Assembly: GCA_035537775.1 (NCBI GenBank)
Contig: DATLLQ010000230.1
Span: forward strand, 1,845-65,844
Length of the DNA: 64,000 nucleotides
Source of the DNA: Vicinamibacterales bacterium
Lineage (GTDB): Bacteria; Acidobacteriota; Vicinamibacteria; Vicinamibacterales; UBA2999
Reading direction: 5' to 3'
In this document: in pieces, positions 1 through 64,000 of the stretch
How the letters are laid out: each line of letters starts with the position of its first letter
Numbering within the stretch: the first letter of the stretch is position 1
The notes under the pieces: model-generated
The model's database searches: none
Told to the model about the DNA's origin: nothing
Seen by the model: only the letters and a program-made list of their open reading frames with translations
Program-made: the position numbers and the translations under genes

Positions 1-909
1 CTGAACCAGGGATGCGATCGCTTCAACGCGGCCGTCGACGTCCGGTCGTGCAATCAGCAGTTCCTCGACTACAACCATCCGGACTACCACTTCTACTCGT
101 ACGTTGCGCCCAACGATCCGCGCCTGCCTGGCGGCGGCGGATACCGGGTCACAGGGCTCAACACAGGCGCCAGAACGCAGTCCGCGACCGGCCCTCAGGT
201 GCAAACGTTCATGGAAGAACGGAGCAGCACCTGGCATGGCATCGACACCAACTTCGTGTGGCGCGGACCGCGTGGGCTCAGACTCAACGGCGGGACGAGC
301 TCGGGATACAGCAACCTGAACACGTGCTATGCCGCGCTTGACAATCCGGACGTGCGGGGAAGGGATGGAGACTACCGCGGCGGGTGCGACAGCGTGAATC
401 CGTGGAACACGCGAATCAACGGTACCGTCGCCTTCGTGATTCCCTGGATCGATGTCCTCGCGAGCGGAGTCTTCCAGGGGTTCCGTGGAGTGGCACGCTC
501 GGCCAACGTGCAGGACGTCCACAAGAGCCAGGTGACCTGGGAGCCCAGCAGCACGTCCCGGCTGAACGATCTGTGCACGGGCACGGTTGCGGTGGAGGGC
601 CGCGGCTGCTTCGGTGTCGACCGAAACGCGGCGACAGCGGACATCAATGTGCTCATGCCCAACGAGCTCTTCGGCGAACGCATCATGCTGTTCGACCTCA
701 AGCTCGCGAAGAACATCCGGTTCAAGAATCGCCGCGTGACGGTCGGGGTGGACGTCTTCAACGTGTTCAACTCCGACGCGATCAGCGCCTATAACAACAC
801 CTACATCCTCCCGGAGAATCTCGCTGCGGGCGAGGAGAATCCCTGGGGCACGCCGACCGCCCTCGTGAGCCCCCGGTTCGCACAGTTCTCGCTGCAGTTC
901 GACTTTTAG
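1..909 (+). CDS. TonB-dependent outer-membrane receptor, C-terminal part (5' end lies outside the window)
   Basis: Frame 1 is open from base 1 to the TAG at 907-909, so the listed 199..909 ORF is only the tail of a longer gene. The sequence is beta-barrel-like and ends ...SPRFAQFSLQFDF, with the terminal Phe typical of OM barrels. Confidence 0.7.
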   Translation: MNQGCDRFNAAVDVRSCNQQFLDYNHPDYHFYSYVAPNDPRLPGGGGYRVTGLNTGARTQSATGPQVQTFMEERSSTWHGIDTNFVWRGPRGLRLNGGTSSGYSNLNTCYAALDNPDVRGRDGDYRGGCDSVNPWNTRINGTVAFVIPWIDVLASGVFQGFRGVARSANVQDVHKSQVTWEPSSTSRLNDLCTGTVAVEGRGCFGVDRNAATADINVLMPNELFGERIMLFDLKLAKNIRFKNRRVTVGVDVFNVFNSDAISAYNNTYILPENLAAGEENPWGTPTALVSPRFAQFSLQFDF

Positions 910-971
910 AGGTAAAGGACGCCGCCGAGGCGAATCCGATCACGCCCGCGCGATAACCGAATCGCGCGGGC
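861..971 (+). repeat. Direct repeat copy A: last 16 codons and stop of the receptor gene plus the downstream hairpin
   Basis: The 111 nt starting cctcgtgagcccccggttcgcacagttctcgctgcagttcgactttta... recur at 3081..3191, exactly 2220 bp downstream, with about 6 mismatches. Confidence 0.95.
945..970 (+). terminator. GC-rich hairpin downstream of the receptor gene
   Basis: 10-bp perfect stem cccgcgcgat / atcgcgcggg with loop aaccga. There is no T-tract, so a rho-independent function is only inferred. Confidence 0.45.
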
Positions 972-1122
972 GGTACCATCCTTCGCAGATGACCCCCCGC
1001 AAAGGAATCCATTCCTAGAGATCTTTTGAGCCTGTAACAAAACCCGCTCGTTGTCGCGACGGCGCCCGTGCAAGGATCCCTTGGAGGCGTCGCGATGAGA
1101 GACAGCGAAGCCCGAGGCCCAC

Positions 1123-2706
1123 GTGCACAAGCCCGATGATGGCTACGGTGGGGCTGCTCGCCGTCGAGAGCGGGTGCTCTTCGAGCTGGCCAAGCGCAAC
1201 AAGGCCGATGTCGCCGAGACGTTCCGCGCCATCACCGAGGCGACCGCGGTCGCCCTCGACGTCGAGCGGACCAGCATCTGGCGGTTGACCCCCGGCGGAA
1301 ATGCGATCGTGTGTGAGGACAACTTCGTTCGCGGCCAAGGTCATACAGCCGGAGAAATCCTGTGGGCGCGTGACTACCCGAGCTATTTTTGCGCCATCGC
1401 CGAAAACCGTGTCATTGCGGCGCACGAGGCGCGCACCGACGACCGCACCTGCGAGCTGAACATGGATTATCTCCAGGTGCACGGCATCACGTCGATGATG
1501 GACGTGCCCATCTGGCAGAAGGGGCGGCCCTACGGGGTGCTGTGTCATGAGCACGTCGGACCCACACGGCGTTGGACGAGCGACGACGAGACCTTCGCCG
1601 CCAACCTGGCCGACCTGGCGTCGCTTGCGCTCGAGGAGGGCGAGGGGCGCAAGGCGGAGCAACGTTGGAACGCGGTGGTGAATACCATCCAAGAGGCGGT
1701 GTTCGTCTTGGACGGCGAAGGGACCATCGTGCAGACCAACCCGTTGGCGGCACGCATGATCGAGCACGCCGGCGGGGGCGTCACCCTGGCCGAACGGATG
1801 GAGCTGGTCGAGTTCCGGGACGAGCAGGGGCGCGTGATCCCGGCCGATCGGACGGGCGGAAGGCGTTCGTTGAGGGGCGAGGTCGTTCGGGAGATCAACC
1901 ACCTGGTCTTCAAACGCACGGGCGAGCGAAGGTCCTATCGCATCACAAGCGCGCCGATGCGGGACGGGGATCACATTGCCAGCGTCGTGGTGGTGCTGGC
2001 GGACGTGACCGAGGAGGTGGCCTTCGATCGTCTGAAGCGCGAAGTGTTGGCCGCGCTGGCGCACGAGTTCAAGACGCCGGTCGCGATCGTCAAGGGATAC
2101 GCCCAACACATGAGCAAGCAGCCCGACGCCAACCCGTCGGAGCGTCCGATGGTGGCTGCCATCGAGCGCGCGTCGAACCGGCTGCAGAGGCTGATCGACG
2201 ATTTGGTCGAAGTGTCGGGCATCTCGATTGGGCGGCTGGTGCTCTACCGAGAGCCGGTCGAGCTCACCGCAATGCTGTGTTCGGTGGCGCACTGGGCAGC
2301 GCCGATGGCGACTCACCACCGGCTGGTCGTGAACGCGCCTGAGGAATTGGCTGTGTCCGCGGATCGCCCCCGCCTGGAGCAGGCCGTCCGCCGGCTCGTG
2401 GACAATGCGATTCGGTATTCACCTCCCGGCGGCGAGGTCGAAATCGCCGTCGCGCCGTCGGGCAATGACGTCGTGATTTCGGTTCGCGACCGAGGCATCG
2501 GAATTCCGGCGGATCAACAGAACCGCATCTTCGAGCTGTTTTTTCGCGCCCACGCCGGGACTCCACACGACGTCGGGGGCCTCGGGATCGGGCTCTTCAT
2601 GGCACGCGAGATCGCGGTCCGTCACGGCGGAGCGATGTGGTTCGAGAGCGAGGAAGGAAAGGGCAGCACGTTCTACATGCGCCTTCCTCGTACGGAGGTG
2701 CTGTGA
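1123..2706 (+). CDS. Sensor histidine kinase (GAF-PAS-HisKA-HATPase_c), cytoplasmic
   Basis: GAF-like N-terminal half and a PAS-like segment (WNAVVNTIQEAVFVLDGEG). H-box LAHEFKTPVAIV. ATPase boxes DNAIRYSPPGG, DRGIGIP and GGLGIGLFMA. The GTG start at 1123 is uncertain. Confidence 0.9.
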   Translation: MHKPDDGYGGAARRRERVLFELAKRNKADVAETFRAITEATAVALDVERTSIWRLTPGGNAIVCEDNFVRGQGHTAGEILWARDYPSYFCAIAENRVIAAHEARTDDRTCELNMDYLQVHGITSMMDVPIWQKGRPYGVLCHEHVGPTRRWTSDDETFAANLADLASLALEEGEGRKAEQRWNAVVNTIQEAVFVLDGEGTIVQTNPLAARMIEHAGGGVTLAERMELVEFRDEQGRVIPADRTGGRRSLRGEVVREINHLVFKRTGERRSYRITSAPMRDGDHIASVVVVLADVTEEVAFDRLKREVLAALAHEFKTPVAIVKGYAQHMSKQPDANPSERPMVAAIERASNRLQRLIDDLVEVSGISIGRLVLYREPVELTAMLCSVAHWAAPMATHHRLVVNAPEELAVSADRPRLEQAVRRLVDNAIRYSPPGGEVEIAVAPSGNDVVISVRDRGIGIPADQQNRIFELFFRAHAGTPHDVGGLGIGLFMAREIAVRHGGAMWFESEEGKGSTFYMRLPRTEVL

Positions 2707-3074
2707 AGAGCGCGGGCGGGATTCTCATCGTCGATGACGACCCCGATCTGCGCGAGTTCCTCCGGCTCATGCTCACGTCGATGGGCTTCGAGGTGACCAG
2801 CGCGGCGAACGGCCAGGAGGCACTCAACGACATGGAAGGTCACGACCCCGACCTGATCCTCCTCGACATGAAGATGCCTGTCATGGACGGTTGGGAGTTC
2901 TGCCGCGTCCTCGAGGGTCGCGACTCGCGCCCTCCCATCGTTGTGCTGACCGCCGCTCCCGATCCAGCCGGCCGAGCCGCCGAGGTGCACGCCGAGGGCT
3001 GGCTCGGCAAGCCGTTCGAATACGCCGACCTGGAAGCGATCGTGCGCAGGTTCGCGAAGAGCCCTGCGCGATGA
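2703..3074 (+). CDS. Single-domain response regulator (receiver only)
   Basis: Receiver motifs ILIVDDDPD, DLILLDMKMPVMDG, VVLTA and GWLGKP. The GTG at 2703 overlaps the kinase stop (GTGA). I prefer it to the listed start at 2637, which lies inside the kinase gene. Confidence 0.88.
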   Translation: MKSAGGILIVDDDPDLREFLRLMLTSMGFEVTSAANGQEALNDMEGHDPDLILLDMKMPVMDGWEFCRVLEGRDSRPPIVVLTAAPDPAGRAAEVHAEGWLGKPFEYADLEAIVRRFAKSPAR

Positions 3075-3080
3075 CTCGGG

Positions 3081-3191
3081 CCTCGTGAGCCCCCGGTTCG
3101 CACAGTTCTCGCTGCAGTTCGACTTTTAAGAGTAAAGGACGCGGCCGAGGCGAATCGGATCACGCCCGCGCGATACCCGAATCGCGCGGGC
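3081..3191 (+). repeat. Direct repeat copy B: relic of the receptor 3' end plus hairpin
   Basis: About 95% identical to 861..971. It keeps the in-frame remnant LVSPRFAQFSLQFDF but with TAA instead of TAG. It starts 6 nt after the response-regulator stop. Confidence 0.95.
3165..3190. terminator. Second copy of the GC-rich hairpin, between convergent genes
   Basis: cccgcgcgat-acccga-atcgcgcggg. It lies between the regulator stop (3074) and the minus-strand porin stop (3205). Confidence 0.45.
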
Positions 3192-3204
3192 CTCTCAAAA
3201 GCGT

Positions 3205-4245
3205 CTAGAACTCGATAAGGGTCTGGGCCTGCAGCCTGCGTGAGAGCAGCTGGGAGCTGGCCGATCCGTACTCCTGCACGAGCGACACCACGACACCAAA
3301 TCGTCCAGTGCCCGCCTCAGTCCAGTGCGCGCCGCCGAAGAGGTAGCGTCGTCTCGTGTCGTTGTCGATGGACACATCCGGAACGAAAACATCCAGGCCG
3401 AAGATTCCGGCCCAGCCGGTGGGACCTTGCCGGCCCTCGCCGAAGAACGACAGGCCGCGCCGTTTGACGTCCACGGCCACGAACGGGTTGTCGGTGGCGG
3501 ACAGATACTGAACCGTCCCGAGGAGCCGTTCGTTCTCGTAGCTGCCCATCACGATCGCCACGTTGCGGGGTCGATCCTTGGCGTACCAGCCGTACTGGTA
3601 GAAGCCTGAGATGGTGACCTTGCCCAGCTCGCTGTCATCAGAGAACGGGCGAAACGTCGCGCGGCCGTCGATGCTCTTGTACTTGTCGAGTTCGGCGCGT
3701 CCGTACCCTTCGCCGTTGTAGACACCCACATGCACCTGCGTACGTTCACCGGTCACCTTGACGCTCGCACCGAGGTCGGTCGCCCCGGGGATCAGCGCCA
3801 GCCGCTCGGCGAACAAGGGACCGAGCACACGATATCGATTGACCGACTCCTCGAAGGTGAGCCAGGGCGTCTCGTGCAGGCCGAACATCACCTGGGTCCT
3901 CTCGGTCGCCTGTACGTCGAGCGAGGCGTATTCGAGTCGCAGCGCGAGGTTTCGGTCGAGACTGGCGTCGGTGATCGGCCGCACGTCCGGAACGAACCGG
4001 ACTCCCACGCGGTCGGTCAGCTGCGCGTGGATCTTGAAGTACCCGCGCGTGAGGTCGAACGCGTTGTAGCCGTCCTGCTCGTGCAGCTCGGCGGCGTACT
4101 CCAGGAAGGAGACGACCCCGAAGCTCACTCTGGGGAACTCACTGGCCACCGGTGGATCTGCCGGCGGTGGATCCTGAGCGAGCGCCGGCGCCGCCAGACC
4201 AACGACAAGAATCGCAGACAGAGAGAGTCGTTTCATCGTGTTCAC
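3205..4245 (-). CDS. Outer-membrane beta-barrel (porin-like) protein
   Basis: Signal peptide MKRLSLSAILVVGLAAPALA/QD and amphipathic strand-like sequence (VYNGEGYG). The C-terminus is ...QTLIEF. It starts 6 bp after the DUF1501 stop. Confidence 0.55.
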   Translation of the reverse strand: MNTMKRLSLSAILVVGLAAPALAQDPPPADPPVASEFPRVSFGVVSFLEYAAELHEQDGYNAFDLTRGYFKIHAQLTDRVGVRFVPDVRPITDASLDRNLALRLEYASLDVQATERTQVMFGLHETPWLTFEESVNRYRVLGPLFAERLALIPGATDLGASVKVTGERTQVHVGVYNGEGYGRAELDKYKSIDGRATFRPFSDDSELGKVTISGFYQYGWYAKDRPRNVAIVMGSYENERLLGTVQYLSATDNPFVAVDVKRRGLSFFGEGRQGPTGWAGIFGLDVFVPDVSIDNDTRRRYLFGGAHWTEAGTGRFGVVVSLVQEYGSASSQLLSRRLQAQTLIEF

Positions 4246-4251
4246 CGTGTG

Positions 4252-5508
4252 TCAGAAGATGGCCGGCGAACCGGCACGAAAGTCACCGCCCAAAATCGGC
4301 ACTGAGTTCACGCCGAACCATTGATCCAGCAGACTGGCGTACACGGACCGGAAGTCGGTTTCATGGCGCACGTCCCCGGAGTTGTTTTCCAGCGTCGGAT
4401 GGCCCGGAGCAAGCGAGGCCGCTGTCCCATAGAGCCCGCCCCGCACCGAGCCGCCGAGCGCCATCATCAGACCGCCGGCGCCGTGATCGGTACCCGCGCT
4501 GCCGTTCTCGGAGATACGCCGGCCGAACTCGGAGAACACAATCACGGTCGTATCGCTCGCGAGGCCCTGGTTGCGGATGTCGCTGTAGAACGCCCACAGG
4601 CCATCGCCGAGCGTGCCCATCAGGTTGGCGTAACCCCCACCGCCTCCGCCGCCCTGCCCCGCATGCGTGTCGTAGCCACCGGTGGACAACCAGAACACTC
4701 GTGAGCCGATTCCGCGGGCGATGGCGCCTGCCACCGTCCGCAAGGCCAACCCGAAGCCATTGTTCGGATACGCGATCGTTGGGGTGTACGCCGTGGCCTG
4801 CGCCACGCGGTCGAGCGTCTCGAGCGCACCCAGATTGCAGCTGTTCACCAGGGCCAGGTGAGGCCGCCCTGGCGCCGGTGACGATGCCATGGTCTGCGCG
4901 GCGACGCGCTCCTGCAGCGCAACCGCGCCGCGGTTCGGGCTGGCAAACGTATAGGTGTTTGCGTTGGGAATCGCGGGTACCCCGCTTGTGCCCGAAAGAA
5001 GAGCCCGCGGTGTTTCTCCCGTTGTATTCCACGCCGCCAGCGAGTCCAGCGGCCGTGGGAGCGTGTCGAGATATCGGCCGAGCCAGCCCGACCCGGTCGT
5101 CGACTGCGGGTTGGCGGTGCCATAGATGTCGGTGGCCTCGAAGTGCGACCGGCTCGAGTTCTGGTAGCCCGTACGCTGCACGAGCGCCAGGCGCCCCTCG
5201 TTGAAAATATTCGCGAGGCCGCCAAGGCGCGGGTGCAGCCCCAGCGCCTGTCCGGCGGCGTCAGTGCCCACCTGCAGTACCTGCCCCGCAGGCACGGCAA
5301 TCGACGGCCGGCGGCTGTAGTAGGCCGGGTCCCGATAGGAGACCAGCGTATTCAGCGCATCGTTGCCACCGCCCAGATAGACAACGACGAGGCGTCGCGA
5401 CGGGTTGCCCTGAGCGTGCGCGATCGCGCTCAGGAACGAGGGCGCGGCAATCCCGAGCGTGACGGTGGCAACGCCGTGGCGGATAAAGAGTCGTCGTGAG
5501 ATGGCCAT
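4252..5508 (-). CDS. DUF1501 family protein (sulfatase-fold, Tat-exported)
   Basis: Twin-arginine N-terminus MAISRRLFIRHGVATVTLG. Motifs GGNDALN, GGYDTH and FSEFGRR...GTDHG. The ATG at 5508 is preceded by GGAAGGGA. The listed ORF runs on to 5997 only because no stop intervenes. Confidence 0.85.
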   Translation of the reverse strand: MAISRRLFIRHGVATVTLGIAAPSFLSAIAHAQGNPSRRLVVVYLGGGNDALNTLVSYRDPAYYSRRPSIAVPAGQVLQVGTDAAGQALGLHPRLGGLANIFNEGRLALVQRTGYQNSSRSHFEATDIYGTANPQSTTGSGWLGRYLDTLPRPLDSLAAWNTTGETPRALLSGTSGVPAIPNANTYTFASPNRGAVALQERVAAQTMASSPAPGRPHLALVNSCNLGALETLDRVAQATAYTPTIAYPNNGFGLALRTVAGAIARGIGSRVFWLSTGGYDTHAGQGGGGGGGYANLMGTLGDGLWAFYSDIRNQGLASDTTVIVFSEFGRRISENGSAGTDHGAGGLMMALGGSVRGGLYGTAASLAPGHPTLENNSGDVRHETDFRSVYASLLDQWFGVNSVPILGGDFRAGSPAIF

Positions 5509-5519
5509 GGCGTCCCTTC

Positions 5520-6992
5520 CTAAACGAGTTGGTATTCGGAGGAACCGACGAGGAGACGCGCCAGACCCGAGGCTCTCGTGTTGAGCTGCTCGCCGCCCCC
5601 GTTCCAAACGCCAGCCGCGAACAGGTAGGTCATCAGCGCCTCCGCCGGGACCGTATCGAGGGGCGCCGGCGTCACGCGCTCCAGCATCGCGTTGAACAAC
5701 GCCTGCGGCGTCTGGCTCTTCGGCTTGAGCGAAGCACCAAGGAATTCCCGCTGGCTCGACGCCAGCGTGGCGGCGAAGTGGGTCCGGGCCAGCATCGTCC
5801 CCGTTGAAATCCATCCGGCGCCGAGCGGCCATCCGCCTACGTTCGGTGGCTCGAAGAGCTGCTGCCCCATGTTGGCCAGCGGCGACCGCATCCTGTCCAG
5901 CATCAGGTTCTGCCAGCCGACTTCTCTGATCGCGCGCACGACGTATTCCACTGGCCACGAATAGCGCGCGTAGTGCGCCGAGGGATCGGTGAACCACGGC
6001 GAATTGAGCACGAACTGCAGGACGGGTCTGATGTCGGTTCCACGCTGCAGGTAGACCGCGGCTGCGCTGTCGATGAACGTCGGATCCGGCGGCTGAATCT
6101 CGCTGACGAAGAAGTGCCAGAACTTGCGAGCGAGCCGACGGGCAGTTTCCGGATGGAACGCCAGGGCGGTGATGAGGTCGATGCCGTCCTGGATTCCTTC
6201 GGCCTCGCCGCGTTCCGGGATGGTGTGGCTGCCGTTGGCGTAGATCGGGAACGAAAACGTCTTGGCGCCGGTGTCGTGCCGCTCGGGGTTGTAGACGAAC
6301 TCCTGATACGAGTTCACGTCCCCGTAGTCGTCGCGGCGGTAGTCGGAGGACCCGCGCAGGTTCCAGCCGGTGAACACCCGCGCGGCAGCATAGACGTCCT
6401 GCTCGGTGTAGTAGTCGACGCCGACCGTGAACAGCTCCATCACCTCACGGCCGAAGTTCTCCTGCGGCTTCGCTTTGGAGTTGCTCTGTCCGTCGAGCCA
6501 CACCAGCATCGCGGGATCCTTCGCCACCTCCAGGAGGAGGTCGCGATAGTTGCCGACCGCGTATTGACGGAAGAGCTCGATCTGCCCCTGCGGTCCGCGC
6601 AGCACACCTCGCTTGTGGGCGAGCATCTTCGTGGCCTGCACCTCGCCTGAATCTGCAACCAGCTTGCTGTAGGCCGTGGCGAAGTGGTTGTGCCAGAACA
6701 ACGCCATCTTTTCCTGCAGCGGCCGCCGTGTATGAATCATGCGGAACAGCCATCGCTGGCGCGCGGAGTCGATGTCGATGTCGGGCGCGAACAGTTCCTT
6801 CGTCGTCGCCACCTGCGCGTGGTCGCGCCGTCCGATGCGCGCATCGACGTCGTCGGGCCGGCCCTCGTAGTTGACGAGATACTCGACCGCCTCGCTCGTC
6901 GACATGTCACGAAAGGTGTCGGCGTCCGCCGCGCTGACGCCGAACCCGGCACGACGAAGCAGATGATCGATGTCGGGATTGAGCTGAGCCAC
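5520..6992 (-). CDS. DUF1800 family protein
   Basis: N-terminal HLLRRAGFG motif, a length of about 490 aa, and a position directly upstream of a DUF1501 gene, which is the usual pairing. Confidence 0.85.
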   Translation of the reverse strand: MAQLNPDIDHLLRRAGFGVSAADADTFRDMSTSEAVEYLVNYEGRPDDVDARIGRRDHAQVATTKELFAPDIDIDSARQRWLFRMIHTRRPLQEKMALFWHNHFATAYSKLVADSGEVQATKMLAHKRGVLRGPQGQIELFRQYAVGNYRDLLLEVAKDPAMLVWLDGQSNSKAKPQENFGREVMELFTVGVDYYTEQDVYAAARVFTGWNLRGSSDYRRDDYGDVNSYQEFVYNPERHDTGAKTFSFPIYANGSHTIPERGEAEGIQDGIDLITALAFHPETARRLARKFWHFFVSEIQPPDPTFIDSAAAVYLQRGTDIRPVLQFVLNSPWFTDPSAHYARYSWPVEYVVRAIREVGWQNLMLDRMRSPLANMGQQLFEPPNVGGWPLGAGWISTGTMLARTHFAATLASSQREFLGASLKPKSQTPQALFNAMLERVTPAPLDTVPAEALMTYLFAAGVWNGGGEQLNTRASGLARLLVGSSEYQLV

Positions 6993-6998
6993 GGCAGA

Positions 6999-7496
6999 TC
7001 AGATCGCGATGGTCACGACGTCATTGGCAAACGTGCTGGAGTACTGACGCAGATTCGCCATCGCCGGCCCGCCGATGACCCGTCCGTCACGGGCGTAGCG
7101 CGATCCGTGGCACGGACAGACGTAGTCGTTTCCCTGAGCACCCGTGATGGTGCAGCCCTCGTGGGTGCAGACGGCATCGATCGCCGTGAATGTGCTCGCG
7201 CTCGTCCGCGCGATGAGAAACACGCCCGCTGTCGATTCGACGAGTGCTGCGTCACCCGCGTTGGCCAATGCGGCTCCGAGCGTGACGCGCACGCTGGAAC
7301 CTACCAACTGGCCCGCCAGAACGGTGAGCGTTGAAGTCCCGCCGCCCGGGGACGTCGGCGATCCGCCGCATGCGGAGAGCAGCGTCACCAGCGTGGCGCC
7401 GGAGGCAACTTGGCATGCTCCTGCGCAGAACTGACGTCGTGAGACCGATCCGCTCCTGTCTGACATCGGGGTTTTCTCGCGGGGGAGGCGAGCCAT
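6999..7496 (-). CDS. Rieske [2Fe-2S] domain protein, probably Tat-exported
   Basis: Rieske boxes CTHEGC and CPCHGSRY. N-terminus SRRQFCAGACQVASGATLV. It ends 6 bp upstream of the DUF1800 gene. Confidence 0.85.
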   Translation of the reverse strand: MARLPREKTPMSDRSGSVSRRQFCAGACQVASGATLVTLLSACGGSPTSPGGGTSTLTVLAGQLVGSSVRVTLGAALANAGDAALVESTAGVFLIARTSASTFTAIDAVCTHEGCTITGAQGNDYVCPCHGSRYARDGRVIGGPAMANLRQYSSTFANDVVTIAI

Positions 7497-7648
7497 GAGT
7501 GCGCAATATCAGGGCCACTCGCAAACGACCCCGTTTTGTCGTGTCGGCGATACCCGACGGGGCTCCCGTCGATCACATACTGCGATAGACGACAGGCGAT
7601 TTCGTAACGAGCGGCGTTCGCGGCGATCACCCGCGCGCGAGCCCCGAA

Positions 7649-9388
7649 TCAGTTGGACCGCAACTCGCCGACGGTGCGGACCGGCGCGCCGACCAGAGGG
7701 TGCGCATATCTGATCACGGGCATCAGCGGCGTCACCGCAAACGGAACCTTCTCGCGAACCGACACCAGCGGCACGGCGGGCGAGCGATCGAGTGCCACCC
7801 TGCCGCTCCACGGATCGACGACGAGCCGCGCACCGAGCTGCAGCGCGGCAATCTGTTCGAGGTTGTCCTTCATCAGCGGCGGGGCCTGCTTCATGAGATC
7901 GGCAAGCCGAGTCATCTGCGCGTTGGCCGCCATGTAATCGCCGATGTGCGGCTGGATGAGCCGAGGCAACTGCTTGGCGTGCTCCGAGAGCGCGCGAAGA
8001 AACAGGCCGGCGTCCGCCAGCTTGTCGTGATAGGGGGACTTGCCGAGCAGCTCGATGGTCTTCTCGTCAGCCGCGGCCTCCTCTTTTTGCGTGCGGCGGA
8101 ATCGCAGCGCCGGCAGCAGCTCGCCATCGGGCACCATCAGACGATCGGCAAACGAGAACTTCGTGTCGATCAACTGGTGGCCGAGCGCCACGTGGCTCAA
8201 CTCGTGCGCGAGCATCGTCGCGAGGCTCGCTTCGTCCGGCAGCACGTCGATGAGACCGCGGCTCAACACGATCGTGCGGCCGACCGTGAACGACTCGAGC
8301 GGCGAGGTCAGCAGGATCCGTGAGTGCAGCGGCCGTTCGAGGTTCACGTTGTTGGTCACCACGAGGTTGTTGAGGACGGTCTCGAGGACCTTGTCCGCTT
8401 CGCCCGCCGGCGCGAGGAGGCCGATCGCCTCGAGCCGCTCGAGGACGTTTGCCTCGGCTTCCTGCTCCCACCGACGCTGGCTGAGCACAGGCGACAGCTG
8501 CGCGGCCCCGTCGGCGGAGTCGGCAACATGAGGCTCGTCAATCCGGATCGTCGTCAACGAGCCGGTCCGGTCGGTGGTTTGCGCCTGGTATCCCCAGATT
8601 CGAGTCTGGCTCTTGAACCGCGCCTGCTGCTTCGAGCTGGAGGACTTCTTGGAGGATGTGCCGTTCAGATCCGTTTCTTCCGAGTAGACGTACGACGGCA
8701 CCCACACGCCGGGCGCGACGTTCACACGCCAGCCGTCCATATGGAACGACAGCGTCCGCTTGAACACGCCTGACAACATCTTTTCCGATCCGCGGCTGGC
8801 GCCGTTGAAGCGAACGAGGTTGTAGTCGCGATCCTCGATCCAGATACGGCCGACAAAACCCTGCCTGCCGTCGCGGAGTGGCCTGACGTCGAAGACAAAG
8901 CAGCGCGATTCGCCGAGGAACTCCCGGCGGACGTACGTGAACTCGTACCGCTTTCGGTCGAGCACGCGCCAGTCGGGGGCCACCATCGCGGCGAAGGCAT
9001 CGCCCAGGCGGGGCGGGCTTGCCGCGAGGCGCAGCTTCACGCCGGGCTCTTCCCTCACACCGAACGGACGCAGTGTCGGCCCGTCATCGAACTGAAGTTG
9101 GCCGAGGAAGTAGTTGTCGTCGATCGGAACCCAGCCGCGGGCCTCGTCGGGCGCCACATTCTGAATGTAGACCTCCATCAACGGGTGGGAGGCCCTCAAC
9201 CGCTCGAGGACCGCTCGTTCCGCCCTGTTCATCCGGTCGATGATGTCGTTGGCTGCAACCTGTCCTGCGCGGCCAGGTGTCTGTGCCGCTGGAGCTTTCT
9301 GATCGTTGGCCTGCGCGCTGGCGATCGACGCTGTCATGGCGGGCGCGAGCAATGCAGCAAGCAGCAACGGAAGACGTACAAATCGCAT
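7649..9388 (-). CDS. Secreted M48-like zinc metallopeptidase
   Basis: Signal peptide MRFVRLPLLLAALLAPAMTASIASAQA. Zinc motif LAHELSHVALGH (HExxH). It starts 12 bp after the tonB stop. Confidence 0.72.
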   Translation of the reverse strand: MRFVRLPLLLAALLAPAMTASIASAQANDQKAPAAQTPGRAGQVAANDIIDRMNRAERAVLERLRASHPLMEVYIQNVAPDEARGWVPIDDNYFLGQLQFDDGPTLRPFGVREEPGVKLRLAASPPRLGDAFAAMVAPDWRVLDRKRYEFTYVRREFLGESRCFVFDVRPLRDGRQGFVGRIWIEDRDYNLVRFNGASRGSEKMLSGVFKRTLSFHMDGWRVNVAPGVWVPSYVYSEETDLNGTSSKKSSSSKQQARFKSQTRIWGYQAQTTDRTGSLTTIRIDEPHVADSADGAAQLSPVLSQRRWEQEAEANVLERLEAIGLLAPAGEADKVLETVLNNLVVTNNVNLERPLHSRILLTSPLESFTVGRTIVLSRGLIDVLPDEASLATMLAHELSHVALGHQLIDTKFSFADRLMVPDGELLPALRFRRTQKEEAAADEKTIELLGKSPYHDKLADAGLFLRALSEHAKQLPRLIQPHIGDYMAANAQMTRLADLMKQAPPLMKDNLEQIAALQLGARLVVDPWSGRVALDRSPAVPLVSVREKVPFAVTPLMPVIRYAHPLVGAPVRTVGELRSN

Positions 9389-9400
9389 AGGTGCCTCTGA

Positions 9401-10321
9401 CTAGGACAAGCGGAATGTGATGTGAACCGTGACGCGGGAATCGATCGGCCGGCCGTCGGACTGCGCGGGCTTGAAGCGAATGCGGAGTGCCGCCCGCTCG
9501 GCCGCTTCGTCGAGGCCGTGGCCGAGCCCGCGGACGACGCGCAGCACGCGGACCTCGCCGGCGGCGGTGAATTCGAGCTCGAGCGACACAGTGCCCTCGA
9601 TGCGGGCGCTGCGCGCTTCGTCGGTGTACTCCGGCGTCGGTTTGAAGAGGATCTCGACCGGCCGTTCGATCGGCTTCGGTGCCGCAGCGGAAGGCTGGGC
9701 GGACGCACTCGCTCGTTGATCGAACCCGGCCGTCTGCACCTCGCCGTTTGCGACTTTACGCGTCGCAGGCGCCTCGCTGCCGAATCCACCTGTCTTGACG
9801 GCGCCGATTGCTGCGTCGCGCGGCGAGACCGCCGCAGTTCCGAATCCGCCGGTCGTGACGCCCGCCGCGGCCTGGCTCGCTCGCGCGCTGCTTGTTCGCT
9901 CGAACAGCCCGGTCTCAGGAGGACGCTGGATCGCTGGCTTTTCGATCGGCCGCTCGACCGCCGCCGGTACGAGCGGTGCCGGCGCCCGATCGACCACCTT
10001 GGCAACGACTGGTGCGACGGGAAGCGGCTTCGGCATTTCCGCTCTGGCTGGTTCGCGCACCGGCCGCGCCGGGGCCGGCAGGGCAGCAAGGCGCGGCGCC
10101 ACGACTCGGGCCGGCGGCAGCTTCACCAATGCAGTCGCCGGCATGATGAACACCACCCTCGATCGCTTGTGCGGCGCCGGCGGTTTCTCAAACGCACGAA
10201 TCGGGACGACGATCAGGACGACCGCGACAACGGCGTGCAACGCGACACTGAGCCACAGGCCGGTGCTCGAACGGCCGGGCGCGGGCGTGCTCAATCGTGC
10301 GTCGTCGAACAGAACTGGCAT
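9401..10321 (-). CDS. tonB: TonB family energy transducer
   Basis: N-terminal TM helix (GLWLSVALHAVVAVVLIVV), a Pro/Ala-rich spacer, and a C-terminal TonB_C-like domain (PEYTDEARSARIEGTVSLELEF...VHITFRLS). Confidence 0.85.
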   Translation of the reverse strand: MPVLFDDARLSTPAPGRSSTGLWLSVALHAVVAVVLIVVPIRAFEKPPAPHKRSRVVFIMPATALVKLPPARVVAPRLAALPAPARPVREPARAEMPKPLPVAPVVAKVVDRAPAPLVPAAVERPIEKPAIQRPPETGLFERTSSARASQAAAGVTTGGFGTAAVSPRDAAIGAVKTGGFGSEAPATRKVANGEVQTAGFDQRASASAQPSAAAPKPIERPVEILFKPTPEYTDEARSARIEGTVSLELEFTAAGEVRVLRVVRGLGHGLDEAAERAALRIRFKPAQSDGRPIDSRVTVHITFRLS

Positions 10322-10401
10322 ATGTCGTACAGAAATTGAGTGCCGAAGCGTGCTGCTTTAGCGGGGAGGCTATCGGGGAGTTCTTAGACGCAAGCAAAGT
10401 G

Positions 10402-10418
10402 CCGCCGCACCGCGGCGG
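10402..10418 (-). terminator. Short GC hairpin downstream of the PadR-linked membrane gene
   Basis: ccgccgc-acc-gcggcgg, a 7-bp stem, lying between the stop at 10487 and the tonB start at 10321. Confidence 0.3.
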
Positions 10419-10486
10419 GCCGTCTGCGCACCGGAGTCGCTGTCAGGCCTTCAGCGAGTGGCGTATGAGGCTGGGATAACCTTCGC

Positions 10487-11503
10487 TCAGGATGCCACGT
10501 GCGGCGTCCCGCTGTGGCTGGTCCAGCGCCGTATCATGCGTACGACCTCCCATAGCAAGGGCAGCCCGGCGAGGATACTGACCAGCGTCAAGACACCCGC
10601 CAGCATCTGATTCAATGTCGCCAGCGGTTTGGCCTGACTAGGGTCCCACTTCGGGCCCGCGATCAACAGGTCGCCGGTCCCGAGAAGGAAGATTGCCAGT
10701 GCCACACCCGCAGCGACCACGCCAATGCGCAAGGCGCGCAGCCACGAGCTCGTGGCGAACCGTGTGTAACACAGCCACGACTGGGAGATCACGAAGAAGG
10801 CCAGCAGCCACAGAGGGAAGCGCATCGCGTACAACGCATCAGACGCGCTGAACACGCCTCTTCCGCCCCACACCCAGAAGAACGACGGTGCGTACAGCGC
10901 GAGCGCCAGGAAAACCAGCCAGACGATCCCGCCGATGATTCCACGAACAGGACGTGGCTTCGGATGTTGGGGAAAGGACGACGGGACTGGACTCAGAGCC
11001 TCCGGCTTCCACCTTTCCGAATAGCGAAACCGGAACTCCAGGTATTCCCAGCCGGCAAACAGCAACGTGATGCCCGCGGGAATGATGACTGCCGCCAGAA
11101 GAACGTCGCGGCCAAGTGCCAGCAGAAGCGAGACTGCGGGCGAGGCTCCCTGAAAAGCAAATACCAGCACGATCAATCGGATCGTCAGCCATATCGCGAA
11201 GACGGCCCGGAGCGTGAACCAGTAGAGCGGAAACAGTACCGGACTGATCAAACCCCGCGCTGGCGCTTCACGGTACCTGAGCGCGACCTTCGCCGGGTGA
11301 CCGTGCCGTTTGAGCAGCGCACTCACTTCGTCCGGACGCAGTTCACGCCCCAGCACTCTCGCCTGATCTTCGACCTGTGATTCCAGGTTGGATCGCACCT
11401 CCGCCCCGATGTCCTCCATCTTGTGGGGCGGCAGCATGAGCATCAACTTGACGGCGTGGATGTATCGGTCAAGCAACTCCTCGTTCGTCGGCTCGCGCTT
11501 CAT
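10487..11503 (-). CDS. PadR-associated membrane protein with a DUF1700/HAAS-like N-terminal helical domain and a polytopic C-terminus
   Basis: The ATG at 11503 overlaps the PadR stop (ATGA). N-terminus MKREPTNEELLDRYIHAVKLML..EDIGAEVRSNLESQVED...LLKRHGHPAKVALRY, followed by about 6 hydrophobic helices. The listed 489-aa ORF is an upstream read-through. Confidence 0.7.
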   Translation of the reverse strand: MKREPTNEELLDRYIHAVKLMLMLPPHKMEDIGAEVRSNLESQVEDQARVLGRELRPDEVSALLKRHGHPAKVALRYREAPARGLISPVLFPLYWFTLRAVFAIWLTIRLIVLVFAFQGASPAVSLLLALGRDVLLAAVIIPAGITLLFAGWEYLEFRFRYSERWKPEALSPVPSSFPQHPKPRPVRGIIGGIVWLVFLALALYAPSFFWVWGGRGVFSASDALYAMRFPLWLLAFFVISQSWLCYTRFATSSWLRALRIGVVAAGVALAIFLLGTGDLLIAGPKWDPSQAKPLATLNQMLAGVLTLVSILAGLPLLWEVVRMIRRWTSHSGTPHVAS

Positions 11504-11874
11504 GCTTTCCTCCTCCCCGCGGTCATCGTGGGTGTCGAGAGTCTCTCGACGGCACTGTTGATGTTTCGCCATTCGTCCAGCAGCCTCGCGAGCGCCACAC
11601 GCCCCTCCTCCGACAGACGATAGAAGCGTTTGTTCCGCTTGTCCTCGACGCGCCAGGCGCTTGCCAGCAGCTTCTGGTCTTCCAGCCGGCGCAACAGCGG
11701 GTACAACGTGTTCTCGTCGATCTCGAGCCCGCCTTCTCTGAGCGCCTTCGCCAGCGCGTAACCGTGATGCTCGGAGCGGAGCTTGGCCAATACGGCAAGG
11801 ACCAGGCAGCCGCGCCGCAATTCCAGCCGAAGGTTGTCGAACGCGGGGAGGTTCATCGCCTGTAAGTCGCGCAT
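11500..11874 (-). CDS. PadR family transcriptional regulator
   Basis: Winged-helix PadR pattern LVLAVLAKLRSEHHGYALAKAL...ENTLYPLLRRLEDQKLL...KRNKRFYRLSEEG. An alternative ATG lies at 11856. Confidence 0.85.
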   Translation of the reverse strand: MRDLQAMNLPAFDNLRLELRRGCLVLAVLAKLRSEHHGYALAKALREGGLEIDENTLYPLLRRLEDQKLLASAWRVEDKRNKRFYRLSEEGRVALARLLDEWRNINSAVERLSTPTMTAGRRKA

Positions 11875-11892
11875 ACCAGATGGAACACAGCC

Positions 11893-11919
11893 TGCGTGAC
11901 ACAGTGTGCGTCACACAGT
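11893..11919 (-). promoter_or_regulatory. Candidate PadR operator (tandem 13-mers)
   Basis: TGCGTGACACAGT and TGCGTCACACAGT are separated by 1 nt, 20-45 nt upstream of the PadR start. They contain GTGTG-N3-CACAC dyad arms. Confidence 0.3.
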
Positions 11920-11968
11920 ATGCGCCTGTCAAGCCGTCTCGTTGAACGGGAAGCACGACTTCAGTGGG

Positions 11969-13429
11969 TCATGGCAGTTGTGATTCCGCTCGGATGTCGT
12001 TCTCCCACACTGCGCTGTGCTGAGTCCGATTTTGGGCGGTGCGCGGCAATTCGATTACGAACTGTGCGCCCCTTCCGGGCCCTGCACTCGTGGCACACAC
12101 GGTCCCACCGTGCAATTCAACGAGATGACGAACGATCGCGAGACCCAGTCCCATCCCGCCGGTGCCCCTTCCCGGTTTGCCCTGCCGGAATCGCTCGAAT
12201 ACGTGCGGAAGGAACTCGGAATCGATTCCGACTCCCGTGTCGGCGACTTCCATGCGGAAGGAGTGGGAGGTATCCGTCAGCGACACCGTGACATGGCCGC
12301 CAGCGGGCGTGAACTTGATGGCATTCGCAAGCAGGTTCCACGCGACCTGCTTGAGGCGTACGGCGTCACCGCGGACCATTGAGTGGCCGTTACCGACTGT
12401 CGCGCGCGTGAGCCCGACCCCCTTGTTGTCGGCGCTTAGCCGCACGGCGTCAACGGCTTGCTGAATCACGTCATCCAGATTCACCTCGCCGATCGACAAG
12501 CGCATGCGTCCGGCGACGAGCTGGTTCGTGTCGATGAGGTCATCCACCAGCTGGCGCAACGAATCGGCGTTACGAGCGATGGCACCGATCGCCGATGAGA
12601 CGCGCTCGGGTTTGATCGCGTTCTCCTCGAGCATGCGCGACCAGCCGGCAATCGTGTTCGTTGGTGTCCGGAGCTCGTGCGAAATAACCGCTGCAAACTC
12701 ATCTTTCAGCCGAAGAGTCTCCAGAAGCTCCGACTGCTTGCGCTCAAGTGCCTCGGTCGACCGGCGCCGATCGGCCGTAAATCGCATCGTGACAACAAAC
12801 AGCACGCAGACCGAGACCAGCCCGAGCCCAATGCCGACGATGCGCGTCATCTGCGCGTCCCGATAGTCGCGATCTGCTGCGTCCGTTCGCGCGCGCAGTC
12901 GCGCGCTCTCGCGTGCCTCCATCCGGGCAACCACGACCCGCATGTCGTCCATCAACGTCTTGCCGAGGTGTTTCGCCACCTCGGCTTGTGCATCGCCAAA
13001 GGTGCCGTCGCGGCGCAGCGTGATCACCGACTCGAGTTCGGCAAGCTTGCGATCCGCGAGCGCCTTCAGACGCTCATAGTCCGCCTGTTGGTCGGGGTCG
13101 TCTGCCATCAACCTGCGCATCTGCGCCAGGTTCGAGTCGATGGCTTCACGTGCGCGAGTGTAGGGGTCGAGGTACGAGGGATTATTCGTGATGACATAGC
13201 CACGCTCGCCGGTTTCAGCGTCCAGGAGAGTGGCCAGCACCTGGTCGAGTGCCACTCGCGTCTGATAGGCAAGCTCGATCGATTCGTGTGTGCGGTAGAG
13301 GCTTTGAACGCTTCGGAATCCGAGGACGACCGTTGCGATAAGCACAATCACCGCAGCGATGAAGGCAGCCATCACGCCGGGAGTCAGGTGCTGCCGCAGC
13401 AGCGTCGACGCGTGTTCGCGCTCCCTCAT
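11969..13429 (-). CDS. CHASE3-domain sensor histidine kinase
   Basis: TM helix, then a CHASE3-like periplasmic region (LLDAETGERGYVITNNPSYLDPY) and a second TM helix. H-box ISHELRTPTNTIAGW. ATPase boxes NLLANAIKFTPAGG, DTGVGI and GMGLGLAIV. Confidence 0.85.
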   Translation of the reverse strand: MREREHASTLLRQHLTPGVMAAFIAAVIVLIATVVLGFRSVQSLYRTHESIELAYQTRVALDQVLATLLDAETGERGYVITNNPSYLDPYTRAREAIDSNLAQMRRLMADDPDQQADYERLKALADRKLAELESVITLRRDGTFGDAQAEVAKHLGKTLMDDMRVVVARMEARESARLRARTDAADRDYRDAQMTRIVGIGLGLVSVCVLFVVTMRFTADRRRSTEALERKQSELLETLRLKDEFAAVISHELRTPTNTIAGWSRMLEENAIKPERVSSAIGAIARNADSLRQLVDDLIDTNQLVAGRMRLSIGEVNLDDVIQQAVDAVRLSADNKGVGLTRATVGNGHSMVRGDAVRLKQVAWNLLANAIKFTPAGGHVTVSLTDTSHSFRMEVADTGVGIDSEFLPHVFERFRQGKPGRGTGGMGLGLAIVRHLVELHGGTVCATSAGPGRGAQFVIELPRTAQNRTQHSAVWENDIRAESQLP

Positions 13430-13456
13430 CGAAGCGATGATAGTTCGTCCCCCGCC

Positions 13457-14590
13457 TTACTTCCGCGCGGGTTGCTGATACTCCGGTGCGAGCTCCTTGC
13501 AGGCCTCGACCTTGAACGGCGCGTCCGCCGGCAGGACGCTATCGGTATCCACGTACTTGTCCGCGAAGTAGTCGGAATCGTCGGCGACGATGTTGCGGGT
13601 GAGCTCGAGCGTTGTGGGATTCAGCGTGAAGCGCTCGACGACGTGCAGCTTGTTGCTGTGAGGGAGATTCCCTGCCAGGCTACCTGGCAAGAAGCCGACG
13701 GTGTCGACCACCAGCGTGTCGCCGTCCCAGCGGCCTATCGAATGACCGGCGCGGCTCGGCTTGATGTTCGCCGGGTGCGCGGTCATGTTCATCTGCACCA
13801 TCCGGGTCAGGCCGACGCCATATTCCATCTTGATGACGTTCGCGCTCTGCGTGATGCGGCCGATCGCGCCGTCGAACACCCAGTCGAACAGGATGCTCGT
13901 GGGCTGGCAGGAGAGCCGCGGGTTCTCCGACGTCGGCCGCTTGCGCAGCGCGTCTGCTGCCGCCTGCCCCGCTGCGGTCAACTTCACGGGCGGCGCGAAC
14001 CAACCGGCGGGACCGGCAGGCATCGGCACTTTGCCTTCCCTGATCGCCGCGGCCTGGCTGATTGGGACGAGCCCGGTGCGCCCACGCCCGGGGGGCGGCG
14101 TTGCCAGGACCTGCTGCTCCTGCGCCCAGTCGCCGGCGAGGTTCGGTTTGCCGTTCGACAGCCGGAACGGCCGTTTCGAGCGATTGACGGATTGGGCGTC
14201 GCTCAGCTGCTGATAGCGCTCGAGCGTCGGCTTATTGCCAAGAGTCATCGTCTCCACAGTGCACGCAGTCGGATCGTCGCGATGCGGGTGGCCCGCCACC
14301 TTGATGGTTGCGCCCCGCACGAACATCTCCTGCGACCAACCCGAGCGCCTGAGCACCGTGGCCCCCCGCGTCTCGCATTTCATCCCGATGACCTTGCCGT
14401 CGGTGCCGACGACATCGAAATAGATGTACGTATGCGGGTTGACGAAGTCGACCTTTGTCAGCTTGCCCTCGAGCTCCACGTTCTTCCTGACATCGTAGAG
14501 GCCGGCGCCGTGGTGCGCGGATACGCGTTCGACGAACACCGGTACCGTGAGCACGGTGGCGACGAGTACCGCGTGTGTCACTCTTGTCAT
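13457..14590 (-). CDS. Secreted two-domain protein of unknown function: an N-terminal domain like 28016..28426 fused to a C-terminal domain like 26025..26930 and 30014..31057
   Basis: Signal peptide ending VSA/HH. N-domain HHGAGLYDVRKNVELEGKLTKVDFVNPH. C-domain GKPNLAGDW...SIGRWDGDTLVVDTVGF...HVVERFT. It ends 27 bp upstream of the CHASE3 kinase. Confidence 0.7.
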   Translation of the reverse strand: MTRVTHAVLVATVLTVPVFVERVSAHHGAGLYDVRKNVELEGKLTKVDFVNPHTYIYFDVVGTDGKVIGMKCETRGATVLRRSGWSQEMFVRGATIKVAGHPHRDDPTACTVETMTLGNKPTLERYQQLSDAQSVNRSKRPFRLSNGKPNLAGDWAQEQQVLATPPPGRGRTGLVPISQAAAIREGKVPMPAGPAGWFAPPVKLTAAGQAAADALRKRPTSENPRLSCQPTSILFDWVFDGAIGRITQSANVIKMEYGVGLTRMVQMNMTAHPANIKPSRAGHSIGRWDGDTLVVDTVGFLPGSLAGNLPHSNKLHVVERFTLNPTTLELTRNIVADDSDYFADKYVDTDSVLPADAPFKVEACKELAPEYQQPARK

Positions 14591-14686
14591 CTTTGTCCCC
14601 CTCGGCGTTCGAACGGTCCGAGCACGGGGCGCATTGTCTCACTGTTTTCCGGCGAGGCGAGCGGCTGCACAGACTTATCCTGTGGC

Positions 14687-15694
14687 GTGCCGTTACGAGC
14701 CGGCGAGCTGTTTATCCTGGGATTTCGCGGAGCATCAGTTCCCGCGTGGCTGGCCGACTTCGAACGTGAGTTCGGTCTCGGGGGCGTCGTGCTGTTCGAT
14801 CGCGACCTGGCCAGCGGCGGAACGACGAGGAACATCGAAGCGCCTGAGCAGTTGAGGTCGCTTTGTGCCGCCGTTCATCGCCTGCCGTCCCGGCCGTTGA
14901 TATTCGTCGATCAGGAAGGCGGGCTCGTGCGCCGGCTGCGGCCGGAGCGTGGCTTCGAGGATCTGCCGAGTGCTGCGGACATTGCCTGTCTCGAGGAGGA
15001 GAAGGCACGCGCGGTGGTGACCGCCAGCTTCGTCGAGATGAAGAACCTCGGCATCGACTTCAACCTGGCGCCCGTCATCGATCTCAACGTCAACCCGCTG
15101 AACCCGAACATCGGACGCGTGCACAGATCGTTCTCGGCAGACCCAGGCGAGGTGCGCCGGTGTGCCGGCATCTTCAGCGATGCTGCGCGACTCGCAGGCC
15201 TTGGGCTCTGCCTGAAGCATTACCCCGGCCTTGGAGGTGCCGTGACGGACAGCCACCTTCAGGAGACGGACCTCAGCGAGACGATTTCGGACGAGCAGCT
15301 CTCATTGTTCAGAGAGCTAAGCGGTGTCATCCCTGGCCGCGCCATTCTTTTGAGCCATGGATTTGTCAGGGACTGGGATCCGCTGTGGCCAGTCTCGGTG
15401 TCGGCGCCCGCAGTCGACACGCTGCGGCGAGCAGTGCCGGATGCGCTGTTCATCACCGACGACCTGCAGATGGGCGGACTGCGTCAGTTGGGTTCCACGC
15501 CTGACATGAGCGTTCGCGCGTTACGCGTCGGCGTCGATATGGTCTGTATCGGGAACAATCTCGTTATCGAAGAGGACGCCTGCGCTGAAGCGGCGGCCGC
15601 TGTGCGCGCACTTGCGGACGATGACGTCGTCGCGCGAGAGACGCTGCGTGAAGCACAGGAGCGGGTTGCCATTCGCAAGGCACAGTGCAGATGA
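14687..15694 (+). CDS. nagZ: Beta-N-acetylhexosaminidase (GH3, NagZ-like)
   Basis: The GH3 signature KHYPGLGGAVTDSH matches K-H-x-P-G-x-G-x4-D-S-H. Also FVDQEGGLVRR and NLAPVIDLN. GTG 14687 is the first start after the upstream gene. The listed 1005-aa ORF is an antisense read-through. Confidence 0.8.
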   Translation: MPLRAGELFILGFRGASVPAWLADFEREFGLGGVVLFDRDLASGGTTRNIEAPEQLRSLCAAVHRLPSRPLIFVDQEGGLVRRLRPERGFEDLPSAADIACLEEEKARAVVTASFVEMKNLGIDFNLAPVIDLNVNPLNPNIGRVHRSFSADPGEVRRCAGIFSDAARLAGLGLCLKHYPGLGGAVTDSHLQETDLSETISDEQLSLFRELSGVIPGRAILLSHGFVRDWDPLWPVSVSAPAVDTLRRAVPDALFITDDLQMGGLRQLGSTPDMSVRALRVGVDMVCIGNNLVIEEDACAEAAAAVRALADDDVVARETLREAQERVAIRKAQCR

Positions 15695-16254
15695 ACAACG
15701 ATTCCGCGACGAGAACCTCGCTCGCCGTCCGATCTGCGCGTGAGACGGATCTTGACGATATCGAGCACATGCTCAGCGACTTCGTCAAAGGGCATCCGGC
15801 TGAAACCCATTCCCGCTCGCGGTCAAAGCTGCGTGAAGCCTATTTCGGCACCGCGCCTGTCGCGCGGCTGCTCGTCGCCACGCGCGGCGAGCGCGTGATC
15901 GGCATGGGCCAGTGGACCCTCATCTACGACATGTTCTGGAGCGCGTACGGTGGGAATGTCGAATGGCTGTACCTGCGCCCGGAGCATCGCGGAAGCGGAG
16001 TGGCGGCGGCGATCGTCGCCGAGATCAGTAGTCAAGTACGTCGCGCTGGAGGTGAGTTCCTGCACGGGGGAGGCGGCCGGCAGGTGGAAGCCCTCTATGA
16101 GCGAGTCGCGATGGGCTGGAAGGCGCACGAATGCTATGTCTCGGCAGAAGCCTTTCAGGCCCTGGCCGATCTTGCGGGTCTGGCGCCACGGGAAATTGTC
16201 CGGCGTCTCCCGGATCCCGGGCTCAACAAGGTGGCCCCGCGCGCTAGGGGATAG
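15691..16254 (+). CDS. GNAT family N-acetyltransferase
   Basis: Acetyl-CoA motif A region LYLRPEHRGSGVAAAIVAEI. The ATG at 15691 overlaps the nagZ stop (ATGA). Confidence 0.75.
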   Translation: MNNDSATRTSLAVRSARETDLDDIEHMLSDFVKGHPAETHSRSRSKLREAYFGTAPVARLLVATRGERVIGMGQWTLIYDMFWSAYGGNVEWLYLRPEHRGSGVAAAIVAEISSQVRRAGGEFLHGGGGRQVEALYERVAMGWKAHECYVSAEAFQALADLAGLAPREIVRRLPDPGLNKVAPRARG

Positions 16255-17056
16255 CGCGAGACGAGGCGCTGCGCCACAGCGCGAGCAACGCCTCGTTCAA
16301 TGGCGGCCCCGCAAACTGGATCTCATGCCCGGCGCCCTCGACAACCATCCGGGACCCGCCGATCCGTTCGGCAAGGTCGTCGCAGATGGCGTCGAAACCC
16401 GCGCTGTGCCCGCCTGAGACGACGACCTTCGGGAGTGCGGCGGAAGCCAGCTCCGCGAATGGCAACTGGGATTCCCAGATCGGCCGGCCGTTTCGGCACA
16501 CAGGTGCGAGCGACACTGCCGCCGCGATCAGTTCAGCCGAAAGCGCGTCCGGATCGCTTCCGACGATCTTCAAGAAGCGGGTGACCCATTCTTCGTCCGG
16601 AAGATCCTGATCCAGGAGGTCGCGAACCTCGGCCTCGAGTGCGCGCGCCGCTGAGTCGTGCTGCCCCAGCCCGAACGCGGCAGGCTCCAGCAGCGTCATC
16701 GACAACGTCGCCTCCGGACGTCGGGCTGCAGCGAACAGGACGCCGAGGCCACCATAGGAATGACCCACAAGATGGGCACCATCTCCCATGAGATCGGCGA
16801 TGTCCTCGGCATCACGAAGGAAGTCCTCGCCACGAGCCGCAGGGCTTCGTCCATACCCACGCCGATCGAACACCAACAGTCGAAAACCCTGGTCAGCGAG
16901 CGGTCGCTGCGCCTGCCACTCGTCGGTTCCGGTCGCCAACGATCCGTGAACCAGCACGACCGGGGTTCCCTCGCCCCACTTTTCCAAAAAGAGGTCGGCC
17001 ACAGCTTTACCTTCCAGACCTCGCCGGGATTGACGTTCCCGTCGAGACGTTCGCAT
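16244..17056 (-). CDS. Alpha/beta hydrolase
   Basis: VVLVHGS...FDRRGYGRSP...HLVGHSYGG, a classic GxSxG nucleophile elbow. I chose the ATG at 17056 because the longer listed ORF overlaps the divergent CotH gene. Confidence 0.72.
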   Translation of the reverse strand: MRTSRRERQSRRGLEGKAVADLFLEKWGEGTPVVLVHGSLATGTDEWQAQRPLADQGFRLLVFDRRGYGRSPAARGEDFLRDAEDIADLMGDGAHLVGHSYGGLGVLFAAARRPEATLSMTLLEPAAFGLGQHDSAARALEAEVRDLLDQDLPDEEWVTRFLKIVGSDPDALSAELIAAAVSLAPVCRNGRPIWESQLPFAELASAALPKVVVSGGHSAGFDAICDDLAERIGGSRMVVEGAGHEIQFAGPPLNEALLALWRSASSRAIP

Positions 17057-17100
17057 GTTGTGCGGCGGCGAGCCGCCGTCGTATCCTGCCACGGTCGGAT

Positions 17101-18456
17101 ATGCGACCGCTCGTTCGCCTGATCGCCTCGGCCGGAGTCTGTCTGGCCCTGCTGGGACCAGCACTCCTTGCTGCGCGCCAAGACGCCGCGCCAACGAACA
17201 TCACATCGATAAAAGCGGCCGATTTCTTCACGCCCACGAAGGTCTGGAAAGCTCACCTGACGTTGTCAGCCGAGTCCTGGCAGGCGATGCAGCCACAGCA
17301 GGGACCAGGGGGCGGGTTTGGCGGAGGCTTCGGCGGCGGCGCGCGGTTTCTGGGCCCCGAGGGCGGGCGTAACGGCGTCGCGGGGCGACAGGGCATCGAG
17401 TACGACTACGTCCGCGCCACGCTGCAGCTCGATGACTGGACCTTCCGCGATGTGGCGGTCCGCTACAAGGGGAACGGTTCGTACCTGCGAGCGACGCGCG
17501 CCGGAAGCGACAAGATCTCGCTCAAGGTGGATCTCAACAAGTTCGTGAAGGGCCAGGAGCTCGCCGGACTCACCACCATCAATTTCCAGAACAACATCAC
17601 CGACATCGGCTGGATGAACGAGGTGCTCGCCTACAGGCTGTATCGCGACGCCGGTGCGCTGGCGCCGCGCACCGCCTACGCGCAGGTGTACCTGACGGTC
17701 GCCGGGCAGGAGAAGCGCTACCTCGGCCTCTACTCCATCTCCGAGAATATCGACGACAACTTCGCTGAAGAGCGATTCGGAACGAGAAAGGGCGCGATCT
17801 TCAAGCCGTCGACGCAGGAGTTGTTCACCGACTGGGGTTCGGACTGGTCGGCCTACAACCAGTCATACGACCCCAAGACCGAACTGACCGAAGCGCAGAA
17901 GCGTCGGGTGATTGCCCTGGGGCGCCTCGTGTCCAGCGGCTCGGACGAAGAGTTCGCGGCGAAGATTGGCGACTACGTCGACCTGGACGACTTCGCCCGC
18001 TACTTCTCGGTCCTGGTCTGGCTGGCCAACCACGACAGCCTGCTTCAGAACGGCCAGAACTTCTACACGTACCTCCATCCCAAGACCGACCGCATGCACT
18101 TCATCGCCTGGGACCAGGACTTCTCGTTCGGCAACGGGCGGAGCAACGGCTTCGGCTGGTCGCTCAATTCCTCCTGGGGTAACCAGCGGTTCCTGTTCCG
18201 TATGTCCAAGGTCGAGGCGGTCCGCTCGAGATATCTCGCCCGCATGAAGGAGTTCTCGGAGCGCCTTTTCCTGCCTGAGCGCTTCGCGCAGCAGGTCGCC
18301 GAAATCGGGCCGGCCATCCGGCCGTCGATAGAGCTTGAAGGGAAGGAGTGGTTGGCCGACTTCGACGAGATCGTTGCCGGCCGCTCCGGCATCGTTCCGT
18401 TCGTCACCAGCCGCGCCGCACTCATCAAAGCGGAACTCGCCAAGATCGCCCCTTAG
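17101..18456 (+). CDS. Secreted CotH kinase-family protein
   Basis: Signal peptide MRPLVRLIASAGVCLALLGPALLAA. CotH-like core LKVDLNKFVKGQ...NEVLAYRLYRDAGALAPRTAYAQVYL...YLGLYSISENIDDNF. Confidence 0.78.
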   Translation: MRPLVRLIASAGVCLALLGPALLAARQDAAPTNITSIKAADFFTPTKVWKAHLTLSAESWQAMQPQQGPGGGFGGGFGGGARFLGPEGGRNGVAGRQGIEYDYVRATLQLDDWTFRDVAVRYKGNGSYLRATRAGSDKISLKVDLNKFVKGQELAGLTTINFQNNITDIGWMNEVLAYRLYRDAGALAPRTAYAQVYLTVAGQEKRYLGLYSISENIDDNFAEERFGTRKGAIFKPSTQELFTDWGSDWSAYNQSYDPKTELTEAQKRRVIALGRLVSSGSDEEFAAKIGDYVDLDDFARYFSVLVWLANHDSLLQNGQNFYTYLHPKTDRMHFIAWDQDFSFGNGRSNGFGWSLNSSWGNQRFLFRMSKVEAVRSRYLARMKEFSERLFLPERFAQQVAEIGPAIRPSIELEGKEWLADFDEIVAGRSGIVPFVTSRAALIKAELAKIAP

Positions 18457-18480
18457 GCGGGGAATTCTTAAGAAGTAGTG

Positions 18481-18496
18481 TCCGGCTTTAGCCGGA
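18481..18496 (+). terminator. Hairpin after the CotH gene
   Basis: tccggc-ttta-gccgga followed by ttcgg, 25 nt after the stop. Confidence 0.35.
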
Positions 18497-18541
18497 TTCG
18501 GTGCCTCCTCCCCTTTCCGCCAGGCATCAGCTGGCACTTAG

Positions 18542-20419
18542 GTGCTCTCCCCAAAAAAATCGGTGGTGGGCGCGACAAACTCGACTATAATCCGCCCCCT
18601 TCCCGTGACTGCTAGCTCCGCCGGCGGTTTTCGAGGGGCCATCGCGCGCAACAGGCGGCGAAGCCTTTTGGCGTCGGGATCTGTCCTGTCTCTGCTTCTG
18701 ATGATCGGGCGGCTCCTGGCTGCCAGCCCTACGCTGACGGCACTGAAACCCTCAGTCGGGCATCCTCACGACGTGGTCTTCATCGACGGCACAGGCAGGG
18801 AAGGCGCCCAGATTGTGTGGGATGCGGGCACTCCAGGCAAAGAAAAGGTGATTCCAGGCGCCTACCTTGGCGCGTTCATGTTCTCGGTGCCGCCGGACGC
18901 CGCACCTGGGCCACACGTGGTGAAGCTGCAGAACAGCGACGGTCGCTCGAACTCAATGACCTTCACTGTCCCAGAAGAGACGGGGCCACTGGACGTCCCT
19001 CACCCGCCCGGAGGGGAAAACGAATTTCCGCCGCCCCGTATTGATGCCGTCACGGTTATCAGCGCGACGTTCGTTTCGTCTGGTGTCAACGTTCTACTGT
19101 ACGTGCAGGGTGCCAATATCGACGTGGGAGCGACGGTCTCGCTGAAAGCCAGCCCGTCCGCTTCGCCCGTGCCGGTCGCAACGGTCAGTCACAGGGCATT
19201 GCGAAATGACTGGTTCGGGGTGTCCTCGACTGAATTCGAATATCCCATTTATCACTACAGCTCCACCGTCGTTTCGCTTGGCGTTCGACCAGCGGGGCAG
19301 AAACTCTGGTTCGTCGTCAAGAACCTCGATAACAAGCAGAGCAAAGAGTTCGAATACAAGCTGCCGAGCGATGCCAACACTATCGACAGCGACGGCGACG
19401 GGCTGCGCGATAAGTGGGAGACCCTCGGCTACGACGCCAACGACGACGGCGCTATGGACGTCGATCTTCCGGGGTTGGGTGCGAACCCGTATCGCCGCGA
19501 CCTGTTTCTGGAACTGGACATCATGGACAACCTTCAGTTCCCGCCGCATAGCGGCGACGGGGGCGCGCCGGATTCAACGGTTGTCGATGGCCTGAAAAGA
19601 ATGTTCGAGGCAGCGCCGATCCTCAACTACGGCGGCGCTCCGGGAATACGCCTCGTGGTCGATGCGACGGGCAAACCATGTCTGCCGAACCCGCCGAATC
19701 CGGACGTCTGTTCGTTCGCTAAAACAGAGTTTACGAACATCGGCACGTTGACCCCGGCTGCGGACGCGGCTGCGGTCGCAGCTGCGATCGCATCGGGGCA
19801 AGTGAGCTACTCGCTCCTGAAGGCCCACAACTTCAGGAATGACCTGCGCGGGAGTATCTATCACTATGCGATCTGGGGAGTCCGACGGCCCCCGGACTAC
19901 GATTCCGGGATCAGTGATGTTGCTGATGATTTCCTGATCAGCATCGATCAGCGCCCAGACTTCATTCAATCGCGTCGTTCCCAGATCGAAAGATTGGCAC
20001 ACGAATTCGGCCATAACCTGGGCCAGCTTCATGGAGGCTCCGACAACATCGCATACAAGCCGAACTATCTGAGCGTCATGTCGTACAACTGGGACCTGAG
20101 GACCGGCTGGGAGAATGAGCGTCGCGAACAACGCGCCACCTGCTTGCCGTTCTACTACGCCGAAAAGGACGCCACGGAGATGGGCGGTGTCCCCCCAACG
20201 AGCGTCAACACAATCGTGGACTACTCGGAGGGAATGGGGAAGCCGCTGGTTAAGCCGCCGGCATCGACGGCGCCGTCCGTCACGAAGATGTGCGGGTCGA
20301 CGGTCGATTGGTCGGTCGAATTGTCGAAGGTCCCGCCGGCAACGATAGTCAAGGACTTTGCGAACTGGCCCGCTCTGGTCTTTACCGGTCCCACCACCGA
20401 GGGGAGGGTTAAGCCGTGA
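18542..20419 (+). CDS. Secreted metzincin-type zinc metalloprotease with an N-terminal IPT/TIG-like domain and a Ca-binding DxDxDG motif
   Basis: HEFGHNLGQLH fits HExxHxxGxxH, and a Met-turn-like LSVMSY follows. DSDGDGLRDKWE motif. TIG-like SPTLTALKPSVGHPHDVVFIDG...VVKLQNSDGRSNSMTFTV. The GTG start is uncertain. Confidence 0.7.
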   Translation: MLSPKKSVVGATNSTIIRPLPVTASSAGGFRGAIARNRRRSLLASGSVLSLLLMIGRLLAASPTLTALKPSVGHPHDVVFIDGTGREGAQIVWDAGTPGKEKVIPGAYLGAFMFSVPPDAAPGPHVVKLQNSDGRSNSMTFTVPEETGPLDVPHPPGGENEFPPPRIDAVTVISATFVSSGVNVLLYVQGANIDVGATVSLKASPSASPVPVATVSHRALRNDWFGVSSTEFEYPIYHYSSTVVSLGVRPAGQKLWFVVKNLDNKQSKEFEYKLPSDANTIDSDGDGLRDKWETLGYDANDDGAMDVDLPGLGANPYRRDLFLELDIMDNLQFPPHSGDGGAPDSTVVDGLKRMFEAAPILNYGGAPGIRLVVDATGKPCLPNPPNPDVCSFAKTEFTNIGTLTPAADAAAVAAAIASGQVSYSLLKAHNFRNDLRGSIYHYAIWGVRRPPDYDSGISDVADDFLISIDQRPDFIQSRRSQIERLAHEFGHNLGQLHGGSDNIAYKPNYLSVMSYNWDLRTGWENERREQRATCLPFYYAEKDATEMGGVPPTSVNTIVDYSEGMGKPLVKPPASTAPSVTKMCGSTVDWSVELSKVPPATIVKDFANWPALVFTGPTTEGRVKP

Positions 20420-21234
20420 AGACAGGCGCGCGATGGCTGGCGGGCGTTGCCATCGCGCTCACGCTCTCTCCGGGCTGCCGAGGCTGCAGACAGTCGGCCG
20501 CGGAAGAGGCGGCCGAAACTACCGCCCGTCTGTCTACAACGAAAGAGCAGGCGCAGCTATGGCAGGAGGCCGCAGACAAGGGTTCGCCCGGGCTGGAGCG
20601 CGTGCCGATCGCGCAGGAGCCCGTGCAGGAACGCCGGCCATCGCCTCCCGTCACGTCCACGCCGGTGCCAGCGCAGCGGATCGTGATTCCACTGGGTGTG
20701 GTGAACGCCATTCGGGTTGTGGAGTTTCCCGCTAATCCGTTGACGAGCTATGAGGGGCCAGCCACCGTCATGAGCACGTCTGGTGACGAGATCCGACTCG
20801 ATCTCGGCTCCAAACGGTTTCTCACGATCCTGGCCCGGGCTGGTAAGAATCCGATCAAAGTAGTGAAGGACGAAGTCGTCACCGTGGCGTACGCCTCACG
20901 AATTGACCCGCTGTTTCAGGACGTGGTCATCGGCATTCGAACGTCAGGCGGCACCGGCATCGTGGAGGTCGTCCGTGCCGGCCCTAAACCGGTCGAGGCG
21001 AAGATTCCGCTCTTCAACTTCTCGGCCATGCAAATCGGCACCGAACCGACGTCGCCTGTTCGAGTCAGTGGCCCAAACCTCGTGCAACGCGAGATCAAAC
21101 CTGGTGAGATGTTGGACGTCGGGAGTTACACGATCTTCATTGTGGGAAGCGCCGGCGTCGAAAAAGGCGCGGACCCTGCGCAGGTTGATGAGACCCCTTA
21201 CGCCCTAAACGTACTGGTCTGGAAAGTTCCTTGA
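20416..21234 (+). CDS. Lipoprotein, unknown function
   Basis: Lipobox-like LTLSPGC near the N-terminus. The GTG overlaps the protease stop (GTGA). I recognised no motif. Confidence 0.6.
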   Translation: MKTGARWLAGVAIALTLSPGCRGCRQSAAEEAAETTARLSTTKEQAQLWQEAADKGSPGLERVPIAQEPVQERRPSPPVTSTPVPAQRIVIPLGVVNAIRVVEFPANPLTSYEGPATVMSTSGDEIRLDLGSKRFLTILARAGKNPIKVVKDEVVTVAYASRIDPLFQDVVIGIRTSGGTGIVEVVRAGPKPVEAKIPLFNFSAMQIGTEPTSPVRVSGPNLVQREIKPGEMLDVGSYTIFIVGSAGVEKGADPAQVDETPYALNVLVWKVP

Positions 21235-21247
21235 AAGGAGGACTGTC

Positions 21248-21790
21248 ATGAAGAAGTTGCTTCTCGTAAGCCTGCTGGCAGCGGCGACGACGGTATTGGC
21301 GTGTAACAGCTCGGAGAAAGCTGCACCCGCTGCGGCGCCGGCCGATGGTATTGCGCCCGCTGCGGCGGACGGTCAACCGAAACAGACTCGAATCCATTTC
21401 ACGAACAACTATCACAAGGGGACCAATCCCGGGCAGTACGATACCAACTGCATCGGCATCGTCACGACTGAACAGATCAAGGCTGACAAGAAGCAGAAGA
21501 TCATGTGGAAGATCAGCTTGATCAACGGCGAATCCAGAGATGACGAATGTACTGGGCTCACTGACCTGTCGTCGGTGAACCTGCGCTTCGAGAACGATGT
21601 CATGGGCCCGGCGGCGGTGAAGAAGTTGACTGCCAACAGCGGCGGGGTCATCCAGGGTGAGATATCCGACGACGAAGCGCATTACAACAACACCCGCATC
21701 CAGAAGTACCAGGTCTACATTGGGGACAAGAAGGCGGGCCCGGATCCGATCATCGTCGTGCCCTGCAGCAGCTGCGGAGAAGAAGAATAG
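21248..21790 (+). CDS. Small lipoprotein, unknown function, in low-GC coding sequence
   Basis: MKKLLLVSLLAAATTVLAC lipobox with AAGGAGG 6-12 nt upstream of the ATG. C-terminus VVPCSSCGEEE. 21481..21540 is 29/60 G+C by hand count. Confidence 0.65.
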   Translation: MKKLLLVSLLAAATTVLACNSSEKAAPAAAPADGIAPAAADGQPKQTRIHFTNNYHKGTNPGQYDTNCIGIVTTEQIKADKKQKIMWKISLINGESRDDECTGLTDLSSVNLRFENDVMGPAAVKKLTANSGGVIQGEISDDEAHYNNTRIQKYQVYIGDKKAGPDPIIVVPCSSCGEEE

Positions 21791-21811
21791 AGAGGATCCC
21801 GGCGAGGAGTT

Positions 21812-24427
21812 TCAGCGCTTCTTCGCCGCCGCGTCGAGTTCTTGAAACGCCCGAAGCGATCGCAGCGATGCGAGGTCGTCGTCATCGCGTGCCTGGTGAA
21901 ACGGGTATCCTCGCTCGATCGCTTCCGCTAATCTTTTGACGGCGTCATCGCGCTGGCCAATGAGTGCCAGCGCGGCCGCCCGCCGATACAACACGTCCAG
22001 GTCGGACGGGTTTGTCGTGAAGGCACGTCGCGTGTACAGCTCGGCCTCAATCTTCGATCCAACTTTCGCGTAATACAGACCAAGCAGCGACTCCATCGCC
22101 GCATCGTTCTGGTTGACTTTCAGCGCATTCTCCCCGGCGTCGATTGCCTTGTTGTACGCAACCGTTGCATCCCTCTTCCGGCCGCCTTTGCGGTAGGCAT
22201 CACCTAAATTGCCCCAGTTCAACGCAATCTTCGGTTCGAGATTCGCCGCCCGTTCATAATCGCGAATCGCTTCGTCGTACCGTTGCTCGGAATATGCGAT
22301 GTAGCCCAGGTTCGCGAAAGAGACAGCGTTCGCGCGGACCTCATTGGACTTCTTGAAACTCTGGCTCGCGCGAACGCGATCGCCATCCTCGTCTCGCGCA
22401 AGGTACGTCGCGCCAAGCTGTTGCAGAGGCATCTCGTCATCGGGCTTGAGCTTCGCGAGCAGTGTGAACTCCCGAATAGCGTCCGCATACTGGCGGTTTC
22501 CGAGAAAGAACAGCCCGAGCACTTCGTGATTGAGCCAATAGTTCGGCTGCACCTCTAATGCTTTTTGAAACGCCTCGAGCGCTTCGCGCGGCTGCCCGGC
22601 TTTAGCCAGCAACTCGCCGAGCAGACGGTGTGCCCTGGGATTGTCCGGCTGATCCGCGAGCACATTTTTCACTTCAAGGACTGCCAGCGGCTGACGGCCG
22701 GTGGATCGAAGTACGGACGCCAGCGACAGCCGGACGTCGGGCTGGACGGCATCGAGACGCAGTGCTTGATCAATCGCGGTGACCGCGTCGTCCATGAGCT
22801 TTGGGTTGTTGGTCCTGACCGAGTGGCGCCGATACGTCTCGCCAAGCGCGGCAAACGCCTCCGCGAACTTGGAATCACGTGCTGTCGCCTGCTTGAACAG
22901 GCGAACGGCGGCGTCGAAGTCCAGGTCAGGTCGATCCAGCAGCTCCAGCCCCCGCAGATACGCGTCCATCGCCACTGGATCGTCTGAAGGCGAACGTGCC
23001 AGTTGCATGCGCTCTGGTACGCTGACCTTGACACGCAACGTCGCGAGCAGCGATTCGGCAAGCCGGTTCTGTATCGAGAACAGCTCGGCCTCACGATCCT
23101 CTGCCTTGTCGCTCCAGACCTGCCTCTCGTCGGGGGTCACCAGTCGGGCGATCACGAGCAGCCTGTCGCCCGACTGCTGGATGCTGCCTTGAACCAGCAT
23201 CGTTGCCCCGAGCTCGCGCGCGACTGCCTCGAGCCCGAGCGTAGCGCCAGCCTCCACCACGCTCTCCGATTGCGAGACGACGGTAATCGACGGCAAGCGG
23301 CCCAGCGAATTCTCCAACAACCTCGCGACGCCAAGGCCAAGGTGTGACTTCGACTCGTCGCCGGTCAGATTCGCGAAGGTCAGCACCGCAATGACCGGCC
23401 GCTCGGTGGTGTCCGTGACGTTAAGCCGGCTGAGAAGCGGGGCGGCGGCCAGACCACCAATCGCGAGGGCGCCTGCAATCAGCCATGCGGCGTAGCCATG
23501 CAGGCGCCGTTTTCGAACGGCAGTGCCGAGCGTCTGACTTCTGAGTGGCGGGCGGCCTCTGTCCGACGAGACTTCCGTCAGCACACGCCGCAGCTCCGTC
23601 TCCAGAGCACCCGCCGTCTGAAAGCGATTGGCCGGGTTGCGCGCCATGCAGCGGGCGATCGTTTCGGAGATTTCAGGTGCGATTGCGGGGTCCACGTCGC
23701 GCACGGTTCTGATCGGCGTGGTCAGGGCCGCGTTCCGAATCAGCTCCCCGATGTCGCCGTCATGCGGCCGGTGTCCAGTCACCAGCTCGAACAGCATCAC
23801 TCCCAGGGTGTAGATGTCCGTGCGCTCATCGACCCGATCGCCCAGGAGCTGCTCGGGCGACATGTAGGGAGGCGTCCCCATGATCTGCCCGGTCGTCGTA
23901 TGTACCCGCGGTTCGCCGTCCTCGCCCGTCGGCAGCGAGGTCTCGTGCTGGAGAAACTTCGCGAGACCGAAATCCAGCACCTTGACGTGACCGTCACCGG
24001 TCACCATGACGTTGGCCGGCTTCAGATCGCGATGGACGACTCGTGCGCGATGCGCGGCGCCGAGCGCGTTGGCGATCTCGATGCCGATCTCGAGCGCGCG
24101 CGCCAGCGACGGGCGTCCTTTCCTGACATGCGCCGCAAGCGTCTCGCCGCGCACGTATTCCATGACGATGAACGGTTGATCGCCGATCCGGCCGATGTCG
24201 TGAACCGCCAGGATCCGTGGATGGTTCAGTGCGGCGGTGGTCTGTGCCTCCTGCTCAAATCGCCGGAGCCGATCGGGATCGGCGGCGAAGGCGGAGGGGA
24301 GCAGCTTGACCGCGACGGTGCGGCCGAGCAGCGGATCGCGGGCCAGGTACACCTCGCCCATGCCGCCGGCCCCCAGCGGTGACTGGATCTCGTAACGACC
24401 GACTGAAGTGCCGGCGACTAGCGCCAC
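21812..24427 (-). CDS. Hanks-type Ser/Thr protein kinase with a TM helix and a C-terminal TPR array
   Basis: GAGGMGEVY...VAVK, HRDLKPANV, DFGLAK and GTPPYMSPE. A TM helix follows (AAWLIAGALAIGGLAAAPLL), then multiple TPR-like repeats. Confidence 0.9.
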   Translation of the reverse strand: MALVAGTSVGRYEIQSPLGAGGMGEVYLARDPLLGRTVAVKLLPSAFAADPDRLRRFEQEAQTTAALNHPRILAVHDIGRIGDQPFIVMEYVRGETLAAHVRKGRPSLARALEIGIEIANALGAAHRARVVHRDLKPANVMVTGDGHVKVLDFGLAKFLQHETSLPTGEDGEPRVHTTTGQIMGTPPYMSPEQLLGDRVDERTDIYTLGVMLFELVTGHRPHDGDIGELIRNAALTTPIRTVRDVDPAIAPEISETIARCMARNPANRFQTAGALETELRRVLTEVSSDRGRPPLRSQTLGTAVRKRRLHGYAAWLIAGALAIGGLAAAPLLSRLNVTDTTERPVIAVLTFANLTGDESKSHLGLGVARLLENSLGRLPSITVVSQSESVVEAGATLGLEAVARELGATMLVQGSIQQSGDRLLVIARLVTPDERQVWSDKAEDREAELFSIQNRLAESLLATLRVKVSVPERMQLARSPSDDPVAMDAYLRGLELLDRPDLDFDAAVRLFKQATARDSKFAEAFAALGETYRRHSVRTNNPKLMDDAVTAIDQALRLDAVQPDVRLSLASVLRSTGRQPLAVLEVKNVLADQPDNPRAHRLLGELLAKAGQPREALEAFQKALEVQPNYWLNHEVLGLFFLGNRQYADAIREFTLLAKLKPDDEMPLQQLGATYLARDEDGDRVRASQSFKKSNEVRANAVSFANLGYIAYSEQRYDEAIRDYERAANLEPKIALNWGNLGDAYRKGGRKRDATVAYNKAIDAGENALKVNQNDAAMESLLGLYYAKVGSKIEAELYTRRAFTTNPSDLDVLYRRAAALALIGQRDDAVKRLAEAIERGYPFHQARDDDDLASLRSLRAFQELDAAAKKR

Positions 24428-24519
24428 ATGCTGACCAATACGGGACGGACCGGGGAAAGCGTCCCCCGGCAGGCGCCAGTATAGTCCTCAGGTTTTGGGA
24501 GGGAAGAGGGGAGCCGGAT

Positions 24520-24606
24520 TCAGGCGCTGCGGTCGATCAGCCAGCCAAGGACGACGACCAGTACCACGGTGGCGGCGACGGTTGCGGTGACCAGCAGGGC
24601 GACCAT
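24520..24606 (-). CDS. Candidate 28-aa single-TM peptide
   Basis: MVALLVTATVAATVVLVVVLGWLIDRSA. Its ATG overlaps the stop of the upstream membrane gene by 1 nt (TGATG). It could be a chance ORF in high-GC DNA. Confidence 0.25.
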   Translation of the reverse strand: MVALLVTATVAATVVLVVVLGWLIDRSA

Positions 24607-25553
24607 CAGAACGACTTGCCCAGGAACGGAAGCATCCGGCCGGCGTAGAGCACGCCGAACCACGAGACGAGCGACAGGACCGCCATCGCCTTGTCGCCAG
24701 CGCCAGGCTGGAACCCGGCCTCGACGCGGCCCTCGCGGGGCCAAGGCTTCCCGAAGACAGTCAGATACAGGAAGTTGGCACCGGCAATCATCAGGAACGC
24801 GATCTTCCAGTAGAACGGGTTGCTCGCGGTGTACTGCCCCGGCTGGCCGACGAAGAAGAACATCCCGGTGATGAGATTGGCGCCGAAGCCAAGCATGCCC
24901 CACGGCAGCAGCCGGTGCACGTCGTCAAACGGAATCCGCCGCATCGCGCCGAGTATCCGCAGGTTCACGGCCAGCAGCACGCCGAACGAAAGGGAGAGTC
25001 CCAGGAAGTGAATGGCCTCTGCGGCTGGCCAGGCCCACGAGCTGTAAACCGCCACCTGGCCGATCGCGTACGCCATGAATCGCTTCGGGTCGCCTTCCGG
25101 CGCAGGCGCACCCGAGGCCAGGATTTCGGGATGGCGGATCTCGCCACCGATGTTCGCCGCACGCCCCATCACCACAAGCGACAGAAGCAGGAGAATCGTC
25201 GCGGCCGGGACAACACCCGCCGCCGCACGGCCGTGGCGCCGCCACTGCCACAACGCCAGCCATGCAATGAACCCGGCAAACTCCATCACGCTGAAGCCGA
25301 TGATCGCCGCATCCTGATGGACTCTGATCGCTTCGACGGACACTCCGGCAGTTTCGCGCAGTTCCTGATGAGCGGCCACGCCGCTGACGTAGACGGGCAG
25401 CGTCAGGAGCGCAATCAGGAAGAGCACCTCCAGCCCGACGTGCTTCAGATGCTCGTTGCGGCGGGTGTAGCCCAGGATCAGGAGGCCCAGCGCCACCACC
25501 GACCCGATGGTGGGCACATGGTTCATCACGAGATGGAGATGGGCGAAGTTCAC
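24606..25553 (-). CDS. Polytopic membrane protein (about 8 TM), unknown function
   Basis: Hydrophobic helices throughout. His-containing motifs HLHLVMNHVPTIG and GGEIRHPEI. The C-terminal half resembles the product of 25560..26024. GTG start. Confidence 0.7.
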   Translation of the reverse strand: MNFAHLHLVMNHVPTIGSVVALGLLILGYTRRNEHLKHVGLEVLFLIALLTLPVYVSGVAAHQELRETAGVSVEAIRVHQDAAIIGFSVMEFAGFIAWLALWQWRRHGRAAAGVVPAATILLLLSLVVMGRAANIGGEIRHPEILASGAPAPEGDPKRFMAYAIGQVAVYSSWAWPAAEAIHFLGLSLSFGVLLAVNLRILGAMRRIPFDDVHRLLPWGMLGFGANLITGMFFFVGQPGQYTASNPFYWKIAFLMIAGANFLYLTVFGKPWPREGRVEAGFQPGAGDKAMAVLSLVSWFGVLYAGRMLPFLGKSF

Positions 25554-25559
25554 GGCTGC

Positions 25560-26024
25560 TTAGAGAACGACATAGGCGAGCAAGCGGCCCGCGGTTACGG
25601 CGCCTGTCCAGGCCAGCACCGACACGATCGCCAGCGTTCTGGCGTTACTGGGAACCTCACCCTCGGCACCGCTCAGCACGTACTTGCGAAGCGGCATCAA
25701 CGTGGCGGCGCCGGCGACGACCAGCGACATCTTGATAAAAAACGGTACGGCGGTCCCCATCGTCGTCGCGGCCTTGATGAAGAGCAGCACGCCGGTCACG
25801 ACATTAACAACGAGGCCGATCGCAATAGCCGGAAAAACCCAGCGGTAGGACGACAAAGGAATCTGCCGGTTGACGCCAAGCAGACGCAGGTCGAGCATCC
25901 AACTGGCGCCGACGAGGACGGCCATCCCTGTGGTGTGAAGGGTGAGGACGGTGGGGAGCGCCCATATCGAAGGCGACTCCCCCAACCAGACTGCTAACGA
26001 CGACGACTCAAGCCAGGAGAGCAC
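25560..26024 (-). CDS. 4-TM membrane protein, unknown function
   Basis: LTLHTTGMAVLVGASWMLDLRLLGVNRQIPL... aligns by eye with HFLGLSLSFGVLLAVNLRILGAMRRIPF... of the next gene. Its GTG start directly abuts the upstream TGA. Confidence 0.7.
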   Translation of the reverse strand: MLSWLESSSLAVWLGESPSIWALPTVLTLHTTGMAVLVGASWMLDLRLLGVNRQIPLSSYRWVFPAIAIGLVVNVVTGVLLFIKAATTMGTAVPFFIKMSLVVAGAATLMPLRKYVLSGAEGEVPSNARTLAIVSVLAWTGAVTAGRLLAYVVL

Positions 26025-26930
26025 TCAGTGCCGATACTGTGAGCTGGCTTCTGTCTGTTCGTGGTCCGTGCAGGCTCCACGCTCTCCGACGATCGTGTTG
26101 TTACCCGCAAGTCGCATGGTGATGGTCGGCATGACCCACGGTTTCAGAAGCACCTCCGGGTCCTCGACAGTGACGTCGTAGGTAATCTGGTTCCCGACCC
26201 GGGTGAACTTCTCGATGACGCGCATCTTGTCGGAGTGGAACCACCCGCCGCGGGCGAGCCAGGTCTCGTCGGTAAAGCCGATGGAGTCGAGGACGAGCGT
26301 GTCGCCCTCCCACCTGCCGACCGTGTAGCCCATGAGGCTGTACTGGTTGGGCCGGTTTGGATCATGCGGCTTCCCGTTCAGCGCCACCATGCGGAACTCG
26401 GCATATCCGCCGGCACCGTCGCGGCCGCCCGGGTAGATCATCGTGATGTCGGTGTCGGTGTGGAAGATTCTCGACGGCGGCCCCTGTCGCGGAAGACCGA
26501 GCGCCAGGCAAGACCCAACCGGGTCGTACTTGTTCGTCCACTGGTCGAGCTCGATGACCTTGTTCCAGTGCTCGGGCTTGTACATCGGCTGATTCAGGCC
26601 GAGCCGCGAAGTCGACATGAACACCCAGTCTTCGCTCTGGTTCGTCCATTCCATGCACTGCTTGTTCTGGAACGGCGTGCACCGCCGGAACATGTCGCCA
26701 ACCGTCCAACCGGAACCCTGGACGCCGGAGCCGGTGATGAGGCCGCCAGCCTGCCAGGAGCCTGTCAGGTCGGGTTTCCCACTCGCCAGCTTGGGCGTCG
26801 GTGCGTTCGGATCGGGCGCTGGCGCCCCGCCGCCGCGGCCGCCCTGCCCACCCTGCGCGCCCAGGGGCGCCACGAGGAGACCGAGCGCTACGAGCAGGGT
26901 CGATGCCTTTAGCAAGTTCCTCACAGTCAT
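26025..26930 (-). CDS. Secreted protein of an uncharacterised family (GKPDLxGxW ... GRW[DE]GDTLV motif)
   Basis: The ATG at 26930 lies 2 nt after the upstream stop, with GAGG upstream. Signal peptide MTVRNLLKASTLLVALGLLVAPLGA, a GQGGRGGG tract, GKPDLTGSW and VGRWEGDTLVLDSIGF. The listed longer ORF overlaps the upstream gene. Confidence 0.7.
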   Translation of the reverse strand: MTVRNLLKASTLLVALGLLVAPLGAQGGQGGRGGGAPAPDPNAPTPKLASGKPDLTGSWQAGGLITGSGVQGSGWTVGDMFRRCTPFQNKQCMEWTNQSEDWVFMSTSRLGLNQPMYKPEHWNKVIELDQWTNKYDPVGSCLALGLPRQGPPSRIFHTDTDITMIYPGGRDGAGGYAEFRMVALNGKPHDPNRPNQYSLMGYTVGRWEGDTLVLDSIGFTDETWLARGGWFHSDKMRVIEKFTRVGNQITYDVTVEDPEVLLKPWVMPTITMRLAGNNTIVGERGACTDHEQTEASSQYRH

Positions 26931-26932
26931 CC

Positions 26933-28000
26933 TCACTTTCCAGCTTTCTGCACGCTTTCCGGAACCGGCACGATGACGTATATCTGGCCGATCTCGGTAA
27001 CCTTTGAGGTCACGTTGCGCACGGCCGCGCCGTTCTTGCGTTCGACGGTGGTGCCTGGCATCAATGCCTCGATCTTGAACAGCGGATTGTTGAAGTCCGC
27101 CCACTTGCTGTAGATGAATTCGTGGGTGTCGTTCCCGTTCTTCACCACCACGCTCTCTGGCAGGTAGTTGACGAGCGTCGCCGTCGCCGTTGCACCCGGA
27201 ACGTCAGGAACCGGGAACGTGAGCACGGCCTTCTCCACCGTCTTCTCCGTCACCCACGTCAGCGTCGTCGTCCCCTTCACTCCGGCAGCGGCCTGCCGAT
27301 CGAGCAGTGTGGCCGGGTTCTGGCCGAAGGACTGCAGAGGGTGCATCCCTGCTGCGCCAGCAATGGCAGCCTTGATCGAACCATGCGGGCCGGCCCACAG
27401 ACGAATCCGGCGGTCCGTGAGCGCCGCTCGGTTTGGAGTCGACTTGCCCTTGCCAGGAACGAGTTCCGCGCCCGGGATGTCGTCGTCCCAGGCGTAATCC
27501 CCGCTCATGTTCTCGACGATCGAGTAGGTCTGCTTGTTGGCACGCGTGCACCCGATGTCAATCCGGTATCCCGGGACCAGGTAGTTGGCCTGCCAGTGAT
27601 ACTTCGTGATCGTGCAGGGCTGGCCGTTCACCTGCACGGTGCCGCCCGCCCCGTAGTAGTCGAGCGTCTTGACCAGCTCGGACTCTGCGCCGCTGCGCAG
27701 CATTCCCATGTGCCAGGCCCAGTTGTAGAGAACGTCCTTCAGTTCCTTGGACCCTGCCGGAGGCGTATACGCACCGCCCCGCCCGCGGCCAGCAGCAGCG
27801 CCACCACCCGGACCACCAGGACCGCCGCGGCCCTGAGCACCACCCGGCCCGCCGGGACCCTGTCCGCCCCTGCCCTGCGCGCCGGCGGCCGGGCCCTGTC
27901 CGCCAGCAGCCGGAGCCTGGCCCAAAGCGGTCACACCGCTCAGGGCGACCACACACGCGAGCACACTTATCGCTAGAGTTCGTCGTTCAAACATGGCCAA
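26933..28000 (-). CDS. Secreted protein with a Gly/Arg-rich N-terminal tract, unknown function
   Basis: Signal peptide MAMFERRTLAISVLACVVALSGVTALG, then about 50 aa of GQGP/GRGG low complexity, then a globular region with no motif I recognise. Confidence 0.65.
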   Translation of the reverse strand: MAMFERRTLAISVLACVVALSGVTALGQAPAAGGQGPAAGAQGRGGQGPGGPGGAQGRGGPGGPGGGAAAGRGRGGAYTPPAGSKELKDVLYNWAWHMGMLRSGAESELVKTLDYYGAGGTVQVNGQPCTITKYHWQANYLVPGYRIDIGCTRANKQTYSIVENMSGDYAWDDDIPGAELVPGKGKSTPNRAALTDRRIRLWAGPHGSIKAAIAGAAGMHPLQSFGQNPATLLDRQAAAGVKGTTTLTWVTEKTVEKAVLTFPVPDVPGATATATLVNYLPESVVVKNGNDTHEFIYSKWADFNNPLFKIEALMPGTTVERKNGAAVRNVTSKVTEIGQIYVIVPVPESVQKAGK

Positions 28001-28015
28001 CTCCGAGGTATCCGA

Positions 28016-28426
28016 TTAGTCCGTGCCGTCGCCAAAGAAGAGAAGAATGTTCTTGTCGCCGAGCTGGAGGTTTCTGATGAATCCAGCCGGGTTGCCGTTG
28101 CGCGCTGGAAGGACCGTTACCTTCAGGAGCTCGCCGGGCTTCATCGAGGTCTTGTTGATGCCCTCGCGGGTCAGCGTCTGGACGGAGGCAGTGGTGAGAA
28201 TCCAGTCAACCACCTTGCCCTTGATCTTCTTGTCCGGCACGGAGAGCTCGATGTTCGCGTGCGGATTCACAAAGTTCAACTTCTTGAGCCGTCCCTCGAG
28301 GACGATCTCCTTATTCAGGTCGTACACGCCCGCTACGGCATGATGGGCCTGCAGGACGGCGCCGGTGTACATGATGCCGGCCGCGAGGAATCCACACAGT
28401 ACGAGTCGAGCGGTTCGTGAGCTCAT
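28016..28426 (-). CDS. Small secreted protein (resembles what I recall as DUF6152; unverified)
   Basis: The ATG at 28426 has GGAG 8 nt upstream. The signal peptide ends LQA/HH. Motif HHAVAGVYDLNKEIVLEGRLKKLNFVNPH is shared with the N-domain of 13457..14590. Confidence 0.7.
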   Translation of the reverse strand: MSSRTARLVLCGFLAAGIMYTGAVLQAHHAVAGVYDLNKEIVLEGRLKKLNFVNPHANIELSVPDKKIKGKVVDWILTTASVQTLTREGINKTSMKPGELLKVTVLPARNGNPAGFIRNLQLGDKNILLFFGDGTD

Positions 28427-28508
28427 GGTTTTACTCCAATAGTGATAGCCGCCGGATAGTAGCAAGAGCCACCCCGGGCCGCAAGGCTACCACTCCCCGA
28501 AATTATTA

Positions 28509-28525
28509 GGAATTTGTTAAATTCC
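28509..28525. promoter_or_regulatory. AT-rich perfect palindrome in the intra-operon gap
   Basis: GGAATTT-GTT-AAATTCC (7-3-7), embedded in an AT-rich patch (gaaattattagg...). It lies about 83 nt upstream of the 28426 start in otherwise GC-rich DNA. Confidence 0.35.
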
Positions 28526-28536
28526 AATCCCGCCGA

Positions 28537-29922
28537 CTACTCCGCGGGCTCGATCTTGAGAATTACCGCGTCGGTCTCGTCGGTCGCCACGTAAAGAAGG
28601 CCGTCCCTGCCCTGCTTCACGTCCCGGATCCGTCGCCGCAGGTCACCCAGCAAGGTCTCCCGGCGCAGCTCCTCGTAGTTCCTGTTGATCAGGATTCGAT
28701 CCAGGCGCCCGGTGCCTGGAATCTCCCCGTAGCGCATGCCGCTGACGAAGACATCGCCCTTCCACTTCGGCAGCTTGTCACCCGTATAGAAGGTGATGCT
28801 CGACACGGCAATCGCGGGCATCCAGTAGATGACCGGGTCGCGAATCCCTTCCTTTGCGAACGGCCCCTGCCAGGGACCGCCGTAGGTGCGTCCGAGGCTG
28901 ACGAGCGGCCAACCGTAGTTGGCACCGGGCACGAGGACATTGACCTCGTCTCCGCCGTTCGGCCCGTTCTCGATCTGCCAGATCGCGCCGGTGATCGGGT
29001 GTTTCGCCATTCGCAGGAAGGTGCGATGGCCATGCGTGAAGATCTCGGGTCTCGCGTCGGCGCGGCCAACGAACGGGTTGTCCGGCGGAACCTTGCCCTC
29101 GTCGGTCAGGCGCAGGATTTTGCCGCCGAGCGTCTTGAGCGACTGCGTATCGCCTCCGCCGGACGCGACGTACAGCATGCCGTCGCCACCGAACACAATC
29201 GGACCGCCGCTGCCGCCCTCACCCACGAAGATGTCCTTCAGGTCAGTGAAGCTTTTGCCGTTCCACACCGCGCGCGCCACAGCCAGCGTCGTCTGCTGTC
29301 CACCGCCACGCCCGCCTCGTCCTCCGCCCGCGGCACCACGACCTGCACCACCAGCTCCGGCCGCACCCGCGGGAGCTTGAGCACCAGCGGCACCCGCCGG
29401 TGCGGGAGCAGCCGCCGCAGGGGCGGGTGCGGCAGCGGCGGCGCCGGCGGCAGGCGGCGCACCTCCCGCTCGACCGGCCGGGGCGCCAAGTGGCTTGGTG
29501 TAGCTGATGTACACGTAGCGATTCGTTTCGAAGTTGGGGTGCAGCGCCAGGTCCGTGCCCGACAGTCCTTGCGCCACGGCCACAGGCCCGCCGGTCACGG
29601 GCTCGACCTTCCCGTTCCGCACCGCCTTGATCGCGCCACCGCGTTCGGCAACGAGCATCGTGTCGTCAGACACCCACGCCATGCTCCAGGGGTTGTTGAA
29701 GCCGCGGGCGTAGACCGACACGCGAATGGTCTGTCCCTCCCCCGTCTCAAAGCGGACCGGAGAATCTGGCAGCGGCGGCGACTTGAGGCCCTGCGGTGCC
29801 CTGGGCGTATTGCCGTTCATCGGCACGTCCTGCTGGGCGAATAGAGCAGGCCCAAGGCCGAAGGCCAAAGGCCCAAGAAGGCCCAAAGAAGCAATGGCGA
29901 GACGACGGAAGGATCTGGTCAT
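28537..29922 (-). CDS. PQQ-dependent (soluble glucose/sorbosone-type) sugar dehydrogenase-like beta-propeller, secreted
   Basis: Signal peptide MTRSFRRLAIASLGLLGPLAFGLGPALFA. Family-like blocks FNNPWSMAWVSDDTMLVAERGG, LALHPNFETNRYVYISYT, ILRLTDEGKVPPDNPF, IFTHGHR and NGPNGGDEVNVLVPGANYGWP. It carries an Ala/Gly/Pro/Arg insertion of about 67 aa. Confidence 0.8.
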   Translation of the reverse strand: MTRSFRRLAIASLGLLGPLAFGLGPALFAQQDVPMNGNTPRAPQGLKSPPLPDSPVRFETGEGQTIRVSVYARGFNNPWSMAWVSDDTMLVAERGGAIKAVRNGKVEPVTGGPVAVAQGLSGTDLALHPNFETNRYVYISYTKPLGAPAGRAGGAPPAAGAAAAAPAPAAAAPAPAGAAGAQAPAGAAGAGGAGRGAAGGGRGGRGGGQQTTLAVARAVWNGKSFTDLKDIFVGEGGSGGPIVFGGDGMLYVASGGGDTQSLKTLGGKILRLTDEGKVPPDNPFVGRADARPEIFTHGHRTFLRMAKHPITGAIWQIENGPNGGDEVNVLVPGANYGWPLVSLGRTYGGPWQGPFAKEGIRDPVIYWMPAIAVSSITFYTGDKLPKWKGDVFVSGMRYGEIPGTGRLDRILINRNYEELRRETLLGDLRRRIRDVKQGRDGLLYVATDETDAVILKIEPAE

Positions 29923-30013
29923 GTCGATCTCCAGGATGAATGGACCCGCGGATTGTATCGCCAAGGGCATCGAGCCGCTCGGCCCTGGTCCGCCGACGAT
30001 ACAATTGGCGGCC

Positions 30014-31057
30014 GTGAAGAGAACACATCCGATCGCGATGCTTGGCGCCCTGCTGCTCGGCTGCGTCGTTGCCGGTGCGCAGGCGCCTCCTCAAGGCCAG
30101 GCGCAACCGCCGGCTGGACGCGGGCGCGGCGCGCCGGCTCCTGCGACGCGGATCGTCAGCTTCGAGGCGCAGCCGGCGACGATCAAGCCGGGCGAGTCAG
30201 TGCTTCTGGTCTGGCACATCGAGAACCCACCGTCCGCGACAGGATTCAACGGGTTTGGGACACTCGAACCCGGTGTCGGGCGTGTCGCGCCGCGTGGCTC
30301 GAGGCGCGTGACGCCCGCCGCGACGACGACCTACACGTTGAGCGCTGGCGCCGTGACGAAGACAGTGACGGTGACCGTCCCGGGCACGACACCCATCACG
30401 GCGGCTTCCGGCGCATCGGCGGGCGCGAGCTCAGCGATCCGGCGGACGCCCGACGGAAAGCCGGACTTCTCGGGCATCTATGGCTGGGGAAATCTGTTCG
30501 GCGCTCGAGGCGGCGGTGCGGCGCCGCCCGCGCTCAAGCCCGGAGCGGAGAAGTATCGAGTGAGCCGCGGTCCGCAAGACACCGGAGCGACGTCCGACTG
30601 CCTGCCGCTGATTCCGCCAAACTCATTCGGTGTGCCCTATGAGTTCCAGTTCATCCAGAACAAGGACTATCTCCTCATCCTGCACGAGTATCCCGGAACG
30701 TTCCGCATCGTTCCGCTCGATGGCGAACCGCATCAGGCCGATCCCGATCCGTCCTGGCTTGGCGATTCAGTCGGCCGATGGGATGGCGACACGCTGGTGA
30801 TCGACACGATCGGCTACAACGACAAGACCGAGATCAACGGGTATCGTCACAGCGAGGCATTGCACACGGTGGAGCGGCTCACGCGCGTCGCCGATGGTGT
30901 CGAGTACGAGCTCACCATCGACGACCCGAATGTCTTTGCCGCTCCCTGGAAGGTGAATCGCAGTTTCCGGTTCACCGACGCGCCGCAGAAGCGGATCTTC
31001 GAGTTCGTCTGCGAGAACAACCGCGATTACAAGGTGCTCTTCGGCGACAGGAAGTAA
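30014..31057 (+). CDS. Secreted paralogue of 26025..26930 with an extra N-terminal Ig-like domain
   Basis: GTG 30014 gives MKRTHPIAMLGALLLGCVVAGAQA. Ig-like segment IVSFEAQPATIKPGESVLLVWHIE...TYTLSAGAVTKTVTVTV. Then GKPDFSGIY, VGRWDGDTLVIDTIGY and HTVERLTR. Confidence 0.7.
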   Translation: MKRTHPIAMLGALLLGCVVAGAQAPPQGQAQPPAGRGRGAPAPATRIVSFEAQPATIKPGESVLLVWHIENPPSATGFNGFGTLEPGVGRVAPRGSRRVTPAATTTYTLSAGAVTKTVTVTVPGTTPITAASGASAGASSAIRRTPDGKPDFSGIYGWGNLFGARGGGAAPPALKPGAEKYRVSRGPQDTGATSDCLPLIPPNSFGVPYEFQFIQNKDYLLILHEYPGTFRIVPLDGEPHQADPDPSWLGDSVGRWDGDTLVIDTIGYNDKTEINGYRHSEALHTVERLTRVADGVEYELTIDDPNVFAAPWKVNRSFRFTDAPQKRIFEFVCENNRDYKVLFGDRK

Positions 31058-31059
31058 TC

Positions 31060-32088
31060 TCAACGCTCCAGACGATCGCGCAAGGAGACCAGCGCACCGG
31101 CCGCGGCCTCTTTCATCCGGCCTTCGATCGCCGCACGCTTCAAACCGTCGAACGTGCCGCCGAGCGTATCGAGCTCCGACCGTGTGACGTAGACGAGGTA
31201 CGACGACCCATCGCCTGAAGCGAAGAGCATCCACAGCGTGAGCTCTCCATTCAGGTAGCGCGAGGCATAAACCGTCGAGGACACGGTCAGGACAGCCGGA
31301 ACCTGTGGACCCGGCTCGGGTTGAAACGTCGTCAGGTGGGTGAGTACGACGACCGGCTTGTTGTTCACGATCACCTTGGACCAGTGGAGCGACGTCGCCT
31401 TGCCAGTCGTGTCTGTGAGCGGAAAGCGCTTCAGATACGCCGCCACGGCGGGGAGGTGCACGCGCAAATACGGCATCTGTTCGAGGATGTCCGAAAAGAC
31501 CGCGGCGGGTTGCACCGGGTTGGAGCGGTCGTGGTACTCGGGCAGCGCGGCGAGACCTCCCGATCGGTATTGTTTCAGCCTGGAAAGAATCACGTGTCGA
31601 AACGCATCCTGCACCGCCGCCGGTGACTCGGGACGCCGCGTGATGGCGCGCTGCAGATCGGAGATCTCGCCGTCGGCGAGGTTGAGCGCACACTTGCCGG
31701 GCCGGCAGACGCGAACCCGGTCGATGTCGCCTTGATCGAGCGTCAGCGGTGCGAGGTCAGCGGCTGTCGGAGGCTCGCTGAATCGCTCTGACACCAGCTC
31801 GTCACGCTTCACATAGCCGAGTGCGCTGGCGCCTGCCACCACCTCGTCGGCAGAGATGTCGACCGCGCACAGGGCGATGATGCTGATCTGTCTATTCGAA
31901 GCCGGAAGACCCTGTGTCACGACCCCACGGCGCGCTAGCGTGTCGCGATCCTGCCTCTCCACAGCGAACCAGGGCTCGAGGAAAGCCAACTCGTTCGTGT
32001 GGACGGTTGTCGCCCCGCGCGTTTGCCACGGTTCGAGCAGGCTCAACAGCGCCACACTTACAATCGTCCATCTCCAGGAGGGGGGCAT
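31060..32088 (-). CDS. Secreted hypothetical protein
   Basis: N-terminal hydrophobic segment WTIVSVALLSLLEPW and ordinary amino-acid composition, unlike the Arg/Pro-rich alternative frames. It starts 90 bp downstream of the molybdoenzyme large subunit on the same strand. Confidence 0.55.
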   Translation of the reverse strand: MPPSWRWTIVSVALLSLLEPWQTRGATTVHTNELAFLEPWFAVERQDRDTLARRGVVTQGLPASNRQISIIALCAVDISADEVVAGASALGYVKRDELVSERFSEPPTAADLAPLTLDQGDIDRVRVCRPGKCALNLADGEISDLQRAITRRPESPAAVQDAFRHVILSRLKQYRSGGLAALPEYHDRSNPVQPAAVFSDILEQMPYLRVHLPAVAAYLKRFPLTDTTGKATSLHWSKVIVNNKPVVVLTHLTTFQPEPGPQVPAVLTVSSTVYASRYLNGELTLWMLFASGDGSSYLVYVTRSELDTLGGTFDGLKRAAIEGRMKEAAAGALVSLRDRLER

Positions 32089-32178
32089 CGCGTTTCACTA
32101 AAGAGCAACGGCGATACCAACTCTCCTGGACTCCGACTGACGTGAAGCTCGTGCACCGTCGCCGTTGAGGTGCGGTCC

Positions 32179-34449
32179 TCACACGAGCTTTTGCTTCGAG
32201 AAGGGCATCTCGCGGAGGCGTTTCCCTGTCGCCGCGTAGATCGCGTTGGCCAGCGCCGCGATCACCGGCGGCACACCAGGCTCACCGACGCCGGTCGGCA
32301 GATCGCCGCTCTCCGCAAAGTGCACGTTCACCTGGATCGGCGCGTCGTTCATGCGCGCCACTCGGAAGCCGTCGAAGTTCTTCTGATCGATGCGGCCGTT
32401 CGTGGCCGTGATCTCGCCGAACATCGCCAGGCTCACGCCCATCACCGCCGCGCCTTCGAGCTGTGAACGCACGCGGTCGGGATTGATGACCACGCCAGGG
32501 TCCGCGACCATGTCGATGCGCGGGATCTTCAGCCGTCCCTGCCGATCGACTTCGACCTCGACGACCGACGCCACGTAGGAATTGAAACTGCGATGCGCGG
32601 CAATGCCCATGCCCCGGCCGTTGCCTGACGGACGCTTCGCCCAGTTCGACTTCTCTCCCGCGACCTCGAGGACCCGGCGCAGCCGCCGGCTGTCCACGGG
32701 GTACTTGTCGATCGGCGCGCCGTAATTCGTGTAGTCCACGCCCTGCGCCTTCAGATCGATCGCCTTGCCAGGGCCGAGCAGGTCGAGCAGGAACTCGAGC
32801 GGGTCGCGCTTCGCGGCGTGCGCCAGTTCGTCGGCGAAGCTGTGAAGCGCGAACGCGTGGAAGTTGTTGGAGACGGCGCGGAACCAGCCGATGCGCACGT
32901 GCGCACCGGCGCCGGCGTTCTCGGCCCGGATGTTGGGCACGTCGTAGGGACTGTCGTCGAGCCCCATGTTGAGCTCGAAGTTCATCGGCTCCGGCGCGCC
33001 GAACGTGGACGCAATCGGCGGGAACACCGAGCGCTTCAACCACGCCGTCGGACGTCCCTTCGCATCGACGGTCGCCTTGTGGTACACCGCCGCGTTCGTG
33101 TGGTAAAAGTCGTGACGAATATCGTCCTCACGCGTCCACACGACCTTCACCGGCTTCCCGAGTTTCTTCGCGAGGACCGCCGCCTCTGCCGCGTAGTCCG
33201 GCTTGCTCTTCCGCCCGAACCCGCCGCCGAGCAGCGTGACGTGACACGTGACGTCGCGCTTGTCGATGCCGAGTGCCGCGGCGACGGTCTCCTGGGCCGC
33301 CTGCGGATTCTGCGTCGGGCACCACACTTCGGCCTTGCCGTTTCTGAACTCCGCCACTGCCGCGGGCGGCTCCATCGACGCGTGCGCCGCCATCGGGGTG
33401 TAGTAGACCGCCTCGAGCGTCTTGCCGCCCTTGGCGAACTCGGCGTCTACGTTGCCGAGATTGCGGGCAACCTTTGCCGACTGCTTCACCCTCTCGATCA
33501 TCGCCGTCCTGAACGGAGCGCTCGTGAGCGTCGTGTTGGGGCCGTCGTTCCATTCGATCTTCAGCTGGCGGCGCCCCTGCAGCACCGACCAGGTGTTGCG
33601 GCCAATCACGGCAACGCCGCCGAGCGGCTGGAACAGCAGCGGCGGTTTCGGCGGGTCGAGGGTCTCGATTGACGTGACGCCCTTCACCGCGAGCGACGCC
33701 TTGCTGTCGATGCTCCGGATGGTGCCACCGACCACTGGTGGATGCTCAATCGACGCAAACACCATCCCGTCACGATGCACGTCGAGCCCGAACTGCGCCG
33801 TGCCCGTCACGATCGGCGTGAGGTCGTAGATTTCCGTTTCCTTGCCGACGAACTTCCAGTCGGCCTTCGGCTTGAACCGGAGAGTCTCCCTTGCCGGCAC
33901 TTGCAGCTTCGCCGCGGCGGGAACCAGCGCGCCATAGCCGACCCGCCGGCCGCTCCGCGCATGCACCACCTCGTGATTCGCCGTCGTCAGCTCACCGACA
34001 GGCACGTTCAGCTGCGCCGCGGCAGCGGTGATGAGCATCGTGCGGGCCGACGCGCCCGCCACGCGGAACGCATCGTAGAAGTCGCGGATCGACCGCGACC
34101 CGTCGGTGTTCTGATCGCCGTAGCGGGTGTCGCCGACGCCCTGCTCGATACGGCAGCGGCTCCAGTCGGCGTCCAGCTCGTCGGCGGCCACGAGCGGCAG
34201 CGACGTGCGGATGCCCGTGCCCATCTCCGATCGATGCGTGACGAGATACACGGTGCCGTCAGGCTCGATGCCGAGATAGACGCTGGGATGTAGAGCCGCG
34301 GTGTCGGCCTTCGTGTTCAGGATGGCGGCCGCCGGCGCCTGCGCGAACAGTTCCGCGGGCACGAGGCGTGCGGCGACGACGAACGCGCCGGTTGAGAAGA
34401 GGCCGCCGAGGAACTGCCGGCGATCGAGCGAGATGTTGTCGACACGCAT
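32179..34449 (-). CDS. Molybdopterin-binding oxidoreductase large subunit (IorB / aldehyde oxidase-xanthine dehydrogenase family), Tat-exported
   Basis: The ATG at 34449 overlaps the small-subunit stop (TGATG). Tat motif LDRRQFLGGLFSTGAFVVAA. It is about 756 aa of the a/b-hammerhead plus MoCo-binding type (GGGFGRKS, MGTGIRTSLP). Confidence 0.88.
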   Translation of the reverse strand: MRVDNISLDRRQFLGGLFSTGAFVVAARLVPAELFAQAPAAAILNTKADTAALHPSVYLGIEPDGTVYLVTHRSEMGTGIRTSLPLVAADELDADWSRCRIEQGVGDTRYGDQNTDGSRSIRDFYDAFRVAGASARTMLITAAAAQLNVPVGELTTANHEVVHARSGRRVGYGALVPAAAKLQVPARETLRFKPKADWKFVGKETEIYDLTPIVTGTAQFGLDVHRDGMVFASIEHPPVVGGTIRSIDSKASLAVKGVTSIETLDPPKPPLLFQPLGGVAVIGRNTWSVLQGRRQLKIEWNDGPNTTLTSAPFRTAMIERVKQSAKVARNLGNVDAEFAKGGKTLEAVYYTPMAAHASMEPPAAVAEFRNGKAEVWCPTQNPQAAQETVAAALGIDKRDVTCHVTLLGGGFGRKSKPDYAAEAAVLAKKLGKPVKVVWTREDDIRHDFYHTNAAVYHKATVDAKGRPTAWLKRSVFPPIASTFGAPEPMNFELNMGLDDSPYDVPNIRAENAGAGAHVRIGWFRAVSNNFHAFALHSFADELAHAAKRDPLEFLLDLLGPGKAIDLKAQGVDYTNYGAPIDKYPVDSRRLRRVLEVAGEKSNWAKRPSGNGRGMGIAAHRSFNSYVASVVEVEVDRQGRLKIPRIDMVADPGVVINPDRVRSQLEGAAVMGVSLAMFGEITATNGRIDQKNFDGFRVARMNDAPIQVNVHFAESGDLPTGVGEPGVPPVIAALANAIYAATGKRLREMPFSKQKLV

Positions 34450-34904
34450 CACGCACGCTCCTTCGCCGCGGTCTTGATCGCGGCACGAATGCGTTGATAG
34501 GTGCCGCACCGGCAGACGTTGCCCGACATGGCGGAATCGATCTGCACATCCGTCGGATTGGGCGTCGTCTTCAGCAGCGCTGCGGCCTGCATGATCTGGC
34601 CGGACTGGCAGTAGCCGCACTGCGGGACGTCGTGCTGGATCCAGGCGCGCTGCACCGGGTGGAGCTTCCCGCCCTCGCCCAGCGCGTCGATCGTGAGCAC
34701 GGTCTTCGATTCGAGGGTGCCCATTTTCGTCTGGCAGGAGCGCACCGCCTGTCCGTTCACGTGCACCGTGCACGCGCCGCACAGGCCGGCCCCGCAGCCG
34801 AAGCGCGTGCCGGTCAGCCGCAGGTCGTCGCGGAGGTACCAGAGCAGCGGCATATCCGGATCGTCTTCGTAGTTCTGTGGTTTTCCGTTGACTGTCAGTC
34901 GCAT
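34449..34904 (-). CDS. [2Fe-2S]-binding small subunit (IorA-like)
   Basis: Plant-type and second cluster motifs [12 protein letters not shown] and [10 protein letters not shown]...NVCRCGTY. Confidence 0.9.
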
Positions 34905-34956
34905 GATGGGGATCCTCTCGTCGGCAACGCATTATATTCCCCGGCAAAGGAGCGAG

Positions 34957-36456
34957 ATGAGGACTCCCCTGCTCGTCGCACTGGCTCTGGCCCTGGGATC
35001 CTGCTCATCGAAACCTGCGGTCGAATCGAAGCCCTCGGCCGACGTCATCGCCGCGCCCCGCATCTGGAACGACCGCGATCTCGCGGAGTGGGCGAACCCG
35101 GTCGCCGGTCTCGGCGTGCGGCCCGATCACCTCTCCGAAGCGGACTTCTACGCAAGCCGGCCTGCCGAATGGCTGCGAACGTACCCCGTGTATTTCCCCG
35201 GACGCGAACCTGCCGGCTACTGGGAGCGGCTGCAGGGCCTGAAGCCGGAACCGCTCATCACGCCGGAGGCACGAACGAAAGAGGGTTGGACGGCCGCCGG
35301 AAAACGTGTCTTCGAAGAAATGGACGTGCCGATCTTCCGCAGCCGCGATGCGGCGCTCATCGCGACTGTGCGGTCGAAAGAGGCATTCGAAAAGATGGGC
35401 GGGCACGCCCAGCCTGACGGACGGGTCCACTACCTTCGCTGGGTGCCCACGTCACAGGGGCTGGCGCTCGGCGTCAACGATTGCGCGTCGTGCCACACGC
35501 GGCAGCTGCCGGACGGGACGCAGCTGCATGGCGCGCAGGCCGCCGATGGCGGGGATGGTGTGCTCGGCGCGCTGGTGGCCGCCGGCGACGAGCGGTTCTT
35601 CGGCGAACCGCCGGCGATCGTCGCGTGGCGCAGCTTCGCCGTGCCATGGGTCGCGAATGACATCCACGAACAGCTGAAGTCGATGACCCCGGAGGCGTTG
35701 GCCAGCCTCACCACAACTCCGCCTGGAACGTTTGCGCGCTTCAACGGCAGTCCGTTTTTTCCAACACAGATCCCTGATCTGGCCGGCATCAAGGATCGCA
35801 AGTACATCGACCACACCGCCACGCATGTGTTGCGGGGTCCTGAGGACATCGCGCGATATGCGCTGCTCGTGACGTGCTGCGACCCTGCGGGATTCGGCCC
35901 CCACCAGATGCTGACACCGGGGCAGCGACAGGTCAGAGATCGGATGACGGACGAGTTGACCTTCGCGCTGGGGAACTACCTCTTTTCGCTGGAACCAGCG
36001 AAGAACCCCCAACCGCCGGATCCCCGCGCGGACGCCGGCAAGGAGATCTTCACGCGCGCAGGATGCGTCGGCTGCCACACACCACCGCTCTATACCAACA
36101 ACAAGCTGTCGCCGGTGAAGGGATTCACAGTGCCGGCCGATCATCCAAACCGCGCCGACATCCTCTCGATCTCGGTTGGTACCGACCCAGGTCTCGCGCT
36201 CAAGACACGAAAGGGCACCGGGCTGTACAAAGTGCCGTCGCTGCGCGGCGTCTGGTATCGGCGCATGCTCAGCCACGATGGCAGCGTCACGTCACTCGAA
36301 GAGTGGTTTGACCCGGCGCGCCTGCGCGACGACTACGTGCCGTCCGGTTTCAAGGGTTACAAGACCACACATCGTGCAGTGCCCGGGCACGAGTTCGGAC
36401 TTCGCCTGACGGCCGAGGACAAGGCGGCTCTCATCGCGTTCCTGCGGACCCTGTAA
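34957..36456 (+). CDS. Di-haem cytochrome c lipoprotein (bacterial CCP/MauG superfamily-like)
   Basis: The ATG at 34957 is preceded by AAAGGAG. Lipobox LALALGSC. Two CxxCH motifs (CASCH, CVGCH). YKVPSLRGVWYRRMLSHDGSVTSLEEWF resembles the CCP C-domain block. Confidence 0.75.
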   Translation: MRTPLLVALALALGSCSSKPAVESKPSADVIAAPRIWNDRDLAEWANPVAGLGVRPDHLSEADFYASRPAEWLRTYPVYFPGREPAGYWERLQGLKPEPLITPEARTKEGWTAAGKRVFEEMDVPIFRSRDAALIATVRSKEAFEKMGGHAQPDGRVHYLRWVPTSQGLALGVNDCASCHTRQLPDGTQLHGAQAADGGDGVLGALVAAGDERFFGEPPAIVAWRSFAVPWVANDIHEQLKSMTPEALASLTTTPPGTFARFNGSPFFPTQIPDLAGIKDRKYIDHTATHVLRGPEDIARYALLVTCCDPAGFGPHQMLTPGQRQVRDRMTDELTFALGNYLFSLEPAKNPQPPDPRADAGKEIFTRAGCVGCHTPPLYTNNKLSPVKGFTVPADHPNRADILSISVGTDPGLALKTRKGTGLYKVPSLRGVWYRRMLSHDGSVTSLEEWFDPARLRDDYVPSGFKGYKTTHRAVPGHEFGLRLTAEDKAALIAFLRTL

Positions 36457-36524
36457 ATCTGCGTTCGCGTCAATCCCCGCATCTCCTTGCCACGTCTGCC
36501 GATAAGACTGCTGTCGAAGCCCAG

Positions 36525-36545
36525 GTCCGGCTCCACAGGCCGGAC
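36525..36545 (+). terminator. Hairpin after the cytochrome gene
   Basis: gtccggc-tccacag-gccggac, about 70 nt after the stop. Confidence 0.3.
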
Positions 36546-36613
36546 ACTCGTTGCACACGTCTGCATGGGCTCTCGCACGGGCGCCGGGACACGACACAGC
36601 GGCGTGATGCGCC

Positions 36614-38524
36614 GTGGCTCGAGGAATGGACGAAACGCAGAAGACGACCGGAACCCGCCGTTCGATGCCGCTGGTGACAGCCGTCATCAGTGCGGGCGTG
36701 TTCATTGTCGGCGTCTCGGCGTGGGAGTTGATCACCCAGCCGCTGTCGTCGGCGTTCGTTGCCCTCCTGCTGCTGACCGTGCTCGCCGGGTGGCTCGCGC
36801 TGCGCGTGCCGTCGATGCCGATCAGCTTTTCAATCTCCGACACATTCAGTACCGCCGCCGCGCTCCTGATTGGCCCCGCGGCAGGCGCGATCACGGCGGC
36901 TGTCGACGGCCTGATGCTGTCATTCCGGATGCAGAGCTCGGCACGCACCGTGGTCCGCATGCTCTTCAATCTCGCGGCACCCGCGGTCGCCGTGTGGCTC
37001 GCGGCCAAGACATTCTTTGCGCTGGCCGGTCCACAGGTTCTGACGAACGGCCCCTTCCGCGTTCCCCGCCTGGTCGCTCTGTTCCTGCTGTTTGGTGCAG
37101 TCAACTTCGGACTCAGCACTGGTCTGGTCGCGGCCGCGGTGGGACTCGAAACACGCAAATCGGCGATTGCGGTCTGGCGCGAGCATTTCGTCGGCCTGTG
37201 GGTGACCTATCTCGGAGGGACGCTGGCCTCGATGCTGATGCTCGTCCTCTCGCACGACTGGCGGGGGGACCCGATGCAGCCGCTCGAGGTTGTCCTGCTG
37301 ATCGTGCCGCTGCCGATCATTCTCTACGTGAACTTCAGGCACGCCATCGGCCGTGCACAGGATCAGATCGAGCATCTCGGCGGCATGAACCGGGTGTATG
37401 TCGCCACGATCGAGGCGCTGGCGCAGACGATCGACGCCAAGGACCAGGTAACGCACGACCACATTCGGCGCGTCCAGGAGAATTCGGTGCGGCTCGCCAC
37501 TGCATTGGGCGTCACCGACGATGGGGAGATCCAGGCGCTGAAAGCCGCGTCCCTGCTGCACGACGTCGGCAAGATCTCCGTCCCCGAACACATCCTCAAC
37601 AAGCCAGGACGGCTGACACCGTCCGAGATGGAGATCATGCGCCGCCACGCGCCCGTCGGGGCCGACATTCTCTCCGTGATCGGGTTTCCATATCCGGTGG
37701 TCCCTATCGTGCGGCACCACCATGAGAACTGGGACGGCACGGGGTACCCGGACGGCCTGGCCGGCGAGGCCATCCCAATCGGCGCACGCATCCTGATGGT
37801 GGTCGACTGTTTCGATGCGCTCACGTCCGACCGCCCGTACCGGCCTCGATTTGAAACCACCGCGGCCCTGCAGGTACTGGTCGACCGCCGCGGGACGATG
37901 TACGACCCGCGGGTTGTTGACATGTTCGTGGACCTCCATGCCGCAGGGCTGAACGAGATGCCTCCGGCGACGCGAGCACCGGTCGCCGATCCGCATACCG
38001 CGCCGGTGACAGAGGCGATCGACGCCCCCCACGACCTTGCGGCCTTTTACACGCTGGGACGCGAGCTTTCGGCGCCAGGGAACGTCAGCGAAATCGGCGC
38101 CGCCATCTGGCGATCACTGCACGTCGAGATTGGCGCCGCGGCATGCGTGCTGTTCGTCTACGACGAGAGGTCCGACTCGCTTGCACCCGTCTTCCGCACC
38201 GGGGCGGAAACAGTCGGTCCGAGTTCGTTCATTCCGCTGGGCGACCGCCTGAGCGGATGGGTGGCCGCGACCCGCACACCAATCATCAACTCCGACGCGC
38301 GACTCGATCTCGATCCGGGCGCCCGCGATCACAGCGCGCTCCAGAGCGCGCTCGCCGTCCCGATTGGAAACGGCGATCAGTGCGGAGGCGTGCTCGCGTT
38401 CTACTCGGATCGGCCGGCGGCGTTTACGCCGTCGCATCAGCGGATGGCGGAAGCGGCGGCGGCGCTCGTCGCCGAACGGATCTGCGCAGCGCGCGCCGAA
38501 CTTGCACCCAGGGCGATGGCTTGA
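36614..38524 (+). CDS. Membrane-anchored HD-GYP phosphodiesterase with a C-terminal GAF-like domain
   Basis: About 7 N-terminal TM helices. HD-GYP core HDHIRRV...LLHDVGKISVPEHILNKPGRLT...HHHENWDGTGYPDGL. The start is uncertain (GTG 36614 or ATG 36626). Confidence 0.85.
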   Translation: MARGMDETQKTTGTRRSMPLVTAVISAGVFIVGVSAWELITQPLSSAFVALLLLTVLAGWLALRVPSMPISFSISDTFSTAAALLIGPAAGAITAAVDGLMLSFRMQSSARTVVRMLFNLAAPAVAVWLAAKTFFALAGPQVLTNGPFRVPRLVALFLLFGAVNFGLSTGLVAAAVGLETRKSAIAVWREHFVGLWVTYLGGTLASMLMLVLSHDWRGDPMQPLEVVLLIVPLPIILYVNFRHAIGRAQDQIEHLGGMNRVYVATIEALAQTIDAKDQVTHDHIRRVQENSVRLATALGVTDDGEIQALKAASLLHDVGKISVPEHILNKPGRLTPSEMEIMRRHAPVGADILSVIGFPYPVVPIVRHHHENWDGTGYPDGLAGEAIPIGARILMVVDCFDALTSDRPYRPRFETTAALQVLVDRRGTMYDPRVVDMFVDLHAAGLNEMPPATRAPVADPHTAPVTEAIDAPHDLAAFYTLGRELSAPGNVSEIGAAIWRSLHVEIGAAACVLFVYDERSDSLAPVFRTGAETVGPSSFIPLGDRLSGWVAATRTPIINSDARLDLDPGARDHSALQSALAVPIGNGDQCGGVLAFYSDRPAAFTPSHQRMAEAAAALVAERICAARAELAPRAMA

Positions 38525-38761
38525 AACGGGCCGCCGTGTCCCGCTTCTGATCAGCAGCTCGTAAGTTCAAGTCCTGCAGTGACTCCGGCCGCCCGCTGGA
38601 GGTGACACACGCGCGTGCTGTCGCGCATCAGCACACACAGCGACCTGTCCACAAAAACCGTGATTTTCTGACTGGAACCGTAAGTCGTTACGGCCGGGAT
38701 AGTTCACGCAACCACGAAGGGAACGCACGAGATGGCGGAGGTCTTGCGCTGAGCCGTCTCG

Positions 38762-40645
38762 ATGAAACGCTTCTCCCGATCTCTGTTCGTCAGCGCGCTT
38801 TGCACCGCCGCCCTGCTGCTCCTTCCACCCGCGGGCGAGCGCACACAGGCGGACAGCCTGCCGCTGCATCTCACGAAACTCGACGGACTGCTGCGAACGG
38901 ACGTCGAGAAGCGAACGACCGGGACCCGCCGGGTGCTGATCCGCGCGAAGTCGTCGGACCTGGCGGCGCTGAGACAGCAACTCGAGTCGCAAGGTTACAA
39001 GGTGATCGGTCAACTCGGGGGCGAAACGCTGACCGCCGTCGTTCCGGCTGCGGGTCTCGAGGGACTGGCAAAGTCAACTCGCGTACTTGGCATGTCCGCC
39101 GACGCAATCGTCCTGCCGCACGGCCAGCTGGGGGGCCTGCTTGGCGGCGTGACCGGCACCATCGACGCCGTGACGACAACGGTGAAGCCGATCCTCCAGA
39201 CAGTCGGCAACCTCCTCGACCCGTCGCTGGATAAGGGCGGAGAGCCGGTTCCACCGGCAGTGCTGCGCGCCACGCTTGGACTGGACAACTCCGGGTCCGG
39301 CAAGGGTGTGGTCGTTGCCGTCATCGACTCGGGACTCGAGATGTCCCCGGAGTTCCAGGGACGAGTGAAGGCCTTCTACGACTTCACGAACGGCAACTCG
39401 TCCCCCGCGTCGCCGTCGGACGAGTACGGCCACGGCACTCATATCGCCGGCACCATCGCCGGATCGGGCGCGCTGTCGAAGAAGAACGAGTATCGGGCCC
39501 TGGCACCGGGTGTCGAGCTCGTCGTCCTGAAAGTGCTGGACAGCAGCGGCGCCGGATACACGAGCGATGTTGTCCGCGCGATCGATTTCGCCGTCGCCAA
39601 CCGCAGCAAGTTCGGCATCGACATCATCAACCTGTCGCTCGGGCACCCCATCTACGAACCCGCGTCGACGGATCCACTTGTTCAGGCCGTCGAGCGCGCG
39701 GCGGGCGCCGGCATCGCTGTGCTCGCTGCCGCAGGCAACCTTGGTGTCAACCCAACCACCGGTCTACCGGGTTATGCGGGCATCACATCGCCAGGGAACG
39801 CACCATCGGCAATCACGGTCGGCGCGGTGATGACCAGCGATACGGTCACCCGGACTGACGATCGCATCCCCGATTACAGCTCCGCGGGTCCGACGTGGTA
39901 CGACGCACTGGTCAAGCCAGACCTGCTCGCACCGGGACACCGCATCATTGCCGTCGGCGCCAGAGAGAGCTTCATCTACAAGAACTATCCGGAGCTGCGC
40001 GCCGCGGATCCCGATTACATCCGGCTGAGCGGCACGAGCATGGCCACGGCCGTCGGATCAGCGGTGGTCGCGTTGATGATCGAAGGGCATCGGGCGACGC
40101 ATCCGAGCACTCCCCCGCCCACGCCCAATCTGATCAAGGCCATGCTGCAGTACTCGGCGTTTGCCGTCCGCAACGGCTACGGCCTGGAGTACGACACGCT
40201 GCGTGAAGGCGCCGGTGGGCTGAACGGCGCAGGGGCCATCACGCTGGCCCGGAATGTCGATACGACCGTCGCGCGCGGAGCGAATTGGCTGCAGCCGCAA
40301 CCGCTCCCCTGGACAGCGATCGGCGGCGAAAATGTCTCGTGGAGCCAGGCGGTGATCTGGGGCAGCGCCGTCATCTGGGGCAGCACGGTTCCACTCAACC
40401 AGGCGGCCTGGAGCAGCGCCGTCATCTGGGGCTCAACGACGCCCTGGTCGAACAGTTACGCCGTCATCTGGGGCAGCAACATCGTCTGGACGGATCCGCA
40501 GTCCTGGAGCAACGCGGTGATTTGGGGCAGCTCGTCAATCGGCACGACGAGCGGCAACGCGGTGATCTGGGGCAGCACCGGCGGAATGACCGCGCAGAAC
40601 GCCGCCTGGCAGGATCTCGAAGAGACAGGCCTGGGCGCGCAGTAA
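38762..40645 (+). CDS. Secreted subtilisin-like serine protease (S8) with a C-terminal AVIWGS repeat region
   Basis: Signal peptide MKRFSRSLFVSALCTAALLLL. Catalytic triad contexts VAVIDSG, HGTHIAGT and SGTSMATA. Confidence 0.9.
   Translation: MKRFSRSLFVSALCTAALLLLPPAGERTQADSLPLHLTKLDGLLRTDVEKRTTGTRRVLIRAKSSDLAALRQQLESQGYKVIGQLGGETLTAVVPAAGLEGLAKSTRVLGMSADAIVLPHGQLGGLLGGVTGTIDAVTTTVKPILQTVGNLLDPSLDKGGEPVPPAVLRATLGLDNSGSGKGVVVAVIDSGLEMSPEFQGRVKAFYDFTNGNSSPASPSDEYGHGTHIAGTIAGSGALSKKNEYRALAPGVELVVLKVLDSSGAGYTSDVVRAIDFAVANRSKFGIDIINLSLGHPIYEPASTDPLVQAVERAAGAGIAVLAAAGNLGVNPTTGLPGYAGITSPGNAPSAITVGAVMTSDTVTRTDDRIPDYSSAGPTWYDALVKPDLLAPGHRIIAVGARESFIYKNYPELRAADPDYIRLSGTSMATAVGSAVVALMIEGHRATHPSTPPPTPNLIKAMLQYSAFAVRNGYGLEYDTLREGAGGLNGAGAITLARNVDTTVARGANWLQPQPLPWTAIGGENVSWSQAVIWGSAVIWGSTVPLNQAAWSSAVIWGSTTPWSNSYAVIWGSNIVWTDPQSWSNAVIWGSSSIGTTSGNAVIWGSTGGMTAQNAAWQDLEETGLGAQ
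40349..40576 (+). repeat. Six exact AVIWGS hexapeptide repeats (coding) with variable spacers
   Basis: gcggtgatctggggcagc and synonymous variants (gccgtcatc..., gcggtgatt...) occur six times. The spacers are 0, 11, 8, 12 and 9 codons. Confidence 0.9.
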
Positions 40646-40655
40646 CAGCGAGGCT

Positions 40656-43277
40656 CTAGTTCGATGCCCGGCCTGCGCCGCGCCCGGCAAACCAGTTCAG
40701 CACCACGTTCAGGCGGCCGGCGCCAGGCTCGGGCTTCACCATCACGAAGCGCCCGTCGCGGGCGACGTCGTAATTCGCGATCGTGACGCCGGCGCCGTAC
40801 GCGTAGCGCACGTCGAACAACGCTTTCGGCGGCGACAGCTTCAACGCTGGTGTCGTCGTCACTTCGACCGCCATCATCTTGTCGTCGATGCGATAGAAGA
40901 TCTCCTTGCCGTTCGGATTCCAGACCGGCTGCGTGCCTCCCTGCGTGGACACCTGCAGACGTTCGCCCAGTTGCGGGAACGTGGTCAGGTAGATCTCGAA
41001 GCGGCCCGATTCATCGGAGACGTAGACGAGCCAGCGACCGTCCGGCGACAGTCGCACGCCGCTCGTGTACGACGGTGTCTCGAGGAGCGAACGAACCTGC
41101 GACGGTTCCCGCAGCGACAGCGCCAGGATATTGAAAGACGTCGCTTCGGAGCTGCGAAGAAACAACAGCGTGTCCCCGTCCGGCGCGAGCACCCCCGGAT
41201 AATCGAGCTGCGTCGTCTGAGGAATGACCCGGGCGTCATCGCCGGGGCCGTTGGTCCCCTGCACACGCAATCCTGCCTGGCTTCGGTAGGACACCTGCGT
41301 GTTGGAGAGCCACATGGGGAATCCGTTCGTCTGGATTTCCCCGTTGGTCAGGCGACTGAACGTGCCGCGCGCCAGGTCCTGCATCCACAGATCGCCTGCC
41401 TGCACGACAAGCCGCTGGCCATCGGGGGAAAGCCTCGGATTCGTGTAGCTCCGCAGGTCGTTGTTGAGCCCTTCTTCTTCGCCCGTTCGCGAGACCCAGA
41501 CGAGGCGGCTAACGGCCGTTGTCGGGGAGTAGACAACGTGCCCCGACAACGAGATGTCGATGAGCGGAACGCCGGATGACAGCATCGGCAGGTTGTCGAT
41601 CAGTGCCACGGCCGGTCCCGTCACGGCGACAGAAGACTCGTCAAACGGGACCGCGAGCACCTGCCCGTTCCGGAGGAACGCCAGCCGGCCGTTCGTATAG
41701 AGCGGCAGCAGGCCGTTCTCGAGGACGGTGCGTCGCGCGCCGCTGACGAGATCCACGGAATCGATGCGCCACCGATCGCCCGACGACACGGAAAAAAGAA
41801 CAGTGCGCCCGCCGGGAAGCGCGATTGGCCATGAATGCCGAGCCTCCTTGCGTGCCGCGTCGAGTGATGTCACCGCTCGAGCCTCTCCTCCACCTCGTGA
41901 CACGCGCCACAGAGCGCCGTCACGCACAAAGAGGAGGCTGTCGTCGGCGAGCCATGCGGCTCCGTCCTGGAATCGGACGGCGCTGGCGACGGTGGTGACG
42001 ACTCCATCAGCCAGGGACACGGTCTTCAGGATGCCTGTGGACGTCGCGAAGCCGATCGACTTGCCGTCGGGCGAGAAGAAGCACATCGTAGCCGTGTCGG
42101 TTCCACGGAGCGGGAAAACCTCGAACTGGTCTAGGCGGCGCACATAGACCTGACGCGCACCGCTCTGGACGCCGATGAACGCGAACTGGCTGCCATCGGG
42201 TGAGACGGCGACGGTCCGGTACGACGAGAACAGCTCGAGATCGGCGGGAAGGTTCATCTCGAGGCGCGTCACCGTGGCCGGAGCAGCCGCGTCGGCGCCT
42301 GGACGAGTGAACGCGAACGCGGCCAGGAGCAGGGCGATCGTTGCGACGGCCCACGGGAGCACCCGCTGCAACCGCGAGCGTGGCGCTGAGCGACCGGCCG
42401 GCGCGCCCGCTTCGCCAGCCATCGCGTCGTCGAGTTCCAGCCGCGCGTCACCGATGTGACTCAGGCGCCTGTTGACGTCTTTCTGAATGCAGCGTCGCAG
42501 CAGCCGGCGAACCGAGGCTGGTGTCGAGTCGGGGAGCGAGTTCCAGTCAGGCTCGCGCGTGAGAATCGCCGCGATCGAATCTGACACTGTTTCGCCGGAT
42601 CCGAATGGAGACCCGCCGGTCAGCATCTCGAACAGCACGCAGCCGAACGCCCAGATGTCTGCGCGCTGGTCGACCGCTTTTCCGCGGGCCTGCTCGGGGC
42701 TCATGTACGCGGCGGTGCCGAGAATGATTCCCGCCTGCGTCGCCGGCGACACCATCGTCGGCGAAATTGAGGCGGAGGCAGTGGCCACCGTCGCCGACTC
42801 CATCGCCTTGGCAAGGCCGAAGTCGAGCACCTTCACCTGGCCGCCCGGCGTCAGCTTGATGTTCGCCGGCTTCAGATCGCGGTGGACGATGCCCTTCTGA
42901 TGCGCCGCTTCGAGTGCGTCCGCCACCTGACGTGCAAGGCCGACCGCCTCGTCCACGGGTATCGGGCCCTGCCCGATCCGATCCCCGAGCGTCGGTCCCT
43001 CGACGAGCTCGAGGACGATGCCGCTGATCGAGGCGGCTTCCTCGAACCCGTAGACGCTGGCGATGTTCGGATGATTCAGGGTCGCGAGCAGTTCCGCTTC
43101 GCGCTCAAAACGAGTGAGGCGATCGGGATCGCGCGCGAAGGCGTCTGGCAGGACCTTGATGGCGACATCGCGCTTGAGGCGCGAATCCCGCCCGCGATAG
43201 ACCTCCCCCATGCCACCCTGGCCAAGTTTTGCGAGGATTTCGTAGGTGCCAAGCCGGGTGCCCGGGGAAAGCGGCAT
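40656..43277 (-). CDS. Hanks-type Ser/Thr protein kinase with a TM helix and a TolB/PD40-like beta-propeller C-terminus
   Basis: GQGGMGEVY...VAIK, HRDLKPANI, DFGLAK and GTAAYMSPE, then a TM helix (VLPWAVATIALLLAAFAF). Repeated ...SPDG..(L/F)(A/V)F... units are typical of PD40 propellers. Confidence 0.9.
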   Translation of the reverse strand: MPLSPGTRLGTYEILAKLGQGGMGEVYRGRDSRLKRDVAIKVLPDAFARDPDRLTRFEREAELLATLNHPNIASVYGFEEAASISGIVLELVEGPTLGDRIGQGPIPVDEAVGLARQVADALEAAHQKGIVHRDLKPANIKLTPGGQVKVLDFGLAKAMESATVATASASISPTMVSPATQAGIILGTAAYMSPEQARGKAVDQRADIWAFGCVLFEMLTGGSPFGSGETVSDSIAAILTREPDWNSLPDSTPASVRRLLRRCIQKDVNRRLSHIGDARLELDDAMAGEAGAPAGRSAPRSRLQRVLPWAVATIALLLAAFAFTRPGADAAAPATVTRLEMNLPADLELFSSYRTVAVSPDGSQFAFIGVQSGARQVYVRRLDQFEVFPLRGTDTATMCFFSPDGKSIGFATSTGILKTVSLADGVVTTVASAVRFQDGAAWLADDSLLFVRDGALWRVSRGGGEARAVTSLDAARKEARHSWPIALPGGRTVLFSVSSGDRWRIDSVDLVSGARRTVLENGLLPLYTNGRLAFLRNGQVLAVPFDESSVAVTGPAVALIDNLPMLSSGVPLIDISLSGHVVYSPTTAVSRLVWVSRTGEEEGLNNDLRSYTNPRLSPDGQRLVVQAGDLWMQDLARGTFSRLTNGEIQTNGFPMWLSNTQVSYRSQAGLRVQGTNGPGDDARVIPQTTQLDYPGVLAPDGDTLLFLRSSEATSFNILALSLREPSQVRSLLETPSYTSGVRLSPDGRWLVYVSDESGRFEIYLTTFPQLGERLQVSTQGGTQPVWNPNGKEIFYRIDDKMMAVEVTTTPALKLSPPKALFDVRYAYGAGVTIANYDVARDGRFVMVKPEPGAGRLNVVLNWFAGRGAGRASN

Positions 43278-43293
43278 TGATGAGCTTGGCGGA

Positions 43294-45345
43294 TTATAGG
43301 TCCTCGTCCAGATTCACGCTCCAGTCGTCCCGCTTGTCGGTGAGATTCGGGCTGTAGAACGGATCCACCTGTGCCACCTGCGAGCCCCAGCGCTGGAGAA
43401 ACCGCTCCTCGTCCGGCGGCGGATGAAGCCGCCCGCGGCTTGCACCTTCGTAGTGATAGAGCAGCGAGTGGGGCGTGTAGACCACCTGATAACCACGCTC
43501 GCGGATGCGGAGGCAAAGGTCGATGTCGTTGAGGACCACACGAAGGTTCTCGTCGAACCCGCCGATCTCGTCGAACACGCGGCGCGGAACCATCAGGCAC
43601 GCACCGGTCAAGGCGCTGCAGCTGCGCGGGAGGTCGGCCAGACGCGGTACTCCGGGCACGTCCTTTGGCGCACACCGGAACGCATGCTGCGCCAGCCCGC
43701 CGAGATTGAGGACAACGCCCGCATGCTGAATCGTTCCGTCCGAGTACAGCAGCTTGGCCCCCACTGCTCCGACGTCGTCGAACTGCGCGTACTCGAGGAG
43801 AGCCGTCAGCCAGTCGGGATTGATGACCTCGATGTCGTTGTTGAGGAACAGCAGCTGCTCGCCTCGGGACGCGCGGACGCCGACGTTATTGATCGCGGAG
43901 TAGTTGAACGGGTGCGCCCAGCGAAGTACCTGACAGGGTGGCCGAAGCGAGGCGAGATAGGCCAGCGTCCCGGGATCGCGGCTGTCGTTGTCCACCACGA
44001 TGATTTCGTACGCGTCGTAGCTGGTCCGACTCAGAATGCTCTCGATGGTCGTCCGCAGGAGCGCGACCTGATCGCGCGTCGGGATGATGATGGAGACGAG
44101 CGGACGCCGTGAGAGCCGGAACCTCGTGCTGTAGCAGCGCGGCCCGCGACTCGTAAACAGCGTCTCCACGCATCCCGGGCGCTGCCGCCGCACGAGCGCG
44201 TCCTCGATGGCCCTCCGCTCGTCGCGGCCAGCCTCGTGACGCGCGACGATCGCATCCCGCGTCGCTTCCCGCGGCGCGAGATGGCAGAGCACCTGTGCCA
44301 CACGTGCAACGTGCGTGGTCCGCTCGCTTGCACGAAGCAGCAGGTCGTACACCTGTCCAGCGCCGAACTCCGGCCGGAGCCCTCCTGCCCTGTCGATCAG
44401 CTCACGGCGCACCGCGGTAAACGGTCCCAGGATGTTCGTCGAGAGCAGGAGCACCGGGTCCCACTGCGGCTTGAAGAGTGGATCGGTGCGGCGGCCGTCC
44501 GCGTCGATCGAATCCTGATCCGAGTAGACGATCTCGGTGGCGGGATCCTCATTGAGGCGCTTGACGACCTCGAAGAGCGCCTCCGGCGCCAGTGCATCGC
44601 CCGCGTTGACGAACGCGACGACGCTGCCCTGTGCCCCGCCAAAGGCGTCCGCTTGAGCGGGGGCATTCGGCGTCGAGACGATGTGCACCCGGCGATCGCG
44701 CGCAAACTCTCCCAATGCGTGCGTCGTGTCCGCCAATGCCGTGGACGGGAAGGCCAGCAACAGTTCCCATCGCTGGTAGACCTGCGACTGCAGGGAGTCC
44801 AGTGTGCGACGGAGCGGCTGGACGTCCTGACGATCGAAGGTCATCACCACACTGACGAGAGGCGCGTCGCGGAACGTCTCCGCCGCTGCACGCATACCCG
44901 CCAGGGCCTCGGCCGTCGGCGTGTGGCGCTTCATCCATTTCCCATAAGCGTCGGGATCGGGCAGGGAATGGTCTTCGACGAGCAGCGAGCGGCCGCGGGT
45001 GGCGTGGCCGATTTTGCGGGCGCCGAACTTGAAGATGGAGAGGAACCCGTGATCGACCCAGATCTCGAATGCGCGCCGAAGCACACGGAACGGCTCGCGC
45101 AGCACGGGATTCCGCAACAGGCGGTCGCTTGTTTTCCCGAATCGAAGATGAGCCCGCCAGCCCAGCGTCGCGTGCGTGCGCTGCAATTCGGCGTTCACCT
45201 CGGCCAGCGCATGCTCCTGCGCGGCGGTGAGCTGGACGTAGTGGCCGATCTCGGCCATCAGATCCTGTTCCGCCGCAGGGGTTCCCTCGCCAGGCCCCGG
45301 CGCCGGCAACGACTGATCGGGCGGTATGCCGGGGCTGCTGCTCAC
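43294..45345 (-). CDS. Two-domain family-2 glycosyltransferase
   Basis: Two GT-A/GT2 modules: PLVSVVMTFDRQD... and PLVSIIIPTRDQVALLRTTIESIL...YEIIVVDNDS, plus a DxD-like NNDIEV. The start overlaps the wzt stop by 4 nt. Confidence 0.85.
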   Translation of the reverse strand: MSSSPGIPPDQSLPAPGPGEGTPAAEQDLMAEIGHYVQLTAAQEHALAEVNAELQRTHATLGWRAHLRFGKTSDRLLRNPVLREPFRVLRRAFEIWVDHGFLSIFKFGARKIGHATRGRSLLVEDHSLPDPDAYGKWMKRHTPTAEALAGMRAAAETFRDAPLVSVVMTFDRQDVQPLRRTLDSLQSQVYQRWELLLAFPSTALADTTHALGEFARDRRVHIVSTPNAPAQADAFGGAQGSVVAFVNAGDALAPEALFEVVKRLNEDPATEIVYSDQDSIDADGRRTDPLFKPQWDPVLLLSTNILGPFTAVRRELIDRAGGLRPEFGAGQVYDLLLRASERTTHVARVAQVLCHLAPREATRDAIVARHEAGRDERRAIEDALVRRQRPGCVETLFTSRGPRCYSTRFRLSRRPLVSIIIPTRDQVALLRTTIESILSRTSYDAYEIIVVDNDSRDPGTLAYLASLRPPCQVLRWAHPFNYSAINNVGVRASRGEQLLFLNNDIEVINPDWLTALLEYAQFDDVGAVGAKLLYSDGTIQHAGVVLNLGGLAQHAFRCAPKDVPGVPRLADLPRSCSALTGACLMVPRRVFDEIGGFDENLRVVLNDIDLCLRIRERGYQVVYTPHSLLYHYEGASRGRLHPPPDEERFLQRWGSQVAQVDPFYSPNLTDKRDDWSVNLDEDL

Positions 45346-46622
45346 GAGGCGCGCACCGAAATCTCCACGGGCACCCAGACCTGCCCGTGAATGGCCTTGC
45401 CCGATGGCGGTGGCAGCACCGTCACGACCAAGGCGTTGTCCACCCAGTCGTAGTACGCCCTCGTGTAGCGGTCCGGAGCGATCGCACTGCTGACGCTGTA
45501 CGTGCCCGGCGTCAGCGGCAGGCGAAGACGGAAGTCGACCGTGAGAGCGGAGTTGGGCTCGCGGGCGGGCAGCGTCACACCCTCCTCGAACGTATTGGTG
45601 CCGATCAGTTCGGCGCCGGTGCGATCGCGGAGGCTGAAGCCAATGATGCTCGCCGGCGCGGCCGTCCGGTATTCGGCGTGGACCCTGAGCACAGCCTCCT
45701 CGTTGAAGCCCACAGCAGTCGTCGGGCGTCCGCCGGCATCGAGCAGTTCGACGCGCCGAATCATCGCATCCCCTGTTCCATGCCTGAAGAGTTGCGTCTG
45801 CGGCTCGAGGCTGCCGCCGGGAATCTCCTGAGCACCGGACGCACTCCCGATGGTGACCGAGGCTCCGGCCGCCTGCACTCTTGCAATCTCGGCGGAGGCG
45901 CGCGCGAAGTAGAGACTTGCGATCTCCGCCGGATCGCCCTGCGCCACCAGGCGGCCTTGATCGAGCAGCACGACGCGTGAGCTGACGGCCTTGATCATCC
46001 CGGCGTCATGGCTGACGAAGATCACCGTCGTACCGGCGGCCTGCATCTCGCGGATGCGCCGCACGCATTGATGCTGAAACACCGCGTCGCCGACCGCGAG
46101 CGCTTCGTCCACCAGCAGGATGTCGGGCTCGACGTGAATCGCCGCGGCAAACGCCAGGCGCACGAACATGCCGCTCGAATACGTCTTGACCGGCTGCTCG
46201 ACGAAGTCGCCGATTCCGGCAAATCGCTCGATGTCGGGAAGACGACGGCGGATCTCGGCCAGCGAGAGCCCGATGATCGTCCCGAACATCTCGACGTTCT
46301 GCCGCCCTGTCAGCTCGGGATGAAACCCTGCGCCAAGTTCGAGCAGCGACGAGACCCGCCCGTGCACTTCCAGGCGTCCACCGGCCGGCCTGATGATTCC
46401 GGCGAGCAGCTGCAGCAGCGTGCTCTTCCCGGAGCCGTTCACTCCGACGACGCCGATCGTCTCTCCCCGTTCGACCGTGAGCGTGATGCCGCGCAGCGCC
46501 CAGAAGTCGGTATGCAGACGCCGTACGCCTGGCACCAGCATCTCGACGGCGCGATGGCGAGGGTTCTTGTAGATCTTGTAGCGCTTGGTGACGTCGTCCA
46601 GCTCGATGACGGGATGCCCCAT
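45342..46622 (-). CDS. wzt: Polysaccharide ABC exporter ATPase with a C-terminal glycan-binding-like domain (Wzt/TagH type)
   Basis: Walker A GVNGSGKST, signature YSSGM, Walker B ILLVDEA. A beta-rich C-terminal extension of about 170 aa follows. Confidence 0.88.
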   Translation of the reverse strand: MGHPVIELDDVTKRYKIYKNPRHRAVEMLVPGVRRLHTDFWALRGITLTVERGETIGVVGVNGSGKSTLLQLLAGIIRPAGGRLEVHGRVSSLLELGAGFHPELTGRQNVEMFGTIIGLSLAEIRRRLPDIERFAGIGDFVEQPVKTYSSGMFVRLAFAAAIHVEPDILLVDEALAVGDAVFQHQCVRRIREMQAAGTTVIFVSHDAGMIKAVSSRVVLLDQGRLVAQGDPAEIASLYFARASAEIARVQAAGASVTIGSASGAQEIPGGSLEPQTQLFRHGTGDAMIRRVELLDAGGRPTTAVGFNEEAVLRVHAEYRTAAPASIIGFSLRDRTGAELIGTNTFEEGVTLPAREPNSALTVDFRLRLPLTPGTYSVSSAIAPDRYTRAYYDWVDNALVVTVLPPPSGKAIHGQVWVPVEISVRAS

Positions 46623-47431
46623 CAGAGCACGTCCGCGAACTCGTACTTCAGCCGGTTGAATGTCCAGTACCCGGCGATGAACACGGCGATCGAGGCGGCG
46701 CAGAACACCCCGAGCGTCGCCAGCGCCGGCGCCTGGTGCTCGAGCATGGCGCCTCGATACGCCTCGACGAGGTACGTCATCGGGTTGAGCTGATACAGCC
46801 AGTGCAGCCGCTCAGGGACAATCGCGAGCGGGTAGAAGATCGGCGTCGCGTACATCCAGACCATCATGCCGAACGGGACGAAATGACGCATATCCGGCAC
46901 GAAGACGGCAAGCGCCGCGAAAAACCAGGCGATGCCGGTCGTCAGCAGGATCTGTGGAAGGACGATGACCGCCAGGGTCAGGAACGGCCAGCCCGGACTG
47001 CGTCCATCGATGACGAGCGCGCCGAACAGGATGAGGAGACCCACCGACTCGATCGCCAGCGCGACCAGCACCTGGTGCAGCGGCAGAATCTCCGACGGAA
47101 AGCGGAGCCGCTTCACCAGCGGCGAGTGTTCGGATATTGACGTGGTCGCCCGGCCGATGCCGTCGGAAAACGCCAGCCACGGCACCATCCCGCAGAACAG
47201 ATAGAACGCAAAGTCAACGGTGCGCGTGCTGTCGCCGAAGCGCACGTTCATCACCGTGGAGAACACGAACGTGTAGATGACCAGGAGGGTCAACGGCCGA
47301 ATCAGCACCCAGCCGATCCCGGCCGCAGATGTTCCATAGCGCGTTCGAAGCTCGCGCTGAACGAACTGGCTGATTACGGTGCGCTGACGGACGAAGACCT
47401 GGAACGGGGTGACGAGCGCGTCGATCACCAT
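46622..47431 (-). CDS. wzm: ABC-2 type polysaccharide exporter permease (Wzm/TagG type)
   Basis: N-terminal QRELRTRYGTSAAGIGWVLIRPL motif and 6 TM helices. It overlaps wzt by 1 nt. Confidence 0.85.
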   Translation of the reverse strand: MVIDALVTPFQVFVRQRTVISQFVQRELRTRYGTSAAGIGWVLIRPLTLLVIYTFVFSTVMNVRFGDSTRTVDFAFYLFCGMVPWLAFSDGIGRATTSISEHSPLVKRLRFPSEILPLHQVLVALAIESVGLLILFGALVIDGRSPGWPFLTLAVIVLPQILLTTGIAWFFAALAVFVPDMRHFVPFGMMVWMYATPIFYPLAIVPERLHWLYQLNPMTYLVEAYRGAMLEHQAPALATLGVFCAASIAVFIAGYWTFNRLKYEFADVL

Positions 47432-47433
47432 TC

Positions 47434-48738
47434 GTGGATATGTGCACTATTCTACAGTCCGTGCAGTCGGACCTGGCCACGTTTGGCGGATGGTGTTTTC
47501 TCGCCGGCGTGTTCCTCATGGTCACCGGCGACGGCCTGACCAACTACAACGAACCGGATGTGGCGTCGGCGTGGCCCTGGATGTACCTCGTGCCGCTCGG
47601 CGTCTCATTCGTCCTCATGGCCGTGGCCGGCCGCATCGATCCGCGCCGCCCGTCGCGCGCAGCCGTCGTCTATGCTCCACTCGCCGCGCTCCTGGGTGCC
47701 TTCGCGTTGTCGGCGATCTTCTCGCAGGAGCGGGCGCTCAGCGGGCAGGCGTTCGCCGGCCTGATCGCCATCTCGGTGTTCTGGTGGTACGCGGGACAGG
47801 TGCTCGAGGATCGGCGCCTCGCCGAAGCCACGTGGATCATCGTCGCGCTCGGGGTGCTGGTGCTCGCGGTCCGCGTCATCGCGTGGCGGCTTGCGGAGGG
47901 CCTGGATCAGCCGGCGTTCCAGATCCGTTCAGTCGTCTGGCTCGGCAAGCTGCAGATCACCTGGGTCTTCAACCTGATTGCGCCCTTCCTCGTGGCGCGG
48001 TTCATCAGCGACCCACGGCGACCGTCAGCGATCTTCAACGGCATCACCTGGGCTGTGGTCGGCGCGGCCAATTACCTGCTCCTCGCGCGCATGGGGTTGC
48101 TCGTCTTCATTCTGACGACGCTGGCGGTCTGTTTCGCGAACGCCACCTACTGGCGGCGGTGGATCTGGCTGATGGGCGCCGCGCTCGCCGGCGGCGTGCT
48201 GTTGATCGCGAACAATCTGCGCGTCACCATCAACGTGGCATCGGGATTCTTCGATCGATCGCGGAACCCCGGCATCGACATGCGGCTGGGCGTCTGGGAA
48301 GAAGCCTGGCGGATGTTCCTGGAGCATCCGATCGCCGGAGTCGGCATCGGCGCGTTCGACGAGCTCGTGTATCGCATCCCCGACGCGGGCTCCAATCCCT
48401 TCTACCGCATGAACGGCTGGCACGCGCACAATGTGCCGCTGCATATCCTGGCCGAGGCAGGCGTGCTCGGTCTGACCGCATGGGTGTTCCTCTGGTTCGT
48501 CATCGTGCGGCAACTGGTGCGAGCACGGAAGAACGCGACGCGCGAGGAACGCCTCATCGGCAGCGCCACGCTGATCGCAGTGGCCGGGTTTCACGTCCTG
48601 TCGATGACAGAAGTGCTGATTGGCGCGCGCGTGCACGCAGGCCTGCAGATGAATCTGACCATTGCGCTCGTCGTCGTCGCCGGCCTGCGACTGTCGTTGC
48701 CGGCACGGGCCCCGGCTCGCGAGGTTGAGCCGTGCTGA
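47434..48738 (+). CDS. O-antigen ligase/polymerase-like membrane protein (Wzy_C type)
   Basis: More than 10 TM helices. Characteristic loop RLGVWEEAWRMFLEHPIAGVGIGAF...NGWHAHNVPLHILAEAGVLGL. The start is uncertain: 47434 abuts the divergent wzm start, and an internal ATG lies at 47518. Confidence 0.68.
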   Translation: MDMCTILQSVQSDLATFGGWCFLAGVFLMVTGDGLTNYNEPDVASAWPWMYLVPLGVSFVLMAVAGRIDPRRPSRAAVVYAPLAALLGAFALSAIFSQERALSGQAFAGLIAISVFWWYAGQVLEDRRLAEATWIIVALGVLVLAVRVIAWRLAEGLDQPAFQIRSVVWLGKLQITWVFNLIAPFLVARFISDPRRPSAIFNGITWAVVGAANYLLLARMGLLVFILTTLAVCFANATYWRRWIWLMGAALAGGVLLIANNLRVTINVASGFFDRSRNPGIDMRLGVWEEAWRMFLEHPIAGVGIGAFDELVYRIPDAGSNPFYRMNGWHAHNVPLHILAEAGVLGLTAWVFLWFVIVRQLVRARKNATREERLIGSATLIAVAGFHVLSMTEVLIGARVHAGLQMNLTIALVVVAGLRLSLPARAPAREVEPC

Positions 48739-49604
48739 GACGCATTCCCCCTCGCACTCGCCGGATCATCGGCGTGGTTTTGGCCGGCATCATGTTTCTG
48801 GTCCTGGTAGGCGTCACCTACCAGGGAGTCGCCACCTCGCTCGAGCGGCGCGACTTCACGCGCCCGGGCGGACTCGGCGACGTCGGCGGACTCCAACTCC
48901 ACATCTACTGCACCGGAAGCGGCGCTCCGACGGTCGTCCTCGATGCGGCCGCGGGCAGCCTGTCGGCGGCCTGGGGTCCGGTCCAGGCCCAGGTCTCGCG
49001 GACGACTCGTGTGTGCAGCTACGACCGGGCGGGCCTGGGATGGAGCGAATCGCGAGACAGTGGCTACGACCCCGCGCGGGTCCCGGACGACTTGCGGGCA
49101 CTCCTCAAAGAGGCTCGAGAACCGGGACCTTTCGTGCTGGTCGGCCACGAGCTCGGTGCGGCGTTTGCTCGCCTCTTTGCCGAGCGGTACCCGGGAGACA
49201 CGGCCGCGCTCGTCCTCATCGATGATCCGACAGCTGGCTCGCAGCCGGCCGAGGGACGGACGATGCTCACGGCGTGGCCGTGGCTGGCGCGGGTGGGGGT
49301 ACTTCGGCTGAGCGGCTACCTGTCGCGGCGCGCCGACGGACTACCGGGCAGGGCCGGCGGAGCGATGAAGGTCTTCCTGAATCGACCCGATCACCTGACG
49401 AACGCTGCGATGGAAATTGCGCGCATGGACGAGGTGCGGACCGCCGCCACAGCCTCCACGCTCGATCCGGCGATTGGAGTCGTCTCTCTCGCGACAGCGT
49501 CGGACGGTCCCCCGAAAATGATCGTGACCGAGGAGGACCGACGGCGAATCACTGACACGATTACGACGATGGTGACTAGATTGCGAGAGGTCCCCACTGA
49601 CTGA
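48732..49604 (+). CDS. Membrane-anchored alpha/beta-hydrolase-fold protein with an atypical nucleophile elbow
   Basis: N-terminal TM IIGVVLAGIMFLVLVGV. Fold blocks PTVVLDAAAGS and FVLVGHELGAAFARLFAERYP...LVLID. GHELG replaces the usual GHSxG. Confidence 0.6.
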   Translation: MLRRIPPRTRRIIGVVLAGIMFLVLVGVTYQGVATSLERRDFTRPGGLGDVGGLQLHIYCTGSGAPTVVLDAAAGSLSAAWGPVQAQVSRTTRVCSYDRAGLGWSESRDSGYDPARVPDDLRALLKEAREPGPFVLVGHELGAAFARLFAERYPGDTAALVLIDDPTAGSQPAEGRTMLTAWPWLARVGVLRLSGYLSRRADGLPGRAGGAMKVFLNRPDHLTNAAMEIARMDEVRTAATASTLDPAIGVVSLATASDGPPKMIVTEEDRRRITDTITTMVTRLREVPTD

Positions 49605-49613
49605 GTCCGGACG

Positions 49614-51041
49614 TCACTTGACGTTCGAGTACAGGCCTGCGCCACGGATGATCGCCAACTCGCGCCGGGCCTGCTCCAGGTCGCTGAGGATCACAGTCGT
49701 CATTCCCGGATCGGTGTAGCCAGCCTCGAATCGCGCGATCGTCGCACGCATGCGGCTGGTGATCGTGACGGCGGCCTGGCCCGCACCCACCTGCTGCACC
49801 AGCAACAGACCGGCCGCGGTTGCCATCGCCGCCGCCACAGCCGGCCACCGCGCACGGTCGTTCCAGAGCCGATACAGCACAGGCGACGCGATGAACAGCA
49901 GGCCGACGTGGAGTGGCGTGAGCAGCACCGAGTAACGGACGGGAACGAGCACCGTCTCGCTTGGCGACACGCCTGGCCTTCCGATGGCCGCCAGGACTGC
50001 CGTACCCAGCGAGAACATGATCAGCGCTACTGAAACGATCTCGAACCGCCCAGCGGATCGGCCGAGGAGACCTCGCCGAATCACGGCCCACACGCCTGCC
50101 AGGAGCAGGATCACACCCACGATACGGCCCGGAATCGCCAACGCCGCAGCGCGCGTCCAGGGAAGACCGAGATAGGTGATCAGATAGTCGACGCGGCTGG
50201 CCAGGCTCGGCGGGTCGGACCCGGCTGCACCAGTTCCAGGCGCAATCGACTGCCCTGCAAGATAGCTGGCGACAAACGCGGTCCCGAACAGCGCGACCGC
50301 GGCTATCCACCAGCGTCCGGCTCGGACGCGCCAGGCCATCCACAGCAGGATCGGAAGGGTCACCAGTCCAACTGCGTTGCCGAGAGGCGCCGCCACCGCA
50401 GCTGCCAGCGCAGCACCGCGGCGCCAGTGTGTGGCGTGCCGGTCCGTTCCGTCCGGTTCACCACCTCCAGCGAACAAGACGATCGCCAGAACGGAGAACG
50501 TGAGTGCCTGCGGGTAGGCGCACTCGATCGGAATCGCGCAGTCCACAGCTGCCACGCTCGTGAGCACGAGCATGAGCACGATGCATCCGAGCGCCGAACC
50601 AAACTGGCCAGGCACACCGCTCCGGCACTCGCGCCAGAGCAGCCACGCCGCGGTCAGCTGGAACGCCGTCGTAGAGACGATGAATGGATATGCCGCACCG
50701 GAGAACCCTTCGACGTCGATCGCCGCCAGCAGACGGCTCCAGATCGGCCGGTGCCCGCCGTGCGCTTCCCACAGGTACATCCACAGTCCACCATCCTCGC
50801 GGTACTGCAGGTAGTGCAGCACGTACGAGTACATGTCCCAGAACGGCTGTCGAATGATGGTGGCTTTCAGGTACCAGAGAAACAGGCCCAGTTGAATCGC
50901 GGTGAGCACGCCCAGCCACGCGATGAAACGATCGCGTCGGCGATGGTCGGTCGCGACGTCCTCGCGGGGTGCAGCGGTGGCGGCCGACACGGGGCTCGAT
51001 TGTACGCCGCGGGTCGGCGGTGGAATGGACGGATGTATCAT
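49614..51041 (-). CDS. Large polytopic membrane protein in the polysaccharide cluster, unknown function
   Basis: About 12 hydrophobic helices. No family I can name. The start is uncertain: the ATG at 51041 overlaps the divergent GT2 gene, and GTG 50957 is an alternative. Confidence 0.6.
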   Translation of the reverse strand: MIHPSIPPPTRGVQSSPVSAATAAPREDVATDHRRRDRFIAWLGVLTAIQLGLFLWYLKATIIRQPFWDMYSYVLHYLQYREDGGLWMYLWEAHGGHRPIWSRLLAAIDVEGFSGAAYPFIVSTTAFQLTAAWLLWRECRSGVPGQFGSALGCIVLMLVLTSVAAVDCAIPIECAYPQALTFSVLAIVLFAGGGEPDGTDRHATHWRRGAALAAAVAAPLGNAVGLVTLPILLWMAWRVRAGRWWIAAVALFGTAFVASYLAGQSIAPGTGAAGSDPPSLASRVDYLITYLGLPWTRAAALAIPGRIVGVILLLAGVWAVIRRGLLGRSAGRFEIVSVALIMFSLGTAVLAAIGRPGVSPSETVLVPVRYSVLLTPLHVGLLFIASPVLYRLWNDRARWPAVAAAMATAAGLLLVQQVGAGQAAVTITSRMRATIARFEAGYTDPGMTTVILSDLEQARRELAIIRGAGLYSNVK

Positions 51042-51771
51042 CTCCTTCCCTGTCGTGAACGAGAGCGTCTCGGTCTGTTTTCCCGCTCACAACGAAGAAA
51101 AGACAGTCAGGTCCATTCTCGAAGAGGCGCACCGCCTCCTGTCCTCATCTGGTCTGGATTACGAGATCCTCGTGTGCGACGACGGATCGACAGACAGCAC
51201 CGGCGCGATCATCGACGACGTGCGACAGTCGTGTCCGGAGATGCGTATCCTCCGTCACCGGCAGAAGCAGGGCATCTTCATCACGTTCGAAGAACTGTAT
51301 GCAGCCGCCAGCAAGGAATGGGTATTCCTGAACTCCACCGACGGCCAGTGGAATACCAGCGTGCTGTTCGATCTGCTGCGCCTGACGCCAACGGCGGACA
51401 TCATCATCGCCAGCCGCCGTGGCAAACACTACGGCGGGCTTCGACGAGTAATCTCGAAGGCGTTCAACGCCGTGCCGGCGATCCTGTTCGGAGTGAAAAC
51501 GCACGACGCTGGAGCGGTCAAGCTGGTTCGCCGCGAGATCATCTCCAGGTACCGGCTGGTGTCCCGCTCGCCGTTTTCTGAGGCCGAACGCATCATCAGG
51601 GCAACTCGAGACGGATACCGCGTGCGTATCCATCCCGTCGAGACGTCGCCGCGCGTCAGCGGCCGATCGCAGGGGGGAAACTGGCGGCTCGTCCTCGCAG
51701 CGCTCGTCGACGTCGCGCGCCTCTGGAGCGCTCTCCGTCGCGAACCGGTGTCTCCTCGTCGCGTGGAGTGA
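51025..51771 (+). CDS. Family-2 glycosyltransferase (polyprenol-phosphate sugar transferase-like)
   Basis: VSVCFPAHNEEKTVRSILEE...YEILVCDDGSTDSTG...ASRRG. The start is ATG 51025 or GTG 51055; the listed start at 50902 overlaps the divergent gene. Confidence 0.8.
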   Translation: MDGCIISFPVVNESVSVCFPAHNEEKTVRSILEEAHRLLSSSGLDYEILVCDDGSTDSTGAIIDDVRQSCPEMRILRHRQKQGIFITFEELYAAASKEWVFLNSTDGQWNTSVLFDLLRLTPTADIIIASRRGKHYGGLRRVISKAFNAVPAILFGVKTHDAGAVKLVRREIISRYRLVSRSPFSEAERIIRATRDGYRVRIHPVETSPRVSGRSQGGNWRLVLAALVDVARLWSALRREPVSPRRVE

Positions 51772-51787
51772 CAATCAGCGCGTTATC

Positions 51788-53185
51788 ATGCGGAGGATGC
51801 GTGTCCTCCTCAAGTTCCTCTTCTATCTCATCCTTCTCGCCCTCGTAGTCGCCGGCGGCGCGTGGGTCTGGGCCGGACGGATGGCCGGACCAGTGATCGA
51901 GGTTCGACAGCCAGGCGGCGGCTTTATCGGGCAGGCCAGCACGCTGGAAATGGCCGTGCGGGCCCCGAACGCCTCCGCCACCACGGTCAACGTCGTACTC
52001 GAGCAGGGCGGCAAGTCCTATCCGGTGTTTGCCAATGAACCGGCCAAACCGCCGGCAGACGGCGCCAAGAGCGAGGCCGCGGACCGGTTGCTCGTCATGC
52101 GACCCATAGGCAAGAAAGCGATCCCCGAGCTCAAGTCCGGGCCCGCGCGCCTCGTCATCCGGGCAGCCCGTCCCGTGATGTACGGGATTCGCAACGTAGA
52201 AACGAACCTCACCAAGGACCTTCAGGTGCGGCTCGAACCGCCGCGCGTGACGGTTCTGTCGACATTTCATTTCGTCAACCTCGGCGGCAGCGAGTTCGCG
52301 ATCTTTCGCGTGACGCCGGACGACGTGCAGTCGGGTGTGCGGGTCGGGGACAGGGAATATCCGTCATACCCGGCGTCCGGCGCCGGAATCACCACCGATC
52401 CGGCACTGCGCGTGGCGTTCTTTGCGCTGCTCTACGATCAGCCGACGAGCACCCGCATCGACGTTTTCGCACGTGACGCTGCGGGGAACCAGGTCGTCGT
52501 TCCGCTCGATTACAAAGTGTTCCCGAAGGCCTACAAGAAGAGCCGTATCGAGGTTGACGATCGGTTTCTGGGCCGGGTCGTTCCCGCGATTGCCTCGACG
52601 TCGGCGGACGAGCAGATCCCGACGGACGACCTGCTGGCCGGCTTTCTGAAGATCAATGACGACCTGCGCCGGAAAAACAACCAGTACATTCGTGACCTCG
52701 CGAAAAAGACGTCGCCCGAACTGTTGTTCATGGACGCCTTCCAGCAGCTCGGCAACTCAGCCGTTCAGGCGCAGTTCGCCGACGCCAGGACCTACGTTTA
52801 CAAGGGGAAAGAGATCGATCAGCAGGTCCACCTCGGCTTCGACCTCGCCACGACGGCTAATGCGCCGATCTCAGCCTCACAACGAGGCGTCGTTGTCCAC
52901 GCCGACGACCTGGGAATCTACGGAAACTGCGTCGTCATCGACCATGGCATGGGGATCCAGTCGCTCTACGGACACTTGTCGTCGATCGGCGTAAAGGTCG
53001 GGGATAAAGTGGAAAAAGGCCAGGAGATCGGCCGCAGCGGGCAAACCGGCCTCGCCGGCGGCGACCACCTCCACTTCACCACGCTCGTCGGCGGCGAGCA
53101 GGTAACGCCCGTGGACTGGTGGAGCGTGCAGTGGTTGCAGGACCGTGTGCTCCGCAAGATTGCCGCGGCACGCGGCACCCCCTAG
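51788..53185 (+). CDS. M23 family metallopeptidase with an N-terminal TM anchor
   Basis: HLGFDLA...GNCVVIDHGMGIQSLYGHLS...GQTGLAGGDHLHF, which are the HxxxD and HxH motifs of M23. Confidence 0.85.
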   Translation: MRRMRVLLKFLFYLILLALVVAGGAWVWAGRMAGPVIEVRQPGGGFIGQASTLEMAVRAPNASATTVNVVLEQGGKSYPVFANEPAKPPADGAKSEAADRLLVMRPIGKKAIPELKSGPARLVIRAARPVMYGIRNVETNLTKDLQVRLEPPRVTVLSTFHFVNLGGSEFAIFRVTPDDVQSGVRVGDREYPSYPASGAGITTDPALRVAFFALLYDQPTSTRIDVFARDAAGNQVVVPLDYKVFPKAYKKSRIEVDDRFLGRVVPAIASTSADEQIPTDDLLAGFLKINDDLRRKNNQYIRDLAKKTSPELLFMDAFQQLGNSAVQAQFADARTYVYKGKEIDQQVHLGFDLATTANAPISASQRGVVVHADDLGIYGNCVVIDHGMGIQSLYGHLSSIGVKVGDKVEKGQEIGRSGQTGLAGGDHLHFTTLVGGEQVTPVDWWSVQWLQDRVLRKIAAARGTP

Positions 53186-53233
53186 GCGGCGGCCGTTCTC
53201 AAGGGATAATTAAGGGTTCGGAGACGACAACGC

Positions 53234-53995
53234 ATGCGTTCCACCCTTCGTCGTGTCATCAGCGGTTGTGCAATCGGCCTTGTCCTCACCTTTGCGGCGT
53301 GCAGCAAGAGCGAGGAGGCTCCGCCTCCGCCCGCGGCGGTTACCAACCCGGTTGATCCGGCCACGGCAGGGACCATTACCGGCGTCGTCAGGTTCGAAGG
53401 GCAGGCGCCGCCAGCCGAGCGGATCACGATGGACTCGGATCCGTACTGCACGAAGCAGCCGCCCAACTCCATCGAAACAGTGATCACCGGCGAAGGCTCC
53501 GGCCTGCAGAACGTCTTCGTCTACGTAAAGGATGGCCTCGGGAACCTTGTGTTCCCTGTGCCGTCAACCGCTGTCGTGCTCGACCAGAAAGGGTGCCGCT
53601 ATGTGCCGCACGTGCTCGGCATCCAGGTCGGGCAGCCGCTGGAGATCCTGAGCAGCGACAACACGCTCCACAACGTGCACGCGATGCCGGAGCAGAACCG
53701 CGAGTTCAACAAGGCCCATCAGCTGGCCGGGATCAAGCACACGCACACGTTCACGACGAAGGAGGTCATGGTCCCCTTCAAGTGTGACGTGCACAAGTGG
53801 ATGACCGCGTACGTCGGCGTCGTCGATCATCCGTTCTTTGCGGTCACGCCCGGCAACGGCCGCTTTGAGCTGAAGGGCCTGCCGCCGGGGACCTACACCA
53901 TTGAGGCCTGGCACGAGAAGCTGGGCACGCAGACGCAGATGGTGACGCTCGCCGAGAAACAGACAAGCGACATTTCATTCACGTTCAAGATTTGA
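53234..53995 (+). CDS. Cupredoxin-like lipoprotein flanked by carboxypeptidase-regulatory-like segments
   Basis: Lipobox LTFAAC. Candidate type-1 Cu ligands LHNVH ... CDVHKWM, with the C-x2-H-x2-M spacing of amicyanin. TITGVVRFEG and GLPPGTYTIEAWHEKLG blocks. Confidence 0.65.
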   Translation: MRSTLRRVISGCAIGLVLTFAACSKSEEAPPPPAAVTNPVDPATAGTITGVVRFEGQAPPAERITMDSDPYCTKQPPNSIETVITGEGSGLQNVFVYVKDGLGNLVFPVPSTAVVLDQKGCRYVPHVLGIQVGQPLEILSSDNTLHNVHAMPEQNREFNKAHQLAGIKHTHTFTTKEVMVPFKCDVHKWMTAYVGVVDHPFFAVTPGNGRFELKGLPPGTYTIEAWHEKLGTQTQMVTLAEKQTSDISFTFKI

Positions 53996-54002
53996 AGGGC
54001 TA

Positions 54003-55001
54003 GTGGCACTCCGTTTTTATACGAAGCTCGTCGCGCTCTCGACCGCGGTACTCATCTTCGCGGGCGGGCTGGTCACGAGCACCGGCTCGGGGCTCTCGGT
54101 CCCGGACTGGCCGAATACCTACGGCTGGAACATGTTCCTGTTCCCGCTCGACAAGATGGTGGGCGGGATCCGCTATGAACACTCGCACCGTCTCATCGCA
54201 AGCACGGTCGGGTTTCTGATCCTCGTCCTGGCGGCCTGGCTCTGGCGGGCCGAGCCGCGCCTGTGGGTGCGCCGTCTTGGCTACATAGCGCTGGCGGCGG
54301 TCATCACGCAGGGGATCCTCGGCGGCATCACGGTCCTCTGGTATCTGCCGGACCCGATCTCGATCGCTCACGCGAGCCTGGCGCAGATCGTCTTCTGCCT
54401 GACCGTCGCGATCGCACTCTTCGCGTCGCGCGGATGGACGGATGTGCGCCCGTCAACGGATGACCGGCTGCTCCAGAAACTCGCGGTCGGCACAACCGCC
54501 TGGATTTATATCCAGATCCTGATTGGCGCGACGATGAGGCATACGGATGCCGGGCTGGCGATTCCGGACTTCCCTCTCGCGTTCGGTCAGCTGATTCCGC
54601 CGCACTGGGATCCAAAGATCGCGATTCACTTCGCGCACCGTGTCGGCGCTCTGGTGGCCAGCGCGCTGATTCTGGCTGCCGGCGGGCACGTCTTCTACCA
54701 TCACCGGCATCAGGGAGAGCTGGTGCGGCCGGCAATCCTGCTCCTGGTGCTTCTCACCGTTCAGATCACGCTTGGCGCGTTCACGGTGCTGACAGGCAAG
54801 CACTACATCATCAACTCACTGCATGTGGTGACCGGGGCGAGCGTGCTCGCCACCTCGCTCGTGCTCACGTTGCGAGCGCATCACTCGCGGCTGGCACAGG
54901 CCGTCGTCGGGCGGGTCCCGCCGGAGTCGAGCTACATGGAAGGCGGGCCTGCCAGGCGGATGCCTCGTGAGCACGGCGTCATCGAAGGTGGACGCGCATG
55001 A
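54003..55001 (+). CDS. ctaA: Haem A synthase (COX15/CtaA)
   Basis: GGLVTSTGSGLSVPDWPNTYG, conserved His-containing helices (YEHSHR, HFAHR) and about 8 TM helices. GTG start. Confidence 0.85.
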   Translation: MALRFYTKLVALSTAVLIFAGGLVTSTGSGLSVPDWPNTYGWNMFLFPLDKMVGGIRYEHSHRLIASTVGFLILVLAAWLWRAEPRLWVRRLGYIALAAVITQGILGGITVLWYLPDPISIAHASLAQIVFCLTVAIALFASRGWTDVRPSTDDRLLQKLAVGTTAWIYIQILIGATMRHTDAGLAIPDFPLAFGQLIPPHWDPKIAIHFAHRVGALVASALILAAGGHVFYHHRHQGELVRPAILLLVLLTVQITLGAFTVLTGKHYIINSLHVVTGASVLATSLVLTLRAHHSRLAQAVVGRVPPESSYMEGGPARRMPREHGVIEGGRA

Positions 55002-55936
55002 AGCTGGGCGTCCGCGCGGCAGGCATCCAGGCCCCCACGGCTGCTGGCGTCAGCGGGACCGTCTCCACCGCCGCGCAGCACCGGTTCGTCGACTTCGTCT
55101 CGCTGACGAAGCCGCGCCTCAACCTGCTCGTCCTGATCACGACGCTCGCCGGCCTCTATCTCGCGGCTCCAGAAGGAGTCGAGACGGCGCTCCTTGCGAA
55201 CACGTTGCTTGGTACTGCTCTCGTCGCGGGTGGCGCGGCGGCACTCAATCAGGTGTGGGAGCGCCGCACGGACGCGTTGATGCGACGCACGAGCACGCGG
55301 CCGATTCCCAGTGGCCGGCTGAAAGCGTCCGAGGGCGCGTGGTTCGGCCTGCTGCTGTCAGCCTCCGGTCTCGCACAGCTTGCGCTTGCTGTGAACACCA
55401 CGACAGCCGTGGTTGCGGGCGCGACGCTCGTCAGCTACGTGCTGGTGTATACGCCGCTGAAGCCGCGGACATCGCTCGCCACGCTGGTCGGCGCCGTTCC
55501 GGGAGCGCTGCCGCCAGTCATCGGCTGGAGCGCGGCGACAGGTGTCATCTCGCTTCCCGCACTGGTCCTCTTCGGGATCGTGTTCTTCTGGCAGATGCCG
55601 CACTTCCTGGCGATCGCGTGGTTGTTCAGGAACGACTACGCGCACGCCGGCATTCCGCTGCTGCCCGTGGTCGAGCCGGACGGACGCCGAACAGGCCTGC
55701 AGGCGCTCATCTACGCAGCGGCGCTCTGGCCCGTCAGCCTTCTCCCGGCGGTGATCGGCCTTGCCGGCATCCCGTACATGATCGTGGCCACCGCGCTGGG
55801 AGTGCTGTTCGTGTGGCTGGCACTGCGCTTCGCGCGCGAGCGCTCGAATCCGAACGCCCGAACGCTGTTCCTGTTTTCGATTACGTATCTGCCCATCCTG
55901 CTCGGCGCGCTGGTCGCTGACCGCCTCTGGCTCTGA
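54998..55936 (+). CDS. ctaB: Protohaem IX farnesyltransferase (haem O synthase)
   Basis: UbiA-type motifs LTKPRLNLLVL, NQVWERRTDALMRRTSTRPIPSG and FFWQMPHFLAIAW. It overlaps ctaA by 4 nt. Confidence 0.9.
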   Translation: MKLGVRAAGIQAPTAAGVSGTVSTAAQHRFVDFVSLTKPRLNLLVLITTLAGLYLAAPEGVETALLANTLLGTALVAGGAAALNQVWERRTDALMRRTSTRPIPSGRLKASEGAWFGLLLSASGLAQLALAVNTTTAVVAGATLVSYVLVYTPLKPRTSLATLVGAVPGALPPVIGWSAATGVISLPALVLFGIVFFWQMPHFLAIAWLFRNDYAHAGIPLLPVVEPDGRRTGLQALIYAAALWPVSLLPAVIGLAGIPYMIVATALGVLFVWLALRFARERSNPNARTLFLFSITYLPILLGALVADRLWL

Positions 55937-55947
55937 GGCAGGCAGCC

Positions 55948-56364
55948 TTGGAGATCACCGACCTTCCGGCACTGAACGCCAGCCTGAATGCGCTGGCGTC
56001 GGTGTTTCTCGTGACCGGCTACGTGCTCATTCGCACCGGGCGCCGCGTTGCGCACAAGCGCAGCATGCTGATGGCCTTGACGACCTCGGCGCTCTTCCTG
56101 ATCAGCTACGTCATCTATCACGCGAACGCCGGGTCGGTCCGGTTCGCGGGCACCGGCGCCATACGAACCGTCTACTTTGCCGTGCTGATTCCGCACGTCA
56201 TCCTGGCGGCAACGATTCTGCCGCTCGCGCTGGTCACGACGGCGCGCGGATTGCGGAGCGACTACGGCCGCCACGTCCGCATCGCCCGATGGACCCTGCC
56301 GGTCTGGCTCTACGTATCGGTGACTGGAGTTATCGTCTACGTGATGCTGTACCACCTCTACTAG
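55948..56364 (+). CDS. DUF420 membrane protein
   Basis: LPALNASLNALASVFLVTGYVLIR...HKRSMLMALTTSALFLISYVIYH, 4 TM helices, TTG start. It sits in the usual position next to haem A/O genes. Confidence 0.72.
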   Translation: MEITDLPALNASLNALASVFLVTGYVLIRTGRRVAHKRSMLMALTTSALFLISYVIYHANAGSVRFAGTGAIRTVYFAVLIPHVILAATILPLALVTTARGLRSDYGRHVRIARWTLPVWLYVSVTGVIVYVMLYHLY

Positions 56365-56460
56365 GCACGAAGGCATCGAAGATCGCGAAGAAGGCTGGAA
56401 GGTTAAAATACTCCGCCCCGGGGAAAGCATCTGGCTCGACTGTCGAGACTCATCGTCGCC

Positions 56461-57093
56461 GTGATTGGCGCAGGCTGTCTGTCCGTGCCGGCGTATGCGC
56501 AAACGGCTCGCGCCACCGGAGTGGTCCGCGACCCGGACGGCCGGCCGATTCCGGGGGCAACCATCCGCGCCATCTACCCGGACGCGAGCTCTCGAATGAT
56601 CATTTCAACCTCCGACTCGAAAGGCCGCTGGGCCATGCTCGGCCTTCGCGTCGGCACCCACACCTTCGTCGTCGACGCGCCGGGGTTCGTGCCCGTGCAA
56701 GGGCAGGCGCTCGTTCGGACCTCTTCGACGGAGCCGCTGCTCTTCACGCTCTCGCGAGAGCCAGGCCTCACTGCGGAAAAGCTGCCGTCAAACATCCAGG
56801 CTCAGATCGCCGCCGCCAATCAGCTGCGAGATCAGGGCCGGATCGATCAGGCAATCGCCGCCTATCTGGAGATCCGCGCAAAGCACTCGAGCCTGTCCGC
56901 GATGAACCTCGTGATCGGTGCGGCGTACCGGCGCAAAGCTGCTCTCGAAACCGACGCCACCGCACGGCGGATCGCGTTCGATCGCGCCATCGAGTCCTAT
57001 AACGTCATGTTGAAGGCGGATCCCGGCAACGCCCGCGCTCAAGCGGAGCTTGCCTCGACGCGGGCCGAAGCGGCGGCCGCATCTCCAAACTGA
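56461..57093 (+). CDS. Secreted carboxypeptidase-regulatory-like domain plus TPR protein
   Basis: ATGVVRDPDGRPIPGATIRA...GTHTFVVDAPGF, then TPR-like helices. A CTG at 56431 would give a fuller signal peptide (LARLSRLIVAVIGAGCLSVPAYA), so the start is uncertain. Confidence 0.6.
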   Translation: MIGAGCLSVPAYAQTARATGVVRDPDGRPIPGATIRAIYPDASSRMIISTSDSKGRWAMLGLRVGTHTFVVDAPGFVPVQGQALVRTSSTEPLLFTLSREPGLTAEKLPSNIQAQIAAANQLRDQGRIDQAIAAYLEIRAKHSSLSAMNLVIGAAYRRKAALETDATARRIAFDRAIESYNVMLKADPGNARAQAELASTRAEAAAASPN

Positions 57094-59222
57094 TGGCCAG
57101 GGGGTCAGCCAGAAAACTGCGGCCAGGGGTGGCCGCAATCATCGTCCTGGGTTTCGGCCTCGCGGTCGCCGCATCCGCCGCGGTCGGCTGGCGTGTCGCT
57201 CGCGAGTCGCCGGCTCATCAGGGTCCCATCGTGCTGATCTCGGTAGACGGGATGCCGGCCACGTCGTTGCCGGCCTACGGCGCGCCGAGTACTGACACGC
57301 CGGCGATCGATCTCCTCGCTGCCGACGGCGTGGTGTTCGAGCGCGCGTACGCGCACTCGCCGCAGGCATTGCCGGCCAACGCATCGATCCTCTCCGGCCA
57401 GTTGCCGATACAGCACGGCGTACGAGACGACGGCGGATTCGCGCTGAACCAAGAGGTGGTGACGCTGGCAGAGATGCTGCGAAGCCGCGGGTTCGCGACC
57501 GGCGCCGCCGTCTCGTCATTCCTTCTGCGCCCCGAAACGGGAGTCGCACAGGGCTTCAGGTTCTACGACGCTGAGCTGCCCGACGCCGGCGCCGACACGG
57601 GCCCGGTCCTCGCGCGCAGCGCCTCAGCCACCCTCGACGCGGCGGAGACGTGGGTCCGGTCGCAGGATGGGCGCCGCTTCTTTCTCTTCGTTCAGATCGA
57701 TCAGCAGGATGCGGACACCGCGGTCACGCGGCTGACGACGCTGCTGAAGAGCCGGCAGATGTATGACGGCTCGACAATCGTGCTGCTGGGCGACAGAGCC
57801 GACGAACCAACCCGGACGCTGGACGACAACTCGCTTCGCGTGCCGCTGATCGTGAAGCAGCCCGGCGGCGAAGGCGCAGGCCGGCGAGTAGCCGATCCGG
57901 TGCAGCAGATCGACGTGACGCCGACGCTCCTCGATCTCGTGCGTGCACCGGTGCCTGGGAATCTCGTCGGCCGATCGCTGCGCGAAGTGCTGACGGACGA
58001 CAAGGCCACGCTCCGTGAGCGCCCGCTGTACGCAGAGTGGCTGGCGCCTCACTTCGGTTTCGGCGGCCAGCCTGTCTACGCCCTGACGACAGGCAGCTAT
58101 CGGTATGTCAGGGGGACCGACGAGGAGCTGGTCCCGCTGGCGCCACAAGCGGAAGGTTCAGGTGCAGCCGCGGAAACAGCACGTCTCCGGGAGGAGCTCG
58201 ATCGGCGGATCGGCACAGCAGTGCCCGCCGCGCCGTCTGGCATCGCTCCTGCGGACGAGGAACGATTGGCACTGCTCGGGTACCTGGAGGCACCGCATCT
58301 CATGCAGGCGCCGATGCCGCTCGCGGCCTCCGAGCAGACGGCGTTGATCGGCCAGCATCGCGCTGCCGCTCTTCTCATCGGCCAGAAGAAGTACTCGGCG
58401 GGCATTCGCGCCCTGCAGGCCATTGTGAAGGCTCACCCGGACCTGATCGTCGTGCAGTACCAGCTGGGCTCTGCGCTGATGCGGGCAGGACGCATCGACG
58501 AGGCGATCGCCGTGTTGCAGGACGCTCGCGACCGCCTGCCGGAGGAAGCCGACCTGGCACTCGCGCTCGCGGATGCGTTGATGCGAGCCGGACGCGTCGA
58601 GCTGGCGAGCAGTCAGGTCGATGACGCGCTCACGCTCGCGAAGACCTCGGACGCGGTCATTCGCACGTCGGCACATGAGCTCGCCGCTCGAATCGCACTG
58701 GCGAAGAACGACTCCGAGGCGGCTCTCGCTCAGGCGAAAGCGGCTCACGACGCCGACCCCACTTTGCCGATGGAGGAGTTCGTCCGCGGGCGTCTTCTCT
58801 ACGACGAGGGTAAATACGAGGAGGCGGCAGCCGCCTTTCAAGGCGCGGTCTCCGCCGAGGGCGCTCAGAAACGGAACATCCCCGAGCTGCACCTTTATCT
58901 GGGCGAGTCGCTCGCCCATCTCGAGAGGTATGCGGAGGCGGAAGCGCAGTATCGCGAGGAACTGAAAACGTTCCCCCGCAGCGTGCACGTCTACTCACGC
59001 CTCGCCATGCTCTACGCGGCAACAAACCGGCAGGAAGCTGTCGAAGATGTGTTGAACGAGCTCGTCGCCGCAACGCCGACGCCGGAAAGCTATGCCGCCG
59101 CGGCTCGCCTCTGGACGATCGTCGGCAACCGAACCCGCGCCGAGGCGCTCAGATCGGACGCACGCGACCGGTTTCGTGGGGATCCGTCGCTGGCGCTCCT
59201 TGGGAAGGATGGGCGGCGATAA
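57093..59222 (+). CDS. Sulfatase-fold (alkaline-phosphatase superfamily) domain fused to a C-terminal TPR array
   Basis: ISVDGMPA...AYAHSPQALPANASILSGQLP aligns with the sulfatase block ...sp.C.P.Ra.lltG but reads A-L-P-A-N. At least 6 TPR-like repeats follow. The ATG overlaps the upstream stop (TGATG). Confidence 0.72.
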   Translation: MARGSARKLRPGVAAIIVLGFGLAVAASAAVGWRVARESPAHQGPIVLISVDGMPATSLPAYGAPSTDTPAIDLLAADGVVFERAYAHSPQALPANASILSGQLPIQHGVRDDGGFALNQEVVTLAEMLRSRGFATGAAVSSFLLRPETGVAQGFRFYDAELPDAGADTGPVLARSASATLDAAETWVRSQDGRRFFLFVQIDQQDADTAVTRLTTLLKSRQMYDGSTIVLLGDRADEPTRTLDDNSLRVPLIVKQPGGEGAGRRVADPVQQIDVTPTLLDLVRAPVPGNLVGRSLREVLTDDKATLRERPLYAEWLAPHFGFGGQPVYALTTGSYRYVRGTDEELVPLAPQAEGSGAAAETARLREELDRRIGTAVPAAPSGIAPADEERLALLGYLEAPHLMQAPMPLAASEQTALIGQHRAAALLIGQKKYSAGIRALQAIVKAHPDLIVVQYQLGSALMRAGRIDEAIAVLQDARDRLPEEADLALALADALMRAGRVELASSQVDDALTLAKTSDAVIRTSAHELAARIALAKNDSEAALAQAKAAHDADPTLPMEEFVRGRLLYDEGKYEEAAAAFQGAVSAEGAQKRNIPELHLYLGESLAHLERYAEAEAQYREELKTFPRSVHVYSRLAMLYAATNRQEAVEDVLNELVAATPTPESYAAAARLWTIVGNRTRAEALRSDARDRFRGDPSLALLGKDGRR

Positions 59223-60141
59223 GCGCGAGCCCGATCCCGGTCCAGAACAGGCTGCGCACTTTCTTGATCAGCGCCAGCACCACGCCCACACCGGCCCCCC
59301 AGCCCAAGTAATTCGCCATTCCGCCTGACGCCACTTCGTCAATGCCGATGCGGTACGGAACGAACTTGAAGACGATGATGATCGCGCGATCGAGCGCGGC
59401 GAACATGATCGCCTGTGCAATCGTCGGCGGCTGATGCGGCTGCAGTAGACCGAGAGTCAAGTACACCTCCATCACGGCCACGGCGTGAAACAGGAGATCC
59501 AGTCCGAATATCTGCCACAGGCGAGCCGGGTGCCCCACGGAAAAGGCCATCACCGATTCGCGGAATGAGGCGAGCTGCCCTCGCCAGCCAGGCAGCGCAC
59601 CCCGTTCTGCCTTCGACGTTCCTCCCACCGTCCGCAGCAGGAAGACGACGCTCACGCTGAGCACGGCGAGCGTCACCACGATGATCTCGCGCCGTTCGAC
59701 ACTGAGCGTGAGGGTCGCCAGGACCAGTGCCAGCCCGATCGCAATCATCGTCACCGCGGACGTCGAGTAGATGACGAAGTCCACGGCCAGCGACGCCGCC
59801 GCCTCACGCGTGGCGAGGCGATGCCGGATCAGAAACACCTTCATCGGCTCGCTCGCCAACAGCCCAAGCGGAGTGACGTTACCGACGGCGTCTCCGGATA
59901 GAAAGGCGGCGAAGGCCTGCCCGAGCGAGAACTGGCTGTGGTTTGGGGTGCAGAGGCGCCAGGCTGCCGCACGCAGCACGAAGCGCAGTCCTGAGAGCGC
60001 GATGATGGCCAGCATCCACCAGCCGACCTTGCCGATGCCCTCGACGACGCTGGACCATCCGACACTACGGATGGCGTACACAAAGAGGAGGAGGCCGACC
60101 AGCGCCGCCGCGATCGAGACGAACAGGCGGCGGCGCGTCAT
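59149..60141 (-). CDS. UPF0104 / lysylphosphatidylglycerol-synthase-TM-like (flippase-like) membrane protein
   Basis: MTRRRLFVSIAAALVGLLLFVYAIRSVGW..., 8 TM helices. The start lies 4 nt after the atpF stop. Confidence 0.65.
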   Translation of the reverse strand: MTRRRLFVSIAAALVGLLLFVYAIRSVGWSSVVEGIGKVGWWMLAIIALSGLRFVLRAAAWRLCTPNHSQFSLGQAFAAFLSGDAVGNVTPLGLLASEPMKVFLIRHRLATREAAASLAVDFVIYSTSAVTMIAIGLALVLATLTLSVERREIIVVTLAVLSVSVVFLLRTVGGTSKAERGALPGWRGQLASFRESVMAFSVGHPARLWQIFGLDLLFHAVAVMEVYLTLGLLQPHQPPTIAQAIMFAALDRAIIIVFKFVPYRIGIDEVASGGMANYLGWGAGVGVVLALIKKVRSLFWTGIGLALIAAHPSQGAPATDPHETGRVRPI

Positions 60142-60145
60142 GGAG

Positions 60146-60649
60146 CTAGCTTGGGCGTGTGGACTCGATCTGGCGGAAGGTTTCCTCGATCAGCCGTTCG
60201 TTGTCTTCCTTCGACACGTTGCGCTGGAGGATCTTTGACGCGATGGCCACCGAGAACTCGACGGCCTCCGCGCGGATCTGCTGCAGCGCCCGCGTTGTCT
60301 CCATCTCGATGCGCTTCTCCGCGTTCTTGACGATGGTCCCGGCCTCCGCCTGAGCCTTCTCTTTCAGCTCGTCGCGAAACCGGTTGGCGTCTTCCCGCGT
60401 GCGCGCGAGGATCGTGTCCGCCTCGGCCCGCGCATCCGCCAGCATCTTCGCCGACTCGGTGCGCAGCCGCTGCAGCTCTTCGCGCGCCTGCCGCGCGTCG
60501 TCGAGCGACTTGCGGATGGAGTCCTCCCGGGCCTGGAGCGTCGCCTTCAGAGGCCTCCACGCCAGATAGATAAAGGCGATCAGCAGGCCAAAGAAGGTGA
60601 CGATGGTCCAGATGTAAAGCCCTGGATCGGGCGCGACCAGTGGATTCAT
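60146..60649 (-). CDS. atpF: F0F1 ATP synthase subunit b
   Basis: A single N-terminal TM helix (YIWTIVTFFGLLIAFIYLAW) followed by a long charged helix (RKSLDDARQAREELQRLRTES...). Confidence 0.85.
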   Translation of the reverse strand: MNPLVAPDPGLYIWTIVTFFGLLIAFIYLAWRPLKATLQAREDSIRKSLDDARQAREELQRLRTESAKMLADARAEADTILARTREDANRFRDELKEKAQAEAGTIVKNAEKRIEMETTRALQQIRAEAVEFSVAIASKILQRNVSKEDNERLIEETFRQIESTRPS

Positions 60650-60670
60650 GAATGAACTCCGACGCCCCTG

Positions 60671-60964
<294 letters not shown>

Positions 60965-61915
60965 TCAGTGATGTGCGTGAATGGCCATGCCCACGAACAC
61001 GGCTGTGAGTAGTGTGAATACGAACGCCTGCACCGGGACGACGACCACGGCTTCCAGCACCGAAATGCCGACAGCCAGCGGCACGGCAACCGCCGCCATC
61101 CCGAGGCCGACGACAGCGCTGCGCGCCGACTCGGCCATGATGAAGATCATCGCCAGCACCGCGAGGACGGCAATATGTCCTCCGGTCATGTTCGCCGCAA
61201 GTCGCATTGTCAAAGCGAAGGGCCGCACAAACATCCCCATGATTTCGATGGGGATGAGAAGGATCCACAGCACCGGATGCGTGCCGTGGGGTACCAGGTT
61301 CTTCCAGTGACCGACGAACCCGTGCGCGCGCATGCCCGCGACGATGATGGTCAGGAAGCTGATCGTGGCCAGCGCCGCCGTCACGTTCCAGTTGCCGGTC
61401 GGCGTCGTCCCGCCGTGCGTGACCTGCACGAGGAACGAATCCTCGGGCAGGTGCAACACGGTGTGGTTCACGAGCGCCAGCAGGTCGAAGACCGGCAGCA
61501 TGCCGATCGCGTTCGCTGTCACGATGAACAGGAAGAACACCAGGATGAGCGGCGTGTAGGTATTGACCCACTTGCTGCCGACGTTCGGCGCGACGATCTC
61601 GTCGCGGATGCGGACGGCGACGTACTCGAACAGCCCCATCACCGGTCCGGACGGGACCATCGTGCCTCTGCGGACGTAGCGCCGGACCGCAATGGTCGTC
61701 ACGATCAGCAGAACTGCGGCCGCGATCCACAGCATGAGCACGTGCTTGGTGACCGACAGGTTGATGCCGGCAATCGTCGGCAGAGGGATCAGCGGGTGAT
61801 CGATCGGCGAATTGGCGACGTGGCCGAGGATGATCGTGCCGGCATCGAAGGCTTCGGGGGCGGCATGGCCCGCTTCTTCGGCGGCATGTGCTGCAGGTTC
61901 GGCGTGTTGAAGCAT
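60965..61915 (-). CDS. atpB: F0F1 ATP synthase subunit a
   Basis: The conserved Arg helix FALTMRLAANMTGGHI, with 5-6 TM helices. Confidence 0.9.
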   Translation of the reverse strand: MLQHAEPAAHAAEEAGHAAPEAFDAGTIILGHVANSPIDHPLIPLPTIAGINLSVTKHVLMLWIAAAVLLIVTTIAVRRYVRRGTMVPSGPVMGLFEYVAVRIRDEIVAPNVGSKWVNTYTPLILVFFLFIVTANAIGMLPVFDLLALVNHTVLHLPEDSFLVQVTHGGTTPTGNWNVTAALATISFLTIIVAGMRAHGFVGHWKNLVPHGTHPVLWILLIPIEIMGMFVRPFALTMRLAANMTGGHIAVLAVLAMIFIMAESARSAVVGLGMAAVAVPLAVGISVLEAVVVVPVQAFVFTLLTAVFVGMAIHAHH

Positions 61916-61916
61916 C

Positions 61917-62273
61917 TCACTTAATCGTCGTCAGGCGCCTCAGAAACAGCGCCTGCATCGCATACAAGGCGATGAAGTAACTCACAAACGCGGCCACGAA
62001 CGGCACCGGCCTCAGCGACAGCAGCTTCAGCATCACCGTCAGGTACAACGCGAAGAACGCCAGCTTCAGCGCGAACCAGACGATCATGACCGCCAGGCCG
62101 CGCTCGGGCGCCGATCGATGCGCCCGCTCGGTCGCGATCCACGAGGCGCACACTGCGGCCAGCGGACCGGCCATGCCGAACAGGCTCTCGGGATTGGCCC
62201 TGTCGCCGGCGATGGCGCTGACGGCGAGCCACGATCCAATCGCGGCTCCAGCCATCCACGCCACTTCCCTCAT
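61917..62273 (-). CDS. ATP synthase protein I-like small membrane protein
   Basis: 118 aa and 4 TM helices, directly upstream of atpB. The ATG at 62273 overlaps the upstream stop (ATGA). The listed longer ORF overlaps the neighbouring gene. Confidence 0.5.
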   Translation of the reverse strand: MREVAWMAGAAIGSWLAVSAIAGDRANPESLFGMAGPLAAVCASWIATERAHRSAPERGLAVMIVWFALKLAFFALYLTVMLKLLSLRPVPFVAAFVSYFIALYAMQALFLRRLTTIK

Positions 62274-62512
62274 TTCCTGTAGGTCGTTTTGATCAGCTCG
62301 TAGAAACCGACGACCACACCAAGCGCCAGGCCGCCGACCAGGAACCACGAGGTCCCAAGCCACCGATCGAGCCCATAGCCCACCGCGCCGAACAGCAGGA
62401 TCGCGCCAACCAGCGAATAGGCGGCGGCCATCGCCGGCGCCGCCTGTGTGACGTTCTCCTGCAGCGACTTGACCGAACGTGCGTACGAGGATTTCTTCTC
62501 TTCGCCTGCCAT
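62270..62512 (-). CDS. AtpZ/AtpI-family small membrane protein (putative F0F1-associated)
   Basis: AAAYSLVGAILLFGAVGYGLDRWLGTSWFLVGGLALGVVVGFYELI matches the G..LD.WLGT pattern of this family. I chose the ATG at 62512. Confidence 0.6.
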   Translation of the reverse strand: MAGEEKKSSYARSVKSLQENVTQAAPAMAAAYSLVGAILLFGAVGYGLDRWLGTSWFLVGGLALGVVVGFYELIKTTYRK

Positions 62513-62692
62513 GGCCGCACGGTCCGCTTCGTCGTCCAGCGTACCGTCGATCAGTATACTCCGCCTTGTGAAAAGATTCACCAGCCGAGGCAGCGCACGC
62601 TGGCGGCGGCCGGCAAGCGCCCGGCGCGCACAGGCGTTACAGGCCGTCTGATAAGTCTTGTGTTTTCAACGCGTTTCCGCCACGATCGCCGC

Positions 62693-62722
62693 TTGACCCT
62701 CTTTCACAGCGGGCCCTATACT
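62693..62722 (+). promoter_or_regulatory. Sigma-70-like promoter candidate for the VWA genes
   Basis: TTGACC, an 18-nt spacer, then TATACT, ending 19 nt before the ATG at 62741. This implies a very short leader with no obvious SD. Confidence 0.35.
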
Positions 62723-62740
62723 GGCCGCAGCAACCCTCGC

Positions 62741-63640
62741 ATGCGCATCCTTCTCCTGCCGGCGCTCATCGCTGCCGCGATCGCCGGCGTCATCCTCACA
62801 TCCGATTCACGCGCTGCTGCGCAAACTGCCTCCCGCGAACGCACCCTGTTCGTCAGCGCCGTCGACGCGAAGGGCGAGCCGGTCGAAGGCCTCGGGCCCG
62901 ATGCGTTCGTCGTGCGCGAAGACGGACGCCGGCGCGAGGTGCTGCGCGTATCGCGCGCAACGGAACCGATCGATCTGGCGCTGCTGGTGGACAACAGCCA
63001 GGCGGTCACCGACGAAATCACTTACGTCCGCGAGGCGTTGTCGAAGTTCGTCGCCGCTATGGGCAAGGAGCACCGTATCGCACTGATTGGCCTCGCCGAG
63101 CGGCCGACGGTGCTCGTGCCGTACACGACTGACAGAGCGCAGCTGGCCACGGCGATCGGACGGTTCTTCTTTACGACCGGCAGCGGTATGACGCTCGTGG
63201 ACGCGTTGTTCGAGACGTCACGCGGCTTGCGGTCGCGCGACGGCGAACGCGCCATCTTCGTGCCCGTCGTTACCGACGGCGTGGAGTTCACCAACCGCTA
63301 TTCGAAGGACGTGGTGCGTGAACTGCGTGAAGCCGGTGTGTCGGTGCACGCCGTGACGATCGGCCGCTTCCCGTATTCGGACGAGCACTCCACCCGCGAA
63401 CGCGGGTTCGTACTCGACGACGCGCCCAGGGCGACGGGCGGACAGCGGATCACGATGCTGGCGCCGCAGGCGCTGCCGGCACTGATGGAGCGGCTCGCAC
63501 GTGAACTGTCGGCGCAGTACAAGGTCGTCTTCGGCCGGCCCGAGTCGCTGTACGAATGGGACGTCGAAGTGACATCCGGCCGCCCGGGTCTTACCGTGCG
63601 CGGCACGCCGGCGCGCCGCCAGTCTGGAGCCACTAAATGA
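62741..63640 (+). CDS. Secreted VWA-domain protein (acidobacterial VWFA-related type), degenerate MIDAS
   Basis: Signal peptide MRILLLPALIAAAIAGVIL. N-terminal block FVSAVDAKGEPVEGLGPDAFVVREDGRRREVL, then LALLVDNSQAV. Confidence 0.72.
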   Translation: MRILLLPALIAAAIAGVILTSDSRAAAQTASRERTLFVSAVDAKGEPVEGLGPDAFVVREDGRRREVLRVSRATEPIDLALLVDNSQAVTDEITYVREALSKFVAAMGKEHRIALIGLAERPTVLVPYTTDRAQLATAIGRFFFTTGSGMTLVDALFETSRGLRSRDGERAIFVPVVTDGVEFTNRYSKDVVRELREAGVSVHAVTIGRFPYSDEHSTRERGFVLDDAPRATGGQRITMLAPQALPALMERLARELSAQYKVVFGRPESLYEWDVEVTSGRPGLTVRGTPARRQSGATK

Positions 63641-64000
63641 TCGGCCGTCTGTTGGCAACGCTTGGATTGGTCGTCCTGGGCACCGCGGCCGCGGGCCAGC
63701 AGGAGAAGCCGCAGCAGCCGTCGGGCCCGGCATTCCGCGCTGCCATCGATATCGTCTCGCTCAGCGTGACGGTGACCGACGGTGTCAACCGATACGTCAC
63801 CGATCTCGAGGAACCGGACTTCCAGATCTTCGAGGACGGCATCAAGCAGGAGACGACCTTCTTCTCGCGCCGGCAGCAGCCGATCGCGTTGTCGCTGCTT
63901 ATCGACAGCAGCGCGAGCATGGAGGACAAGCTGCCGACACTCCAGGCCGCCGCGAGCAACTTCGTCCGCCGTCTCAAGCCGAACGACATCGCGCAGGTGA
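63637..64000 (+). CDS. Second VWA-domain protein of the same type (3' end outside the window)
   Basis: This ORF is not in the supplied track because it has no stop inside the window. The ATG at 63637 overlaps the upstream stop (ATGA). My translation: MIGRLLATLGLVVLGTAAAGQQ...IVSLSVTVTDGVNRYVTDLEEPDFQIFEDGIKQE...LSLLIDSSASM, with an intact DxSxS. Confidence 0.75.
   Translation, partial: MIGRLLATLGLVVLGTAAAGQQEKPQQPSGPAFRAAIDIVSLSVTVTDGVNRYVTDLEEPDFQIFEDGIKQETTFFSRRQQPIALSLLIDSSASMEDKLPTLQAAASNFVRRLKPNDIAQV

Follow-up and report, generated by a model that had tools for sequence, protein, structure and literature searches.

The direct repeats around a kinase-regulator pair in a Vicinamibacterales bacterium are most likely a duplication scar

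Results

We analysed a 64-kb stretch of DNA (the window, 64,000 nt) from a Vicinamibacterales bacterium, an acidobacterium of soil that has not been cultured. Its plus strand begins with the 3' part of a receptor-like gene (1..909), which encodes a CarboxypepD_reg outer-membrane protein of 1177 aa and ends in the stop codon TAG at 907-909; the complete gene was found at 5612-9145 of contig L001. The name TonB-dependent receptor, used in the initial annotation, is not a family assignment that curated thresholds give. Only the N-terminal CarboxypepD_reg domain passed them, the Plug domain (PF07715) and the TonB_dep_Rec barrel did not rise above them, and the score against TIGR01785 was 15 bits with a cut-off of 317. 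OMP_b-brl_4 is present in homologues at about 52% identity, and Plug in one of them; the label is a plausible one.

The receptor module is followed by a lineage-specific 74-nt spacer (972..1045, plus strand) with no match in receptor or kinase relatives, and then by a conserved leader (1046..1122, plus strand) shared with the related loci L104 and L106. Downstream of this leader, a histidine kinase gene (1123..2706, plus strand; 527 aa, GAF-PAS-HisKA-HATPase_c in Pfam) adjoins the gene of a receiver-only response regulator (2703..3074, plus strand; 123 aa), whose start overlaps the kinase stop (GTGA). The HisKA and HATPase_c domains next to a receiver-domain protein identify a two-component pair, and the two genes stay together in L104, L105 and L106. 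On the minus strand, convergent with the regulator, lies the gene of a putative outer-membrane protein of 343 aa (3205..4236), which closes a conserved Rieske-DUF1800-DUF1501 operon. This gene had been labelled a porin, a name for which domain searches returned no family match, and we refer to it as porin-like.

A repeat search of the window returned a single family, with two copies of 111 nt spaced 2220 nt apart. RA (861-971, plus strand) comprises the last 15 codons of the receptor gene, its stop codon and a 63-nt 3'UTR. RB (3081-3191, plus strand) is an orphan, non-coding copy of RA that starts 6 nt past the regulator stop at 3072-3074. Both read LVSPRFAQFSLQFDF followed by a stop, which is TAG in RA and TAA in RB. 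The copies are identical at 105 of 111 positions (94.6%), and the six mismatches (909, 910, 911, 923, 937 and 956) all lie 3' of the 48-nt coding part. These results uphold the initial annotation on the position, spacing and roughly 95% identity of the copies, on the receptor 3' end in each, and on the 6-nt distance from the regulator; the domain search likewise agrees that the interval between them holds only the kinase and the regulator.

Each half of the repeat occurs in the window only at the RA and RB sites, where shuffled sequences are expected to give none. RA and RB were recovered with the identical six differences in three independent ENA assemblies (L001-L003), and the same arrangement and differences were seen in at least ten independent metagenome assemblies of the Vicinamibacterales species. 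Chance and assembly artefact were both rejected on these grounds. In every informative contig with an identical porin-like gene (ENA and three JGI studies), RB adjoins the regulator, and across all assemblies compared RB is invariant and the arrangement fixed. Samples that contain the species include ENA ERZ27256789/794/939/969/970 and JGI 3300031858, 3300033550 and 3300004463. RB was also rejected as coding sequence: its LVSPRF... frame lacks a start codon and lies at +1 to that of the regulator, nothing 5' of codon -15 is present, and no open reading frame enters it. Extra conservation of its 48 'coding' bases, which hold none of the six differences, was non-significant after outgroup polarisation (about 4 private RB events, p ~0.1).

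To establish which copy is the source, we compared the locus with its relatives. In L089, L090-93 and L101 the receptor gene stands in other neighbourhoods, and nucleotide homology to the window extends through the gene and ends at 971/972, the end of the hairpin. By this homology, the receptor gene module naturally finishes with R, the repeated sequence; there is no break between RA and the receptor reading frame or its orthologues, and RB is, on the same alignments, an orphan and 5'-truncated copy. RA and RB share the derived A908, A914 and FDF ending, where L004, L089, L090 and L101 have TGA/GTGAAGG, and on these characters the two are sister alleles. The TAA stop of RB is intermediate between the outgroup TGA and the TAG of RA, and outgroup comparison placed more private changes in RB (about 4) than in RA.

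Both copies end in a strong, perfectly paired GC hairpin. Hairpin A (943..972, plus strand) has a 12-bp stem (943-954/961-972), a 6-nt loop and no U-tract, and hairpin B (3164..3191, plus strand) has a perfect 11-bp stem (3164-3174/3181-3191); the 10-bp stem previously assigned to both copies needs correcting. The predicted RNA folding energies were -26.6 and -23.7 kcal/mol, respectively. Hairpin B ends 13 nt from the stop codon of the porin-like gene and 117 nt past that of the regulator. Neither hairpin is followed by a T-run and a terminator scan listed neither copy, so that neither qualifies as an intrinsic (Rho-independent) terminator. The stem of hairpin A is invariant among 6 alleles, and a covariation test of the 3'UTR was therefore uninformative. 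A search for known RNA families in 600-3500 gave a single match, at the chance level (E = 0.86). In the relatives L086 and L010, unrelated GC hairpins lie directly 3' of the stop codon of the porin-like gene.

The flanks of RB were then inspected, and an 8-nt direct repeat, CGGGCCTC, was found on both sides, with one further occurrence in the 64 kb. Its left copy (3077..3084, plus strand) joins CGGG of the regulator-module tail to CCTC, which corresponds to RA 861-864; its right copy (3187..3194, plus strand) joins CGGGC, corresponding to RA 967-971, to CTC outside RB. The repeat is thus made up of 4 nt common with the left end of RA and 5 nt common with its right end, which gives microhomology at both RB junctions, and the part for which RA is the sole possible source is 3085-3186, a copy of 865-966. 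The kinase-regulator module is homologous to L104, L105 and L106 as far as 3081, and the regulator tail TGACTCGGGC matches TGACTCCGGC of L104; therefore CGGG(C) belongs to the regulator side. In a simulation that retained RB and sampled its flanks at random across the window, 0.3% of 200,000 trials produced a repeat of 8 nt or more across the junctions (p ~0.003), a moderate value from a test designed post hoc, after inspection of the sequence.

Finally, we searched for an empty site, a donor, a recombinase and a foreign signature. Pfam scans of about 40 open reading frames in the window found no recombinase, transposase or reverse transcriptase, in agreement with the initial annotation on the recombinase, and the precomputed domains of the 8 kb upstream in L001 contained none of these either. 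None of ten places with an identical porin-like gene had an empty-site allele; all informative contigs among them carry RB and the regulator. The synteny search covered the porin operon in 80 JGI loci, L085 (JGI contig Ga0226660_0078879) and L086, the receptor in five contexts and the kinase-regulator pair in three. No linkage of the three modules is seen in these more distant relatives, and since the neighbours of each one differ from lineage to lineage, no ancestral state could be read. The adjacency of regulator and porin-like gene was found in no other lineage compared, and its age relative to RB therefore rests on the logic of the junctions. The deduced uninterrupted site GATGACTCGGGCCTCTCAAAAGCG (regulator, 20 nt, porin-like gene) was absent from the 116 loci examined, and a donor-type adjacency of receptor, R, kinase and regulator was absent from the three kinase-regulator and five receptor contexts. 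GC content is uniform (0.62-0.68 throughout), and the best outside homologues of the kinase, receptor and porin-like gene are 90-91%, 90% and 91% identical, respectively. By composition and divergence, the kinase-regulator pair looks native. The initial annotation had named a lack of empty-site alleles together with concordant divergence as what would count against its reading, and within the species this is what we found. In the literature, we found no relevant description of an equivalent arrangement in Vicinamibacteria.

Discussion

With R as the receptor module's own 3' end, RB as an orphan copy and CGGGCCTC on either flank of it, RB looks like a piece pasted into an existing spacer. We consider it probable that RB arose in situ as a secondary copy of the receptor 3' end, inserted by microhomology-mediated illegitimate recombination into a pre-existing 20-nt spacer between regulator and porin-like gene, and that the kinase-regulator pair is no mobile insert and lay there beforehand. 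The spacer would earlier have read ...GATGACT(CGGGC)(CTC)TCAAAAGCGT-CTA, ending in the stop codon of the porin-like gene, and the model implies a junction GATGACTCGGGCCTCTCAAAAGCGTCTAGAAC in which the regulator and this gene meet without RB.

Two routes would lead there. In a single step, synthesis through CGGGCCTC would jump template to CCTC at 861-864, copy RA through the entire palindrome and, at CGGGC 967-971, the last bases of the hairpin, return to CGGGC of the spacer; the return switch would re-copy CTC and so leave the 8-nt duplication. In two steps, 861-3080 would be duplicated in tandem (2220 bp, with the join at CCTC), after which a 2110-bp deletion between two CGGGC motifs would take out the second kinase-regulator copy. 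The two versions give the same product and are indistinguishable here. As a consequence, a strong hairpin would now stand between two convergent transcription units, in a place where relatives have unrelated hairpins of their own, and for this reason the RB insertion may have been kept, to serve as a terminator or to stabilise RNA.

The closest known kind of event is microhomology-mediated templated insertion, which includes palindrome template switching, SPDIR in Acinetobacter baylyi, MMBIR/FoSTeS-type events and NHEJ filler DNA. As in those cases, an ectopic stretch of the same genome would have been copied to a new site at microhomologies (4 + 5 nt), the neighbourhood encodes no dedicated enzyme, and a palindrome lies at one switch point. 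SPDIR, in which ectopic single strands integrate during replication where there is microhomology, has been described as a mutation mechanism of bacteria (bioRxiv 10.1101/2023.11.22.568220); the patch here, about 105 nt, is long in comparison with the SPDIR microindels described. The locus also differs in that its microhomologies lie in crossed target order, so that 8 nt of the target were duplicated and nothing was replaced, and the mechanism is deduced from one fixed natural event. The junctions also fit a tandem duplication with partial deletion, with 3080|861 exactly as expected from a 2220-bp duplication via CCTC and 3191|3192 as from a deletion between CGGGC motifs, but that route needs two rare illegitimate events, and no intermediate with two kinase-regulator copies was seen.

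An alternative, which we consider unlikely, starts from an ancestor with the order receptor, R, porin operon, into which R and the kinase-regulator pair entered through one homologous crossover, either in R or in the receptor gene, and one illegitimate join at 3080/3081. The incoming fragment or circle would come from a strain in which R and the pair are adjacent, RB would be the recipient's original terminator, and the event would be a Campbell-type integration or homology-facilitated illegitimate recombination (HFIR), an established mechanism (PMC3240628). The geometry of an insert between two R copies fits, and so does the right end of RB, which is the natural end of the receptor module. 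L085, the closest porin-operon relative, has the same receptor gene at most 7 kb from that operon, and L004 shows homologous exchange with a breakpoint inside R. However, the match of 7 bases beside RB that makes up the CGGGCCTC duplication would have to be accidental (the p ~0.003 above), and neither a donor in the three kinase-regulator and five receptor contexts, nor an empty site in the ten places, nor a recombinase or foreign signature was found. HFIR shares the single short-microhomology junction beside a homologous region but usually inserts foreign DNA and deletes recipient DNA and does not predict the 8-nt duplication; a donor arrangement is not known for this locus. Integrase-borne genomic islands that restore the target 3' end (attL/attR) likewise bracket genes with direct repeats of a gene 3' end, here of 111 nt and 94.6% identity. 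Unlike them, this locus has no integrase, empty site or foreign composition, its cargo would be 2.1 kb of native-looking genes, and its right-hand repeat has an 8-nt flanking duplication of its own, which is no product of att recombination. An allele with the junction GACTCGGGCCTCTCAAAAGCG, regulator and porin-like gene without RB, would speak against cassette insertion, which itself implies a receptor 3' end (…GGCACGCCGACCGCCCTCGTGAG…) followed by one R and CTCTCAAAAGCGTCTAG.

The initial annotation had preferred a Campbell-type cassette. Its geometry, contents and alternative of a duplication scar, the class that we favour, stand, but the cassette is not supported, given the missing recombinase, the ten places lacking an empty site, the uniform GC, the equal divergence and the junction duplication borne by RB. 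Judged from these sequence features, a duplication scar is most likely rather than a mobile gene cassette, and the event is a known kind of mutation.

It is quite improbable that RB is the relic of a second receptor paralogue, once situated between regulator and porin operon and reduced by a deletion of about 3.7 kb to its last 48 coding bases and 3'UTR. RB does resemble a receptor module that has lost its 5' part and kept its natural 3' end intact, the receptor family occurs in many contexts, and another CarboxypepD_reg gene lies 3' of the regulator in L104. That gene was rejected as a source of RB, being unrelated to the receptor (no tblastn or blastn match), and the relic would leave the 8-nt duplication unexplained and need more events, with a prior duplication placing a 95%-identical paralogue exactly there.

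RB lacks the 5' part of its source and stops at the final base of a terminator-like hairpin, where the transcript would end; with its 8-nt target duplication and microhomology at both junctions, it has the anatomy of target-primed reverse-transcribed processed pseudogenes. To our knowledge, such pseudogenes are essentially undescribed in bacteria, and an RNA-templated retro-copy of the receptor mRNA 3' end is very improbable.

An origin of R as a small element, mobile or of REP/MITE type, with a separate insertion at each of the two sites is hardly credible despite its terminal palindrome and 8-nt flanking duplication: in every relative, even in L088, where the hairpin is absent, the first 48 nt of R encode the conserved C-terminal strand of the receptor protein; two copies occur in the window and one per related locus; and a hairpin-pattern scan of 185,579 genomes returned 10 loci, one per genome, with a true R in L101 only, which also rejects the REP-like dispersal that had been raised as a possibility.

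Hairpin-only ('I-shaped') terminators or 3'-end stabilisers occur in GC-rich bacteria. The hairpin here resembles them: its perfect 11-12 bp GC stem lies directly past a stop codon, varies less than the coding sequence does and forms whichever strand is read; it has no U-tract, and its terminator role is a prediction from sequence. With RB pasted into the spacer, two convergent operons that had been 20 nt apart apparently receive a hairpin from the patch. On a further, improbable reading, the duplicated 3'UTR would make the kinase-regulator and receptor mRNAs alike at their 3' ends, and read-through from the porin operon would produce antisense RNA; if so, this RNA would match the receptor mRNA perfectly over 48 nt, and the expression of three units would be coupled.

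These findings indicate that an insert between two copies of a gene 3' end need not signal a mobile cassette, and that the flanks of each copy can reveal which piece was inserted. As a natural example of a templated patch, here of about 105 nt and with its switch point where a palindrome ends, the locus is a clean one, and it is fixed in the natural population of this uncultured soil acidobacterium. The 111-nt direct repeats expose the kinase-regulator pair to RecA-mediated loss or amplification.

The repeat and the genes it flanks

A repeat search revealed one long direct repeat in the window, a 111-nt unit (R) at 861-971 (RA) and 3081-3191 (RB) with a spacing of 2220. Each half of R was found at these two places only within 64 kb, with none expected by chance. 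The copies differ by six mismatches (909, 910, 911, 923, 937 and 956) and are identical over the first 48 nt, coding for LVSPRFAQFSLQFDF and the stop. RA closes the receptor-gene ORF (+ strand), which is already open at the window start and runs to TAG at 907-909. A perfect GC hairpin ends each copy, with a 12-bp stem in RA and an 11-bp stem in RB (RNA folding energies of -26.6 and -23.7 kcal/mol, respectively). The copies enclose two genes, for a GAF-PAS-HisKA-HATPase kinase (1123-2706) and a receiver-only regulator (2703-3074). Together with ORF and domain annotation, the search confirmed that the repeat flanks this pair, as initially annotated, and that 6 nt separate the regulator stop from RB. 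RB ends 13 nt from the stop of a convergent 343-aa porin-like gene (3205-4236, - strand), the last gene of a Rieske-DUF1800-DUF1501 operon.

The repeat unit and the receptor gene

The full receptor gene, recovered from an assembly of the same species (L001, 5612-9145), encodes 1177 aa. Because no domain other than the N-terminal CarboxypepD_reg reaches curated thresholds, the earlier label of TonB-dependent receptor is plausible yet unproven. Receptor relatives with 85-90% nucleotide identity occupy quite different neighbourhoods: between an MFS transporter and a beta-lactamase in L088, between PadR and DUF3738 in L089, between a hypothetical gene and DUF3738-DsbA in L090-L093, before tRNA-Cys in L101, and after ThuA in L085. 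In L089, L090-L093 and L101, homology to the window covers the gene and a 63-nt 3'UTR and ends at 971/972, the hairpin end, indicating that R is the natural 3' end of the receptor module. RB is an orphan copy: nothing of the gene before codon -15 is present in it, and no ORF reading into it was found. The receptor 3'UTR is better conserved than the coding sequence; its hairpin is invariant, is not followed by a U-tract and probably serves as a hairpin-type terminator or a stabiliser of the 3' end.

At several receptor loci, homology starts about 190 nt ahead of the start codon, at a conserved motif resembling a promoter (TTGACAA-N17-TATAGGT). Bounded by this motif and the hairpin end, the receptor gene behaves like a unit of about 3.8 kb running from promoter to hairpin (L001 5397-9208; window up to 972), and at least five distinct neighbourhoods contain it; paralogy, gene transfer or heavy rearrangement may account for this. 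A scan of 185,579 genomes for the hairpin pattern GCCCGCGCGAT-N6-ATCGCGCGGGC matched ten loci, each in a different genome, which ruled out a REP-like element; L101 was the sole true R among the ten.

Conservation and age of the two copies

In the source species, an uncultured Vicinamibacterales bacterium (Acidobacteriota), RA and RB with the same six differences were present in three independent ENA assemblies (98.7-99.7% identical). Among ten places encoding an identical porin-like protein, every informative contig (three JGI studies among their sources) carried RB and then the regulator, with RB invariant, and no empty site was seen. This recurrence demonstrates that the arrangement is real and fixed in this species.

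Outgroup alleles (L004, L089, L090 and L101) read TGA AGG TGA AGG after the last codon. Both RA and RB carry derived A908, A914 and an FDF ending, indicating on these shared states that they are sister copies. RB retains TAA, intermediate between TGA and the TAG of RA, and has about four private events versus one or two in RA, which would fit a relaxed copy of an earlier RA state, older than present within-species diversity. The differences all lie in the UTR part, a bias that is not significant once they are polarised (p about 0.1).

Strains of the species are nearly identical outside patches of 4-13% divergence with sharp boundaries (741-929 against L004, 1765-2400 against L111, 8400-8900 against L108 and L002), a pattern characteristic of homologous exchange. 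One breakpoint falls within RA, immediately ahead of the hairpin; L004 differs from the window at 24 positions in 741-929 and five in 930-3091. Contig L112 (ENA ERZ27256969 k141_976000) ends at window 3129, the first base telling RB from RA. The assembler probably broke the contig on the repeat; a variant co-occurring in the sample is another possible reading.

The kinase-regulator pair and the porin operon

The kinase and regulator are conserved as a pair in L104, L105 and L106 (86-91% amino-acid identity), among which their neighbours differ. Nucleotide homology spans 1046-3081 (1131-3081 in L105) and ends at the first base of RB; past the regulator stop, L104 reads TGACTCCGGC followed by AATCG, versus TGACTCGGGC followed by CTCGTG in the window. 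GC content is uniform across the window, and the nearest outside homologues lie at the same distance (90-91%) for kinase, receptor and porin-like gene. About 40 window ORFs and the upstream region in L001 yielded no recombinase, as initially stated, and neither a transposase nor a reverse transcriptase. The pair bears no mark of a foreign or mobile insert. Its orthologues in L105 (8981-12164) and L104 (10714-13550) again adjoin TonB-system or outer-membrane genes, with TonB_C directly upstream and tRNA-Phe downstream in L105 and a CarboxypepD_reg gene directly downstream in L104, which hints at a functional link with TonB-dependent uptake.

Conservation of the porin operon extends to 80 JGI loci, L085 and L086, with homology ending at the porin stop codon and a different downstream neighbour each time. 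The wider - strand block (3205-9388 and 9401-10321; TonB_C, M48-like peptidase, Rieske, DUF1800, DUF1501 and the 343-aa protein) recurs at over 80 loci of Vicinamibacterales. No Pfam or NCBIfam family matched the 343-aa putative outer-membrane protein, and the 3' end of its gene is a recurrent synteny breakpoint, since the gene downstream differs in nearly every lineage. Further along, the window encodes another histidine kinase, this one of CHASE3 type, together with repeated DUF6152/DUF6644 genes (11969-13429, 13457-14590, 25560-26024 and 28016-28465, - strand). DUF6644 pairs also adjoin the receptor relative in L088, and L089 has a DUF6152 gene.

Origin of RB

An 8-nt direct repeat, CGGGCCTC, flanks RB (3077-3084 and 3187-3194) and was seen just once more in 64 kb. 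In the left copy, CGGG is the regulator-module tail, outside RB, and CCTC matches RA 861-864; in the right copy, CGGGC matches RA 967-971, the hairpin's last bases, and CTC lies outside RB. Removing one 8-nt repeat and the intervening 102 nt leaves the regulator stop, CTCGGGCCTCTCAAAAGCGT and the porin stop, giving a simple deduced earlier state in which two convergent genes would lie 20 nt apart. In a simulation of 200,000 trials that retained RB and took its flanks at random from the window, 0.3% produced a repeat of 8 nt or more across the junctions.

A duplication scar, named as an alternative in the initial annotation, is the class of explanation that fits, and the 8-nt repeat is predicted by both of its routes. 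A double template switch would leave at CCTC and return at CGGGC after copying the palindrome; alternatively, a 2220-bp tandem duplication joined at CCTC would be followed by a 2110-bp deletion between two CGGGC motifs. Its mechanism is of a kind already known, microhomology-mediated templated insertion, and can be compared with SPDIR (bioRxiv 10.1101/2023.11.22.568220).

Insertion of the pair as a cassette, through homologous plus illegitimate crossover (HFIR, PMC3240628) or the initially preferred Campbell integration, is unlikely. In its favour, the right end of RB is a natural module end, receptor and porin operon lie at most 7 kb apart in L085, and L004 shows homologous exchange with its breakpoint inside RA. 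However, if RB were the ancestral receptor terminator, the 8-nt repeat would not be predicted and could only be coincidental, and no donor-type or recipient-type arrangement was seen among the loci compared. With no recombinase, no empty site and a native-looking pair, the integrated-cassette reading is unsupported. That RB is the relic of a deleted paralogue is improbable, as this too would not predict the flanking repeat. An RNA-templated retro-copy, though compatible with the anatomy, is very doubtful, and a mobile R is highly improbable.

Putative role of RB

The general interest of the duplication scar is low unless RB arose from an RNA template or the shared 3'UTR acts in regulation, and the chance of this is small. 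Relatives carry unrelated GC hairpins of their own immediately downstream of the porin-like gene, and in this lineage no hairpin other than that of RB separates the convergent regulator and porin genes. RB may thus have been kept as a putative insulator of the two transcription units.

Follow-up and report, generated by a model that had tools for sequence, protein, structure and literature searches.

Within the window, by which we mean the whole stretch of 64,000 nucleotides analysed here, a single open reading frame on the minus strand joins two domains that are also encoded separately elsewhere in the same stretch. The host of this fused gene is a soil acidobacterium of the order Vicinamibacterales (Acidobacteriota). 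From the N- to the C-terminus, the fused protein consists of a signal peptide, a DUF6152 domain with an OB fold (the N domain), a linker, and a C-terminal domain with a putatively calycin-like core (the C domain). The genes and features concerned are the following.

13457..14590 (−): fused gene, 377 amino acids plus stop, ATG start (ORF list, full-length homologues, AF2 model)
14516..14590 (−): predicted Sec signal peptide, residues 1–25, ending in ...ERVSA directly before HH (reading of the sequence; low pLDDT in the model)
14216..14515 (−): DUF6152 domain, residues 26–125, OB fold (Pfam, Foldseek, residue conservation)
14153..14215 (−): inter-domain linker, residues 126–146 (alignment of fused proteins and pLDDT)
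13460..14152 (−): C-terminal domain without a family name, residues 147–377 (BLASTP; conservation over 213 domains)
24606..26024 (−): two membrane-protein genes closing the operon (Pfam DUF6644)
26025..26930 (−): stand-alone secreted C-domain protein, 301 amino acids (BLASTP E = 1e-12; AF2 core barrel)
26933..28000 (−): gene between the operon's DUF6152 and C-domain genes (X355), 355 amino acids, Gly-rich N-terminus
28016..28426 (−): stand-alone secreted DUF6152 protein, 136 amino acids (Pfam E = 1.8e-21)
28537..29970 (−): GSDH-family gene (PQQ-type glucose/sorbosone dehydrogenase-like), upstream of the operon's DUF6152 gene (Pfam GSDH, E = 3.1e-86)
30014..31057 (+): third C-domain protein, 347 amino acids (BLASTP E = 1e-16; three-way alignment)

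In terms of the N domain, residues 23–106 of the fused protein matched the Pfam family DUF6152 (PF19649; E = 5e-18, 65.4 bits against a cut-off of 27), as did the small protein at 28016–28426 (76.5 bits), both well above the gathering threshold. The earlier note had claimed that the N-terminal ~110 amino acids resemble the whole of this small protein, and had named a non-significant similarity as the outcome that would speak against it; the similarity was significant and far above chance (BLASTP E = 1e-15, 34% identity across 112 residues). Near-identical proteins already carry the NCBI label "DUF6152 family protein", and one so named, from a Vicinamibacterales MAG, is 100% identical to the small protein. 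The fused protein differs from the Pfam model in its second domain of ~230 amino acids, which lies outside the model, and in a C72/C110 cysteine pair, which was specific to the fused lineage (42 fused proteins aligned). An OB fold is a closed beta-barrel of five strands in which a helix lies between the third and the fourth, and DSSP found this arrangement in the AF2 model (strands 38–48, 54–61, and 67–74, helix 77–82, strands 95–103 and 109–117). Because strands 3 and 5, which bear C72 and C110, pair in OB folds, a disulfide bond in the fused lineage would be possible. In Foldseek, the structural hits of the N domain were SSB, PriB, and the LysRS N-domain (probability 1.0, TM scores on the target of 0.5–0.66).

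Across 194 DUF6152 domains, including that of the fused protein, H26, H27, P52, and H53 were 100% conserved, N51 was 97% conserved, and D32 and E73 were 94% conserved. The fused protein contains the full family signature, with A followed by HH at the predicted mature N-terminus, then D, and then the NPH motif that includes H53 (nt 14432–14440). A six-frame scan of the window found two real copies of xxNPH, both at the DUF6152-encoding genes listed above. In the alignment of fused proteins (n = 42), the invariant residues were H26, H27, N51, P52, H53, C228, and G286. No relative of the small DUF6152 protein was found in the viral contigs searched, and the literature library searched contained no paper on DUF6152, on DUF6644, or on a histidine brace combined with an OB fold.

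The C half of the fused protein matched the products of 26025–26930(−) and 30014–31057(+) with BLASTP E values of 1e-12 and 1e-16, respectively, and these two matched each other with an E value of 7e-23. In a three-way alignment, the motifs GKP[DN]xxG, a Cys block, GRW[DE]GDTLV.D..G, HS...VE..T, and a C-terminal Cys occurred in this order. The shared order of motifs reported in the earlier note is therefore present in all three proteins; the tryptophan given for the first motif is not, since 30014–31057 reads GKPDFSGIY, with Y for W. The fused C domain comprises a GKPNLAGDW lead-in, a beta-barrel core, and GRWDGDTLVVDTVGF; its GRWDGDTL lies at nt 13712–13735, and a six-frame scan found exactly three copies of GRWxGDTL in the window, each at one of the C-domain genes. 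Across 213 domains, C228/C364, R263, E319, and D338 were conserved, and a conserved His was absent. No Pfam or NCBIfam family matched the C domain, and no lipocalin or FABP Pfam match was obtained even at E ≤ 5 among 42 C-domain-containing sequences. The PDB, searched by single sequence and by profile, gave no sequence relative. The top Foldseek matches of the core were fatty-acid-binding proteins (myelin P2, FABP3/4/5; ~125 aligned positions, probability near 1.0); the match was weak (E = 5e-3, TM about 0.5 on the target, 9–11% identity), and the stand-alone C-domain model had a pLDDT of 67.9. From these models, the C domain appears to be a disulfide-containing beta-barrel with an FABP/calycin-like core. 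It differs from the calycins (FABP, lipocalin) in its length of ~230 amino acids, with a long GKPDxxGxW lead-in, a helical insert, and a conserved disulfide, and it has no Pfam match.

The earlier note had assigned all the separate components to one operon at 24.5–31 kb. This was correct for 28016–28426 and 26025–26930, but 30014–31057 is encoded on the opposite strand and divergently transcribed, and so lies outside the minus-strand operon. In its product, a different beta-rich N-terminal domain, for which no significant Pfam match was found, stands where DUF6152 would be. The two operon genes are indeed encoded separately but are not adjacent, because 26933–28000 lies between them. The product of this intervening gene had no Pfam match, and an orthologue occurs at the same position in locus L001; it was considered as a diverged N or C domain and rejected, its N and C HMM scores being at noise level. 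The homologues of the 26025–26930 product (283–317 amino acids) were every one labelled "hypothetical" and lacked a Pfam match. The two genes closing the operon are 25560–26024 (Pfam DUF6644, E = 3.8e-7) and 24606–25553, which encodes 315 amino acids, matches the 25560–26024 product, and is DUF6644-like in its C-terminal half. Membrane proteins of this type have invariant His, Arg, and Lys residues, and pairs of such genes adjoin N/C modules in at least nine other loci; GSDH homologues occur near the modules in loci L058, L064, and L080. The split operon, with a fused gene 4–6 kb away, is kept in related Vicinamibacterales genomes. A CHASE3 histidine kinase gene 27 nt downstream of the fused gene was left out of the system because it is not conserved among the relatives, and no Rfam family, including metal riboswitches, was found anywhere in the window.

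When the fused protein was used as the query, 6,823 representative clusters (50% identity) were retrieved, 148 of them at E ≤ 1e-30. Among 46 representatives of 340–450 amino acids, about 41–45 were full-length fused proteins with 26–48% identity, and at least 120 clusters at 90% identity were full length (375–379 amino acids), with 83–99% identity to the fused protein. Full-length fused relatives occur in Acidobacteriota, Gammaproteobacteria, and Alphaproteobacteria, and no further Pfam domain was found in the longer fused homologues (421–570 amino acids). The fusion is a real, ancient, and widely conserved single ORF. The earlier note had allowed for an assembly or frameshift artefact; the rival considered here is that such an error, or a sequencing error, fuses two neighbouring genes. 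Adjacent N>C pairs do exist in many other genomes, and in 11 pairs a single stop separates two genes that share a frame, so that a lost stop codon could in principle mimic a fusion. However, the same 375–379-amino-acid architecture recurs in at least 120 independent clusters from many assemblies, identity falls to as little as 26% over about 41 full-length fused representatives, the C72/C110 pair is a signature of the fused lineage, which has no internal signal peptide, the linker is confidently modelled, and the fused-type domains cluster apart from the split-type domains. The conservation of the fusion across assemblies already refutes the artefact explanation, whose chance of being right is negligible.

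The comparison of fused with split architectures that the earlier note had proposed was made on 80 species-representative genome loci, seeded with the C-domain motif, and on 80 metagenome loci, seeded with the DUF6152 motif. The genome loci contained 48 fused ORFs beside 65 stand-alone N genes and 104 C-only genes, a fused-to-split ratio that is a biased estimate because both surveys were motif-seeded and similarity-ranked. A stand-alone DUF6152 gene directly adjoined a stand-alone C-domain gene on the same strand in 49 of 65 cases in the genome loci (31 in the order N>C and 18 in the order C>N), and lay directly beside a C gene in 50 of the 58 judgeable cases in the metagenome loci. Adjacency therefore applied to 75–86% of the stand-alone DUF6152 genes, and the gap was usually tens of bases or less. 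N-C-C arrays were common, N-N-C and "fused - N - C" arrays also occurred, and genomes often contained more than one copy of the fused or the split form. Both genes of a split pair encode a signal peptide, and translation of the split C genes begins at a start codon of their own. This, together with the variation among the stops (TAA, TAG, TGA), led us to reject stop-codon readthrough or selenocysteine insertion at the 11 loci with a single in-frame stop; same-frame N/C pairs (about 11 of 23) were not clearly above the chance level of one-third. The distance matrices of the N and C domains were correlated, with r = 0.51 for the split pairs and 0.65 for the fused proteins (permutations, 0.00 ± 0.06). 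The functional link between the two parts that the earlier note had argued for is borne out by both the adjacency and this co-divergence.

These surveys show the two domains to be the halves of a widespread unit, mostly encoded as adjacent genes in either order and, in a minority lineage, fused with N followed by C. Fused here and split in hundreds of other bacteria, the domain pair appears to work as a unit. The domain-fusion or Rosetta-stone method of predicting functional links was reportedly introduced by Marcotte et al. and Enright et al. in 1999. The present case conforms to it in that each half of the fused protein is homologous to a separate protein and gene neighbourhood corroborates the link; the association is also specific, given the proportions of N genes beside a C gene and the lack of any other Pfam domain in the longer fused proteins. 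It differs in that a single genome carries both the composite and its components, as deep paralogues, and the forms do not take each other's place from genome to genome. Beyond the pair itself, the surroundings were heterogeneous: a Pfam scan of 232 flanking ORFs found no dominant partner family, the TonB-dependent receptor was the top neighbouring Pfam family with only 4 of 146 neighbours (such receptors flank modules on sphingomonad plasmids), and no metal-homeostasis genes were found among the neighbours of the modules. Gene context of this heterogeneity says little about function.

The AF2 model of the fused protein, an OB fold joined to an FABP-like barrel, had a pLDDT of 88.7 and a pTM of 0.85. 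The linker had a pLDDT of 72 (block of residues 131–140), with blocks above 90 on either side, and the HH-containing N-terminal segment had a low pLDDT. For a two-domain model, a pTM of 0.85 implies a fixed inter-domain arrangement, and from this value of the fused model alone we infer that the split proteins may also be in physical contact.

Small periplasmic OB-fold proteins are known from CusF and the BOF proteins (YgiW/YdeI), five-stranded barrels of ~100 residues, of which CusF binds metal through His, Met, Met, and Trp. The DUF6152 domain is likewise a small secreted five-stranded barrel, but it has no sequence relationship with these proteins, Pfam matches DUF6152 alone, and the ligand set differs; CusF and BOF are not known to have an N-terminal His-His or a calycin partner. 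By a sequence rule, His26 is predicted to be residue 1 of the mature protein. The residue before HH was A, G, S, or T in all 203 evaluable DUF6152 domains, position −3 was mostly A, V, or L, and a hydrophobic run preceded HH in 196 of the 203. With His26-His27 at the predicted mature N-terminus, the sequence points to a metal site. The candidate ligands, chosen by conservation, are H26, H27, D32, H53, and E73; in the model, H53 lies at the start of strand 2 and E73 at the end of strand 3, which runs antiparallel, and the two are therefore expected to be neighbours. In any fold, an N-terminal His exposed by signal-peptide cleavage chelates transition metals, as in the histidine-brace proteins LPMO, CopC, and YcnI and in DUF4198, DUF6702, and "anglerase", which were identified via signal-strapping (PMC12537917). 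Three invariant His with Asp and Glu, the first His being at the mature N-terminus, are a combination typical of metal sites (PMC12537917). DUF6152 resembles these proteins in that cleavage is predicted immediately before a strictly conserved His, so that the free amino terminus and the imidazole could chelate a metal, and in having further invariant His, Asp, and Glu residues; H27 and H53 are, by conservation, the candidates for the second His of a T-shaped brace. On the other hand, DUF6152 is an OB fold and not an Ig-like, cupredoxin-like, or beta-sandwich fold, its N-terminus is His-His, and it is not among the families treated in that work (PMC12537917). Taken from these sequence features, a metal site is probably located at the His-His N-terminus. 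No obligate barrel partner is known for the N-terminal-His families named above.

We consider it likely, overall, that the pair is an ancient secreted two-domain protein and a two-part unit that docks in the periplasm around a metal site. Signal-peptidase cleavage would leave His26-His27 as the mature N-terminus of DUF6152, and the free His-His, together with Asp32, His53 (of NPH), and Glu73, would form a transition-metal site like those of N-terminal-histidine proteins. In the split form, the separately exported DUF6152 and barrel proteins would dock in the periplasm in the arrangement held covalently in the fused form, and the barrel may provide a ligand pocket or docking surface. The occasional neighbours, namely DUF6644 pairs, PQQ-type dehydrogenases, cytochrome c proteins, and TonB-dependent receptors, would suggest periplasmic redox or uptake functions and not metal homeostasis.

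Whether the fused gene informs us about the operon depends on the relationship between the two forms. In the window, fused and split versions share 31–39% identity (BLASTP). In a clustering based on UPGMA of identity distances and nearest-neighbour counts, which is not a proper phylogeny, fused domains mostly had another fused domain as their nearest neighbour (47 of 54 N domains, 54 of 56 C domains). Judged from this clustering, the fused and split forms are old lineages apart from each other, so the window's fused gene is a deep paralogue and not a fusion of the operon's own two genes. The two forms could then be independent paralogues with different jobs, and the fusion uninformative about the operon's two proteins. 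Their low identity and separate deep clusters would fit this, as would the coexistence of both in one genome, including "fused - N - C" arrays, and the operon's X355, two DUF6644 genes, and GSDH gene, partners that the fused gene lacks. However, all universally conserved residues (194 N and 213 C domains) are common to both forms, the split pairing is separately supported by adjacency in other genomes, and the fused gene lies within 4–6 kb of the split operon in related Vicinamibacterales, and we regard independent functions as quite unlikely.

Two further explanations accept the link between the domains and interpret it differently. The split proteins may form no stable complex and may instead act one after the other or briefly pass a ligand between them, with the fusion reflecting co-regulation or co-localisation only. 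This would agree with the unequal gene numbers (104 C-only and 65 N-only genes; N-C-C and N-N-C arrays), the variable gene order (31 and 18), the unrelated gene between N and C in the window's operon, and the pairing of a C domain with another N-terminal domain in 30014–31057. It is nevertheless unlikely, given the fixed domain arrangement that the pTM of 0.85 would imply, the tight adjacency in 75–86% of cases, and a co-divergence of the split pairs (r = 0.51) close to that of the fused proteins (r = 0.65). Alternatively, His-His may not be a metal site at all, and the pair may serve in the periplasm to carry ligands that are hydrophobic or imported through TonB, or to assist in handling them; the barrel would be the pocket, the OB fold the lid, and the conserved His, Asp, and Glu residues would be structural or in contact with the ligand. 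The resemblance of the barrel to fatty-acid-binding proteins is consistent with such a role, and so are the TonB-dependent receptors as the most frequent neighbouring family (4 of 146, and flanking modules on sphingomonad plasmids), the absence of metal-homeostasis genes among the neighbours, and the many tandem paralogues per genome (e.g., L023 and L041), which would suit substrate diversity over metal handling. The FABP match is weak, though (E = 5e-3, TM about 0.5), the TonB-receptor association is rare, and a set of three invariant His together with Asp and Glu, whose first His opens the predicted mature protein, is metal-site-like (PMC12537917); we consider a carrier role somewhat unlikely.

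Thousands of soil and sediment bacterial proteins, in 6,823 clusters at 50% identity, carry one or both of these domains, of which one is a DUF and the other, covered by no family model, goes by the annotation "hypothetical protein". Because the domains travel together, whether fused or adjacent, two orphan families become one defined unit with a testable metal-site hypothesis, and this association is an argument for setting up a family model of the C domain in annotation work. If the metal site on the OB fold is true, it would be a new scaffold for N-terminal-histidine metalloproteins. More speculatively, and with real doubt on our part, the pair may represent a new and abundant class of secreted metalloproteins in soil Acidobacteriota and Proteobacteria, in which an OB fold with a histidine-brace-like His-His would be active only with its calycin-like partner, perhaps as a redox enzyme of the periplasm that DUF6644 pairs, cytochromes c, or PQQ dehydrogenases would supply.

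The genes concerned, in a window with a G+C content of 64.7%, are as follows, where N denotes the DUF6152 domain and C the unnamed barrel domain:

13457–14590, minus strand: the fused gene, an ORF of 377 amino acids
24606–26024, minus strand: paralogous DUF6644-type membrane-protein pair of the operon; the C-terminal half of its 315-amino-acid protein matches DUF6644
26025–26930, minus strand: C-domain protein, aligned to the C-terminal part of the fused protein (E = 1e-12)
28016–28426, minus strand: small DUF6152 protein of 136 amino acids (Pfam DUF6152, E = 1.8e-21)
28537–29970, minus strand: GSDH-family (PQQ-type sugar dehydrogenase-like) gene, which heads the operon
30014–31057, plus strand: third C-domain protein, aligned to the C-terminal part of the fused protein (E = 1e-16)

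The resemblance by eye between the N-terminal part of the fused protein and the small operon protein was confirmed by pairwise alignment (E = 1e-15, 34% identity), and both belong to Pfam DUF6152 (residues 23–106 of the fused protein, E = 5e-18). The small protein was 100% identical to an NCBI protein from a Vicinamibacterales MAG, which places the window in this order of the Acidobacteriota. The motifs listed by the earlier note for the C-terminal part were all found in the right order in both C-domain proteins, which also matched each other (E = 7e-23); the wording of one motif needs amending only for the protein at 30014–31057, where Y replaces the W of the other two. In a six-frame scan of the window, GRWxGDTL occurred exactly three times and xxNPH had two genuine copies, all at these genes. 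Two further small amendments are that the gene at 30014–31057 lies on the opposite strand and that, in the operon, an unrelated gene of 355 amino acids separates the DUF6152 and C genes. The product of this intervening gene (26933–28000, minus strand) is a conserved secreted protein whose N-terminus is of low complexity and rich in Gly, Pro, and Ala, with relatives at two other surveyed loci (L001, 1098–2162; L069, 708–1577); it matched no family, and no relation to DUF6152 or the C domain was detectable. The protein at 30014–31057, which is transcribed divergently from the GSDH gene at a distance of 43 nt, carries a β-rich N-terminal domain of ~110 amino acids that is not DUF6152, so that the C domain occurs in a second architecture. 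Across the whole window (1–64000), no Rfam family reached its gathering score.

An assembly or frameshift artefact at the fusion junction is ruled out by the many full-length homologues. Among 5.8 billion proteins, the fused protein had 4,496 matches, and the 120 listed were all full length (365–400 amino acids, 83–99% identity), several bearing the name 'DUF6152 family protein [Vicinamibacterales bacterium]'. When the representatives at 50% identity were searched exhaustively, 6,823 relatives emerged, of which 148 had E ≤ 1e-30; among those listed, 46 proteins were of 340–450 amino acids, and ~41 of these were full-length fused proteins at 26–48% identity. H26, H27, N51, P52, H53, C228, and G286 were invariant in the alignment of fused proteins, and C72, E73, R82, G84, W85, C110, G153, W155, R263, E319, D338, and C364 were nearly so.

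With the C-domain motif W[ED][GD]D[TIV]L[VI]V as seed, we drew 80 loci from species-representative genomes and searched them using HMMs of N and C made for this analysis; together with L001, they contained 48 fused, 65 N-only, and 104 C-only ORFs. Of the N-only ORFs, 49 directly adjoined a C-only gene on the same strand (31 in the order N>C and 18 C>N), and seven more had one within 2 kb. The carriers included Acidobacteriota (Vicinamibacterales, Bryobacteraceae, Terriglobia, and Acidiferrales), Gammaproteobacteria (Steroidobacterales, Pseudohongiellaceae, and Rariloculaceae), and Alphaproteobacteria (Sphingobium, Novosphingobium, and Rhodospirillaceae). In 80 metagenomic loci seeded on DUF6152 motifs, stand-alone N genes lay beside C in 36 N>C and 14 C>N arrangements. 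Eight had no adjoining C although 1 kb or more of flanking sequence was available, but for most of the eight a C gene lay within about 0.5 kb or was divergent; the contigs of 24 were too short for a judgement. A fused gene, a stand-alone DUF6152 gene, and a stand-alone C gene stood in tandem on one strand at eight loci (L083, L084, L085, L087, L090, L130, L149, and L152), and annotated sphingomonad plasmids showed the order 'DUF6152 – DUF6152 – hypothetical (C) – TonB-dependent receptor' as well as C-N-C-N arrays. Some genomes had four to six modules in a row (L023 and L041).

At 11 loci (L016, L018, L019, L020, L026, L028, L033, L038, L040, L047, and L061), N and C were in the same frame with a single stop between them, an arrangement that resembles readthrough. 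This reading was rejected, given that the stops were TAA, TAG, or TGA and that every split C gene begins with a start codon and signal peptide of its own, which also indicates that the two partners are exported separately. The pairwise distances of N and C were correlated in 90 split pairs (r = 0.51) and 51 fused proteins (r = 0.65; permutations, 0.00 ± 0.06), although the species history shared by N and C contributes to these values. The Rosetta-stone link between the two components is supported and holds more generally, and physical contact between N and C is predicted.

The nearest neighbour was also from a fused protein for 47 of 54 fused N domains and 54 of 56 fused C domains. In UPGMA clustering, which is not a rigorous tree, one C-domain cluster of 45 leaves was 93% from fused proteins, and the split forms made up one large cluster. 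This grouping makes the fusion an old one that arose once or a few times, and the fused gene in the window a deep paralogue of the operon genes. Related Vicinamibacterales keep the operon order (DUF6152 – 354 amino acids – C – DUF6644 – about 305–314 amino acids) with a fused gene 4–6 kb away; in a further relative, 2 kb separates two fused paralogues.

The AlphaFold2 model of the fused protein (42-sequence alignment) had a pLDDT of 88.7 and a pTM of 0.85. As the larger domain accounts for ~60% of the chain, such a pTM implies that the predicted arrangement of the two domains is fixed with confidence. The N domain is an OB-fold, matching SSB, PriB, and the LysRS N-domain with probability 1.0 (Foldseek against the PDB). 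The stand-alone C protein was modelled less well (pLDDT 67.9), and its confident core weakly resembled fatty-acid-binding proteins (E = 5e-3, TM about 0.5). Searches with 42 sequences matched the C domain to none of the Pfam families at a threshold as loose as E ≤ 5, and the domain had neither an NCBIfam match nor a relative by sequence in the PDB; the best 120 stand-alone C homologues were all labelled 'hypothetical protein'.

Across 194 fused and split DUF6152 domains, H26, H27, P52, and H53 were conserved in 100%, N51 in 97%, and D32 and E73 in 94%. The residue before His-His was A, G, S, or T in all 203 evaluable domains, with a hydrophobic run upstream in 196, so that His-His is the predicted mature N-terminus of putatively secreted proteins. 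A recent study (PMC12537917) shows that proteins of several unrelated folds (DUF4198, DUF6702, and 'anglerases') chelate transition metals through an N-terminal His freed by signal-peptide cleavage; DUF6152 is not among the families described there. The strand order of the model should bring H53, which opens strand 2, next to E73, which closes strand 3, and would allow a disulfide between C72 on strand 3 and C110 on strand 5. The 213 C domains conserved G153, W155, C228, R263, the GxSxGxWxGDTL block, E319, R320, D338, and C364, with no conserved His. What the data establish is the architecture of the domains, their conservation, and the coupling between the N and C genes. We infer that the OB domain would hold a metal centre at its own N-terminus and dock onto the barrel, as a heterodimer when split, and that the barrel would supply a pocket or surface; any catalytic role would likewise be putative.

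The fused gene is flanked in the window by a CHASE3 histidine kinase gene and a GH3 gene, and this immediate context is not conserved. The CHASE3 sensor kinase gene (11969–13429, minus strand) starts 27 nt past the fused gene's stop on the same strand, and the two are possibly co-transcribed; three related genomes do not keep this pairing. Between the fused gene and the operon is a large Ser/Thr protein kinase (21812–24427, minus strand) whose C-terminal region is TPR-rich; in the relatives L001 and L165, Ser/Thr kinases with PD40/Tricorn-like domains adjoin the fused gene. No partner family dominated among 232 flanking ORFs (batches of 146 and 86): TonB-dependent receptors occurred four times in the first batch, cytochrome c domains five times (2/146 and 3/86), and PSD/PSCyt proteins and DUF6644 three times each in the second. 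A direct search found DUF6644-type pairs beside modules at at least nine further loci in Acidobacteriota, Gammaproteobacteria, and Alphaproteobacteria (L034, L042, L047, L051, L070, L077, L123, L136, and L158), and the module may have its membrane partner in this pair; H30, R47, G78, F95, K98, W139, G146, and R147 were invariant in 20 DUF6644 sequences. GSDH-type dehydrogenases lay near modules at three unrelated loci (L058, L064, and L080). The gene context is a weak hint that the module serves redox or uptake in the periplasm rather than metal homeostasis of the classical kind.

No literature was found on either family. N and C make up an uncharacterized, very widespread two-part module, predicted to be secreted. 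There is a case for defining the C domain as a new family, and the module is a moderately interesting candidate for a new scaffold for N-terminal-His metal sites.

Follow-up and report, generated by a model that had tools for sequence, protein, structure and literature searches.

By sequence comparison, three genes in the 64,000-nucleotide stretch of Vicinamibacterales DNA analysed here (the window) belong to a single, very large and undescribed family of predicted Sec-exported proteins, within which they diverged long ago. The proteins, designated A, B and C (Table 1), have in common a homologous C-terminal domain of approximately 205–255 aa, for which the label CALY was coined here, and this domain probably forms an unstudied envelope module with a second predicted-exported domain, DUF6152. 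The presence of three paralogues had been claimed from a sequence-only reading; all three ORFs were found at the positions and on the strands given there, and their homology was far past chance (BLASTP: A–B, E = 7e-23 with 44% identity over 89 aa; A–C, E = 2e-12; B–C, E = 1e-16). A search of all window ORFs by tblastn and profile showed exactly three copies. A possible fourth at 51272..51397 was rejected, as it reached only E = 0.12 in tblastn, lies antisense to a plus-strand gene and is missed by the profile. The GC3 of A, B and C was 0.77–0.85, with an overall GC of 64.7%.

Table 1. Positions of the three CALY genes, their parts and the neighbouring genes in the window
Feature	Coordinates	Strand	Description	Evidence
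Gene A	26025..26930	-	301 aa	ORF; BLASTP to B and C; AF2 core strands high-confidence
A, signal peptide	26856..26930	-	aa 1–25
A, G/R-rich linker	26799..26855	-	aa 26–44
A, CALY domain (predicted barrel)	26028..26798	-	aa 45–301
A-type-specific insertion	26595..26753	-	aa 60–112, between first strand and helical lid
Gene B	30014..31057	+	347 aa, GTG start	ORF; start agrees with orthologues, e.g. P0139
B, signal peptide	30014..30085	+	aa 1–24, followed by GRGRG/Pro linker
B, N-terminal beta-rich domain	30143..30397	+	aa ~44–128
B, CALY domain	30437..31054	+	aa 142–347
Gene C	13457..14590	-	377 aa, signal peptide aa 1–25	ORF; BLASTP to A and B
C, DUF6152 domain	~14237..14515	-	opens at His26-His27	Pfam PF19649
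C, CALY domain	13460..14170	-	aa 141–377
TM315	24606..25553	-	315-aa membrane protein, last operon gene	ORF
DUF6644	25560..26024	-	154-aa membrane protein, begins right after A stop codon	PF20349, E 3.8e-7
unk355	26933..28000	-	predicted exported 355-aa protein, between DUF6152 and A
DUF6152, free-standing	28016..28465	-		Pfam PF19649, E 2.3e-21, 76.1 bits
GSDH	28537..29970	-	PQQ-dependent glucose/sorbosone dehydrogenase	PF07995, E 3.1e-86

Of the four collinear motifs by which the copies had been linked, the first three were recovered in A, B and C: GKP[DN][LF]xGxW (A49-59, B147-156, C146-155), GRW[ED]GDTLVxD (A204-219, B253-268, C285-300) and HxxE[RK][FL]T (A237-244, B284-291, C316-322). The fourth, DP...PW, held for A and B but is degenerate in C, where the segment reads DDSDYFADKY and the invariant Asp alone is kept; most C orthologues have EDPxYFxDKY. 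Signal peptides of the Sec type were predicted by inspection for all three proteins (A, PLGA↓QGG; B, AGAQA↓PPQ; C, ERVSA↓HHG). The parts that precede the common domain differ. The RGG tract described for A was seen at aa 26-44, and the A-type insertion carries an additional Cys pair (C84, C92) that is conserved in the alignments; the AF2 model has pLDDT values below 50 over residues 64-112 of A. The 'Ig-like' label given to B aa ~44-128 found no significant match in Pfam or PDB sequence searches, and B is a solitary CALY copy with an additional beta-rich domain. The 'HH domain' of C was identified as Pfam DUF6152 (PF19649, 65.4 bits, E = 5e-18; the cut-off of this model is 27 bits, and the free-standing gene scores 76.1), which makes C, as judged from its sequence, a fused form of a DUF6152-CALY cassette.

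No named family or function had been attached to the common domain, and no sequence match to a characterised family was found in Pfam-A, NCBIfam or the PDB. Pfam-A and NCBIfam gave no match for the domain in A, B or C at E values up to 1, nor in 105 diverse family members, and in the PDB neither the sequence of A nor the profile of alignment A2 retrieved anything meaningful on CALY. Homology searches recovered 1937 homologues for A, all unnamed, and 4496 for C, some of them named 'DUF6152 family protein'; relatives are otherwise labelled 'hypothetical protein' in the source databases, including RefSeq entries of cultured Novosphingobium and Croceibacterium. At 50% identity the family resolves into 13,446 representative clusters, and for this set of more than 13,000 there is no Pfam or NCBIfam model, no solved structure and no mention in the searchable literature. 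CALY is plentiful in Acidobacteriota from soil and occurs in cultured Sphingomonadales as well, so the annotation gap is a real one.

The mutual identity of A, B and C was approximately 26–34%, and each falls into a separate orthologue group (61–99% identity) with hundreds of Vicinamibacterales metagenome clusters. The low mutual identity and the separate groups indicate that the duplications are old. Members were found in several phyla (Acidobacteriota, Alpha- and Gammaproteobacteria), and the 'lineage-specific expansion' suggested by the sequence-only reading is not sustained by copies that are only about 30% identical, each with its own orthologue group, in a family that extends across phyla.

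Structure prediction with AF2 gave an up-and-down beta-barrel. The model of B aa 142-347 (pLDDT 78, pTM 0.80) consists of nine consecutive strands with short helices after strand 1, and the model of A has a similar core. The top Foldseek matches of both models in the PDB were FABP/CRABP/P2/SAHS barrels, and these matches were weak (E = 3e-3 to 6e-3, probability ~1.0, target-normalised TM 0.45–0.57). The CALY core is predicted to be an FABP-like (calycin-type) up-and-down beta-barrel. With FABP, CRABP, P2 and the calycins it would have in common the antiparallel barrel, a G-x-W first strand, a helical lid and the succession of hairpins. In 80 diverse domains, the Gly of G-x-W was conserved at 100% and the Trp position held Trp in 85%, Tyr in 12.5% and Phe in 2.5%; in the window the triplets are G57-S-W59 (A), G154-I-Y156 (B) and G153-D-W155 (C). 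CALY also differs from these proteins: there is no sequence relation to FABP, the lipocalin/FABP Pfam models matched neither A, B and C (E up to 1) nor any of the 105 relatives, the models resemble FABP barrels only weakly (E ~3e-3, TM ~0.5), and CALY is exported and about 205-255 aa long, compared to ~135 for FABP. Further features set CALY apart from FABP, namely a Cys pair, an invariant W-[ED]-G-D-T-L-V hairpin, E287, D304 and the DUF6152 partner.

One Cys pair (B numbering C196, 99%, and C333, 95%, in the 80 domains) is conserved across the family. It is predicted to lie where it would tie the lid region and the C-terminal tail together, and it presumably forms a disulfide. In the 104 domains from genome loci, R231 (101/104), W256 (103/104), E287 (104/104) and D304 (103/104) were near-invariant, with H279 in 86 (83%) and H240 in 69 (66%). 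The idea of a universal two-His metal site within CALY was downgraded on these figures, as a His-based site conserved at 66% and 83% is unlikely to be universal. The letters DTLVV in the invariant hairpin are the same as those of the BtuB TonB box. This is probably a coincidence, and the idea was set aside since the segment is modelled by AF2 as a high-confidence barrel strand.

The partner of CALY emerged from gene neighbourhoods. DUF6152 lay within 10 kb of CALY in 62 of 83 loci, making it a recurrent partner. Across 184 CALY domains, a separate DUF6152 gene was directly upstream on the same strand in 51, fused at the N-terminal side in 13, directly downstream in 20 and separated by one gene in 21, leaving 79 (43%) with no adjacent DUF6152. 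The sequence-only reading had missed that the usual genomic companion of CALY is the very 'HH domain' fused to it in C, and that a free copy stands two genes upstream of A. DUF6152 is a predicted-exported domain of ~100 aa, in which A↓HH (the cleavage site being assigned by inspection) and NPH were invariant in 35 of 35 sequences and an Asp and a Trp were invariant or nearly so. The true start of the free-standing window gene is likely the ATG at 28426, with the mature protein beginning at His-His after LQA. In every fusion found in the upstream test DUF6152 was N-terminal, so that His-His stays at the mature N-terminus. PDB searches with DUF6152 gave nothing meaningful. Neither CALY nor DUF6152, DUF6644, PF19649 or PF20349 was mentioned in the searchable literature, and for DUF2214 only irrelevant items were returned.

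The window operon (24606..28465) contains the full module in the order DUF6152, unk355, A, DUF6644 and TM315. The window unk355 matched nothing in Pfam, NCBIfam or PDB sequences, and its alignment profile found nothing meaningful in the PDB; elsewhere it is fused to A-type CALY (proteins P0368 and P0448, and ORFs in loci L007-L012). No relationship of unk355 to CALY itself was detectable (hhalign E = 0.07, not significant). The DUF6644 family cross-matched DUF2214 in 11 of 30 sequences (best 4e-8) and CopD in 3 of 30 (best 0.015). TM315 has no Pfam match of its own; its N-terminal half is His-rich with four TM helices (HLHLVMNHVP...), its C-terminal half is DUF6644-like, and it cross-matched DUF6644 ORFs in 13 loci (phmmer). 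The DUF6644/TM315 pair was present in 13 of 83 loci, and the membrane partners contain one nearly invariant His. Some cassettes additionally carry DUF6644-type membrane proteins, unk355 or TonB-dependent-receptor-like genes. A promoter and terminator scan of 24300..31300 gave nothing above shuffle expectation.

The reading we tentatively prefer, at a probability of about 0.4, is that the module serves periplasmic metal binding or hand-off. At its N-terminal His, DUF6152 would hold a metal ion, with Cu(II) the likeliest, in a manner resembling CopC and YcnI, and the CALY barrel would be its periplasmic binding or hand-off partner, which may receive or deliver the metal or present a small ligand to DUF6152. 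CALY would act between TonB-dependent-receptor-like proteins of the outer membrane, DUF6644 proteins (CopD/DUF2214-like) of the inner membrane and periplasmic metalloenzymes encoded nearby. In CopC and YcnI, Cu(II) is bound via an N-terminal His bared by signal-peptide cleavage, and CopD genes are adjacent to theirs (PMC12362106). DUF6152 is likewise small and predicted to be exported with a mature N-terminal His, as in B. subtilis ycnKJI and E. coli yobA-yebZ-yebY, and its A↓HH, Asp, NPH and Trp are reminiscent of the further conserved Asp/His and Trp of CopC and YcnI. The multi-pass CopD-type genes beside CopC and YcnI may find a weak parallel in DUF6644, with its DUF2214 and CopD cross-matches, beside DUF6152. 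The immediate neighbours of CALY are also rich in metal-dependent periplasmic enzymes: the metallo-beta-lactamase fold accounts for 10 of 122, and SGL lactonases, amidohydrolases, PQQ dehydrogenases and GSDH occur as well.

No homology to the known copper systems was detected. The window DUF6152 proteins had no CopC or DUF1775 Pfam match, hhalign of alignment A5 with E. coli YobA gave E = 0.04 and a probability of ~1% (1.3%), and DUF6644 against E. coli YebZ/CopD reached a non-significant probability of 2.5%. The CopC/YcnI-CopD systems differ, moreover, in having neither a CALY-like barrel partner nor large paralogue arrays, and copper binding by DUF6152 is putative. A second comparison is offered by ZinT/AdcA-C, a lipocalin-like barrel of the periplasm with an accessory role in recruiting zinc (PMC7858048). 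E. coli ZinT bears a His-rich N-terminus (HGHHSHG) right after the signal peptide, as gene C does. Any counterpart of its His3 zinc site in CALY is hypothetical; the two His found most often there reach 66% and 83% conservation. By sequence, CALY could not be assigned to ZinT (PF09223), there being no Pfam match in A, B, C or the 105 relatives and an hhalign E of 0.53 (probability 0.1%) for A2 against E. coli ZinT; ZinT was also absent from the top 50 Foldseek matches. Against the metal model speak the missing CopC, CopD or ZinT homology in hhalign, the 79 of 184 CALY domains with no adjacent DUF6152, and the lack of metal-homeostasis genes and regulators nearby: the 122 immediate neighbours included no copper- or zinc-homeostasis genes and no metal-responsive regulators, and TetR, MarR and PadR regulators stand near the cassettes instead. 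If the module does handle periplasmic metals, this would bear on the loading of exported metalloenzymes in abundant soil bacteria. A bolder reading, in which DUF6152 and CALY constitute an unrecognised, widespread two-component extracytoplasmic metal centre, with a histidine-brace-like His-His copper or zinc protein docked on a dedicated calycin barrel to give either substrate-specific metallochaperones of Sec-exported metalloenzymes or copper-dependent oxidases, is doubtful. It would account for the dozens of paralogous cassettes that Acidobacteriota, Sphingomonadales and marine Gammaproteobacteria carry amid hydrolases, PQQ dehydrogenases and TonB-dependent-receptor-like genes.

The signals sensed by TetR, MarR and PadR are usually organic molecules, and these regulators agree with a possible, if somewhat unlikely, alternative. 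Here CALY, resembling FABP or bacterial lipocalins, would carry small organic molecules, in all probability hydrophobic or aromatic ones, through the periplasm, ferrying substrates taken up by TonB-dependent receptors to periplasmic catabolic enzymes or to proteins of the inner membrane; ligand specificity would vary among the many paralogues, and DUF6152 would be accessory. The best structural matches are indeed FABP and CRABP, with the same predicted topology of a G-x-W strand followed by a lid, and the putatively internal Arg/Glu/Tyr-type polar set of CALY recalls the carboxylate-binding residues of FABP. The neighbours (hydrolases, lactonases, arylsulfotransferases, a tannase and PQQ dehydrogenases) and the large paralogue arrays, with ~14 CALY copies in 33 kb at one locus, are also in keeping with a carrier. 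Arrays of that size are unusual for metal trafficking.

A TonB-dependent-receptor-like cluster was present in 29 of 83 loci, and an annotated TonB-dependent receptor is directly downstream of CALY in Croceibacterium; in the window, no receptor gene adjoins A, B or C. The acidobacterial receptor-like ORFs were assigned by their CarboxypepD_reg N-terminal domain and the author's reading, had no NCBIfam match at 1e-5, and their subtyping (copper, PqqU, siderophore) remained below curated cut-offs. Because acidobacterial genomes carry very many receptor-like genes, the 29 loci may partly be background, which weakens the carrier argument. The loci resemble SusC/SusD-type PULs and proteobacterial CUT loci in pairing a multi-copy exported putative binding protein with TonB-dependent-receptor-like genes, periplasmic hydrolases and local regulators; they differ from PULs in having no SusD-like protein, no glycoside-hydrolase enrichment and a receptor gene in only about one-third of cases. 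A carrier also leaves unexplained the tight pairing and fusion with DUF6152, with its invariant N-terminal His-His and NPH, and the DUF6644 (CopD/DUF2214-like) partners, and polar residues that stay strictly invariant in 13,000 clusters argue for one shared chemistry, not for diversified pockets.

Those same residues, R231, E287 and D304, are as near-universal as expected of catalytic residues, and DUF6152 and CALY could together be a two-component extracytoplasmic enzyme such as a histidine-brace copper oxidase, with the barrel holding the substrate and Arg/Glu/Asp being catalytic. Histidine-brace copper centres are typified by an N-terminal His (PMC12362106), as is predicted for mature DUF6152. 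The paralogue arrays amid catabolic enzymes, the DUF6152-CALY fusions and the tandem CALY-CALY fusions would fit as well, and such an enzyme would represent a new histidine-brace-type class, analogous to the LPMO type. The proposal is nonetheless quite improbable. No likeness to any enzyme family was detected in Pfam-A or NCBIfam, the pocket-facing position of the invariant residues is only putative, and 43% of CALY copies have no adjacent DUF6152. Calycin barrels, moreover, are mostly binders.

A last alternative concerns the GSDH gene, which lies 71 bp upstream of the window DUF6152 gene and possibly heads the operon. The module would then be a periplasmic electron-transfer or cofactor-supply accessory of PQQ-dependent dehydrogenases, in which CALY or DUF6152 binds PQQ or accepts electrons, and electrons reach the quinone pool through the His-containing membrane proteins. 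GSDH occurred in 6 of 83 loci and directly adjoins CALY in three unrelated ones (L035, L036 and L059), 11 loci contain PQQ-ADH propellers and 9 contain di-haem cytochrome c proteins, and the nearly invariant His of the membrane partners would suit such a role. However, most cassettes (approximately 60 of 83 loci) lie away from any PQQ enzyme, neither CALY nor DUF6152 has a cytochrome or cupredoxin signature, and a single cofactor needs no such number of paralogues, so that this reading is very improbable.

The DUF6152-CALY pairing was also found on plasmids of cultured Novosphingobium humi and Croceibacterium atlanticum, both genetically tractable hosts. The genes concerned are NYQ05_RS20620-20630 on N. 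humi plasmid NZ_CP103870 and WYH_RS16155-16165 on C. atlanticum NZ_CP011453. With the invariant amino-terminal His-His of the DUF6152 partner, the recurrent DUF6644 and the three kinds of fusion (DUF6152-CALY, unk355-CALY and CALY-CALY), CALY now offers a testable system.

The three genes, A, B and C, were present as open reading frames (ORFs) at exactly the coordinates that the sequence-only reading had given. Their third-position GC was 0.77-0.85 (window GC 64.7%), and by inspection each began with a Sec-type signal peptide. The GTG start of B matched the N-termini of its orthologues. The C-terminal parts matched one another by BLASTP (A-B, 7e-23, with 44% identity across 89 aa; A-C, 2e-12; B-C, 1e-16), and a profile of this shared domain, referred to as CALY, matched exactly three of the 718 window ORFs. 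When each protein was searched against the window by tblastn, no genes were recovered beyond A, B and C themselves, and the N-terminus of C matched the small DUF6152 gene. The motifs previously listed for the family were real and collinear, except that the last, DP...PW, was degenerate in the window's C. Most of a 1005-aa ORF that spans C on the opposite strand was an artefact of high GC; the real gene within it, a GH3 glycosidase, occupies just the C-terminal third.

The shared domain had no match in Pfam-A or NCBIfam at E values up to 1, and no sequence in the whole PDB matched it by phmmer or profile search. The sole significant library match in the three proteins was to DUF6152 (PF19649), at the N-terminus of C (5e-18). 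The description of the family as uncharacterised held when 105 diverse members were scanned for a match to a characterised family: no Pfam or NCBIfam model covered the domain, and the accessory-domain matches were to DUF6152 (two) and CarboxypepD_reg (one). Relatives are labelled 'hypothetical protein' by their sources, including RefSeq for cultured Sphingomonadales, and a full-text literature search found no paper on DUF6152, the membrane protein family DUF6644 or their accessions. Neither the libraries nor the papers searched describe the CALY family, the DUF6152 pairing or the five-gene operon of A.

Word-indexed searches returned 1937 relatives for A, 3970 for B and 4496 for C. Within the best 120 relatives of each gene, identities were 64-92, 61-99 and 83-99%, respectively, in separate orthologue groups, and the names, where given, were Vicinamibacterales (Acidobacteriota). 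Among 1.84 billion cluster representatives, searched exhaustively with a profile, 13,446 CALY proteins reached E <= 1e-3, of which 7,225 also reached E <= 1e-10. With one peptide pattern, at least 589 stretches with CALY were confirmed in GTDB species genomes; the best 80 of these loci include Vicinamibacterales, Bryobacterales and Terriglobia, Gammaproteobacteria (Ca. Rariloculaceae among them), Caulobacterales, Rhodospirillaceae and Hyphomicrobiales. Since A, B and C are mutually just ~26-34% identical, they represent ancient, sub-functionalised paralogues within a family that spans several phyla, and the recent lineage-specific expansion proposed from their co-occurrence was not borne out. 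The family is strongly multi-copy, with 184 domains counted in 83 loci of ~20 kb. About 14 copies lie within 33 kb of one Rariloculaceae chromosome (OZ250159.1, 253-287 kb; loci L066 and L020), where they are free, DUF6152-fused and tandem.

Residues 142-347 of B were modelled by AlphaFold2 with a 130-sequence alignment (pLDDT 78, pTM 0.80). The model places the G-x-W motif on strand 1, followed by three short helices, eight more consecutive strands and a C-terminal helix. The A model was confident only in the core common with B (pLDDT 85-92; 61.7 overall), an A-specific insertion (aa 60-112) being left unmodelled. CALY is one large exported domain family, for which a calycin-like barrel is predicted. 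In B numbering, G154 is conserved in 100% of the family and position 156 is aromatic. Conserved Cys pairs had been singled out for inspection, and the alignment contained one, C196 (99%) and C333 (95%), which in an exported protein presumably forms a disulfide; A-type proteins have a second pair, C84 and C92. Further conserved positions were R231 (101/104), W256 (103/104), D259 (97/104), E287 (104/104), D304 (103/104), H279 (83%) and H240 (66%). Judged by strand order in the model, one end of the predicted barrel should hold all of H240, H279, E287 and D304. The letters DTLVV within the most conserved hairpin are also those of the BtuB TonB box; the likeness is probably a coincidence, as this hairpin forms a barrel strand of high confidence in the model. 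A TonB gene is present in the window at 9401..10321.

Features of the window discussed in the text
Feature	Coordinates	Strand	Details
A	26025..26930	-	301 aa; operon gene 3
B	30014..31057	+	347 aa; GTG start
C	13457..14590	-	377 aa
DUF6152	28016..28465	-	operon gene 1
unk355	26933..28000	-	operon gene 2; unnamed exported 355-aa protein
DUF6644	25560..26024	-	operon gene 4
315-aa membrane protein	24606..25553	-	operon gene 5; His-rich; C-terminal half DUF6644-like
Hairpin, A	26286..26312		aa 207-215; W-[ED]-G-D-T-L-V-V/L/I-D
Hairpin, B	30779..30805		aa 256-264; same pattern
Hairpin, C	13703..13729		aa 288-296; same pattern
Low-complexity tract, A	26799..26855		
Low-complexity tract, B	30086..30142		
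Low-complexity tract, unk355	~27775..27910		
Low-complexity tract, GSDH	~29265..29460		
ORF spanning C	12677..15694	+	1005 aa
GH3 glycosidase	~14696..15694	+	
Molybdopterin-binding oxidoreductase subunit	32179..34947	-	
Cytochrome c-containing protein	34888..36456	+	adjoins the preceding gene
ORF without Pfam match	31060..32088	-	342 aa; tail-to-tail with B; signal-peptide-like N-terminal segment
ORF without Pfam match	18542..20419	+	
ORF without Pfam match	3205..4245	-	
ORF without Pfam match	16658..17122	+	
ORF without Pfam match	21248..21790	+	

A belongs to a tight minus-strand operon of five genes with gaps of 0-15 bp, and 71 bp upstream of the DUF6152 gene is one for a PQQ-dependent GSDH. 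The five genes recur beside orthologues in three long metagenomic contigs (L001-L003), with the order sometimes changed. The mapping of co-occurring genes proposed earlier yielded a conserved cassette with DUF6152, together with recurring DUF6644 and unk355 partners and gene fusions. DUF6152 was found within 10 kb of CALY in 62 of 83 loci. A separate DUF6152 gene was directly upstream on the same strand for 51 of the 184 CALY domains and directly downstream for 20, with one gene between in 21; a further 13 were fused to DUF6152, which was N-terminal. From this adjacency and these fusions, C is the fused version of the standard two-gene DUF6152-CALY cassette. Fusions of unk355 to A-type domains elsewhere (proteins P0368 and P0448, loci L007-L012) provide a Rosetta-stone link tying unk355 to A, and tandem CALY-CALY proteins also occur (P0366, P0374). 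Among cultured bacteria, a Novosphingobium humi plasmid has the order two DUF6644, hypothetical protein, CALY, DUF6152 and TetR; one of Croceibacterium atlanticum carries two DUF6152, CALY, a TonB-dependent receptor and MarR.

Ala-His-His closes the signal peptide in all 35 aligned DUF6152 sequences, so mature DUF6152 begins His-His. An invariant N-P-H follows ~27 residues past it, and an Asp and a Trp are nearly invariant. (The window gene is listed from a TTG; orthologues point to an ATG 13 codons downstream, at 28426.) The invariant His-His and NPH suggest an amino-terminal metal site. CopC and YcnI, encoded beside CopD membrane domains, bind Cu(II) via a His that becomes N-terminal once the signal peptide is cleaved, using both its amino terminus and its side chain (PMC12362106). 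DUF6152 matches this pattern, although homology to E. coli CopC/YobA was undetectable, and its consistently N-terminal place in fusions would be consistent with a requirement for a free N-terminal His. DUF6644-type membrane proteins cross-matched DUF2214 (11/30, best 4e-8) and CopD (3/30, 0.015), families that we take to share a Pfam clan; direct hhalign of DUF6644 with YebZ was not significant. The 315-aa membrane protein had no Pfam match and carries a His-rich motif in its N-terminal half (MNFAHLHLVMNHVP ... GGEIRHPE). The unk355 profile (alignment A7) matched PDB entry 2wto, 'ORF131 protein', non-significantly (E 0.094); this is presumably CzcE, a periplasmic copper-binding protein. Its match to glucosidase 5z3k (E 2.9e-11) covered only profile positions 1-130, and we suspect that the stop-to-stop ORFs carried untrimmed pre-start sequence or an additional N-terminal domain.

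DUF6152 may be a metal protein, probably binding Cu(II) in a histidine-brace-like centre, with CALY as a binding or hand-off partner for it in the periplasm. Such a module would connect outer-membrane receptors, CopD/DUF2214-like DUF6644 membrane proteins and periplasmic metalloenzymes. For this whole mechanism we estimate a probability of about 0.4. It is rather unlikely that the module is a two-component metal centre of histidine-brace type, widespread and working as a metallochaperone or an oxidase, and a two-component copper enzyme formed by DUF6152 and CALY is more doubtful still. A metal site within CALY is made less likely by the partial conservation of H240 and H279, and by the finding that CALY was unrelated by Pfam scans or hhalign to ZinT, a known lipocalin-like metal recruiter (PMC7858048). 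The fold class is already known, as is the idea of a periplasmic metal protein with an N-terminal His and membrane partners; CALY represents a large, solid and testable annotation gap, not a demonstrated new mechanism.

Recurrent neighbours were found by all-against-all clustering of ORFs from the 83 loci. A TonB-dependent-receptor-like cluster was present in 29, labelled from the N-terminal CarboxypepD_reg domain in L003, its size and an annotated Croceibacterium receptor; NCBIfam did not confirm the acidobacterial receptor-like ORFs as TonB-dependent receptors. PQQ alcohol-dehydrogenase propellers, Ser/Thr kinases and sigma-54 response regulators each occurred in 11 loci, di-haem cytochromes c in nine and GSDH in six. 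A role of the module as a PQQ or electron-transfer accessory is considered very improbable. In a Pfam census of the 122 genes immediately flanking CALY, the metallo-beta-lactamase (MBL) fold ranked first (10), ahead of SGL lactonases (4), then alpha/beta hydrolases, NHL propellers and amidohydrolases, and no copper- or zinc-homeostasis genes were found. Genes interleaved with the Rariloculaceae copies encode arylsulfotransferases, MBL/alkylsulfatase-like proteins, molybdoenzymes (molybdopterin subunit), amidohydrolases and an alpha/beta hydrolase. The census of flanking genes, together with TetR/MarR/PadR regulators, favours the chief rival, that CALY is an FABP-type organic-ligand carrier for TonB-dependent uptake and periplasmic catabolism; we regard it as somewhat unlikely, and it leaves the His-His partner without explanation.

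The window's molybdopterin-binding (MoCoBD) gene also occurs beside the B orthologue in L002, so the neighbourhood of B is syntenic across genomes. The wider window surroundings (GH3, GNAT, CotH, TPR kinase, HD-GYP/GAF and subtilase genes, the molybdopterin oxidoreductase with its cytochrome c subunit, and a CHASE3 histidine kinase shortly downstream of C) look unrelated. Five more well-coding ORFs (GC3 0.73-0.81) had no Pfam match. Gly/Arg/Ala/Pro low-complexity tracts (QGGQGGRGGG, GRGRGAPAP, GGQGPGGPGGAQGRGG) were present in four neighbouring exported proteins: A, B and unk355, where the tract closely follows the signal peptide, and GSDH, where it is a ~70-aa insertion within the propeller. 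Tract length differed between orthologues.
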